DNA of 64,000 bases from Octopus vulgaris (taxonomy: Eukaryota): positions 50,549,282-50,613,281 of the forward strand of contig OX597836.1 in NCBI GenBank assembly GCA_951406725.2, in the 5' to 3' direction. A program made the position numbers and the translations under genes. Within the stretch, counting starts at the first letter, position 1. Every line of letters starts with the position of its first letter. This document shows positions 1 through 64,000 of the stretch, piece by piece. The notes beneath the pieces were generated by a model that did no database searches, was not told the origin of the DNA, and worked only from the letters and a program-made list of their open reading frames with translations.

Positions 1-905
1 TATTTTGAGGGCCTGGTTGTAGTAAGGTGTATGAGTGTTGAAAATATTCTTATTGGCTGAAAGATTAGATATTCTAATTGAGATTCCTGTGATTAGATTG
101 TTGAAGGTTATTTTGGGGTGATTGGAGAGTGTAGTAATATACTGCAATGATTGGTTAGGCTTATGATAGGGGTAGTATAAGGCAGTATGTAGATTAAGAG
201 TAACATCTAAAAATTTTGCTACTTTAGTATTTGTTTTGAAAGAGATATTACGAATAAAGTTTTTAAAGAATTTATGCAGTTCTTTTTTTTTGTATATTCC
301 ACTGATAAGTGCATCATCCCTATATAACCCACCTAATATGTTGGGGAATTGCTATTTAATCTGTGAAAGAAATAGATCTACAAGATCTGTAACCTTGGCT
401 GAATCATATGATCCTATTGTTACATCAAAATAATCTGTTGATGCAATACATGTACAGTTTTTATTCTTAAAATATATCAAAGTTTTTCTCACTGCCAGTA
501 TTATATTTATATCAGATGGGGGGAATTTTGGCATAATTTCTGGCAAAAGATTAAAGTTTTGTTCAAAAGGATGAGTGATATAGAAGGATAATAGTTAGCT
601 ATACTGAATTGAAGGAAGTGAATATGGGTTTTTTTTTATGTTGAAGGGAATGAAACCATGTGATGACATCTCCAGTGCAATTCCATAATGGAAATTCAAC
701 ACTAACTCTAACACAGGGTATAATCCAGTCAATTATACATTTACTGATCCAATCCAAATCAGGCTTTGTAGGACCTATTAGCTGATTTGAAGGTTTTGAA
801 TATAAGTTAAGTTTATGTTCCTTTAAGGTGAAATGGAGAGTTTTTGGTGCATAAGGTTCCATTCTGTTTAATAGTTTTAATTCAGCAATTAGCTCACAAT
901 ATACT
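1..905 (-). mobile_element. Decayed Penelope-like retroelement RT fragment, in an intron of the upstream DHRS11 paralog
   Basis: Minus-strand frames give Penelope-type RT motifs in order: LIGPTKPDL, WNCTGDVITWF, NYYPSIS, FDVTIGSYDSAKVTDLV, GLYRDDALI, YPYHKPNQSLQYITTLSNHP. Frameshifted, abuts an (AT)n tract and runs off the window start. Confidence 0.75.
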
Positions 906-924
906 TTATTAATTTCCTTAAGTG

Positions 925-996
<72 letters not shown>

Positions 997-1339
997 TATC
1001 AAAGAGGATCAGTTAAGATCAGGAAATATCAAAGAGAAGCACATCACATAAATGGCTAAATGGTAAAACAAAAATCGGCAGGTAATCAACAGTGGAAGTC
1101 CACTTGCGTTTGCTACACCGACCTCCAAGAGTATCCAGCAGCATGCCAACATTTGCTCTTGTGCAACATGTTTACAGCCTGAAGAATTGAAAGGCTCCCT
1201 GATGTGCTTTGCAAACATCTTATTGATGTTGTATGTCATCCATACTTTTGCCTGTGTGATGTTTCAATGCAATAAAACCATTTAATGAAACAAAATTGTA
1301 GTGATACAGCATAATCGATTCTTTTTTCAATATTCATAG

Positions 1340-1405
1340 GTTCTTGAACCGCAGGATATTGCAGATGCCATTGTCTTTGTCCTACAGACACCCAAGCATT
1401 GTGAG
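1340..1405 (+). CDS. DHRS11: DHRS11-like SDR paralog A, penultimate coding exon (VLEPQDIADAIVFVLQTPKHCE)
   Basis: tag/gtatgt splice sites, 66 nt, phase 0. Same length as and homologous to exon 6 of the complete paralog (29691-29756). Confidence 0.88.
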
Positions 1406-1595
1406 GTATGTTGTTGATACTTCAAATATGTCCATAAACAGGTCAATTTTCTCATTGCATTATTGTCGCCTGTATTGATATTTGTAAGCTTGCAATATAT
1501 TATATACAAGTTCATATATATCTCATCTCTCTGTTTTTCTGACGTTTTTTTATGACCTATTAAATTGTTATTTTGTGTCTTTGCCTCCATTATAG

Positions 1596-1661
1596 GTCAA
1601 TGATATTTTAATGAAGTCAACTGAACAACGGCCCAAAATTTCCTGTGATTTATCAGCATGA
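1596..1661 (+). CDS. DHRS11: DHRS11-like SDR paralog A, last coding exon (VNDILMKSTEQRPKISCDLSA*)
   Basis: Pyrimidine-rich tag acceptor at 1595. Homologous to INEIMMRPTKQ of paralog B; TGA stop at 1659-1661. Confidence 0.85.
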   Translation, partial: VNDILMKSTEQRPKISCDLSA

Positions 1662-2931
1662 GACTTTCTTGTATCAGGTCCAAGGGTCTCAGAAAACTAA
1701 GCCTAAATGAGAAGTTATGGCTTTCATGTATTTCACTTCATAATAATTCTTTCTAATTTTGGCACAAGGCCAGCAATTTTAGGGAAAGTCAAGTCATTTA
1801 CATTGACCCCTAGTACTTGACTGGTACTTTATTATATCAACCCCAGAAGAATGAAAGGCAAAGTTAGCTCAAGTGGAATTTGAACACAAAATGTAATAAT
1901 TCAGAAGAAACACCACTTGTCATTTTTTCCGACACTCAAACGATTTTGCTTTTCACTTCATAACAACAACAACAACCATGGAAAAAGGATAATTGTTTCT
2001 AATATAGGCATGGGACCAGAATCAACCCCAAGGAGAAGTAAAAATCTCTTGATCATCCTGTTTGAAGTTACTTATAGGAAATCTCTGCTTGTCTCAGAAA
2101 AAGATAATGTGTAAATACCATAGAACAGCTGAGCTTAACATCATATTTCAGAGTGAAAATGGCAATAGCTAAATAAATCCTTGACATAACAAGACCAAAT
2201 GACTATAATTGTGGGAAGAAGTGAGGTGAAGAGTTAAAGAATTGTACCATTCTTTGCTGAATCAAAAACCTTTGACAGTCAAGAAATAAAAGTAGAAATA
2301 AATAGAATATAAAATTGAAATGATTTGGTTGCTTTTACTTATTGTTCTTCTGCCATTTTGTATCCTGCTGTTGAAGGTGTTTCATGAAAGAAGTTCAACT
2401 TTTGATCATCCTGCTGAAGTTGCTCCAGGGAGAAGTGTTACATGCATACATACATATGTATGTACATAGATACATACGTACATGCATATTTGGAATCAAA
2501 ATCCATCGACAAGGTTACAGAAGCGATGAAAATTTTGGAATGGAACAAATATAAATCATGAACGAATGGAAATTGAACCAGTGAGTGTGTTCGTTACTAA
2601 AGCAGTCTCCAGATGCAACAATTGCTTTTCTTTTCTTTTCTGTTTCTTTTGTTTTTATGGTTTCTAAGAGCAAAAAAAAAAGGCTCAAATCGGTCTGGAG
2701 GGGGGGGGGGGGGGGTAGAAGAAATTTTCAAAAGTGCTTTTTTTTCTTTCATAGAAAGATGCCCCTCACCAATCAATGGCGGTACTATTGTATTACTGTA
2801 TTTCGCGACAACCACTCAAGCAGAATATTATTGTTGCCTTCTCTTTCGCTAATCTCCTTCTGTTTTTGTTGTACGAGGTGGCAACATAATTTACACTTCG
2901 CTCTCCTCCTTTGCCCAAAAAAATCTAATCT

Positions 2932-3323
2932 ACTCTTTTACGTGTTTCAGTCATTTGACTGTGGCCATGCTGAAGCACCGCCTGTAATCGAGCAGGACTT
3001 ATTCTTTGTAAGCCTAGTACTTATTCTATCGGTCTCTTTTGCTGAACTGCTAAGTTATGGGGGACATAAACACACCAGCATCGGTTGTCAAGCGATGTTG
3101 GGGGGACAAACACAGATACACAAACATATACACACACATACATATATATATACATATATACGATGGGCTTCTTTCAGTTTCCGTCTACCAAATCCACTCA
3201 CAAGGCTTTGCTCAGCCCAAGGCTATAGTAGAAGACACTTGCCCAAGGTACCATGCAGTGGGACTGAGCCTGGAACCATGTGGTTGGTAAGCAAGCTACT
3301 TAACACACAGCCACTCCTACACC
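2932..3323 (-). mobile_element. tRNA-head SINE, family 1 (about 400 bp, internal CA/TA microsatellite)
   Basis: Reverse complement of the copy at 13666-14073, with A/B-box-like head and shared 3' tail. Confidence 0.8.
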
Positions 3324-4737
3324 TATCTATTTAATTATTTATAGGGTCATTGAACCAATTTGAAATGTAAAGCAGAATGTTATAGAAAGCCTCATCACAC
3401 GTTTCCCCTGTTAATTGTCACCACAAGAACTCGTCCAAATCAGATGGTAGCATCTCTTCTGAAGTTCCATTCTTGTGTTTCAATCGCTCTTTCGTTTCTT
3501 TCCAATAACATTCTGCATGATTCCTGCATACTCCATTCACATGATTCACAAAATTCTCAAGATTATTAACAGTCAAATGGTGAAATTGTGGTATCTCAGC
3601 GATTCCAGTCCAAATGGATTTCTATTCTACATAGAACATTTTCCTCAATCAAAGGTAGCAATGACGCCGCTGACCTATCTGGAACAAAACAAATTAATCC
3701 AAGCCCTGTTGTTATGTTCTTCCCTCCAAGCGTCCATTTTGGGGCAACCACACGTCTGACATGCTACTTATTTCGCACCACTGTCCAAAGCCAACCAATC
3801 ACGGCCTTTGGTTAAGGTCCCTTCTCCTAGGCTCTGTTGAGCCACCTTACTTGTATATAAAGGAATGTTCTCAGTATACTTAGTCTTTGGTTCTAGTCCT
3901 TCTAAGGACTAACCTCTGACCACAGAGCTACTCAACATGTTCCAGTCACAGCGACAGACGATCAGCCACGACGACGCTAATGTACACTCACCACAGAACG
4001 CCTTCTATCTCCGCCGCCGTCGTCACCATCATTGTACCAACTTCAAGTCGTCTCTACCATCGTCGCCATCACCATCGTCCACTTCAGACATGTACGCACC
4101 AACCTCACAGATCCACGCTGTTAGAGTGAATCCCTTCACCAAGTAAAACAGTCCGTCTGAAGAATTCTATATTAAGAGAACCAGCTCGGCGATTGAGACC
4201 ATGACCGTGGCTCGACAATATTCACCCAACCGGTCTCCCCACCGAGACACATCTTGATATTGAACTCTTACATATCGTGTACCTTATGAAATGTAAACCA
4301 ATTTCCATCATTAACTCTATGCTCTGTACTTTCTGTGTCACACGCTTTCACCCTTATTGTATCTGTCACCCACACGAACACACAGACACAAACACTTGTT
4401 GCATGCACACATACACAACACTTGCTAGCACTCACAACCTTCTAACCTTAATGCCAATTGTAAATAAAATCTTATCTTCTCTCAAACAGTGAAACGGCTT
4501 GTCGTCATTAATCTATATTCTGTTGGCACTGCGTTGTATAAATTGCATTTATAGCTTATCTTATTTCGTTAGGGATGCGACCGTGTGACTTACCTATGTC
4601 ACCAACCTCCACATACGGTTGTATTTCCTACACATTTATTAGACCCAAGTAGGGTCTATCTTCTACATATGTGTATTAGTTGGTCTCCATATCTTGATAT
4701 TTGTCTGGGTTCTTCTTGTGGTATTCTTTTATTTCTT

Positions 4738-4921
4738 TTTTCTTTTACTTGTTTCAGTCATTTGACTGCGGCCATGCTGGAGCACCACTTTTAGTCGAGC
4801 AAATCGACGCAGGACTTATTCTTTGTAAGCCCAGTACTTATTCTATCGGTCTCTTTTACGAGGACGTAAACACACCAGCATCGGTTGTCAAGCAATGCTA
4901 GGGGGACAAACACACACACAT

Positions 4922-4969
<48 letters not shown>

Positions 4970-5129
4970 GACAGGCTTTTTTCAGTTTTCATCTACCAAA
5001 TCCACTCACACGGCATTGGTTGGCCCGGGGCTATAGCAGAAGACACTTGCCCAAGATGCCACGCAGTGGGACTGAACCCGGAACTATGTGGTTGGTTAGC
5101 AAGCTACTTACCACACAGCCACTCCTGCA
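4738..5129 (-). mobile_element. tRNA-head SINE, family 1
   Basis: High identity to the copies at 2932-3323 and 13666-14073. Confidence 0.8.
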
Positions 5130-5587
5130 TATACATATCCATTTATCTAAATTATATTTCCTAATTCTCTATAGATGGGTATCAGCACATTTATATATGG
5201 AGGTTTATGTGTGTATTTTGTATATATATGATGATGATGATGATGATATATATATATATTTATTGATATATATAAATACATATACTCAGGTAAGTCTGCA
5301 TATTTCTAGGCATGGTTTCTCATCCTCAGACTGTATTATGTTATTTTTATGAATGTAACGTGTATTCAAATGCTTCCCAAAATCTAGAGTTCACTTTAAT
5401 GGTTTCAATGACACTACAGGATGTTGCACATGCATTCATCTTGTAGCAGAAACAACTGTAAGCTAATGAAGGAGATCATGTAAATCTTGTAGTTTTGTCA
5501 TTCAATAAAAGATACACACACAGCTCACACTCATACATACACGCACACAATTATACATACATGTACACACACACACACACACACAAA

Positions 5588-6763
5588 GTGATGCTGTTGA
5601 CATCGTTTTGCTGGACTTTGCCAAAGCTTTTGACTTGGTAAACCACCGCCTATTGCTTGTCAAGCTTCAAGCATATAGTTTCCATCCGGATATTGTACGA
5701 TGGGTTGGTGCCTTCCTCTCAGATCGCTCCTTCCAAGTCCAAGTTAATGGTTCGCGGTCCGACGTCTCCAGTGCGAGCAGTGGTGTGCTCAAGGTTCAGT
5801 GCTTGGGCCCTTGTTGTTCTTAGTCTTCATAAATGACTTGCCCGATGACCTCACGCAACACACCCTTCTATTTGCCGACGATATCAAACTGGTCGCTCCT
5901 CGCGGTAATACAGAGGATCTTCGTCGATGCCTCCACCAAATTTGGAAGTGGTCTAACAATTGGGACCTGTGTCTGAACGTGTCAAAGTGCTGTCATCTGC
6001 CTGTCGGCTCTACTCCTGCAACTCAACTTGATTTCGAGCAGGGTCGTCTGCTGCTGGAGAGGACCGATCAGGTAAAGGACCTAGGTATCTTGGTGGATTC
6101 CTCCTTTTCGCCTTCGGCCCAGTGCGTCCATGCTGCCAACAAAGCACGCGGAATTCTGTTCTTGATTCGACGGTCATTCGGAATGCTCACAGCAGCCATA
6201 TTCCTACCACTCTATGTCACGCTGGTGAGACCCATATTGGAGTATGGGATTCAAGCCTCTTCTCCTTATCTCCTCAAAGACATACAGCATCTCGAAAGAG
6301 TCCAGAAGCTGGCTACCCACATGGTTCATGGTCTCAAAAATTTGTCCTACGAAGAAAGGCTGAGGACGCTCGACCTTTATTCTCTTGAAAAACGCCGCTG
6401 CCGTGGTGATCTCATTCTCGCCCACAACATCATAAGCGGAAAGTGTAACCTCTCGAAAGAGCTGTTCTTCACTCCTGCTCCAGAGCGTCAGCTGCGGGGT
6501 CATTCCGAAAAGCTCTACCTGCGACGATTTCATCTCAATCGAAGGAGAGGAGCTTTCTCCGTCCGGGTTGCGGATCCGTGGAACAAGCTGCCAGACGAGA
6601 TGGTGAAGATGCCAACGACCGCTTTGTTCAAAGCCTCCCTTGACCTCAAGTGGCCTGAACTCTTTACATGAATACCACCCTGTACCTAACTCCATGTCCC
6701 CCTACATGGCCTTGCTATTTGCTTTTGAGCCAAATTAACTAACTAACTAACTAACTAACTAAC
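5588..6763 (+). mobile_element. 5'-truncated CR1-group LINE (RT C-terminal half) with (TAAC)n tail
   Basis: ORFs 5608-5823 and 5799-6671 carry LDFAKAFD, LGPLLFLVFINDL, LFADDIKL, LVRPILEY and WNKLP. One frameshift near 5790; ends in (taac)n at about 6736-6763. Confidence 0.9.
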
Positions 6764-7173
6764 AAAAACAATACACAGACTAAAGTACAGTTACTCCACA
6801 CACACATCCCCACTGATATACACGTACACAGACAGACACACACATACATACACACACACACTACATATACATACATGTACCCATACACATATGCACGCAC
6901 AAGCACACACGCACACATACACAGAGTAAAGTACAGTTACTCCCCCACACACAACCCCTATGCATACACACACGAACACACACATACATACATAACACAC
7001 ACACACTACATATACATACACGCACACACTACATATACATACACGCACACACTACATATACATACACGCACACACACATACTTCAGACTACCAGTACCTT
7101 CTACTGACCATTCACCTATGCCCATGTGTAGGTAGACACACAACAGACAGCCACTCCTACCAAAATTCTTAAC

Positions 7174-7445
7174 ATAAATTCTTCCTATGACCTTAAAGGA
7201 TACCAAGCCCAACCACACACATAGATAAACAGCCACAACCACGCATACACACGTGCTATCATTACACACACAAATACACACACACACACACACCTGCACG
7301 CACGAACATACCCACAGGTATGTTCGTGCGTGCAGGTGTGTGTGTGCGTGTGTGTAATGATAGCACGTGTGTATGTGTGGTTGTGGCTGTTTATCTATGT
7401 GTGTGGTTGGGCTTGGTATCCTTTAAGGTCATAGGAAGAATTTAT
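7174..7445. repeat. Fold-back palindrome, arms 7174-7312 and 7317-7445, 4-nt loop
   Basis: Arms are reverse complements apart from the length of an internal CA tract and a few substitutions. Confidence 0.85.
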
Positions 7446-7665
7446 ACTTCCTTCTCTTGCACTCTCCTGTCTTTGAAAGAACTTTTTCTTCACCCATTTC
7501 CTTCTGGTCATTTCAATATGTGACCGTGTGTGTATAGTTGGCGATTTTCTTTCTCCGTCTTCCCTTCTTTGGACTGTACTTATTCCACGTCCTCGCGTTG
7601 TTGTGTTTTCTCTTTGTTCATGTTTGGATTAACTATATATATATATATATATATACATATATATA

Positions 7666-7699
<34 letters not shown>

Positions 7700-7701
<2 letters not shown>

Positions 7702-9472
7702 ACAGAAAAGAGGATTATCCCCACGTGGTGAGTTGTAATGTAAATAAGAAATTAAAAAAGGAAAATACGCACACTTACATAGTTTTTAATATAATTTTTA
7801 ATATATCGACCGGTTTTGCTATCACTATTCATGATATTATGTTTTACTTATTTGAATATATATCTTTTCTTAATAAGAAATTTGGTCCATGTTGTGTGTG
7901 ATGAAATTCACGAGTGAATGACTTCACAAGTAGATAAATAAAGGGAGGTAATTGTTTGTCATTATTATTGTTATTGTTGTGGGTAAGGGAGATAACTGTT
8001 CAGCTTTCGGTAATGGGTGGGGATTATATATGTGTACAGACAGAGACAAGTTTCAAAAACCTTGTTTAGTAGGGGATTTATGTACAGTGATGTAGTCATG
8101 AATTGAAATATGTAAAAAGATAAAAGTTGGTTATGAGTGCATATTAAGTGCGGAATATGAGTGCAGAATTGCGATGGGGATGAAAGCAGTTCCTATTCTT
8201 GTGAACCTAATAATGGGTTATTTTGAATTCACCTTATATGAAGTATCACTTCAGAAATATGGTTACACATTTTACCTCTACATAAGAGAAAATTGGAAGC
8301 GATACCTGGATGACTGCTTTATCATCTGGAAGGAGAACATCGACAAACTTTTGGATTTCAAAACAACACTAAATGACATAAATAGTAACATTCAATTCAC
8401 AATGGAATATAACAAAGAACAACTTCCATTTTTAGACATCATGATAAAAAAAGTTAACAATGAAATCATAACTGACATTTATTATAAACCAACTGATTCA
8501 AAACAATATCCTCTCTTTAACTCATGCCACCCGAAACACATAAAAATAAACATCCCTTTCAACTTAGCAAAAAGGATCTGCACAATAGTGTCTGACAGAA
8601 CAACTTGGGACCTTCATCTTCAAGACCTCAAAATAACACTTATTGAAAGACAATATCCACCTTCTCTTATGAACGAGGGAATTAAACGTGCCAAACAATT
8701 AGTCACAAAAACACTAAGAACAACAAAACATAACACCATACCTCATCTCAAAACATTACTATTTATATCAACACACAACCACAGAAACAGCGAGGCATTC
8801 AACACTATTGTGCAAACTTTTCCTTTACTAACTAGAGATCCAAAAATGAACGACATCCTGAAAACACACAAACCCATCAAATGCAAAAAACAAGACAAAT
8901 CGCTAAAGAGACTACTAACAAATGCGAAGCTTTACAAAACAACCACGAAACCAATGGTTGAAAAATGTGAACGCCCGAACTGTGGAACCTGCCCCCACCT
9001 GCTTGAAGGCTCGGACTTCCTTTTAAAACAAGGACAGAGGTTTACAATTAAAACTAGTTTCACCTGTGCCTCTGAGAACCTAATTTATGTAATAACCTGC
9101 TCGGGTTGCGGACACCACTATATTGGACAAACGAGTATGACCTTGAGAAAGAGAACCACTCTACATAAGGAGCAAATCCGTTTCCCACAATACAGACAAA
9201 TTCCTCTCAGTGAACATATAGAAAAATGTGCAGGTAACATCAAACCAAATTTCACAGTCTTCCCTTTCTACCAGTGCAAAGACACAATCTCTCAACTAGA
9301 ATGTTTAAATAAAGGAACTTTTTTTATTGAAAAATACAAAACACGTTTAATATGCACTCATAACCATCTTTTATCTTTTTGCATATTTCAATTCACGACA
9401 ACATCACTGTACATAAATCCCCTACTAAACAAGGTTTTTGAAACTCGTCTCTGTCTGTACACATATATAATC
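7700..9472 (+). mobile_element. 5'-truncated Penelope-like element (RT C-terminus plus GIY-YIG endonuclease, probably Neptune-type) with an inverted 3'-end copy on its left
   Basis: ORF from 8174 has WKRYLDDCF, LPFLDI, YYKPTD..SCHP, a KCERPNCGTC linker and LIYVITC..YIGQT. Segment 8022-8146 is the reverse complement of 9347-9472. Confidence 0.88.
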
Positions 9473-9750
9473 TGCAAGAAGTATGCCCACACCACCTACC
9501 TCATTACTGTTACCTTCCCAGAAGATTTTATACCCATGTGCCTTGCCTTTGAGGAACTTGGTTGGAGCTCTTACCTTCTGCATACAACCTACATCAGCAT
9601 GCCTCAGCTCAAGTATCTCAACAATCTCGCTAGACATACATTTCAGTGTGCCTACATTGATAGTGCCAACTCTGAAAACTGGGAAAGGGACATGAGAAAG
9701 GGACATGGGAAGGGGAGATGGTATTCAGCACCTGGAAAGAAGGTTTCAAT
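9473..9750 (-). mobile_element. RTE LINE fragment (N-terminus of AP endonuclease)
   Basis: ORF 9425-9706(-) reads RVGTINVGTL..EIVEIL..ADVGCMQ..GGVGILL. Confidence 0.7.
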
Positions 9751-9767
9751 GATTGTTAAAAGATAAA

Positions 9768-12084
9768 GATCATCATCATCATCATCATCATCATCATTTA
9801 GCGTCCGCTTTCCATGCTAGCATGGGTTGGACGGGTCAACTGGGGTCTGTGAAGCTGGAAGGCTTCGTCAGGCCCAGTCAGATCTGGCAGTGTTTCTACG
9901 GCTGGATGCCCTTCCTAACGCCAACCACTCCGCGAGTGTAGTGGGTGTTTTTTACGTGCCACCTGCACAGGTGCCAGACAGAGCTGGCGAACGGCCACGA
10001 ACGGATGGTGCTTTTACGTGTCACCGGCACGGGGCCAGGCGATGCTGGCAACGGACACGAACGGATGGTGCTTTTACGTGCCACCAACACGGGGCCAGAC
10101 AGAGCTGGCAAACGGCCACGAATGGACGGTGCTTTTACGTGTCACCGGCACGGGGGCCAGCCGAGGCTGACAACGAACACAAACGGATAGTGCTTTTACG
10201 TGCCACCGACACGGGACCAGACAGAGCTGGCAAACGGCCACGAATGGACGGTGCTTTTACATGTCACTGGCATGGGGGCCAGCCGAGGCTGGCAACGGAC
10301 GCGAACGGATGGTGCTTTTACGTGCCAACGACACGGTTGCCAGACAGAGCTGGCAAACGGCCACGAACGGACGGTGCTTTTACGAGTCACCGGCATGGGG
10401 GCCAGCCGAGGCTGGCAACGGACACGAACGGATGGTGCTTTTACGTGCCACCGACACGGGGCCAGACAGAGCTGGCAAACGGCCACGAACGGACGGTGCT
10501 TTTATGTGTCACCGGCACGGGGCCAGGCCAGGCTGGCAACGAACACGAACGGATGGTGCTTTTACGTGCCACCGACACGGGGGCCAGGCAGAGCTGGCAA
10601 ATGGCCACGAGCGAATGGTGCTTTTACGTATCACCGGCACAGGTGCCAGACGAGGCTGACAGCGGACACGCTTTCTGATATATGATTTGATTTTGATTGT
10701 TCTCACTGGTCTTGCCGGGTCTTCTCACGCACAGCATACTTCCATAGGTCTCGGTCTCTGGTCATTTCCTTGGTGAGACCTAGAGTTCGAAGGTCGTGCT
10801 TCACCACCTCGACCCAGGTTTTCCTGGGTCTACCTCTTCCACAGGTCCCCTCAACTGCCAGGGTGTGGCACTTTTTCATACACCTATCTTCATCCATTCT
10901 CACCACATGACCATACCAGCGCAATCATCTCTCTTGCACACAACATCTGATGCCTCTTAGGTCCAACTTTTCTCTCAAGGTACTTACACTCTGTCGACTA
11001 TGAACACTGACATTACACATCCAACGGAGCATACTAGCTTCATTTCTCACGAGCTTACGCATGTCCTCAGCAGTCACGGCCCATGTTTCACTGCCATGTA
11101 GCATGGCTGTTCGTACACATGCATCATACAGTCTGCCTTTTACTCTGAGCGAGAGGCCTTTAGTCATCAACAGAGGTAAGAGCTCCCTAAACTTTGCCCA
11201 GGCTATTCTTACTCGAGCCGTTACACTTTCAGTACACCCACCCCCACTACTGACTTGGTCACCAAGATAACGGAAGCTATCAACTACTTCTAGTTTTTCC
11301 CCCTGGAAAGTGACGGAAGTTGTTTTCTGCAGATTTTCAGAGGTTAATGCTCCCGAGCATCTGCCACATACAAAAACCATCTTCCTAGTTAGCCTTCCTA
11401 TGACATTGCTGCACCTCTTATGTGTCCATAGCTTACACTTGGTGCATCTTATAGAGTTTCTACCTACACCTTTTCTACAGATCGAGCAGGGCCATCTACC
11501 TGAAGGCGTTTGTGATTTGTCTACCTTCCTACTTATTACGACTTTGGTTTTAGCTAGGTTGACTCTAAGGCCCTTTGATTCTAAACCATGCTTCCACACC
11601 TGAAACTTCTTCTCCAGTTCTGATAATGACTCAGCAATTAGAGCAAGGTCATCAGCATAGAGGAGCTCCCAGGGGCATCCTGTCTTGAATTCCTCCGTTA
11701 TTGCCTGGAGGACTATGATAAATAGGAGGGGGCTGAGGACTGAGCCTTGGTGGACCCCTACCTCTACCCGGAATTCTTCACTGTACTCATTGCCAACCCT
11801 CACCTTACTAGCAGCGTCCCTGTACATGGCTTGCACAGCTCTCACTAACCATTCATCTATTCCTAGTTTCCTCATTGACCACCATATGAGGGATCGGGGG
11901 ACCCTGTCGAAGGCTTTCTCCATGTCAACAAAAGCCAGGTACAGGGGCTTATCTTTGGCTAGGTATTTCTCCTGCAGCTGCCTTACCAGGAATATAGCAT
12001 CAGTGGTACTTTTCCCTGGCACGAAACCAAACTGCATCTCATCTAAACTAACTCTCTCTCTAATTAGTTGGCTTATGACCCTCT
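9768..12084 (-). mobile_element. 5'-truncated RTE-clade LINE: RT with inserted Cys/His finger, long 3' UTR, (GAT)n tail
   Basis: ORF 10925-12037 (QFGFVPG, FVDMEKAFDRVPR, GVHQGSVLSPLLF, LLYADDL) continues past one TGA into 10703-10924 (RWYGHV..RGRPRKTW). (cat)n at 9768-9797 is the tail. Confidence 0.92.
9950..10670. repeat. Minisatellite of about 60-bp units, alternating A/B (about 121-bp higher-order period), in the RTE 3' UTR
   Basis: About 12 recurrences of ggtgcttttacgtg(c/t)caccg..ctggcaa..cacgaacgga. This explains the repetitive ORFs at 9827-10706. Confidence 0.92.
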
Positions 12085-12794
12085 AAAAAATATCATTAAA
12101 AAATATAAATAAAGTATTTGATAAGTACCTACAACAAAAATTTAGGAAATGTAGCTATTACCAGAGATAATACTGAAAGGAACATATCTAGTGAATTTGT
12201 GTAGAATACTGCTGATTCACTGTGCCTCTCATAAATGCAATCTAGCTGCTTCTGCATACCTTGATAAAATTATGTTGATGAGCAAGCTAAAAGCATTAAA
12301 ACTTACAGGTAAACTTCGAGAAAGAATGTCTTTGCAAACCTTTACAAAGAAATAAAACCTGTTGGTTCCTGTAGAGTTTCCTATCATTTTGGCTCTTATC
12401 TAAATCGAAGCTGACATTCCAAAATATATGGTATTTTTATGTTTGGCAAAATAATTGGCCTGTATCCTAATTAAAATTAATTGATTGGAAAGGTTCCAAT
12501 CAATTATTTACAACCCCTGATGGAGACCCCTGTTGGAAAAGAGAGTGAGTTGGAGAGAGAGAGAGATGTTGGCAAAGATGTGTTGAGACATGCCCTTGAG
12601 GGATACAACATCCCGCACTCTGTTGTTCCAGCTGGTTGGAACTCGTTTTGTGTCAACCACCCCTGGTGGTATATGTATTTCACACCCAGCCCATCAAGGA
12701 CTGCTTGACAGATGACTGAAACTGTTTTTTATGGCATGTCTGTTGCTCCATACTTTGCAGATAAGGAAAATGCAAGGTGCCAAATAACAGCCCC

Positions 12795-13028
12795 TTAAAA
12801 AAATTGGGTTATCTCCCCTGCCTTAAAAAATTGTTTGACCCTCATTAAAACAAAAAAAAAAAAACATGAAAAGTTTTTGCATTCTTATTGAATCTGATAA
12901 TATTTTTTATAACAAATCATACCTTGCCTATTGAGGAGGCCAAACATCAACAATGATCTTCTCACTCTTTTAATCTAATCTCTTGTCGCCACACTTTTTT
13001 TTAGTGGGGAGATAACCCAATTTTTTAA
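12795..13028. mobile_element. Small MITE-like element with about 23-bp inverted ends
   Basis: ttaaaaaaattgggttatctcccc (12795-12818) versus ggggagataacccaattttttaa (13006-13028). Confidence 0.55.
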
Positions 13029-13445
13029 TGGCTATTTTGTAATAGGGTTGATCTGAAAGTATCGTAGGATTAACGAAAATATATTCAGTTCGGCCAGATT
13101 TATTTCTCTTCTGGCCAGCAATTTCTTCAAATACAATTCAGGCTGATGTCGGTGGTACAACGTTGTTCTGTTTTCTGGTGTTTGTTGATGATACAAATGT
13201 ACCGAGGCGGGCCTCACAGAATGCACTGTGATTCCCTTAACTTATTTCTATGTAAAAAGCTCGTAATCTAAATGAGAATTATAGTCTCATACAACAAACT
13301 GCAGAAAAGTGGCTTTCGAATGTGAAAGAAAGTTGTCGCAACCAGGAATCGAAACCAGGCCAGCGAATGTTTACAGCTGTTACTTACATCCTTGTCCCAC
13401 CGTCTTGAAGTGACTCGAGATAAGAAAATTGCATAAAGCCCCAGA

Positions 13446-14177
13446 ATTAATTCGGTACTACGCGCGAACAGTGGTCTCGGTGCGCGCACTCGCTCATCCG
13501 CACTAGCTAGTCGTAAGTAGTCGATCCTACAACGACTTGCGCCTATGTTTGTATTTCAAGGCTGAATACATATCAAAGAAAATTAAATAATATTTTTCGA
13601 ACAAAGTAAATAAAACGCAAAGTAAATAATTTTTTAAACTAAGAAAATAAATTATTTTTATAAACCTGTGTGGTAAGTAGCTTGCTAACCAACCACATGG
13701 CTCCGGGTTCAGTCCCACTGCGTAGCACCTTGGGCAAGTGTCTTCTGCTATAGCCCCGGGCCGACCAATGACTTGTGAGTGGATTTGGTAGACGGAAACT
13801 GAAAGAGGCCTGTCATATATATGTATATATATATATATGTATGTGTGTGTGTTTATGTGTCTGTGTTTGTCCCCCTAGCATTGCTTGACAACCGATGCTG
13901 GTGTGTTTACGTCCCCGTAACTTAGCGGTTCGGCAAAAGAGACCGATAGAATAAGTACTGGGCTTACAAAGAATAAGTCCCGGGGTCGATTTTCTCGACT
14001 AAAGGCGGTGCTCCAGCATGGCCGCAGTCAAATGACTGAAACAAGTAAAAGAGTAAAAAAGAGTAAAAGAGTAAACAAAGGTTAGGGTTAAAAAGTCGTT
14101 GTAGGATCGACTACTTACGACTAGCTAGCGCGAGTGCGCGTGACGGGACCACTGTTCGCTCGTAGTACCGAATTAAT
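13446..14177. mobile_element. MITE-like element with about 90-bp CpG-rich inverted arms, interrupted by a SINE
   Basis: 13446-13538 is an imperfect reverse complement of 14093-14177 (ctagctagtcgtaagtagtcgatcctacaacgactt / aagtcgttgtaggatcgactacttacgactagctag). Confidence 0.7.
13666..14073 (+). mobile_element. tRNA-head SINE, family 1 (well-preserved copy)
   Basis: tgtggtaag...gggttcagtccc head, central microsatellite, tail ggcggtgctccagcatggccgcagtcaaatgactgaaac followed by (gtaaaaga)n. Confidence 0.85.
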
Positions 14178-15993
14178 CGGTTGCTCATTAAACCGGCTGC
14201 TTTGATTCACAACCACACTTTATCACACTTCTGTCAACCGCAAAACTTGATTCTACACTTAACAGTAAGTTTGTTACACAGAAATTGCTATCGATCTCAT
14301 TCACATTTTAATGAACTTAGACTAATTAATTACTTCATAACTTTTAAGCAAATGTTTTCCCAGTATTTATTTTTCTTCTCCTTTTTTATTATTTACAAAT
14401 CTATTTTAGTGTTTCGTTGCTTATTCATTTGGTTGTGTATAAGGTCACAGGGCGATTCTTCACAGTTGTGTAACACATAAAGCGCACCGGGCCACGATCG
14501 CGGCCGTCAGCACAGGTCACGATCGTGGCCCAAATAGATGCTTTTAATTTAAGGGCGTCAGCTGGGGGTCTAGTGTCACTCAAAAGGTCCGATACCCCCC
14601 AGAATGCAAGAGGACTAAATAGTTTAACCCAAGACTTTTTAAGATGATGTAAAACTTATCACCATTATATACTAAGAAGATATTTAAACTATTTTTTGTT
14701 TTTTTTTATGTGTTAATGGTCGTCTCATTTCCATAAAATGTGCTCAGCAGTCCATGCTGTGTAAGTCCCAGCGCTTTATGGGTTAATTTCCAAAATTTAA
14801 AAACTTTTATAGCGTAGTTTTTTTTTTCTTTTTTCTTTTCGTGACCGGTTAATCTAGAAATGAAACCTAATGAACAAGCAACGAAACACTACACGATATC
14901 TTACTATCACGAACGTAAAGAATACGCTCACCCGGTGTTTAGGGTTAAGGTTACCTCCACCTCAAACTTATTTCATAGAACTTAGGTCACCCTTGGGCGG
15001 TTTGGCATGGAAATGGTCAAAACAGTTTTGAAGATAACACAGCAGAGGTCGAGTGTTTGCACCCCGACCTGGATAATTGCCAGACTTAAAAAACCGTAAC
15101 GGGGTCAATCTGTTCGATCGAAACCGTCCATGGCACTGACCCAGCATGACTGCAATCCAATGACTGAAACAAGGGAAAAGATTTATTTTCCAGGATGGAG
15201 AATTATGTTTGTGTTGGTAATTGTTTTTCTCGATATTTGAGAACGGTTTCCTCAGGAAGAAAATGTTTCTTTTTTTCTAAAATAACATTTTGCTGAAGAA
15301 ATACGTTTTCGAGAGTGTAGATAACATAATGTTCATGTTTCGACCATGACTTTGAAAAAAAAAGTGTAAAATGATAAAATTACGGAAATTGCTGTTTGCA
15401 AAAATGATGCAACACTCCGGCTATTTTCTTTCTTTATAAAATTTCATAAACACCCTCGTGATGTACAAGTTGGAAAATAAACATTTATGGCACTTTGCAC
15501 CCCGACCTCACCCGCCTTTCTTTTTCTTTTTTTCTCACGATTTTGCCAGAAACACGTTTCAAACTAAATTAAAATTTAGCCTCTCCCCATCGCATTTTTT
15601 TTTTTTTTTTTCACTTTCTTTTAACTTTTTATAATCCACGTGGAAAAATACGGAGAATCTGAAGAATATTTTTTCTTTAAATTTCAAATTTTCTTCGAGA
15701 ACCTCCCCCATTGCCCCCCTCCCCCCTCCCCACCCTTCCCCCTTTTCAGGGGACAAAACTCCGGATGTTTTACATATTTGGTATGTTCGTTTGCGCATGC
15801 GTAGATTTCTTTCCAAGCAACAGACAGCAAAATATGAAGCCTTCACCAGAAAACTCGATATGCTAGAAATAACAGCTACATGTCTGGAAAATAATTTTCC
15901 TTCGCATTATTTCCGTTTTACGTCTATCATAAGGTCTATGAAAGATGAAGGACGTAATGACATGCTAAAATCCTCAAATTTTGAGGGTTTTAG

Positions 15994-16802
15994 TATCATC
16001 ATCATCATCGTCGTCGTTTAACGTCTGCTTTCCATGCTGGCAAGGGTTGGACGGTTTGACTTAGGGCTGGCAAATCAGAAGGCTGCACCAGGTTCCAATC
16101 CGATCTAGCAGAGTTTCTACAGCTGGATGCCCTTCCTATCGCCAACCATTCCGCAAGTGTAGTGGGTGCTTTTTACATGCCATTGGCACGAGAGCCAGTC
16201 AAGCGGCACTGGCAACGACCACACTCGAATGGTGTTTTTTATGTGCCACCGTTACAGACCCAGTCAGCCGGCACTGGCATCAACAGCGCTTGAATGGTGC
16301 TTTTAATGTGCTACTTGTAGGGACCAGTCAGGCAGCACTGGCATCAACTATACTTGAATGGAGCATTTTACGTGCCACTGGCACAGGTGCCAGTCAGGCA
16401 GTACTGTCATCAGCCACAACAACAATTTCACTTGCCTCAACAGATCTTCGCAAGTGCAGCTTATTGTCCAATGATTGAAGAGCACTCTTAAATGGGCCAG
16501 TCATGCTACACTGGCATAGGCCATGGCTACGGTCTCACTTGGCTTGTCAGGTCTTCTTAAGCACAGCATATCTCCAAAGGTCTCAGTCACTTCTCATTGC
16601 CTTGGTGAGACCCAACGTTTCAAGGTTGTGCTTCACCACTTCATCCTAGGTCTTCCTGGGTCTATCCCTTCCACAGGTTCCCATTACTGCTAGGGTGTGA
16701 CACTTATTCACACAGCTGTTCTCATTCATACACAACACTTGACCATACCTGTGCAATCGTCTCTCTTGCACACCACATCTGATGCTTCTTAAATCCAACT
16801 TG
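15994..16802 (-). mobile_element. Older RTE LINE 3' fragment
   Basis: Diverged match to 9768-10970: (cat)n tail, ggatgcccttcc..gccaacca motif, about 60-bp UTR repeats and the RT C-terminus. Confidence 0.82.
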
Positions 16803-17293
16803 ATGGATTTCATTAATTTTATCTAAGATCAAGGTTTTAAATCCATTTTTCATTAATTGGAAAATAAAAGTTGATTTCGATTGGAGTTGAGTCTGTCCAG
16901 GGCAAATAAGGATATTTCATGTTTGTTTTTATTCTTCCCTAAATCTCGACTTTCAAAATGTATTTCAATTTTGATACAAAGCCACAAATTATTTTCGTGT
17001 TGTGTCTATAAAGAAATGTTATCGAGTTACTGATTTGCAACAAACTCCATTACCCAGCCATGCCATACACTACTTGTGACCCATGACCTGGTAGATCAAT
17101 ATTTTATCTATATTATCAATTTTATCAATGTTTTATCTGTTCAGGTATTTTGTTTCTGATTTTTGTTTTGTTTGCCAGGATCTCACTTCCAATCTCACCT
17201 TTTAATAAATTTAATCAAGTAAGAATTTGATTTTCTTTTTCTTGTAGCAGTCAACAACAACAACAACAGCAACAACAACACAAGCTTTTCACA

Positions 17294-17425
17294 ATGGACA
17301 AATGGGTTAAACGGACAGCCTTGGTTACTGGGGCTTCGTGTGGCATTGGTGCCGCTATATGCAGAAAGTTGGTGAAGTCTGGCATGAATGTTGTTGGTTG
17401 CGGAAGAAATGTGCAGCGCATCCAA
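17294..17425 (+). CDS. DHRS11: DHRS11-like B coding exon 1
   Basis: MDKWVKRTALVTGASCGIGAAICRKLVKSGMNVVGCGRNVQRIQ, then gtaatt donor. Confidence 0.92.
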
Positions 17426-20400
17426 GTAATTTTTATGTCTTTGAGATTTTCTAATCACTTTCTTTCTTTATTTGTCTCTCCTTCCTTCATATACACTCTC
17501 ACATTTGTCTCTCTTTCCTTCATATACACCCTCTTATTTCTCTCTCCTTCCTTCATATACACTCATATTTGTCTCTCCTTCATATACACTCCCTTATTTA
17601 TCTCTCCTCATTAACAGAAGTACTGAATGAATGTTTTCCATTAATCACAAAATTAGACTTTTACCTATAATGATTAGCAATGTGTGTCATTAATCATACT
17701 AATGAGATAGTGTGGAAGTATGCGACTATAAAATGACAAATAGAGAAAGTAAGTGAGTGGCCGTAGCAGAAGTAAAATGTAAGTAGAAGGTGTTTGTCGC
17801 AGCACTTGGAATGAGAAACAAGCAAACAGAGAAAGCGAGAGAAATAAAATGGATCAGAGTCGAGGTTAGCTTTGTGTCACTTTAAGCAGGACAAGGAATG
17901 GAAAACACAAGCATTATTATGAAACCCACTTTCACAATGAACTTTGTGTTAGAATTACTTCTGGATAAACGATAATTACATTTAAATCTATTGTAAAATT
18001 TAGTGAAGCCTGCTCCAGTCTTCTGCCTAGCCAATTCCTGTCAAACCGTCAAACCGTCCAACCCATGCCAGCATGGAAAGTGGATGTTAGATGGTGATGA
18101 TGATGAGGCACAAGTGTGGCTGTGTTGTAATAAGTTTGCTCCCCAACCTCATGGTGCCAGGTTGTGACACACTGTGTGACATCTTAGATGAGAGTATTCT
18201 GCTATAGCCTTGGGCTCACATATGTGTGTGTGTGTTGTTGCTTACCAACTGGTGTTGGTTTGTTTATATCCCTGTAACTTAGCAGTTTGATAAAACAAAA
18301 CTGACAGAATATGTATCAGGTTTACAGGTACATAGGGAGTTCGATTTGTGAGTCTAAAACTCTTCAAGATGTTGCTCCAGCATGGTCGCAGTCTAGTGAC
18401 TGAAAGCAAGTAAATGATAGGCACTGACATGGTTGTGTGGTAAAAAGCTCAGTTTGCAAGCACGTACTTTCAGGTTCAGTCCCACTGCTCAGCGTCTTAG
18501 GCAAGTGTCTTCTGTCATAGCTCTGGGGCCAACCAAATAAGTACTGCTGTTGATTAGTTTGGTGGTCCTCCAGTATGGCCACGGTCCAATGACTGAAGCA
18601 AGGAAATGATAATAGATAGTACCACCATTTTTATATAAGTACTTTTAACCGTAATTCAAATATTTTGAGAACTGTTAAAAATTTCAGAAGCAAACAAAAA
18701 CCTAATATTTTTCATTGCACAAATGGCATCTTATGCATGTGTCTTCTGTTGTAGCCCTGGGTCAAGCAAAAACTTGTGAATAGATTTGGTTGACAGAAAT
18801 TGTATGGAGGCTCATCATGTATGTGTGTGTGTGTCTGAGAGAGAGAGCCTTGTCTTCACATCACATGATGGTTGTAGAAGAGTGTCGCCCCATTCAAGAG
18901 ACCCTTGTTTTCAGCCTTCCATGAAAACATGTCCAGTTATGGGAAAATATTAACCTTGCTTGAAGGACAGGTGAGGGTTGGCAACAGGAAGAGCACCTGG
19001 CCTTAGAAAATCTACTTTAACAATTTTAACGTTTTGAACCTTCAAGAATTTGTACGGGATTTCTGCAGAGTTTTGAATTTTTCTGTAAACATTTCTTTGC
19101 AATTGTCTGATAATACAGACATAGACTTGCCCATATACATCAATAAATTAACATTGATAATTTTTTCAATGTTGTTGCAATCATCTGAAGTGGAACTGTC
19201 AAAGCATGGTATTCGAGCAATTTTGCTCTTCATCTTCAAAAAAGGACGTAAAGCAGCTGAAACTGAATGCGATATCAACGAAATGTTTGGTGAGGAAATG
19301 ACCAGTAAGTGGTCAGCTTGAAAATGGTTTAAACGATTTCACAGTTGAGACCTGAGCCTTGAAGATTGCAAGTGTAGTGGACGCCCATCTGTCATCAATG
19401 ATGGTCAATTAAAGACTGTCATTGAGAAAGATTCACATAAAACAACACAAGAACTGGCAAAAGAACTTCAAGTGAGCTAGAAAACTGCCTGCAACCATTT
19501 GCATGAGATCAGAAAAACATAAAAGTTCAACAAATGGGTACCACACAATTTGAATGAAAATCAGAAAATGCACAGATATGAAATTTGCTTGTCATTTCTC
19601 CTCCATAACCAGGCTGATCCATTTCCCGATCGTATAGTAACTTGTGACGAAAAGTGGATAATAAATGTTCTTTGCAGTGGTTGGATCAAAATGAAGCAGT
19701 GGAAACCTTCCCTAAACCCAAGCCCTTCAAAAAGAAGGTTATGGTGACTGTTTGGTGGTGTTGTACTGCTAGACTCATCCACTATAATTTCTTAAAACCG
19801 GGAAAAACCATTACTGCAGAAACATATTTCTATGAAATTATCAAAATGAATGAAAGACTGATACTCCGCCATCCCAGACTGGTCAACAGAAGAAGGCCAA
19901 TCATTCTTCAAGACAATGCTTGACCACACATATCACTGATGCTCCAGAAGTTGGAGGAACTTGGCTACAAAGTTCTTCCCCACCCAGCTTATTCCCCAGA
20001 CCTTTCTCCTATCGACTACCATTTTCTCAAGCACCTTGATGGTTTCAAAAATCAAACTGATGCTGAAAATATGTTCAAAGAGTTCATCAGTTCCAGAACT
20101 CCAGATTTTTATGTTAGCAGAATAAACAAACTTGTAACTCGTTGGCAAAAATGTGTTGATTGTCATGGTACTTACTTTGATGAATAAAAATTCTGCATTG
20201 TTGAAATATATTGTGATGAATTTCATGTTTCAAAATGTTGCTAACCTTTAACTCAGCCTGATAAATATTAGCTCTCAAGCATTATCCATTGTTAATCTAT
20301 TAATGATAATGAGCATTTAATCTATTTACTTATGTATTAGCTACCATCAAATCCACAGTTAATCTCATGCATTGTAATATATTGTTAAATCTCTGGGTTG

Positions 20401-23400
20401 ACATTTCCCTCTTAATTTACTCATTATTCACTGATTGTTAAGTTTCTGGTTAATCCAGTTAACTATTGTTAATCTGTTCTTAAATATCTTTTAATCTGTT
20501 ATCCAATGTTAATCAACTGTTTTCTGTTGCTAATCTATCCCAGGAAATCTCTGATGAACTGAAAGGTGAAGCCGGTTCCTTGTTAGCCTTGAAATGTGAC
20601 CTCAACAATGAGTCTGATATCCTGTCTATGTTTGGGACCATCAAGTCCCATTATGGAGGAGTGGATGTGTGCATCAACAATGCAGGACTGGCCCACGCTG
20701 AGCCACTGCTTACTGGGGACACTAACAAATGGCGGGAGATGTTCAATGTAAGTGGTTTCTTGTCCTTGATTGCTAATGGAAGCAGCCAGCATAGAAAATA
20801 TTGTTAGAATTATTTTTTGTTTCCAAGCTTCTTGTGGCAGTGTTATGTTGAGTTTCCCTGCCTTCAAAAATCTTGGTTCTCTGCAAGAATCTATGCCATG
20901 ATGATTGATATTGAAGCATGGATCTTGAAGGTGGAAATTCTACAAAAGTTGCAAAAATATTAGCTCGAAAATGTAGGGTCCATGTGATCTGAAAATGTGC
21001 CTTGGTGCGAAAGGCATGAATCACCTGTAAGGAAGTTGGCTGCATTGATAAAGATTAATTAACTCAAGATTAATTAGGACTAGACATTTGGATGTGTCGT
21101 TTTCTTCATAAACTAAAATTAATCTGTAACCTTGGAGACATATCACTGCTGAATGTTTTGTTTGTAATAGTTTATGCAAAGAGTGTAGAAAGGGTTTAAG
21201 TCCACCTGGGTAACAACATCTCCTTCCAATTTATTGTCAATGAAATAGCTTAACTTTAAACTGATACTCTGTTCGTTACGATGACAAGGATCCCAGTTAA
21301 TCCGATCAATGGAATGGCCTGCTTGTGAAATTAATGTGCAAGTGGCTGAGTACTCCACAGACATGTGTGCCCTTAACATAGTTCTCAGGGAGATTCAACA
21401 GGACACGGAGTGTAACAACGCTGGCCCTTTGAATTTTGCCAGCTGAGTTAACTGGAGCAACGTGAAGTAAAGTGTCTTGCTTGAGGACACACCACACCAC
21501 TGGGTATTGAACCTAAGACCTTATGATCAGGAGCCTAATGCCCTGACCACTAAGCTACCCAGTCCAGATGGATCTAATTAGCTTAACTAGAAATTGAAGC
21601 TGGATCATAGATAATACATCCAGGACACCAAATCCAAAGCAATCCAATATCCTTCACTCGTAAAACTCCTGTCAATGTATTCCAGACATGCCCACCTCTA
21701 AGCGCTGGTTACATATCTGTACATGGAACCTCAAGAAATGATTAAATGCTATCACTTTCCATTTTTTGTCTGCAGGTGAATGTCTTGGCTCTTAGCATCT
21801 GTACAAGAGAATCTTTTAAATCCATGACGGAACGAAATGTGATGGATGGTCATTTCATCCACATAAATAGGTCTGCTATTTTGGTTTCTTATATGGTTTA
21901 GTGTGGGTGGGGTAACATAAAACATTGGATCCTAATCGGTGCTGGTCTTTCACTCCTTCTGTTTTTGGGTGGTTTATGTTTTGCTTTATTTGGGTGAGTT
22001 GCAGCACTTGCCCAGCCTGAAGAGCAACAGTCCCAAGTGAGTGACCAGCAATGGTAACATTGCTCCAAATGGGTGCAAAGTACCTCACAACAAACAGCAC
22101 TTCAAAAATACTATTGTGTATCATTTCACGTCCGGGCCATGACTGCTGAGGACATGCGTAAACTCGCAAGGAATGAAGCCAGTATGCTCCGATGGATGTG
22201 TAATGTCTGTGCATACTCAACAGAGTGTTAGTTCCTTGAGAGAAAGGTTGGACCTAAGAAGCATCAGATGTGGTGTGCAAGAGAGATGACTGCGCTGGTA
22301 TGGTCATGTGGCGAGAATGGATGTGGATAGCTGTGTGAAAAAGTGCCAATGATACTATTGTGTATCATTTCACGTCCATGTTACATGCTGTCATGGGTTG
22401 GACGATTTGACAGGCTCTGATGTGTCCAAGGACTGCTTCCTGCTCCAATGTCTGCTTTGGCATTTTCCTATGGTTGGATGCCCTTCCCAATACCAACCAC
22501 TTTACAACCTGTGCTGTGAGGAGGAGTATCTTTATGGTTGGGGATGAGAGAAGGGGCCAGAGCAGAACAGGGCCCTTGCTGTTCAGGAGGAGCTACATGA
22601 CTACTCCCTTTGTTTTCCCTGACTTATGAACTCTTAGCTTGTATGAAATGCTCTCTCAATGACTCATCTAATCAGTTTCTGAATCAAAACAGCTTGTCTG
22701 AATTTATCTGATTTTATTTCTATTTTGTGTTTATATTAAAACAAAACAAAAACCAAACCAAACTGTAGTATGTCTGGACACAGAGTGGTCGACTTACCAG
22801 ATGCTCACTTCTACAGTGCAACTAAGTTTGCTGTGACTTCACTAATCACAGGACTCAGGAATGAGCTACGAAGACTCGAATCTGATATCAGAGTCACGGT
22901 AAGTAATGAGTCTACTTTTTAACTAAGCTTCACTTATATGTATATATGTGTGTATATAAAATTAATATAGACAGCAGTTAGCAATGTTTTACCAAAAAGG
23001 AAAATTATAATTGTCACTGAATGTGACTAGGGTGTTGAAAAAACACCAACATTGCTAGAAATAAGAGCTAAACCACTCTAATGCTTCTCTATTAGTATAT
23101 ATGTTTTCGTTATCCAAATTAGTGAATGATTTAGCGAATGGCTAATGTGTATACATAGAATTAATATAAACAGCAGTTTGCATTGTTTTACCAAAAACAA
23201 GAATTATAATCGTTGCTGAATGTGAATAAGGTGTTGAAAAACAGTTGCATTGCTTCCGCATTAGAACATGTTAGCTCTTGTTTCTCGCCATGTATGTGTT
23301 TCTAACACCCTAGTCACATATAGTGACAATTATAGGTATTTATATATATATATGCATGTATAGATATGTGTGTATATATATATGTATTGATATATATGTA

Positions 23401-24540
23401 TATATATATATATAAATATAACCACTATGTGGTCGACTCTAGCACTAAAAATAGATCCGCTAGGTTTCAGCCATGAAGAATTGTTTCCGATGAAAGTTAG
23501 CACGACTACTAGTGCAAACGAACAGGGCAAATAAAAATAACAAAAATGCAGATTATTAATAGCGAAACAATTGTCCTGAACTAATCTGCATTTTTGTTAT
23601 TTTTATTTGCCCTGTTCGTTTGCGCTAGTAGTCGTGCTAACTTTCATCGGAAACAATTCTTCATGGCTGAAACCTAGCGGATCTATTTTTAGTGCTAGAG
23701 TCGACCACATACTCTCTTATATTTATGTATAAAATTTATCGTAATCCATGTTTTTTATGCACTAAGCCACTTGGTGTTAAATGGATGTACTATTAAATTA
23801 GTATCCAATTTTCTCATCCTTATTAGTTGATTGATATAAATATATATATATATATATATAAACTAAAATCATTGAACAAGCAAATACAAAGTCAACCGCA
23901 TGTCATTTCATAATTCGAACATTTAATTATAGAATAAACATATAATCCGCAAGATGGAACAAAATTCATATGTACAGCACGTAATAATAATAATATAATA
24001 TTAATATGGTTTGGTGCAAGAAAAATTCTTGTTAAAACTTAGAATTAATATTCAAGCGATTCAAAGAGAATACATTTATAAGGACGTAGAAAGTAAAATA
24101 TAATATAAGTAATATATAAAAATATATAGGTAAATAAAAATATAGGCATATAAAAATATATAAAACATATATAAATATATATACATATGGGAGCATATAA
24201 AAATATAACATATATATATATATATCGTGTAAATAAAGTAAAATAATGTTCATCGTTTAGAAATCTTAATCGGTAAAATAAGCCTTATATATAAGAAGGA
24301 AATCATGTTTACTTATCCCTATGGCCATTTCAGGGGTGTATTATGTTTAAAGCACTAGGGTGCATTTCGATAATACCTCCTTTGTCAGGGGAAAAAACAT
24401 ATATATAAACGCAAAGATAGCCATCACGCACCAGGCCCGTACGGTGTTGTTTGCTTTCCCACTTTGGTATTCATGCACGGATAACCCAAAGGACAAAGCA
24501 GTGAAGAATTTTTTTCCTTTTAAAAGCAGTAGAGGAAGCG

Positions 24541-24571
<31 letters not shown>

Positions 24572-27500
24572 TTCAAATCAAATTAATTCCAATGAATTAA
24601 AATTGAACTAAATTGACTTAAAAGGAGCCTCCGTGGTTTCAAATCCTGCAAAACTTAAATACTTTTATTTTTCAATTTATTTACTTTCTATATACTCAAA
24701 AAGAATGGGTTTCCTTAACTAAATTAAACTGACTTAACTGGGTTAAAATTAAATTAAATTAAATTGAGCCTTCGAGGTTTCAATTCCTGCAATATCTAAA
24801 CCAGTTATTTTTATTTTTTTACAACTTATCTTTTCGTAAATCCATTACTTACTACAATTTATTTTATTCCCGTAGATTTTCAGGAATGTAGAAGAAAATT
24901 TATGTACGCAAAAGGGGATAACGTCCGTAAATTTATTCAGAATGTGCGGTCCATAACACCTAAGGATGGTAAGCGATTCCCTTATACATAGCCTACACTT
25001 GCTGATGTTTCTCTTGAAGTTTGGGATTTTAGAAATGATGGACCATTCTAGGAAATAATTCTTATTGTTCTTTCTCAGGTTGTGTATATGCGATGCAAGT
25101 GTAGTTGAGTTAAAGTATTTTTCGTTATTAAAAGAGCTCATGTGTGACCTATATCGCGCCTTAAAATCCATTGTACTACCTATATAAAATTTGTTTAGAT
25201 TATCTACGTCCCTAACTACACATTTATATATTACGTTGGTAACCAGACATGAACCATCTAAAGGACATAATTTGGGTTTCCTACAGTTACATGTCTTATC
25301 GGGGCCTTTCCTAATTTTTTTCCTATTATTATCCTTACTTATTTTATCTCCAGTTCCAGACGGGTTTTCGCTCATTCCTTCCCTCTAAACGAAGAGATTT
25401 TTGAGCAACATGCACCAGTGTATAATAATGCCCTAAGTTTAAGTGGTTTCAAGTCTAAAATATTCTATATCCTTAATACTAGACTAAAAAACAGGATGGC
25501 TGGTTTGCCAATTGAGCAAGTTGCAATTACTACAGATAAATACAATAATAAATACTGTAATAATAATAGGTTTTTGAATAATAATTATAATAAAAATAAT
25601 ACGTCTAGGAATAATAAGAGGCCTTTAAATAATAATATGTTTAGGGATAACAGCAGTAAGGGTAGGTATAAGGAAATTAAAAATCCTGATAAGAAGTTAA
25701 ACAAAACAGGAAGCTCACGGCCTAGAATAAGGGAAGTTATTTGGTTCGCTCCCCCTTAGAGTAAGGAATTTACCAAAACTATTTTTTAAGATTCTGAAGG
25801 AAAACTTCCCAAGGGACCACAAATATTATAGCATCTGCAATAAGTCGACAATAAAATTCTCCTATTCTGTAATGCCTAACTTTGCTTCCATTATTGTATT
25901 TATCTGTAGTAATTGCAACTTGCTCTATTGGCAAACCAGCCATCCTGTTTTTTAGTCTAGTATTAAGGATATAGAATATTTTAGACTTGAAACCACTTAA
26001 ACTTAGGGCATTATTATACACTGGTGCATGTTGCTCAAAAATCTCTTCGTTTAGAGGGAAGGAATGAGCGAAACCCGTCTGGAACTGGAGATAAAATAAG
26101 TAAGGATAATAATAGGAAAAAAATTAGGAAAGGCCCCGATAAGACATGTAACTGTAGGAAACCCAAATTATGTCCTTTAGATGGTTCATGTCTGGTTACC
26201 AACGTAATATATAAATGTGTAGTTAGGGACGTAGATAATCTAAACAAATTTTATATAGGTAGTACAATGGATTTTAAGGCGCGATATAGGTCACACATGA
26301 GCTCTTTTAATAACGAAAAATACTTTAACTCAACTACACTTGCATCGCATATACACAACCTGAGAAAGAACAATAAGAATTATTTCCTAGAATGGTCCAT
26401 CATTTCTAAAATCCCAAACTTCAAGAGAAACATCAGCAAGTGTAGGCTATGTATAAGGGAATCGCTTACCATCCTTAGGTGTTATGGACCGCACATTCTG
26501 AATAAATTTACGGACGTTATCCCCTTTTGCGTACATAAATTTTCTTCTACATTCCTGAAAATCTACGGGAATAAAATAAATTGTAGTAAGTAATGGATTT
26601 ACGAAAAGATAAGTTGTAAAAAAATAAAAATAACTGGTTTAGATATTGCAGGAATTGAAACCTCGAAGGCTCAATTTAATTTAATTTAATTTTAACCCAG
26701 TTAAGTCAGTTTAATTTAGTTAAGGAAACCCATTCTTTTTGAGTATATAGAAAGTAAATAAATTGAAAAATAAAAGTATTTAAGTTTTGCAGGATTTGAA
26801 ACCACGGAGGCTCCTTTTAAGTCAATTTAGTTCAATTTTAATTCATTGGAATTAATTTGATTTGAAATTTTTTTTTTACCGCTTCCTCTACTGCTTTAAA
26901 AGGAAAAAATTCTTCACTGCTTTGTCCTTTGGGTTATCCGTGCATGAATACCAAAGTGGGAAAGCAAACAACACCGTACGGGCCTGGTGCGTGATGGCTA
27001 TCTTTGCGTTTATATATATGTTTTTTCCCCTGACAAAGGAGGTATTATCGAAATGCACCCTAGTGCTTTAAACATAATACACCCCTGAAATGGCCATAGG
27101 GATAAGTAAACATGATTTCCTTCTTATATATAAGGCTTATTTTACCGATTAAGATTTCTAAACGATGAACATTATTTTACTTTATTTACACGATATATAT
27201 ATATATATGTTATATTTTTATATGCTCCCATATGTATATATATTTATATATGTTTTATATATTTTTATATGCCTATATTTTTATATACCTATATATTTTT
27301 ATATATTACTTATATTATATTTTACTTTCTACGTCCTTTTATAAATGTATTCTCTTTGAATCGCTAGAATATTAATTCTAAGTTTTAACAAGAATTTTTC
27401 TTGCACCAAACCATATTAATATTATATTATTATTATTACGTGCTGTACATATGAATTTTGTTCCATCCTGCGGGTTATATGTTTATTCTATAATTAAATG

Positions 27501-30500
27501 TTCGAATTATGAAATGACATGCGGTTGACTTTGTATTTGTTTGTTCAATGATTTTAGTTTGATATTTTTGTCTCTTCCAATAGAGCACTTCTATTGCAGT
27601 CCTATTAAATCTTTTTGTTCCTGACAAGAAACAATTATTGTATCGATATACGTATATATATATATATAGATAGATAGATATGTGTGTATATATGTATAAT
27701 GCACATCTGTGTGTGTATGTAATGTCTGTATACATGTGCATGCATACACAAACACACACATATATACAGGGGCGTTTGATTATAAACATGCATGTATAGA
27801 GACATATGTATATATTTATATATGTGTGTGTGTGTGTGCATGGGTGTCTAAATATGTTTTCCTTGTATGGTTGTGGTTTTGGGGTACAAAGAACATACCT
27901 ATTATCCCTTTATGGTCTTTATGGGTTATCAAAGCAATACTCCTTTGCTGTTGAACAATACTCAACATTTGAAATAAAAACTCAACGTTTCTCTTGATCA
28001 ATTTCTTCTCTTCTTAGTCCATCAGTCCAGGTTTAGTGGACACAGAATTTGCCTCTCGTCTATTTCCAGACAGAAAAGAAGTTCCAAAGAGAGATTTTAA
28101 GGTGTGTATTTTCTTTTCTTATGTCTACCGATTATAGGTGTAGAAGTATTTGAAGGACAATTCATGTCTATAATCTATCAATGCATTTTATAGAGATTGG
28201 ATGGCTGAACTAGTCGGTTATTCCAATTGAGCTAAATGATCATAGATCAGGAGTTTGGATTAAGAAAAGAATGATACAAGGGTAACATTTACAGTTAAAG
28301 ACTGGAAAATAGAATTGGATAAAAGCACTTCAATAGGCTGTGAGGTTGGGGTATTTGCTTTTCAATCAAGAGGTCTCAGGTTCAGACCTACTACGAGGTA
28401 CTTTGGGCCAGTGCATTTTACTAATAGGCTCCTGATCAACCAAAACCTTGTGAATGGATTTGATAGTTGGAAAATGAAAGAAGCCTATTATGTGTACATG
28501 TAGCCTTGTCCTAACGTTGCATTAGGGTCATAGAAGCAATGTTGTTTGTTTGAAGTCTTCTGTGGATAAACGTGTCCAGCCACGGGGAAGTATTATCTTA
28601 CTTGCAAACAGGTGACAATTGCTCTCAGGAATGGCATCCAACAATAGGAAACCAGCCTCAACTAATTTCGTCTGACCCTTGCAGACATTGAAAAGTGGAT
28701 GTTAAATCATGATGACGATGACAGCAATGGATTGTCAGAGTTCATAGAACTTTGAACAAAATAATTCATAGCATTTGCTTATGTCCTCCTTTTATATTCT
28801 GTGTTCAAATCTTGTCCAACTGGAATTTGCTGTCTGTAAAATAAGTCCCAGTAAAGACTGAAGTCTGTATATTGGTTCTACACTTCAAGTGTGTGCCCCA
28901 GCACGGGCTGTAAAAGAAGAAAATAATCTTTAAATTTATATAAGAAATTATTATAGTTATAAGGGCTTTTCTTAATTCTGTGTCTTGTAAAAAGTCTGTA
29001 TTAGCCATGATTTCCTGGTCTCAAGTTCATGTCCTTATCGAGGTGGTCTTATCAGAAGTTATAGCCATTGTTTAAGTTAAATGATGCGTAACAAAGACCT
29101 TGATTCATTATACTACTACTACTACTACTACTAGATAATAATAATAATAATAATAATGATGATAATGATAATAATAACTGGTACTTATTTCATCGACCCC
29201 AAAAGAATGAAAGGCAAAGCCAACACTGGTGGAATTTGAACTGACAACATAAACATGGACGAAATACCACTAAGCATTTTGTCCAGGCAGCTAACAATTC
29301 TGCCAGCTGACCGCCTGATGATAATAAATAATAATAACAACAATAACAACAATGATGATGGTTTCAACTTTTGCCATTAAGGCAGCAATTTTAGGAGTCG
29401 ATTAGATTGACCCCATATTTATGTTCTAGCACACACAGATATTGGTAATGAGACTGGACGCAGAAAAGTTTGGTAAAATTTACCTTCCCAATGAGAACAC
29501 AAGTGTTTCCATGTTTTAAAGAATTCTCTTCTTACAAAAGACGTTTTTTTTTCTGGCACAAGTTTAGTCTCTCCAAGTAAATATTTCATCTACCAAAGCC
29601 TTCACTACTCTCCAAATAACTCTTTAAATATGTTTAGTCATAAAAGTGTTTGGATTGATCTGTGGTTTGAATTTCTCATTCATTTTTCAGATTCTTGAAT
29701 CTGGTGATGTAGCTGATGCAGTCCTGTTTGCACTTCAGGTACCCAAACACTGTGAGGTGGGTGTCCTTTGATCTCTTTTAATAACCCCTACTTTGTTGAG
29801 ATTGCAACAAAGATATATTTGTTGGTGGGTTGAGGGGAGGAGCAGAGTGTTGCAATGAACGAGGGGGAAAATGTTTACAGCAAGTGAAGCAGTTGCACAG
29901 TTTGTGTGAGATGTGCAATGGCAGCAGTTGTTGAATTGTGTAACTGGAGTGGAATAAGTTCATGCAGCCATTGGTCTTGGTTGGGCTGTGATGGCTGTCA
30001 TCATCTTGGTCCCTAGCTGATGCTCGCTGGCTTCAGCCGTATCACGACGACTCTCAATTTAGCAGATAAACAAACTATAGCTAATGTCTGTCAAAGAAAA
30101 TGAACAAAAGGCAACATTGTTAATGACAATCTGTTTCTTCAAGAATTTGAGTGGTCATTTGTTTGCTGACATGACCATGTTTGTGTTATTTTTGATCTGA
30201 ACAGTAATTCAGGTTCAATTCCTAGGCAGTGAGTTGGTGCCTATGCACTTTACCAAATATTCTTGCTCTTAGATTATTGAGTAATCTGATAATACAAATT
30301 CTATATCATCTACTTCATATAGCGCCTAGATGTTGGGAAAGTACCATCTACAATAAACTGAGGCTGACCAATGCTTTCCTCATCATTATCATTTAATGTC
30401 CATGTTCGATGCTGGCAAGTGTTGGCTGCTTTGGCTGGACCAGATGAGTTGGAGGACTGCATCATTCTCCATTGTCTACTTTGGAATGGTTTCTACAGCT

Positions 30501-30883
30501 GGATGCCCTTCCTAACACCAATCAATTTACAATGTTCTGACTGCTTTTTTCTGGGCACTGTAAAATGTGCAAGACTAAAGAGACCCTGCAACTGTGTAAG
30601 AATATAATAGAAAGAGATGTGTCTTTATGCTAGGTGTTGAGAAGTTAAAAGTATAAACCTCTTGGCATTTAGTATAAAGAAACTTCACTTTCCAACCATA
30701 GAAAAATCTGCCTCAACAAATTCCTTCTGACTCATAGAAAAGTGGACATTAAATGCTGATGCTTCTGTCTCGTTCCTCTGACAACCCTTCCAATTTGGTC
30801 TCTATTAGAAAAGATAAATACCAAATTTTGTTTTCTTTCAGATTAATGAAATTATGATGAGACCAACTAAGCAGGGCTACTGA
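17294..30883 (+). CDS. DHRS11: Dehydrogenase/reductase SDR family member 11-like, paralog B, complete 250 aa; join(17294..17425,20544..20747,21776..21870,22769..22898,28018..28101,29691..29756,30842..30883)
   Basis: All six introns are GT-AG and phase-compatible. Contains Rossmann TGASCGIG, CDL, NNAG, catalytic S (INSMSGHR) and YSATK, ISPGLVDTEF, and the DHRS11-type start MDKW and end RPT.Q. Confidence 0.93.
18107..18415 (+). mobile_element. Diverged family 1 SINE within a cluster of SINE and RTE-tail remnants (about 18000-19010)
   Basis: gtggctgtgttgtaataagtttgc head and tgctccagcatggtcgcagtctagtgactgaaa tail. Confidence 0.65.
19020..20262 (+). mobile_element. Decayed mariner (Tc1/mariner) transposon in DHRS11 intron 1
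   Basis: Broken frames give the HTH region (IRAILLFIFKKGRKAAET), WVPHNL, IVTCDEKW, KVMVTVWW, ILQDNA, HPAYSPDLSPIDYHF and LVTRWQKCVD..G.YFD. Many stops; TIRs eroded. Confidence 0.9.
20544..20747 (+). CDS. DHRS11: DHRS11-like B exon 2
   Basis: cag/gtaagt, 204 nt; EISDELKGEAGSLLALKCDL...GGVDVCINNAGLA...WREMFN. Confidence 0.93.
21265..21560 (-). mobile_element. Second tRNA-head SINE family (diverged)
   Basis: Minus strand begins gtagcttagtggtcagggc..ggttcaatacc (A/B-box-like), then gtgtcctcaagcaagacac; body is unlike family 1. Confidence 0.55.
21776..21870 (+). CDS. DHRS11: DHRS11-like B exon 3
   Basis: tgcag/gtctgc, 95 nt; VNVLALSICTRESFKSMTERNVMDGHFIHIN(S). Confidence 0.92.
22134..22351 (+). 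mobile_element. Tail-less internal RTE RT fragment between 26-bp direct repeats
   Basis: Matches the reverse complement of about 10865-11082. Flanked by atactattgtgtatcatttcacgtcc at 22108-22133 and 22352-22377. Confidence 0.85.
22769..22898 (+). CDS. DHRS11: DHRS11-like B exon 4 (catalytic YxxxK)
   Basis: tag/gtaagt, 130 nt; MSGHRVVDLPDAHFYSATKFAVTSLITGLRNELRRLESDIRVT. Confidence 0.93.
23426..23711. repeat. 130-bp-arm hairpin (23426-23555 / 23582-23711), 26-nt loop
   Basis: Arms are reverse-complementary with one visible T:G mismatch; flanked by AT microsatellite. Confidence 0.92.
23860..27560. mobile_element. Palindromic Penelope-like insertion: two about 1.7-kb inverted arms, each with a GIY-YIG endonuclease ORF
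   Basis: ORFs 24845-25375(-) and 26024-26593(+) encode the same CNCR..CPLDGSC..VIYKC..FYIGST..CRLC..E..CVH domain. Arms 23860-25549 and 25890-27560; the 340-bp spacer encodes the upstream linker (VIWFAPP..FPRDH..FSYSVMPN). Confidence 0.9.
28018..28101 (+). CDS. DHRS11: DHRS11-like B exon 5
   Basis: ttag/gtgtgt, 84 nt; SISPGLVDTEFASRLFPDRKEVPKRDFK. Confidence 0.9.
29691..29756 (+). CDS. DHRS11: DHRS11-like B exon 6
   Basis: ttttcag/gtgggt, 66 nt; ILESGDVADAVLFALQVPKHCE. Confidence 0.9.
30842..30883 (+). CDS. DHRS11: DHRS11-like B last coding exon
   Basis: ttttctttcag acceptor; INEIMMRPTKQGY then TGA. Confidence 0.88.
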   Translation: MNEIMMRPTKQGY

Positions 30884-33587
30884 AAAACTGACAAAAGCAA
30901 AACGAACAGATCGTCCATTTTCCACTTGACAAGGACACAAGAGAGCATTTGATCACATATGGACCTTGATCTCTGCTTCAGAGCAACCATTTTTTTAAAG
31001 ACACTACTCCAGTATGACTACAATGAGTGAAACAAGTAAAAATTAAAGACATCTTGCCTCGTATCATTAATGTCTTATGAAATTCTATTCCTTTCTTCTT
31101 CTCCTCTTTTACTCTCACTTTCTTTTCTCCCCTAAAAGAAAATTCTAGATGTCTCTAAAATAGTTGAACTTGTAAAAGAAGGTAGCAGGGAGCATTTTGT
31201 ATTATTCATTCATTCATTTATGTCTCCCCATAGAAGACAGGGAATCTATTTCTACACACTGGAGCTCCTTACAGTGGAAGACCTGGTGAGATGCATATAC
31301 TAGAAGTCCTTATTTATTGATGCTGGTGAGGCATCCACTACCAGGGAGTATAAAAAGACTCCATAAGATCAAAAGACTTAGCACCCTTCAAAGCTGACCT
31401 CCTAGACATAGTAGCCAAGGTCCTCTAGACCTTTTCAAATTAGATTGTAAAAAATTGACATTGGAACTTTTAGGAATTCATAAAACTGACATATAATGGT
31501 AGAGGCATGGCTGAGTTGTTAAGAAACTTGCTTTACAACTGTGTAGTTTCTGGGTTCAGTCTCACTGCACAGCACCTTGGACAACTAATGGCCCTGGGTT
31601 CACAAATGTCTTGCAAGAAAATTTGGTGCAAAGAAACTGTGTGGAAGCTCAATGTGTGTGTGTATACATATAAAATTGTGTGCATTTTTGTCCCCTCCAT
31701 CACTGCAAGAACTAATAAACACAAATTATAGAGAGGAGAATGAAACTGTGCTCCATATTGTTCCTTTTTCTCCCAACCATTTTTCACATCCAGCAGATTC
31801 TTGTACCAATATTTCTAAGCCTCTTTCTTCTCATCATTAGCCAGGCTAAGTGTGCTGTTACTGATAATTCAAGCCCTCTCCACCACCCGACATCTTCATT
31901 TACCTTCTGTATATTGGTTCTACACTTCAAGTGTGTGCTCCAGCAGGGGCTGTAAATTATTCCCCAATCGTGATTCTGCTGATTTTTTTCTTACAGACCC
32001 TTGGCAAACAATTTCTTTCCTGCTTCTCTTCAAGCTACAGGATATAGTTCTTTCCTACCTGCTCTCTCTTCCAGTATTTCCTTCTCTCTCTCTCTTTCAG
32101 CCTTTATTGCTCCATCTACAGTGCCACGGTGGCACCATGTTGCCTTATATCATCTTACTGCAACAACTGAACTTGTCTGTAGCTTTTGGTAGGTTGTGCC
32201 GTAAAACTCTCACTTGTCCTCTTATAAATTTCCTTTCCATTAATCATCTTGTTTCTTCCAGAATAATTCTAAACATAAATTTAGAAAAGAAGACATGTTC
32301 CATTTAACCCCGTCTCCTTTCTATCCCACATTCATGTCCCTATTGTCCCCTTGTATGTTGTTGGTGTGACTAAGGATGGCAGTGGATCTCCACTCAGTAT
32401 TCTCTCTAAAGTGTTGCCCGTCCCACTTGACTTTTGGATTCCTCAGAGCCCAGTCTGGAGCAATAACTTGGACCAATTTTATAATGTGAAGATAACTTCT
32501 CTCAACCAGCAGAAGCAATCTCCATCCGAGGTCACCCAACTGCTTGAAACAGCAGCAAAATCTCCCTCGCTCAAGACTTACCTGTTATAAAGTGGTCTTT
32601 TGCTACTGTTGTATCTGTCTTTTGTATGACGGTTGTCAACAGAATGTTTTTCTATCTGGCACTGTATGACCCCAAGTCGTACACTGTTATCCTCAAAAGT
32701 CCACTCAGTATCACAGTGTAATTACCTGCTCAGCCCAGTCATGACTCTCAACACAGTCTACACATACTCTCCCGATACCAGCTGACGTCACCTTACTTAT
32801 AGTGACTGGGTCATTCGACTTGTCACGTGGGAGAGGTGTACCACTATTACTAATTCCCTACAACATTACCATCTTAGAACAAGAAAGATGTATTGAATCA
32901 TTATTTAACATTTGCTTCCCAAGCTGGCATGAGTCAGATGTTTTGATGGGGTTTGATGGGTCACAGAAGCTGCATCTGGCTCCAATGTCAGCTTTGGCAT
33001 GGTTTCCCTGGTTGGATGCCCTTCCTAATGCCAACCACTTTACAGAGTGTACTGGGTGCTTTACTTTCCTGACACTGGCACAAGTGAGGTTGGCAAATAA
33101 CTCGCAAGACAAAGAAACGGAAAGAGAAACGGAACAATGAAAAGGAGGGTCCCTGGCAGTGAGGAATAAGTAGATAAGCAACAAAAAAAATAAATTAAAC
33201 AAAAGCCAATCAGTTGAATTACACATATTTAATTAATCCAAACATTTTTACACCTAAAAAAGACAAACACTACATTGGTTGGTTAATTTCCAGGTGATTG
33301 TTGTTGTTGTTGTGGTGGTGGTGGTGTTGTGGTGTTGTTGTTGCTCTCCAAGTGCTTTGTGTCTTTCTCAAGGTTTGTGAAATCAGCTTCATTCAGTCCT
33401 ACCAAAACTAACCAACCTATCAAGTGTTTCTTCTTGTTTTGCTAACAATCTTTTGTCATTTTTATAAGAAGAGAGGGAAAGCGGGGGATAAAGTAAAGGG
33501 ATTTCTTTTTTGTAAATGAGTAAATATATATTTTTCAAACAACCATATGAAAGAAAGAAAGGAAAAAAACCATAGGTAGGTACCAAC

Positions 33588-33661
33588 AAAGACAGACAAT
33601 TTATCCAACTACAGTCAACTAAAACTAGTTTTCAACAATAGCCTTCATCCAGTCTGTCTTT
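33588..33661 (-). promoter_or_regulatory. SECIS element (type II) in the GPx 3' UTR
   Basis: Minus strand: aaagacagac-tgg-ATGAA-ggctattgttg-AAA-acta gttt tagt-tgactgtagtt-GGAT-aaatt-gtctgtcttt. 10-bp helix I, AUGA/GA core, 11-bp helix II, unpaired AAA and apical mini-helix; begins about 70 nt after the stop. Confidence 0.9.
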
Positions 33662-33733
33662 TGCAGATTAAAAACCCAAAGTTTTTATCCTCTCCAGGTG
33701 TTAAGTTAATCTTACAGGTCAGTCTCCAGGCAG

Positions 33734-33766
33734 CTACCACAATTTCTCTAAGTCCTTCTCGATCGA
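33734..33766 (-). CDS. GPX4: GPx4-like last coding exon ([10 protein letters not shown])
   Basis: tttttctctttcag acceptor, TAG stop at 33734-33736; resembles the VIEKDL terminal exon of GPX4. Confidence 0.88.
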   Translation of the reverse strand, partial: SIEKDLEKLW

Positions 33767-36700
33767 CTGAAAGAGAAAAAAAGTTAAAAAAAAAAAAACG
33801 ATTCAGAAAGATTACATTGAAATAATTATTTAATTTATATTTTAATGACAATTAAAAGAAGAAACCACGAGTTACCATTTGATCTAGTTCAATATCATCA
33901 TCATCAACATTATTACATCACTAGCAGTATCGCCCAGTGTTGCTCAGGTTTGTTTCGATCCTTTAGAATTGGAATTTTTGAAAAGTAAAAATTCTGCATT
34001 ATGTAGCTTGTTATTCTCTTTAAGTGGACATTTTTCTGGTTGAAATACACTGAAAAATCGCGACACAGCAGTCAAAAAATCGTAATAAATAGGGATTTTC
34101 ATAGAAAAAAAGCACCATTTTGATGAAAATAATTTTTGGTGTTAATATGGTCCAATTTGAATTTTTTCTTCTACAGAAGGAAGTGCAAGCCTTCTTCTAT
34201 CATACTCTCAATTTTGGCCAACTTGCGCTGCAGAGTCTTGGAGGAGGTAGAGTTAGTTGAAGGCTACCAAACCTGCCATACACAGACAAGAAGTTATATA
34301 GAGAGATTTGATGTCCACTTTTCTATGCCTGCAGGAATCAGATAGAATTTGCCGAGGCAGATTTCCCAGGTTTCGACGTCCTTTCTGTTGCCAACCGTCA
34401 ACTGTTTCCAAGCAAGGTTAATATTTCCCATGGCCAGACATGTTTTTCCATTGAAAGAGGAAACCAACAACCTCACTTGTTTAACAGTGATGCTCCTTTA
34501 CAACCATCATGTAATATCAGGACATGGGCGTACATACACACACACACGACATGCAGTGGGACTGAACCCCAAATCACATGGCTAGAAAGCTAGCTTGTCA
34601 ACCACACGGCCAAGTCGATTCAGTTTCATTTTAAATATGGGAAAAGAAGGGAGCAGAGAGAGGGGAAGCAGTATAGAGAATTAAGGGTCAACAGATGTTG
34701 CTTCCGATAGGATCAGAAATAAATAGGAAGACTGGAAATGAAACAATGGATGAATGTTAATAAGGAATAGAGATTAAGTTCAAAAGAGGGAGGCCAAATA
34801 TTAAAAATATACGAAAGTTGTGGTGAAAGGAGAGGATTTCAAGTTAGCACAAAAAAAAAAAACCCCCAAAAAAAACCAAACAAAACAAACCAAAAAGAGA
34901 AAAAAGCAGAGCGATTTGAACTTGGAAATTGGAATTGCAAACACTGAAATGCTACCTGACTTCTTTAAAACCACATTTAACATTTTTTTTTTTAAAAAGA
35001 GGAAGAACACATTAGGAAAGTCAGATTACTGAAACACCTTTGATCATAGGAGATCTGCTTGATCAGGATGGACCTGGGGTTAAACAACTAAAACATCATC
35101 ATTCTAATTCTTGCCCCATGGTGGTGATGAAAATTTTATTTTATTTTCAGGGAGAAGAAAAATTTAAATGTGTTTAAACTTACCTTAGGTTCCTGGTTGG
35201 GTGCAAAGCGCTTCACAGGTGTGCCGTCTTTGTTAATGAGAAATTTGCTGAAATTCCACTTGATGGCACTGAAATGATAAACAGAGTTGAATGACACAGG
35301 CATAATGAGCAACCATCTTCACACCAAATTCTACACTTAGATTAAAACCCAACCCTGCCCAGTCTAGCTTCAACTGCTCTTGTCAGCTATTTCTCTCGTC
35401 ATTATCAGGTGCCATCCGCTCTCAGCAGGTTCAATACCAAGGAGATGCATCTGGCTCTCTTCTCTGCCATTCTTACACATTCACCACTTAACAGTTTAGT
35501 CTAGTTGATCTTATCAAACCAGTTTGTTCTCGGTCTTCTACTCCACCATTTGCCATTTATCTTTCCATCTCATCTTTGTATACTTTCTACTTTTTTGGCT
35601 TTTAATAATTGAGAGTAATAATCATTTTGTATTTGCTAGTTGTAGCACTTCTTCAGCAGTTCTATGTTTTGTCCAAGATATTCTTAACATTCTTTGAAAT
35701 GTCCACCTTTCAAAAGCTTCCAGTTTGTCAGACTGTTCCCATCAGTGTCCCTGTTCCTTCACCATACAATGGCTGCATCTAACACTTAGACAGTCTTTCT
35801 CAGGTTTCTGTATGTATATATATACACTAGCAGTATCACCTGGTGTTGCTTGGGTTTGTTTCGACCCTTTAGAATTGGAATTTTTGAAAAGTAAAAGTTT
35901 TGCATTATGTAGCTTGTTATTCTCTTTAAGTGAACATTTTTCTGGTTGAAATACACTGAAAAATGGCGACACAGCAGTAAAAAAATCGTAAAAAATAGGG
36001 ATTTTCATAGAAAAAAAGCACTTTTTGATGTAAATAATTTTTGGTGTTAACATGGTCTGAAGGAAGAGCAAGCCTTCTTCTATCACACTCTCAATTTTGG
36101 TGAACTTGCGCCGCAGGGTCTCGGAGGAGATAGTGTTAGCTGAAGGCTACCAAACCTGCCATACACAGACAAATTCAGCTTTATATATAGAGAGATATAC
36201 AATCCTTGCTGTTAAAGCCTTTGACATGTTTGAGTCTAGATATTTTCCCTTGCAATACATATATATCAATTATCCACCAGACCATATATCATTATGTGCA
36301 ATGCAGAATTGATTGTCCTTAATGAAGGTGAGAGAAAAGTTTGGAATCTTTTGCTCTTATATTTTTGTTGCAAACATTCACTGGCAATTATATTTCTTTA
36401 AATTTAGCAATAATTACATGGGTACCTTTGCCCTCTGTACATGGTTTTAAAAATTGCTCCTAAAATTAATAAGATTTTTCTAGATAATCAACAATGTATT
36501 TAATATTGCACATTAAAAAACAAAAACATTGAAAGATAAACAAATAGGTTACACACACACACACACACACACACAGAGTGGTGGTGGATTGCTGTCGTGA
36601 ATGATTGGGGTTTAGTTGTTTAATCAACTGAGTTATCTGCTCCTGAATTAAGGTGTAAGGGGCTGAACATTGTACAGATTCGTAACCCTGAATGTAAATC

Positions 36701-39700
36701 ATTGGAAGGGTCAAGCATGACAGGGCTATACCTTCTTGAATTGCTCTTAAACTCCAATTTATCACAAAGAAAAGACACCAAAGACAATGGAAACTTTTTA
36801 TGAATTGGCCAATTTTTTTTCATCTTATAAAAGAGAAGTGAATCTGTCTATTTGTCCAGCACAACATCTATGAGAGGGAGGGAAAGAAGGGCAAAATCAA
36901 AATATACATTACAACATACTTTTTGAAAGAGGGGAGGAGAAAAAGTTGCGGAGAGAGTGTGTGTGTGTGAAATAGATAAATTGATAGATAGACAAGTAGT
37001 GATTTCACCATAGTAACTAATACGTTTTGATTTAACACACAAGAAGTGCAAATCTGCCAATACAATGCAACACACTTCAAAAGAAGACTATAAGTATATG
37101 TGTATATAATATATATAGTTATTTCTTTAGTAGTTTGTGCATGTGTTTCTTTCTTTCAAAATGCAGACAATGCAACACAGACTTGAAAAAAACTTTCACT
37201 CTGAATAGAAGAATGAGGAAAGAAAAGGTTGCTGTTGATAAATACAGTAAGAGAGAGAGAGAGAGAGAGTGTATTGTGTGTGTGAAAGATAGATATATAA
37301 GTAGTGTTGTCACCACAGTAACTAACAAGCTTTGATTAAAAATGCAGGAATTTCAAGTACAAATCTGTCAACAAGAAACAAAAACTGTTTATATATATAT
37401 ATATATACAATCTTGTTTTTGGTTGTTTGTGTGTGTATTTCTGTGTCTTGCAACATATAGACAATGCAGCATTAAAAAAAAAAGACTTTCACTTTGAACA
37501 ATTTATGAACGTACATCCATGATTCACAAATATTTTTTCCCAGCAGTGGAGCAATCAGCAACAACCTAGCTTCATGGAAGCAAGAGAGGGAATCTTCTTA
37601 CCAGAAATCTCTTCTGGGAAAAGGAATAAAATATATCTTTTTGCATTAATTTAATAATTTTTTTGTTCCTTTTCAACAATAGAACTCTTAATAATCTTTG
37701 TATTAACTTGTCATTTTTGATGGTCCCAGATACCTTTAATCTTTTACTTGGTTGAGGCATTAGACTAGGGCCATACTGGGGCACCACCTTGAAGAATTTT
37801 AGCTGAATGAACCCCAGTTCTTTTTTTCCTATTTATTCTATTGGTCACTCTTGCTGAACTGCTAAGTTACAGAGACTTAAACAAAACCGACACTGGCTGT
37901 CAAGTGGTGGTGGAGGGACAAACAGACACACACATACACAATGGGCTTCTTTCACCTTCCATCTACCAAATCCACTCATGGAATTTGGGTTGACCAGAAG
38001 CTTTAGTAGAAGGAACTTGTGAAAGGTGCGATGCAGTGGGACTGAACTAAGAACCATGTGGGTGGGAAGCAAACTTCTTAGCCATTCCTGTGCCTCTATA
38101 GAAGGAAAGACCACAGCTGTAATGCTTTTGGTCATACAGCACTTCAATCTAGGCCAGGCTGGAGCAAAACATTAACAAAAAAGAAAAAACCCAACAGCTA
38201 ATGGAAATTTAAATGGATAAGAGTGGAGTTTTGTTTGACATAAATTAAAACTTACTTCCATAATGATCCCTTCAGGACACGCTGAAGATCATACCAAAGA
38301 GGATGTGCATCGGCACCATTGACGTTGATCTTACTAAACATGTCGAAGGTCACATTATATCCCTCGGCAAACTTTTTTATGTCCTCATTACTGCCAGGTT
38401 CCTGAAATGTTCAAAGAAGAAAATGATAAAGAAAGACAGGTGATTGTGTGTTTGTTAGGCAGCTTTAGTCACAAATCAAAAATGGATCTTGAAATTTCCA
38501 AAATGTGATGTAAAACGAGTGAATTCCACAGATGTTGATGAGATAAAGAAAATTATTTTAATAAGGGGCAGCAGAGGGGTCCCTTATTTTTAACTTATTT
38601 CAGTCATTGGAATGCAGCCATGCTGGAGCACCACCTTGAGCTTTTCGTCTTTCTTTTGTATGGACTTCCACACAGTTTCCATCAATGAAATTCACTCACA
38701 AGACATCCATTGGCTCAGGGTCTTCATAAAAGTACCTGCCTGAGGTGCCACACAGAGGCACTGAACCTACAAGTATGTGGTTGCAAAGAAAGTGCCATAA
38801 CCACACAGCCAAGCATGCACCTACAGGAAGATAGGTTCTAAAAGACAAAACCAAATATTGAAAATTTAACAAACCTGACTTCCAAATTGATTCGATGGAA
38901 ATGCAAGAATTCGGAGACCTTTTGATTCCCCATACTTCTCGTACAATTCCTGTAGCTGTCTGTAATTCAAATCTGTCAAACCTCATTTACTTGCTACATT
39001 AACAATTAAACATACATGGCCCCTGAAATAAAATAAAGATAAAAAATAAACAAAACAATCAAAACAAAAGTGACAGGCACAATGATATGGGTTGGATAGG
39101 TTTATACAAGATCTATTTTACTTGAGTTTAAAAATTTACAGCATTTCAGACTTCATTGGTTGTTTCGGCAAGATTTCTACGGCTGGATTCCTTTCTTAAT
39201 GCCAACCACTTTAAAGAGTGTACTGGGGGCTTTTTATGTGGCACCAGCACCAACAGGGTCAGCAAGCACCTTGCAAGATATAAAAGTCAAAAACCCCTCA
39301 ACTGAGAGGGATCAGTAATATTGGGGTATGTGTGTGTGTGTGGGGGTGTGTGCCAGTTTTAAGATTCAAGGTAAAGAGGGGACATAAATGTTTTGTATTG
39401 TGGTTAGATGGGCACTCCAGTTGGAAAGGAGAGTGAATGACAGATGGAGAGATGTTGGGACATGCCCTTAGGAACATTGGTGGTGGGGAGAATGGGTAAG
39501 ATGTGATACAGAGATTTGGAATGAGCGGGATGGTTGACATGTTAGAATCTAAACCTTATATGGCCTACATTGTTGAGATGGCAAGAATTTTGGTGAAGCA
39601 ACAACACAGAACCCTGCCTCCCCTATCACAAGATGACCTATCCACAGCCCTCATTTCTGTGCTGTTCTCACCCCAATCACAGTAAATGGAACGGCCAGCT

Positions 39701-41230
39701 GGCATACATAACACATTCTTGGTAATTAGTTTGATTACAGAATTATTGGTTAATTAAAAGTGTTTTGTTTCAATGCTATCCTCTGCTACACAACCTTATT
39801 ACTCAGTACAGTGTGGAGACAAATGTAGATATACAGAGAAACAGGGGGAAACCCCTTGACTTTATATAAATATAAAGACAAAGGGTTTTCACCTGTCCCT
39901 GTATCCAATTCACTGAGGCCCAAATAACTGTTTCCAATTCTGGCACAAGGCCAGAAACTTTGGTGGATGAGGAGGGAGGGTATTAGTTGATTACACTGAC
40001 TCCAGTACTTGGTATGTAATTTATCTTTTAGAGCTTAAAAGGATAAAAATTAAAGTTCACCTCTGTGAGATTTGAACTTACAATTCTGCTGATTGATCGT
40101 CCAGTTATAAATAGTGTCTCCACTGATGGGTTGATCTCAGTCATTAATGACATCCCAATACAGGATTGAAACCAGTCCAGCTGATTACTCTTTCATAGAG
40201 ATAAGGATGTTCTTGATATCCTTAAGAAGAAACTGGCTGATCAGTGTTGAAATGGCCTTGACCATATAGATAGAGGCATGTGATTTCTGGTTAAATTCCA
40301 ATGTGTGGCACCATGAGCAAGTGTCTTTTGCTACAGTCCTGTGCTAATGTATGCCTTGTGAGTGGATTTGGTAGATGGAAACTGTGTGAAAGCCCACCCC
40401 TCCCCACCATTTATCTCTCTTCACTACTGAGGCAGCCATGTATCTCCTGCTCCCTTGCAAGAACCCTTATTTCCAACCCTCTCTCTATTCTGACTGACCA
40501 GTTCTTGTCAAAGAGTCCAACCCATGCTAGCATGTAAAACAGACATATGATGATGATGATGATATACATATATATGTCTATATGTGTGTCTTTATGTCTG
40601 TGTTTGTCCTTATAACTTAGCGGTTCAGCAAAAGTGGCTGATAGATTAAGTACCAGGCTCAAAAGATAAGGACTGTGGTTAAACTGTTCCTTTCAAGGTG
40701 GTGCTCCAGCATGGCAGTAGTCCATTGACAGAAACAAGCAAAAGACATATCTGTTTGCACTGAAATGACCTCCTGAGTCAAAGCAACAACAACATGACTC
40801 ACATAACAATGAGAGTCCCTGCATCAGACTCCAAAACACTGCACCACAGTGAACACTAGAACACAAACCTAGCCTGATCATCAGGCATGGTCAGGTGGTC
40901 ATGAAGCTTACTTTGGAACCAGGTGGCTCCAGGTTCAATTTCACTTTGGGCAAGTGTTCTTGTCTACAGCTTTCAGTGGAACAATACTCTGTGATTGAAA
41001 TTTCATAAACATAAGCACAGAAACAGACATAGTTTATATCCTGTCTGACCGAACTATCTCTTCCTCCACCAACTTCCACTTTGCATCTTGAGATGGGAAG
41101 TTGGAACATTCATGCCTTTTCTAATGATAGCTGATTAATACACATATAAATCAATCACCAACCTGTACTTTTCCATTGACACTTCATTGCCATCAATGTC
41201 GTTGGCCTTGTAGCTGTAAAAGTCGAATCC
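33734..41230 (-). CDS. GPX4: Selenocysteine glutathione peroxidase, GPx4/PHGPx-like, 5' partial; complement(join(33734..33766,35184..35268,38256..38401,38875..39022,41163..41230)); TGA=Sec at 38983-38985
   Basis: Spliced product: [159 protein letters not shown]. All three GPx signatures and the U/Q/W/N tetrad are present; GT-AG introns with matching phases. Confidence 0.92.
33921..34306 (-). mobile_element. Non-autonomous Helitron-like element
   Basis: Minus strand has 5' TC, subterminal GC hairpin and CTAG 3' end, inserted between A and T; similar to 35827-36195. Confidence 0.72.
35184..35268 (-). CDS. GPX4: GPx4-like exon ([28 protein letters not shown])
   Basis: cag/gtaag, 85 nt, WNF.KFL signature. 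Confidence 0.93.
35827..36195 (-). mobile_element. Non-autonomous Helitron-like element
   Basis: Same family as 33921-34306; TC...CTAG termini at an A/T site. Confidence 0.72.
37720..38096 (-). mobile_element. Diverged family 1 SINE
   Basis: Recognisable head (cagtgggactgaac..accatgtg) and tail (ggccatactggggcaccacc). Confidence 0.65.
38256..38401 (-). CDS. GPX4: GPx4-like exon ([12 protein letters not shown]...AHPLW...GSLW)
   Basis: ttcag/gtaag, 146 nt; [17 protein letters not shown] motif. Confidence 0.93.
38875..39022 (-). CDS. GPX4: GPx4-like catalytic exon with Sec codon (NVASK-U-GLT...[11 protein letters not shown])
   Basis: tttcag/gtttgt, 148 nt; the only in-frame TGA falls exactly at the GPx redox residue. 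Confidence 0.93.
41163..41230 (-). CDS. GPX4: GPx4-like exon ([23 protein letters not shown]), most 5' exon found
   Basis: ttttgcag/gttggt, 68 nt; DIDG..V...KYRG motif, phase 2 junction fits the next exon. Confidence 0.9.
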
Positions 41231-41375
41231 CTGCAAAATAATAACAATGATTATATGTGTGTGTGCGTACATCCCATCAATTTTCAGTTATAACTTACCT
41301 GAAGAACTTATACACCTACAGATGATTTTACTTAGTTTGATGTGGCTTTTCTCAAACACAGCAATTGCCAGAATG

Positions 41376-41420
<45 letters not shown>

Positions 41421-41423
<3 letters not shown>

Positions 41424-41630
41424 TAATCCAAACAAGAAAGCACAAAAAAACACAACAACGCGAGGACGTGGAACAAATATAGTATTATTGGATGCTCAGG
41501 AAAGAAGGAGGGTTTAACGTTTCGAGCGGAGCTCTTCATTGGAAACATAGGAGAAGGAAAGATCCAGAGAAGGGAAGACAGAGGAAAAAAAAAAATCACC
41601 AATGGTACACACGCGGTCACATTTTGAATA
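41421..41630 (-). repeat. Short interspersed repeat inside (AT)n, related copy at about 7490-7633 in opposite orientation
   Basis: gttaatccaaaca..aaaacacaacaacgcgaggacgtggaa is the reverse complement of 7584-7633. Confidence 0.65.
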
Positions 41631-43571
41631 TATATATATATATTGGTTTTTGTATTTGGTTTAAAAGATTCTTGATGTGAACTCGTGAAGGTAATTATGC
41701 CAATAATAAAATAAACATGCACTGGTTCTATTTCACTTCTTTATTTGTCAATTGGTTAAACCAATTGACTAATTGACTGTTTGATTCATCATTCTGTCAA
41801 TCAATCGGTCAATCAGCTCAGTTTGTCAAACTCCCGTTCATCAGCAGGCTCTCTCTCATATATATATATTTCAAGTGTGTCTGTCTGTCTGTCTCTCCTA
41901 CTCAACATCACCATTTATGACCTTGTTCCATGCCGGTCTGGGTCGGATGGGTTCTCACAGTTTGATATTAATTCTAGGAGCCATAATGTTCCCACTTGCA
42001 CTTTTAGTATGGATTCTGCAGTTGGATGTTATTCTTGGCATCAACCACTTTACAGATGTGTCCATGACTGAGTAACTGTGGACGATAGGAGAGTGATAAC
42101 TGGGAGAGGGGGTAAAAGGAGAGAGAGAGAACTACATGCTAGTTGTTGGGCAGGAGACTGAATAGAAAGCAGCAGGATGGGATAGCAATAAAGGTGTGTG
42201 AAGGTAACTGGAAGCAAATGATGGATAACAACAAAGGGAGGTAATAGAACTGAAAGTGGCAGGTATCAATTAAGAATAACAATGTGGGGAGAGTAAGGGG
42301 AGAGGAGAGAGAGAAAGATTGAGGGAGAGTCTGGTATAATGAATATGGAAGGGATGGATGGGATTTTTCAGCAGCGAGGTGCAGTTAGGGTTAAATAGAA
42401 AACTGAGAAGGATGATGGGATTACCAGAGAAAAATGGGAGGTAGGAGTCAATTGAGACACTCACATAGGGAAGGTTAGAGGTATGTGCTGATGTGAGTTT
42501 GAGATATTGGAGGTGTGCACATATGATGGTCAGCACTCATCATACAGGTATTGTGATGGAGAGGCAGAAGGACTGGCTACAGACAAATCAAACTGCCATT
42601 CCCTGCTGCAGGAATGTGCTGAGCTCCAATATTTTTTTTCTTTGATATGATTTCTAAGTCTGGATGCTCTTTCTAATGCCAACCACTTTGCAGAATGTAC
42701 CAGCTGCTTTTATTGAGCCACTGGCACAAGTGAGGTCACCAAACCCCAAAACGTCTGCCTGTCTGTACAGATGTGCTGCTGTGTCTGCATCTGCTTGTTC
42801 GCAGCTGAGCATCTTATGAAAATTCCTTTACAAATGATGTTGATGGTGGTGTTGTCATCATCCTTGGACTTTGTGACATTAATCAAATAAGAGATTCTTT
42901 ACTTGAAATGCAAGGTTAGTGACAGGAAGGGCATCCGGCTGTCAAACAATGTCTCAATAATATACTCATCTAACTCATGCTAGTATAGAAGCAAGGACAT
43001 AAAACAAACAGAAACTATATATGTGTGTGTGTGTGTGTCTGTATTTGTCTCTCACCACTGCTTGACAATCAGTGTTGGTGTTTATCTCCCTACTTAGTGG
43101 TTTGGCAAAAACGACTGATAAAATAAGGACCAGGTTTTACAAGAGAAAATAATAAGGACTGGGATCAATTTGTTGGACTAAAACTCTTCAAGTTGGTGCC
43201 CCAGCATGACCACAGTCTAATGACTGAAACAAGGAAAAGATATATATATACACACAAAGTAAGTTTGGGGTTATGGGTGCAACCCACTAAGGGATATATA
43301 TATAAGATATAAGTTGGATGTATGAAAACCATCTAAGGGATAGATGCATCGAGAGACACTCCTGGTAATTACCTGAGTATATATGGTCCTTGTTATAAGG
43401 TATATGGTAGTGGTAATTTAAAAGGTAAACCATAATTTAATGTATACAACAACGATAAGAAAATGGAGAAATAAGTAACAATGAGAAGTGGATCTTTGGT
43501 GTTATGAAGCCATTATTTAATTAATTAAGATGAGAGTATGTTTACAACTGATATACATCTTTGCTTTCTTT

Positions 43572-43628
43572 GTTCTGAGGACGTCAATCAATTGCACCCC
43601 AGCCTGATATACGGAAACAGATGTAAAC
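43572..43628 (+). ncRNA. Candidate minimal type I hammerhead ribozyme inside a fold-back cassette (43452-43722)
   Basis: gtt-CTGAGGA-cgt..atca/tgat..acg-GAAA-C-agat-G-TA^aac. Core intact, but stem I is only 3 bp. Confidence 0.55.
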
Positions 43629-43734
43629 TTACTCAAACATACTCCCATCTTAATTAAATAATGGCTTCATAACACCAAAGATCCACTTCTCATTGTTATT
43701 TATTTCTCCATTTTCTTATCGTCTTTATATATAG

Positions 43735-44131
43735 ATGTAGGAGTGGCCTGTGGTAAGTAGCTTACTTACCAACCACATGGTTCCGGGTTCAGTCCCACTG
43801 CATAGCACCTTGGGCAAGTGTCTTCTACTATAACCTTGGGTTGACCAAAGCCTTGTGAGTGGATCTGATAGATGGAAACTGAAAGACGCCTGTCATATAT
43901 ACATATATATATATACACATGTAGGTATGTATATTTATGTATCTGTGCTTGTCTCTGCACCATCGTTTGACAACCAATGTTGGTATGTTTATGTCCCTGT
44001 AACTTAGCAGTTCGGCAAAGAGACTGATAGAATAAGTACTAGGCTTACAAAGAATAAGTCCTGGGGTAGATTTGTTCGACTAAAGGCCGTGCTCCATCAT
44101 GGCCATAGTCAAATGACTGACACAAATAAAA
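43735..44131 (+). mobile_element. tRNA-head SINE, family 1, full length
   Basis: Collinear with 13666-14073. Confidence 0.82.
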
Positions 44132-47100
44132 GACTATACACAGACCACATACATATACAGACACATCGAATGTATATAAACATGTTGTAACCAGAGATGT
44201 TTTCAACAAGTTCCGACGAACCCATTTCCATGCTAATACTAAGTGTGTGTATATAAAGTGCACCTACGCATTGCATATATGGTTTATACACATACTTGCC
44301 CAAACAAATGAAAATTGGACAACTAATGGAGGTTCCATTTCATTAATTAAGATTCCAGTTGACCAAAATTCTGGCTACACCCAAATATATATACATTTGC
44401 ACAATATCTGTAATGTATACACACATACATTTACATGAGATATGCGATGTATACATAAGCCTCATATACACACACACGTGGTGTGTGCAATGAATTGGAG
44501 GGCTTTTAATTGCAGGGACTAATAAATGTAATTAAATCCTGTTGAACTGGTAGCAATCAAGTTTTTACTATAAGTATAGAATGGCTGTCACAAAACACAG
44601 CATATCCTCTCACTGTTTTAAGTATTCAGGCCAATCCCTACCCTCATCCACGACCACCACCACAGACACCAGAGTTCCGCTTTCCAACTGGGTATCATCA
44701 ACTGAAGTAATCTCACTAATCTAGGGCAGGTTTCAAAAGAGGCATGAACACTGATGCCCTCTTTTTTTTTATGAGAACAGAGGTGGTGGCGGGGGGGGGA
44801 CACAGGTTTCTCCTCACTGATAAAAATTGATAAAATATCAACACAATTGAGAGATAGCCTGCATGTTCAACCTCTGAGAAATCAACATCACAATCAGCAC
44901 TACCAACTAAAAACCAGGACACTTGGATAATGTGGCAGTCCTAGATACACTTTTATCTGACAAAGGAGAAAAATAAAAAAATAAGGGGTGGGGCGGGGGT
45001 TAGTGTCAACAGTTGAGAAAACTTTGATCACATGCTAACTCAATGAAGGTGGCGTGGGAATGAAGGGCCTGGAGATTAAACAACAAGCGTCCTTTTAAGA
45101 CTTGTTCCAAATCTGAAAAATTAGATTCTCAACCTTTGAACCAGCTTGCTGGAGATAAATGCTTCACCAAGTCAAACAGACAAGAAAACAGGTTCTAATA
45201 TCTAACCAAACCAGCCTTAATTATTTCTTTGTTGAAAGAAAGGAACTCTCAGCCAGCTAAATATAACCCACACATTGATGATAATGATGCTAGTTACAAT
45301 GGTATCCTGGTCATTAACTAGGTCAGTTTACTCATTCAGATACTTATGTACAACAAGCCTCTATGTAGTACATATATACACATACACACATGTATATATG
45401 TGTGTGTATGTGTGTGTATATATATATATATAAGCACATACATGTACAGAAAGAGTGAAGTGTTTATAGTTAGGAACAAAACCTATTGTATGCAATATAG
45501 ACAAAGACCATTCTTTCTTATTTTCAGGGTGCTGTTTCTAGCAGGTTGAATGGCTGTATAGAGCATTCTTTACTGGCTTGAATAGAGTTATTATTACATG
45601 TTTATGAGTGTAATATACACACACATGTGGTGTTTGTATTTTATAAACAGGCTTCTTTCAGTTTGTCAACCGAATCCACTTCCAATATATTTTATGCAGT
45701 CATAGATTACGGCTGGCCAGAAAGTTACCACTGGTCTTGTGTCTGTTTTCTTGCTCTTAGCAATATGTAGACGACCCATGAGACCTGCTGGTCAGCATTT
45801 AGCCTCTTTACTGCTGGAAGTAGGAATACAGTCTTGGTTGGCAAGGTTGTGAAAAAAATACCCTGAAATGAAATTCTTCAAAGCAAAAACTCTTTGTAAG
45901 CAAGATGGAGTTATCTCCCTTCAGATGGTTCCAGTTGCAAGTGGAGAAGTCCATGTGTCCAACATGAATTTTCTCTCATTAGGGCACCAACTAAACATTT
46001 CACTTTAGAAAGGTTATGTGCTTCCAGACAGCAAGTCTAGTGAGTTGTCTATATCGTTAAGAGCAATAATAGATGTGAAATCAATGATAACTTTCTGACA
46101 GGACATAACCAGTGAATACATTAACCCATTAACTTTAAAAAAAAAAAAATTTGTAGTGGCATCCATGCCAAAACTGATACTTCAGCAGGATGTGGTCCTC
46201 TCACTCGTCAGATCCTGTCAACACATCCAACCCATGCCATCAGAGAAAGCAGACATCATCATCATCAAGAAAATAAAATCAACTTTTCTATGTTCATAAG
46301 GAATTTTCTGGGGCATTTTCTAAGGCTGGATGCCCTTCCTGTTGCCAACATCACCTGTTTGCAAAGCAAAGAGATATTCTCTGATGACCAGAGATGTTTT
46401 CACAGAAGACTGGAAATGAAGGACACTTCTTGCTCGATGGTGACATTTACACAATGTCAAGTAACACACACACACACACACATACACACTGAAGTGATAT
46501 CTCTGCCACACCACTATAGTTACCACTGCTACCTACCATCACCATAGCAACTCTCCCACCACCACTACACTTATCCCTTTATTGTTTTCTTTGTGACAGA
46601 CCTTGGAATATAAAACAAAACAAAAGAAAATCAATAAACCAACAGGATTAAGGCTGGAGGATAGAATTACAAATCCCCCTTAAGCAGACATGAACTCTTA
46701 TTAGTCACCTGTTGTTGTCATTACAAACTTTTTCTAGATGAGACATTAGCACTGACAAATCAGAAGTATTTCTATTGTTAATAATAATATTGCTTGCTTG
46801 GAGATTGCAGTCAAAAGCAGAACATTGTCAAGATTTTGGTGTCCTGATCCATCCTTTGTCAACGTACTAAGTTTTCGTTGTTTTCTAGAATATACTTTCA
46901 GTCTGTGCTTATTATTTTGCCCCTTTGACATTTATTGTATAAGTACAGCTCGGCATGTAGTTCTTGTATTGCATTTTTATAGGCAGGGGCCCCTCCGACG
47001 ATATAACAAAAGAATGTTATTATGGAAGATAGTAGTTTGATGTCGTTCCAACAAACTGCTCAAGACAAAGCTAATTCAACTGATAATAATAATAATAATA

Positions 47101-47450
47101 ATAATGTTTGTAATATAATGATATTATGGGGGAAACAAGTTAGTTGATTATATTAACCCAAGTATGTAACTGGGTGACAAAATAAAGTACCAGTCATGTA
47201 CTTGGGTTGATATAGTTGACTGACCCTTACCCAAAATTTCAAACCATATGCCTACGTTACAAATTACTACTACTACTGGTGGTGGTGGTGGTAGCAGCAG
47301 CAGTAGTAGTAGTAGTAGTAGTAGTAGTAAGATGAAGATGAGGAAAAAACAGCAGCAGCTTTATGCTTCTTGAAGCCAAATTAAATCTCATTCCAGGTCA
47401 GCCCTGACTGTCCTGGTGTTAAAAGATGGATTAAAATAATTTGAAACAAG

Positions 47451-47680
47451 CACAGGAGTGGCTGTGTGGTAAGAAGCTTGCTTTCCAACCACATGGTTCT
47501 GTGTTCAGTCCCACTACATGGCACCTTGGGCAAGTGGCTTCTACTCAGATCAACCAAAGCCTTGTGAGTGGATTTGGTAGATGGAAACTGAAAGCCCATC
47601 ATATATGATTGATTGATTGATTGATTGATTGATTCTAGTTTCAGCTTATGAGCTGTGGCCATGCTGGGGCACCGCCATTT
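47451..47680. mobile_element. Family 1 SINE 5' half (+) joined to a 74-bp 3' tip of the CR1-group LINE (-, 47607-47680)
   Basis: (gatt)n-ctagtttcagcttatgagctgtggccatgctggggcaccgccattt is the reverse complement of 60376-60445. Confidence 0.75.
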
Positions 47681-48195
47681 TATATATATAAAGAAATAAT
47701 ATTTGTCTCTTTTTTATAGAAACAAAAAAACAGGGGGGTGGGGTCATTGCTGTGATGCACTTTCGTGTAATTGAACTGTGGTGCTGAGCTCCCGAAATAG
47801 CCATTGATGTATTTGTATTGACCTTGTGGAAAGTCTGTTTGCTATGAACTTTAACCTACCATGGTTTTAAAAATTGAACTTTGGACGTACTTTGTATGAA
47901 TAAAAAACACTTTCAAAATATTTTAATCGTTTTTTATTTTATCTTAGTTTTTTGGTAGAATGGCACACTGGAATTTTTATGAATTTTTAGTCATTTATAT
48001 TTACTTTTTGTTAGGCTATTCTATTTGTATTTTATTCGTATATATATTTTTACCTTCTGTATTTTTATGTATGTGTATATATTTTAATATGTTTAAAAAC
48101 CATGGTGATATTTACATATGATCAAATGTTTGAGGTATGGTGTTAGATATAAAGTTGACTCGAATTTAATGTTTGTTCTATGACCAATGTTTCTT

Positions 48196-48265
<70 letters not shown>

Positions 48266-50562
48266 CGAGCAAAACGCCCCACCACCACCACCGTCCAATG
48301 GACAGTGCTGAGTTGTCAAACATTTAAACCAAATTTTCTCAAAACAACTTGTATGACCGTCCCATAGGCTTCTCCTTTGAGAAACACTGATTTAACCTAA
48401 ATTTGAGACACCAGCAAAAGAAGAAATAAAGATAGACTTTTTTTTCTATTCCAAAGAAAAACGATTTTATTCACACAGATATGCAACCGAAGAGTTTAAA
48501 GTACCAGTAATGATAAGGCTGTTGACTGGGAGAACACAAACATGGTTTAAACAGTAAGCTTGGCAGGAAAGAAACGTGCCTTTAAGCAGTACAAAAACAA
48601 CAAAAAATGGAAGATGCAGTTATATACAGGTTGACGGAAGAAAAGCAGGACAAAAACGATGCATGCAAATGGGTTAGCTGGAGGTAAATCTAGATGGAAA
48701 AGCATGATGAATTTATGAGATCATACCTGGGACAATAGTAAGTTTAACTGATAAAACATGTAGGAAATCAACGTGGGGCGATTTTTGATGAAAAGCAACC
48801 ACCTAGGGAACTAACTAATTTTAAGCTAACTTACTTTACAGGATGTTCAAGGGCATGGAAAAGCTAGTGGCAACAGCTGATGTACTTGCGCGTACAAATG
48901 CACGTTCCCACGGCTTTATCGATCACATTCTCACCTGGAATTGATTTTTGTAATTTTTTCAAGACTTATACACGCCCTGATACCGTCAGTATCTACATAT
49001 CAAATTTGAGCGCAATCGGATGGAAGATGCCTGAGATCCTAGAAGACGCACACACAGACAGACAAAATGGATTTTATATAATAGATATAGATATGCGTGC
49101 ATGTGTGTGTGTCACCTATGCAATAAAATGTAAAGGTTTGTATTTTATTTTAGGTGAAAATTTATTTTTTCTTGTACACTACTGAAAAATAGAAATAGTA
49201 GTTTGTTGTAAATCATTTAAAATTTAGTGAATACAACTCCTTCTACCACTTGAAATTACTAGTTTTGAGGTGGCTAAACTGTTGCATTACACCTTCATTT
49301 AGTAAAACTGTCAATACTATTGTAAGGTAAATCTATTATTTCCAAAGTAAATATTTATTGATAAACAGAAAAATGTGAAAAAAACTAAAAATAGAAGTTA
49401 TGAAAATATTCCTTATTGTGAATAAAAATAATTCACCGTGACTTGTCATTCACCACTTTATGTTTGGCAGAGGCAAGTTATTGAGCTGTGAAGTTGTAAA
49501 CAAAATTATTATTAAAAAATGTCTGCCACATCTAGTGGTACTTTATTTCACTGATCCCCGCTCTACCCCAGAGAAAGGACGAGAGATGAAGTTGATCTGG
49601 GATGGATTTGAGTGTGAAGAGCTCAAAGAAATGCTGCAAAACATTTTCCCCACACTCAAACAATTCTGCCACAAATATTACCAACCTATTTATTCAATAT
49701 TACACACATATTTACATATGTGAAAGCTTTCGTATGGTTACTCAAACAGCTAGAAATACCAGTCAAATCTCATTCAATCACCCATAAAGACACATTTATA
49801 CAGAGCTAGCAGAATATGAAATAGGATATTTTAAAAAGAAACATTTTGTTTTTGTTAAACAGCATAAAAAGATTACTTAACAATTGCTGAGAAAACAAAC
49901 AAAATATCAAAAGTTTATCCTATTAAAAGGCAGGTTAAGTTCACATCTATTTTTTTCTGAAAATGGAGATAAGTTAACTTCTTAATTCATTCAAAGACTC
50001 ATTTCATTTAAACTGAATATATTTTATATTAAAAAGGTAGCATTTCAAATGGGCAGGCAATTTCACACTGAAAATGTGGCCATCTGGCTGTCGGGTATTG
50101 AACTAGTACACATACATAAAGAAGTGAAGGTTGAGGATAGAATGTCAATGGGTGGAGCTTTTGGAATGGCTGTCAAACCTCAAAGGGTAGGAAAAGGGAG
50201 GGGTAGGGGCAAATACGTAAAAAAAACAAACATAATAAATAAGTTTTTTTTTCATAATTATAATTTTCATTGTATAAATCACAAGAATACTATAATATAT
50301 ATTCTTTAAAAAATGGAGTATGGAAAACCCACTCAGTTATTTGCTTATGAGTTAATGATAGGTATTCCAAAATGCCACATGTTGGTATCCATAGTCTGCT
50401 CAGTCAAGGGTGACCTGGGCAAAACAAAACCAGTTTACCTGACTAAAAGGTATCATGTAATTAAATACTTGCCAAACTCTTGTTTATGGGACTTTCCCAT
50501 AGAGATCTAACATTAGGCAAGTTTAAATGTGTAGCAGATTTTTTCTTAAAGAAGACTGAATA

Positions 50563-51075
50563 TCTATATATATAAAACTGTAGTTGTGTGAGTGTCTGTC
50601 CCCTTAGATTTAGATTCCTAACTACTCCCACATTTTGCGGTGCAGTTCAACCAAATTCGGGTATCTTATAGTCGTGATTCATATCGAGCCCGTCTGGGTA
50701 TTAGCGCGCGTCTACGATGAGTCTACGATTTTAAAAATAATTTAACATAATTTTTTATTCCATTTTAATGCATAATTTTTCGTGTGTTGATGGCGGCGGA
50801 GTTGGCGTCCATGGTCACACCTGCACCTGTTTGCTTCTCCCTCTTCCTCCCTCCCTCGTGAAGCTGTGGGGAAGGGAGTGTAAGGAAATCAACGTCGTAA
50901 AGCGTTGTCAAGGAGACCAGCGTTCTTTTAGAACAACGACTTCATGGCTTGAAGACACCAAAACAGAAATGGCTAAGAAAGCCCGAATTGGCATCTATAA
51001 GGGAAGTAACTCTCTAAAAATGCTTATATAGTTATTTCCCTTACAAACCCGAACAACGCCAGGCGATACTGCTAA
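50563..51075 (+). mobile_element. Non-autonomous Helitron-like element, apparently complete
   Basis: a|TCTATATATATAAAA ... cccgaacaacgccaggcgatactgCTAA|t: TC start, hairpin, CTRR end, A/T target, no TSD. Confidence 0.75.
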
Positions 51076-52012
51076 TTAACTATAATAAAAGGTAACATTT
51101 TTCACGCTCCAGTCAGATTGGTAAACAGAAAGTAAAATAACAAATGGAGTGCGAGTGAGTGACAGCCAGAGATGCTAAATGCAGGTGAACTGTGGTGAGA
51201 GGTTTTACTCTGCAGTAGCTGGTATTTTAATCAAAATTAAACTGCAAAGTTTATCAATTTCAAGTACATTTATGTGTGTGTGTGTGTGTGTGTGTGAGAA
51301 ATTAAATATTGAACTCTTTTTTTTTCAAAATATTATTCATATAATATTTATAAATTCTCTCTATATACTTTTGTTTTTAAAAATTTTTTTGTGTTAGTTG
51401 TTTTTCTATGATTGCGCTTCCTGAAACAAACCCTTATTTCTTTTTCCAAGTAAAGGTTAACAAAATTTACACATCTTCCAAACAGAAAATTGCTGATATG
51501 AAGTTGTCAACATCAATTCCAGCATTCTTTCTCACAAATGTAAGCATGTATGTGCACATATGCACATGGATGGGCACCTTGGGCAAGTGTCTTTGGCTAT
51601 AGACCACAGCCAATTAAAAGCCTTGTGAGAAAATTTGGTATGCAGAAACTGAAAGAAGTCCATTATACACACATGATCCAAATCGGATGTGCAATCTATG
51701 TGGATGTATTTTCAAAACTTTCTCTGATTTAAAAAGCCACATCAGATGCTATGATGGTTCTAAGGTGTAGGAAAAGGGAGGTGGTCAAACTCTGCAGAAG
51801 GACCACCACACACACACACATTGCATAATAGTTGTAACCAAGTATCCCTGTCAAGCAAGTGGTGTCTTTTTTTTGTCTCCAATCTACTATGAAAGTATAT
51901 CTGGCCATGACGAAATATTACCTTCCCTGGGAAATGGTGGAGGCTGGAAAGAAGGGCATCCAACTGTAAAAAATCTGGCTGATTCATGCAAGCATAGAAA
52001 AGTGGAGGCTTC

Positions 52013-55790
<3,778 letters not shown>

Positions 55791-57330
55791 CGTCCGCTTT
55801 CCCGCGCTAGCACGGGTTGGACGGTTTGACCGGGTCTGGGAAGCCAGGGGCCGCACCAGGCTCCAGTCTGAATCTGGCAGGTTTCTACGGCTGGATGCCC
55901 TTCTAACGCCAACCACTCCGTGAGTGGATTGGGTGCTTTTTACGTGCCACCTGCACAGGGGCCGGAGGGTCCGGCATCGTCACGATCGGTTCGAGCATTT
56001 TAACGTGTCAGCGGCACATGGGCAACGAGGTCCGGGGTACTTTGGGGATCCAGGGTACTTTGGGGATCCGGGGTACTTAGAATGAGTAGGGGGTATGTGG
56101 AATTGCTGCAGAAAGCAGCCCGGGTCTTTGTAGTCACAGCATTTATCGTCACTGAGTAACGTAATTAGGTAGAGGAAAGAAATACAGATATTCTAGAGTT
56201 GAGTTGGGGAGGGGAGGTCCAGTTGAGGCGGGTAATATAGGAGGGCAACCAGTGGGGAAGGTTGGGGTAAGGAGGAACGATGGTAGGAAGGGTTGGTGTA
56301 GGTTCCTAAGAAATAAAGACATTCGTTATCGTCACTGAGTAACGTTATTAGGTAGAGGAAAGAATACAGATATTCTAGAGTTGAGTTGGGGAGAGGGGGG
56401 GTCCAGTTGAGGCGGGTAATATAGGGGAGCAACCAGTGGGGAAGGTTGGGGTAAGGAGGAACGATGGCAGGAAGGGTTGGTGTAGGTTCCTAAGAAAGAA
56501 AAACGTAGGATATTACGAGGCGGGAGGGTGCTAAAGGGGATAGTCGGAATGAGGCAGTGTCAGGAGGAAGCATAAGATCGGTGGGCAGTTGATGAGCTAT
56601 GGCGCTAGCAGCTTGTCTTTTCACAGTGAAAGCATATGAGGAGAAGGGGAGGGAGTAGGGCGTACCCGGTGTAGATGAGTAAGGCGTATCCGGTGTAGAT
56701 GGTGAGGACAGGGTATACTGGTATTGGTGGTGGGGGGTGAGGAACAGTGTTCACCGGTATTGGTGGTGGGGGTGAGAACAGTGTTCATCGGTATTGGTGG
56801 TGGGGGTGGGGGGGCGGGCGCACCGCCAATGGCTGAGAGATGGGAAGAGATGGGAAGAGATGGGAAGAGATAGGATTACGGCTTGAGGTAGCCTGGCCTA
56901 AGGTTAAATTTTGTAGAGAGAGAGATAGAAAGATAAATCAAGTTATGGCGAAGGCTTGAAAGTAGCCTAAAAAGGTTAAATTTTCGTAACAATGTATGAA
57001 GAAACGTAGTAACAACGAATAAAATAGTAAGATAAATTTTTAAGAACTTGCTGCGGACATCGAACGGGAGTTGAAATTGAATTGGGAATTTAAATTATAG
57101 AATCGTAATGGTGAGAGGAGGAAAAAAGACCGCCAATGGCTGAGAGATGGGAAGAGATGGGAAGAGATGGGAAGAGATAGGATTACGGCTTGAGGTAGCC
57201 TGGCCTAAGGTTAAATTTTGTAGAGAGAGAGATAGAAAGATAAATCAAGTTATGGCGAAGGCTTGAAAGTAGCCTAAAAAGGTTAAATTTTCGTAACAAT
57301 GTATGAAGAAACGTAGTAACAACGAATAAA
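55791..57330 (-). mobile_element. Composite non-coding element: RTE-type 3' end (55791-55990) plus body with internal tandem duplications
   Basis: 55791-55955 matches RTE tail 9800-9970. About 180-bp duplication (56144-56325 / 56326-56495) and about 200-bp duplication (56823-57025 / 57130-57330); flanked by (AT)n on both sides. Confidence 0.55.
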
Positions 57331-57391
<61 letters not shown>

Positions 57392-57392
57392 C

Positions 57393-57437
<45 letters not shown>

Positions 57438-57441
57438 TACA

Positions 57442-60400
57442 CTCAGTAACAGGACAAAGATCCCGTTCCTGAGAGACTTTGTTGCATGCAATCAAGCCTT
57501 ATGCATAGCACTTACAGAAACGCACCTGAAACCGGACATAGCAGATGCGGAGTTACACATACCACAGTATGCTGTACTACGGACCGACAGGAAAGAAAGG
57601 AGTCATGGAGGTGTTGCTATGTACATCCGTGAGGACCTCACACCCCAGGTCCTCTTGTCATACTCAAACTCGGTGTGTGACACACTAATTGTACATATTA
57701 GGCAACTTGATGTAGTTGTGTGTGCTACATATCGCCCTCCAGATGCCCCAAGCCATGTGGGCAAGTTTGAAGACTGCCTTATAAAAATAGAAGAAATTCT
57801 AACCACATTAGAACAACACATAGGTGTGCTTCTTATGGGAGACTTCAATCTGCCCAATGTCAGATGGCCCGAGGGCCTTTCTCTCCCAGGAATGACAAGA
57901 TGTGAACGAGGACAGGCGAGGTCCCTCCTGAACCTCATCAACACCCTGTACATGGAGCAGGTAATACTCCAACCAACCAGGGCAGGTAACACACTGGATC
58001 TCTGCTTCACAAATGACATGGATCTCATCCATAATGTGAAAGTGACACCGACACTACTCTCGGATCACAACATGATAGAGCTGACCATGTACGGGCCAAA
58101 AGAGAGCACGGACATGCAGCCTACAAGAAACCCTCAAAATCTTTCCAGCTTGAACTACCATAAGGCAAACTGGAAACAAATTGAGAAAGAGATCCTCAAA
58201 CAAAACTGGCCTAAATGTCTCTCCTCGCCAGACATCGACGTGAAACTTCAACAATTCATGTCTGTAATGCCCATATGCTACAAATGTGTCCCAGAGAGAA
58301 AGGCAGTACACAAGAACAAAATCCCCAGAGAGGAAAATTTTAATGAGACGGTGTACGAAAATTTCAAATCGCCTAAACAAACAGATTGAAAGCAGTGAAA
58401 AGTCCCACCTGAAAATAAAACTGTTGGAAATTGAAAAATGTCTGCAACTCTGACATGAAAAAGAAAGAGCAGACAAAGAAACCTGGGCTATAGACAACAT
58501 AAAATTTAACACCAGAGCTTTCTACAGGTGTGCCAAAGAAACAGCTACGGTGCACTGTAGAATAGGGCCACTCCTTGAAAAGGATGGCACACTTACAGGA
58601 AAACCAATGAGGGTAAGTGAAATACTGAATGAGCAATTCAAGCGTGTTTTCACTCCACCCCTTGGGCATCTCCAAATCACCAATCCAACTGACTTCTTTA
58701 CCACTGCAGATATAAAATCAGAGGCGGCGACGATAGATTACATCGATATAAAGGAAGACGATGTAACCAAGGCTATAGATGAAATGAAAACAGACTCAGC
58801 TACTGGCCCCGATGGATTCCCGGCAATCCTCCTAAAAGCATGTAAGAGAGTCCTAGCAAGACCACTGCAGTTCCTCTTTCAGAGCTTGCAGCTGGCAAAC
58901 TTCCAAGAAAACTGAAGGAAGGTAAAATATGCCCTATTCATAAAGGAGGTAGCAGAGCGGAGGCCAAGAACTACAGACCTATCTCTCTGACCTCACACAT
59001 CAGCAAGGTCATGGAACGAATAGTCAGAAGGAAGCTGATCACCTTCCTTGAAGAAAATGACTTGCTGCCCGACACCCAACATGGTTTCCGACCAGGGAGA
59101 AGCTGTTTAACTCAGCTCCTACAACACTATGACTGGGTGCTGAAACGGCTGCTCAACCACTCAAATGTGGAAGTGATATATCTCGACTTTGCAAAGGCCT
59201 TTGATAAAGTCGATCATGGAATGATATGTCACAAACTGCGTGATCTCAACATAGTTGGAAAACTGGCAGAATGGCTTCATGACTTTCTGAAGGATAGAAG
59301 TCAGGTGGTAGTAGCCAATGGGGCCACCTCCATTAACACACAAATAGTGAGCGGTGTTCCGCAGGGCACTGTTCTGGGACCACTACTGTTCATAATGGCC
59401 CTCTCAGACATGCCCTCAGCCACGCAGAGAGCCACGATCACAAGTTATGCAGATGATACAAAAGTTTCACAGGCAATACAGAACCCTGAGGACACTAAAC
59501 ACCTGCAATGTGAGCTGGACAAAATATACAAGTGGGCTGAAAAGAATAGCATGCAGTTCAATGCTGGAAAGTTTCAAGCTTTATACTATCAGCATGCAAA
59601 ACTGAATGCAATACCCAATGAATACACTGGACCCGGAGGATTGCAATCCCAGAGGCACAATCAGTGCGTGACCTGGGTATTCACATGAGTGATGACGCAA
59701 CCTTTCATGTACATGTTGCTAAACTGGCAATGAAATGTAGACGGCTGGCTGGATGGATTCTTAGAACCTGTAGAACAAGAGAACAAGAAACCATGATGGT
59801 CCTCTGGAAGACACTTGTCCTAAGCCACTTTGACTATTGCTCTCAGCTATGGTCACCATCCAGTGTCAAGTTGATCACAGAACTTGAGGCGATCCAACGA
59901 AGCTACACAAAGAAGATAGCCTCTGTGCAGCATGTAAGCTACTGGGAAAGACTCAAGAGATTAAAATTCTATTCCCTGGAGCGTAGGCGAGAAAGATATG
60001 CCATAATATACATCTGGAAGATCCTGGAAGGACTTGTCCCAACTTTGGCATCGAGAGTTACACAAATGCCAGAACTGGCGCCACTGCGTGGTGCCAAGGA
60101 CTCCAAATTTGCCATCAAGATGTAGGACAAGATACTGTGATAGCCTGGGCTTCCAAGGCCCACAGCTCTTCAATATCCTCCCGAAGAACCTGAGAGACCT
60201 GCATGGGGTGGATACAGATGTCTTTAAAATGAAACTGGATCTCTTCCTGTCAGGTATCCCAGATGAACCAACTTCACGGCAGGAGGTGCAGATGAGGGCA
60301 GCTGCATCGAACTCTCTCATGCACCAAATGGCAGTTGCTAAAAAGCATCCGTGAAGTAAACCAAGTAGCAACACCAAATGGCGGTGCCCCAGCATGGCCA

Positions 60401-60447
60401 CAGCTCATGAGCTGAAACTAGAAAAATCAAAATCAAAATCAATCAAT
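57442..60447 (+). mobile_element. CR1-group LINE, nearly entire ORF2 (AP endonuclease plus RT), frameshifted, inserted in (AT)n
   Basis: APE motifs ALTETHL, GGVAMYI, YRPP, MGDFN, LDLCFT, SDHN; RT motifs GPDG, NYRPISLTS, QHGFR, YLDFAKAFDKV, GVPQGTVLGP, YADDTK; (aatc)n-like tail. Confidence 0.92.
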
Positions 60448-63278
<2,831 letters not shown>

Positions 63279-63550
63279 CTAGCAGTATCGACCGGCGTTG
63301 CTCGGGTTTGTAAGGGAAATAACTATATAAGCATTTTTAGAGAGTTATAGCCAAAAAGTAGCAAAAAAATGCATTAAAAATTGAAAAAAAATTAAGGTAA
63401 ATTTTTCTTTAAATCGTTGACACATCGTAGATATTTTTAGAGAGTTACTTCCCTTATATAAAAGCAGAAAAAAATGCATTAAAATGGAAAAATATGATGG
63501 TAATTGTTTTTTAAATCGTAGACTCATCGTAATACCCAGAAGGGCTCGTT
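63279..63550 (-). mobile_element. Helitron-like 3' fragment, followed by an about 118-bp tandem duplication (63550-63800)
   Basis: aCTAGcagtatcgaccggcgttgctcgggtttgtaagggaaataactatataagc is the reverse complement of 51010-51075. Confidence 0.7.
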
Positions 63551-64000
63551 TGTTATTCTAACTTTCTGTAAAATTATTAAAATTTTGTTCAAACATCGCT
63601 ATAGAAAATGGGTTATTAGCTAATATTCAATTGGGTATACAACAAAATTTTACGATAGAATTTGTTATTCTGGGTAACTTTCTGTAAAATTATTAAAATT
63701 TTGTTCAAACATCGCTATAGAAAATGGGTTATTAGCTAATATTCAATTGGGTATACAACAAAATTTTACGATAGAATTTGTTATTCTGGGTAACTTTCTG
63801 ATACCCATAATAATATTTATGGCAAAATAGGCCTTAATTTCATTTAAGATTGTGGGAAATAACAAACTATCCTTTCTTTCGCTTTGTTTACGTTTAGCGT
63901 AATGATTTCAAATAGGCTCATTCGAAAAAGTAAATAGAAATAGTCTAAGGCTTTACTCTTCTGGGAAAGTCTGTGGCTTGAGTCCAGTTTCTTCAGAAAA

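Follow-up and report, generated by a model that had tools for sequence, protein, structure and literature searches.

The minus strand of the Octopus vulgaris window (the whole 64-kb stretch of DNA that was analysed) very probably carries the five 3' exons of a GPx4/PHGPx gene, the ortholog of Octopus bimaculoides GPx04B. Its spliced transcript keeps an in-frame UGA together with a SECIS-like hairpin, and the product likely inserts selenocysteine (Sec) at that codon and likely acts as a monomeric lipid-hydroperoxide peroxidase. The features of the locus are:

41163 to 41230, minus strand: 68-nt internal exon, the most 5' coding exon located in the window but not the gene's true first exon; AG/GT ends, phase 0 to phase 2
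38875 to 39022, minus strand: Sec exon, 148 nt, with the redox motif and a final codon for the catalytic Gln; Pfam GSHPx E 6.4e-19
38983 to 38985, minus strand: in-frame TGA, predicted selenocysteine, aligned with the redox Cys in both PDB 2v1m and the GPX4 construct P0155
38960 to 39015, minus strand: 56-nt "intron" that reproduces the gene model CAI9739801.1, from which it was reconstructed, and that removes the TGA
38256 to 38401, minus strand: third exon, 146 nt, 100% identical to O. vulgaris CAI9739801.1 and CAI9739802.1
35184 to 35268, minus strand: 85-nt fourth exon, which encodes the WNF motif (Trp125, Asn126)
33734 to 33766, minus strand: coding part of the last exon, terminating in TAG 33736-33734
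33350 to 33733, minus strand: 3' UTR, minimum extent; contigs run about 44-53 letters further into a skipped simple repeat
33588 to 33661, minus strand: type II SECIS-like element, aligned to positions 1-64 of 64 of the Rfam SECIS_1 model; 30.2 bits, E 0.00052

Each of the five exons is preceded by AG and all four introns start with GT, the intron phases are 2, 0, 2, and 0, and the joined frame of 480 nt consists of 159 codons and the TAG. The first-pass annotation had built a GPx from five minus-strand exons; the exons, phases, and frame stand, but the gene is incomplete and has no in-frame start codon. The sole internal stop is the TGA at 38985-38983, which is codon 36, lies within NVASK-U-G, and aligns to the redox Cys, exactly at the redox position where it had been placed. 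Exon 41230-41163 aligns with residues 59-81 of P0243.

Transcript contigs were compared for four runs from four studies, out of 20 runs with matches; the RNA status of these runs is guessed or unrecorded, contigs drop rare variants, and the results refer to the joints and differences that were listed, 15 of 119 and 40 of 89 respectively. A single contig from run X16 (record 7) contains all five exons, the unaltered TGA, and the SECIS-like element, free of gaps and of other letters; in it, exon 41230-41163 runs straight into the next exon and is preceded by 102 extra letters. Contigs from two other runs (X9 record 19 and X10 record 1) extend from the Sec exon through to the SECIS-like element. 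The element is thus on the same transcript contig as the in-frame UGA and in its 3' UTR, the arrangement by which a selenoprotein gene is recognised. The introns of 473 and 2987 nt on both sides of exon 38401-38256 are spliced at canonical ends in all four runs, the junction of the first and second exons (41163/39022) is directly shown in one of the four, and the fourth exon (35268-35184) is listed as a piece in X9 and X16, where it is joined to the last exon. The segment 33350-33766 is covered with 0 other letters in every run, and contigs reaching at least as far as 33350 in all four speak against polyadenylation upstream of 33661, which had been named as grounds for rejecting the selenoprotein. 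No AATAAA occurs between the stop codon and 32108.

The hairpin begins 72 nt past the TAG, in line with the approximately 70 nt given earlier, and lies 457 nt from the UGA in the spliced RNA. Type II SECIS elements have a UGAN/KGAW core, two helices, unpaired apical A, and an additional helix 3 (PMC3753652). Judged by these criteria, the octopus element has a UGAA/GGAU core, helices paired at 10/10 and 10/11 positions, an AAAA run, and a CUA/UAG mini-stem. In detail, helix I (33661-33652 with 33597-33588) consists of ten Watson-Crick pairs, the AUGA(A) at 33648-33644 stands opposite a 3' GGAU at 33606-33603, the apical AAAA occupies 33632-33629, and the mini-stem of helix III is formed by 33628-33626 and 33621-33619; the perfect 10-bp helix, AUGA/GA core, and AAA bulge described at first sight are therefore present, the last as four A. 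The 11-bp helix II is not: 33643-33633 and 33617-33607 pair at 10 of 11 positions, with five Watson-Crick pairs, five G-U pairs, and one U-U mismatch. In the minimum-energy fold, helix 3 is extended into two of the four apical A.

SECIS_1 (RF00031) is the best Rfam match in 33300-33800, with AUGA, AAA, GA, and the apical mini-stem aligned. Its score falls below the gathering score of 35 bits, so the element has the anatomy of a SECIS but is not filed as an Rfam member, and at the gathering threshold Rfam has 0 matches in the whole window. The hairpin has a fold z of -3.60, with none of 200 shuffles as stable. A custom SECIS-like pattern, composed after the element was seen, matches once in the 64-kb window (33661-33588); when bases 1-51900 were shuffled 60 times and both strands scanned, it likewise matched once. 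The element is more than chance.

That score below the cut-off is one point in favor of a transcribed pseudogene, in which a Cys codon would have mutated to the stop TGA and the hairpin would have arisen by chance; a second octopus GPx4 paralog that could take over the function is another. Such an origin is extremely improbable, since the ortholog and paralog have the identical TGA, no other lesion occurs across 159 codons, 151 of 159 residues equal those of the ortholog (by eye), and the hairpin pattern is as rare in shuffled sequence (51.9 kb) as stated above. The UGA is conserved in one ortholog and one paralog, both from O. bimaculoides, and the close ortholog GPx04B has TGA at the position where TGT or TGC had been proposed as contrary evidence. 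In the same cluster, two Logan proteins begin just past the TGA position, as they might if a stop stood at that point in their transcripts too.

If instead the main product skipped the TGA, as in the public gene models, it would be a protein without a redox residue. The models differ in the route: CAI9739801.1 (126 aa) uses the 56-nt internal intron, CAI9739802.1 (105 aa) starts in another frame past the TGA, and the pattern of UniRef A0A0L8HRV8 has an in-frame acceptor at 38959. The odd N-termini of the two O. vulgaris proteins map exactly onto the window, and both appear from sequence to be models of this locus or of an identical one; both omit the TGA and hence the active site. The C-terminal tail of A0A0L8HRV8 was considered as the real last exon and rejected, as its match in the window is a dispersed repeat (33101-32984). 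Besides the existence of such models, skipping has in its favor that GT and AG flank the TGA and that a 41163-to-38959 join preserves the frame. However, the Sec exon is listed in three of the four runs (X9, X10, and X16), in each with 0 other letters, and contigs of all three cross 39021-38874 gap-free, contrary to the skipping of, or splicing around, the TGA exon that had been named as grounds for rejection. In addition, the acceptor of the 56-nt "intron" has 10 pyrimidines in 20 positions compared with 13-18 in five real acceptors, and the three models are mutually inconsistent while the active site is lost in all. The skipped codons are also conserved in the ortholog: compared by eye with the O. 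bimaculoides GPx04B CDS, the Sec exon has 11 differing sites, of which nine are synonymous, five of those downstream of the TGA. Mostly synonymous changes, including past the TGA, fit selection on read-through. Skipping as the main route is therefore very improbable and the "intron" 39015-38960 is most likely a prediction artefact, although a minor TGA-skipping isoform may exist. The warning that automated annotation could truncate the protein or skip the TGA applies to the two O. vulgaris models and to one O. bimaculoides model, and selenoprotein misannotation of this type is common in vertebrate databases (PMC12822975).

The same contigs bear on editing of the UGA. A-to-I editing is extensive in cephalopods and could convert UGA to UGG (Trp) in some transcripts, which would then encode a full-length inactive form. 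This general background speaks for it, whereas the unaltered Sec exon in three of four runs and the absence of 38983-38985 from the differences listed (40 of 89), in contigs that hide minor variants, make it highly implausible; low-level editing may occur.

The encoded protein belongs to the GPx family and is closer to GPx4/PHGPx than to GPx7/8 or tetrameric GPx, both by PDB ranking and by the GPx04 class of its ortholog (PMC8614756). The PF00255 GSHPx domain is matched by two single exons with 68 and 40.6 bits (curated cut-off 27). With P0124 as the query, GPX4 structures have E from 1e-44 to 5e-42, followed by GPx7/8 at approximately 2e-17 to 7e-17 and GPx1 at 3e-17. The oligomerisation insertion of tetrameric GPx is absent: 117 query residues span 118 in GPX4 (5h5q), whereas 114 span 138 in GPx1 (2f8a). 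Compared with the human GPX4 construct P0155, 96 of 158 aligned positions are identical and gaps are just 1-2 residues, so that the short loops initially likened to those of monomeric GPx4/PHGPx are borne out. Asn is a partner of the GPx redox residue, and the aligned catalytic set relative to P0155 is U36, Q72, W125, and N126. Gln and Trp are likewise partners of this residue (PMC7824116).

UGA is recoded when SBP2, bound by the SECIS core, brings in the Sec elongation factor and Sec-tRNA. In the octopus, the hairpin in the 3' UTR would have the UGA at codon 36 recoded as selenocysteine, Gln, Trp, and Asn would hold the selenolate as it reduces ROOH, and the oxidised selenium would be recycled by glutathione or protein thiols. 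The enzyme would then be a monomeric peroxidase reducing membrane lipid hydroperoxides, as mammalian GPx4 is a monomer that reduces phospholipid hydroperoxides (PMC10298544); Sec insertion, monomeric state, substrate, and reductant in this animal are all inferred. A thioredoxin-type cycle with a resolving Cys is unlikely because the 159 residues contain a single Cys, at position 27, and the helix that follows the Gln has no Cys.

The start codon and approximately 58 N-terminal residues were not found within the 64-kb window. Judged by the O. bimaculoides ortholog, some 58 further residues probably lie upstream, on exons beyond the window. Searches for 5' exons (tblastn of P0243, and 7-mer and exact 4-6-mer scans with the first 58 residues) gave nothing but low-complexity matches upstream of 41230, in a design that very short exons could escape. 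A 17-nt micro-exon candidate at 41315-41299 was dropped as coding because it brings a stop in frame and because the X16 contig match extends only to 41232, which agrees with an upstream exon that ends in AAG in the ortholog. In a homologue search, residues 1-100 of P0243 had 25 weak matches (38-51% identity), none with a cephalopod label.

The N-terminus matters for the last step of the reading. A Sec GPx with a substrate or compartment unlike that of vertebrate GPX4, such as a secreted or ER-lumen enzyme, is compatible with the GPx04B selenoenzyme up to that step, and is possible though less probable than not. The ortholog's N-terminus contains a hydrophobic stretch, with a Kyte-Doolittle 11-residue mean of up to 2.9 at residues 10-20, and looks like a signal peptide; that of the paralog GPx04A differs, and a flatworm study reports Sec-PHGPx with hydrophobic extensions (PMC2679728). 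Against this, the N-terminal exons are outside the window, RefSeq calls the ortholog "mitochondrial-like" with three variants, and a second Met at ortholog residue 46 could start a cytosolic form. A tentative proposal is that octopus GPx4 has split into two selenoenzymes, of which GPx04B would enter the secretory pathway by a signal peptide as a nearly Cys-free Sec lipid-hydroperoxide reductase of the ER lumen or extracellular space, while the downstream Met would yield a cytosolic form. If true, a Sec enzyme would occupy a place that in vertebrates is taken solely by Cys-type GPx7/8 or tetrameric GPx3.

The Sec GPx4 nature of this gene is not new, as the O. bimaculoides ortholog is tabulated as Sec GPx04B, and animals other than insects and nematodes usually have Sec GPx4 (PMC8614756); in a mollusc it is expected biology. 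No paper on the O. vulgaris gene or its SECIS was found in a literature search with subscription literature mostly outside its reach. The main value is an annotation fix: both O. vulgaris records are without the active site, and proteomic or expression studies that rely on them would overlook the enzyme. The coordinates given here supply the corrected five 3' exons and the SECIS-like element. Of wider interest is whether the GPx04B paralog is secreted or ER-located.

Among the closest known systems is O. bimaculoides GPx04B (XM_014914499.1, LOC106869007; Table S1, PMC8614756), which shares 151 of 159 residues by eye, the TGA and its context, the Ser in FPSNQF, and the C-terminal length, and is tabulated as "Selenocysteine: Yes" (PMC8614756); its record has a 58-residue N-terminus that is absent from this window, and the table entry is without a 3' UTR. 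O. bimaculoides GPx04A (XM_014922939.1) is also of GPx4 class with TGA in the same position, but is a separate paralog with a different N-terminus, Cys kept in FPCNQF, and divergent downstream sequence. With vertebrate GPX4/PHGPx (PDB 5h5q, 2obi, 6elw; P0155), the octopus protein aligns at the redox residue, Gln, and WNF, and no long insertion is present. The octopus intron positions and phases presumably match those of human GPX4, the 85-nt exon answering to two human exons. One intron is vertebrate-specific relative to flatworm Sec-PHGPx genes, according to the flatworm study (PMC2679728). In contrast to vertebrate GPX4, the octopus gene has Ser for Cys in FPxNQF and a single Cys in 159 residues, the N-terminal extension of its ortholog looks hydrophobic, and octopus has two Sec GPx4 paralogs.

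Five minus-strand exons, each preceded by AG, form the part of the GPx4-type coding sequence found in the window:

41230-41163, minus strand: first coding exon found
39022-38875, minus strand: second coding exon, with the predicted selenocysteine (Sec) codon
38401-38256, minus strand: third coding exon
35268-35184, minus strand: fourth coding exon
33766-33734, minus strand: fifth coding exon

The four introns (2140, 473, 2987, and 1417 nt) all begin with GT, and the joined exons (phases 2, 0, 2, 0) give 480 nt, or 159 codons and TAG. The sole internal stop is the TGA at 38985-38983 (codon 36, context NVASK-U-G), which aligns opposite the redox cysteine of solved GPx structures; the Sec exon scores 68 bits against Pfam GSHPx. 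The exon ends and the 159-codon frame bear out the five phase-compatible exons with TGA at the redox position described in the first-pass annotation, and its observation is confirmed with two corrections. A dispersed repeat is present in adjacent introns as a pair of similar copies (33920-34330 and 35830-36200, minus strand), both under heavy coverage by unrelated contigs.

All sampled words of 33440-33770 are present in 20 of 24 listed sequencing runs, none catalogued as RNA. Four of the 20 (X8, X9, X10, and X16, from four studies), all assembled contigs, which lose rare variants, were compared with 32000-41375, the comparison being read from 15 of 119 joints and 40 of 89 differences listed. 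The 473-nt and 2987-nt introns are removed at canonical ends in all four runs, and from this splicing we infer that the contigs are transcripts. One X16 contig (record 7) joins 33350-33766, 35184-35268, 38256-38400, 38874-39021, and 41162-41232 with no other letters and no gaps; UGA and SECIS are therefore on a single spliced molecule. Contigs of X9 and X10 have the same structure from the Sec exon downstream; the Sec exon piece appears in X9, X10, and X16 among the rows listed, and the first junction is directly visible in X16 only, among the joints listed. The TGA exon is unbroken in these three runs rather than skipped, and coverage of the 3' UTR extends to 33350 in all four, far beyond the SECIS, rather than ending upstream of 33661.

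Helix I of the SECIS starts 72 nt past the TAG and has ten Watson-Crick pairs in ten positions. The core, UGAA/GGAU, fits the consensus UGAN/KGAW given in PMC3753652, and lies with its AUGA 457 nt downstream of the UGA in the spliced mRNA. The 11-bp helix II claimed earlier exists with 11 positions, but is weaker than claimed, having five Watson-Crick pairs, five G-U pairs, and one U-U. The apex, with four A and a CUA/UAG mini-stem, has the type II layout. The region folds with z -3.60, and none of 200 shuffles was equally stable. Rfam SECIS_1 matches over the whole model (30.2 bits, E 0.00052; best of six matches in 33300-33800); because this is below the gathering score of 35 bits, the whole-window Rfam scan at that threshold gave zero matches. 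A custom pattern, composed after the element was known, matches once in the window (33588-33661) versus one in 60 shuffles of bases 1-51900, both strands.

Public gene models show the truncation or skipping that had been suggested as possible for automated annotation. Exon 3 is identical (100%) to the O. vulgaris records CAI9739801.1, which avoids the TGA by an other-frame start at 41187 and a 56-nt intron (39015-38960), and CAI9739802.1, which does so by an other-frame start at 38933. The O. bimaculoides UniRef model A0A0L8HRV8 lacks 21 residues around Sec, the pattern expected from use of an in-frame acceptor at 38959, and has a repeat-derived C-terminal tail. PMC12822975 names the same error classes and reports 81-84% of vertebrate selenoprotein genes as misannotated in Ensembl and GenBank. 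Tryptophan occupies the redox column in 26 of 184 fetched redox-motif proteins (P0125 and P0158 among them); these are likely products of Sec GPx transcripts in which a gene caller took the TGA for Trp.

No in-frame start codon was found in the upstream flank of the five exons, and the O. bimaculoides ortholog, GPx04B, is longer N-terminally by 58 residues. Contigs extend further on the 5' side, by 102 letters in X16 and, in X9, by 393 ahead of the Sec exon, 68 of the latter being attributable to exon 41230-41163. Since three scans of 41230-64000 did not find the 58 residues, the window most likely does not reach the 5' exons. In the ortholog, this extension contains a run of strong hydrophobicity and a second Met at residue 46, and plausibly includes a signal peptide; that the gene encodes a secretory-pathway Sec-GPx4 is a tentative suggestion that we regard as somewhat doubtful. 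A stretch at 41299-41315 (minus strand), 68 nt upstream of exon 41230-41163, is flanked by AG on its 5' side and by a consensus GTAAGT donor on its 3' side; non-coding in frame, it may be a minor exon or an untranslated one. Upstream of the exons are simple repeats, TA-rich and very long (52000-56000 and 60400-63350; GC about 0.15-0.17), presumed to lie inside the first intron.

Elsewhere, a near-perfect inverted duplication of about 3.7 kb (23860-27560; arms such as 24561-25367 and 26071-26877 are 100% complementary) may be either a genuine insertion structure or an artefact of assembly. Each of its strands has the same open frame, without a Pfam match, which we take to resemble a Penelope-type endonuclease fragment. 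Frame 8102-9763, also without a Pfam match, resembles by eye a Penelope-type reverse transcriptase. Pieces of LINE-type retroelements, in which an endonuclease or a reverse transcriptase domain is recognised, occur at 57307-60351 (plus), 10928-12082 (minus), and 5748-6668 (plus), and a short-chain dehydrogenase gene (first exon 17297-17422, plus; Pfam adh_short E 3.3e-9) lies on the strand opposite to GPx.

In Sec decoding, the SECIS core is bound by SBP2, which brings in the Sec elongation factor and Sec-tRNA. The octopus gene very probably makes a Sec enzyme, as first interpreted: splicing, a single molecule with both UGA and hairpin, and a conserved TGA are observed, and the UGA at codon 36 would be decoded as Sec. 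Judged from sequence, the enzyme would be monomeric and may use glutathione or protein thiols to reduce phospholipid hydroperoxides, in a cycle predicted to need no resolving cysteine. Read as a stop, the UGA would lie 339 nt upstream of the last exon junction and nonsense-mediated decay would be expected, a possible route of selenium-dependent control.

Among solved structures, GPX4 chains match best (E 1e-44 to 5e-42), followed by the GPx of PDB 2v1m (7e-34), and GPx7/8 and GPx1 (about 1e-17). A human GPX4 construct (P0155) has 96 of 158 identities with gaps of only 1-2 residues, whereas GPx1 is longer by 24 residues over the aligned span. The catalytic positions are filled by U36, Q72, W125, and N126. 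The FPCNQF cysteine is serine, as in 57 of 223 motif-bearing fetched homologues (a set biased by the query), and one cysteine is left in the frame.

No paper on the O. vulgaris gene or its SECIS was found in a literature search that took in the supplement of PMC8614756. In that source, ObimGPx04B (XM_014914499.1) is tabulated as selenocysteine-containing (Table S1), and Sec is retained in most animal GPx04 except insects and nematodes. GPx04B equals the window frame at 151 of 159 residues (by eye) and has the same TGA in its CDS, not TGT or TGC; the Sec exons differ at 11 nucleotides, nine synonymous, five of these after the TGA. In the paralog GPx04A, TGA likewise occupies this position. Other papers describe flatworm PHGPx genes with Sec codon, SECIS, and introns in common with vertebrates (PMC2679728), GPx4 among scallop Se-GPx (PMC7824116), and a heat-induced GPX4 transcript, paralog unspecified, in O. 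maya (PMC6341066). The probable Sec GPx4 gene is thus already known through its O. bimaculoides ortholog.
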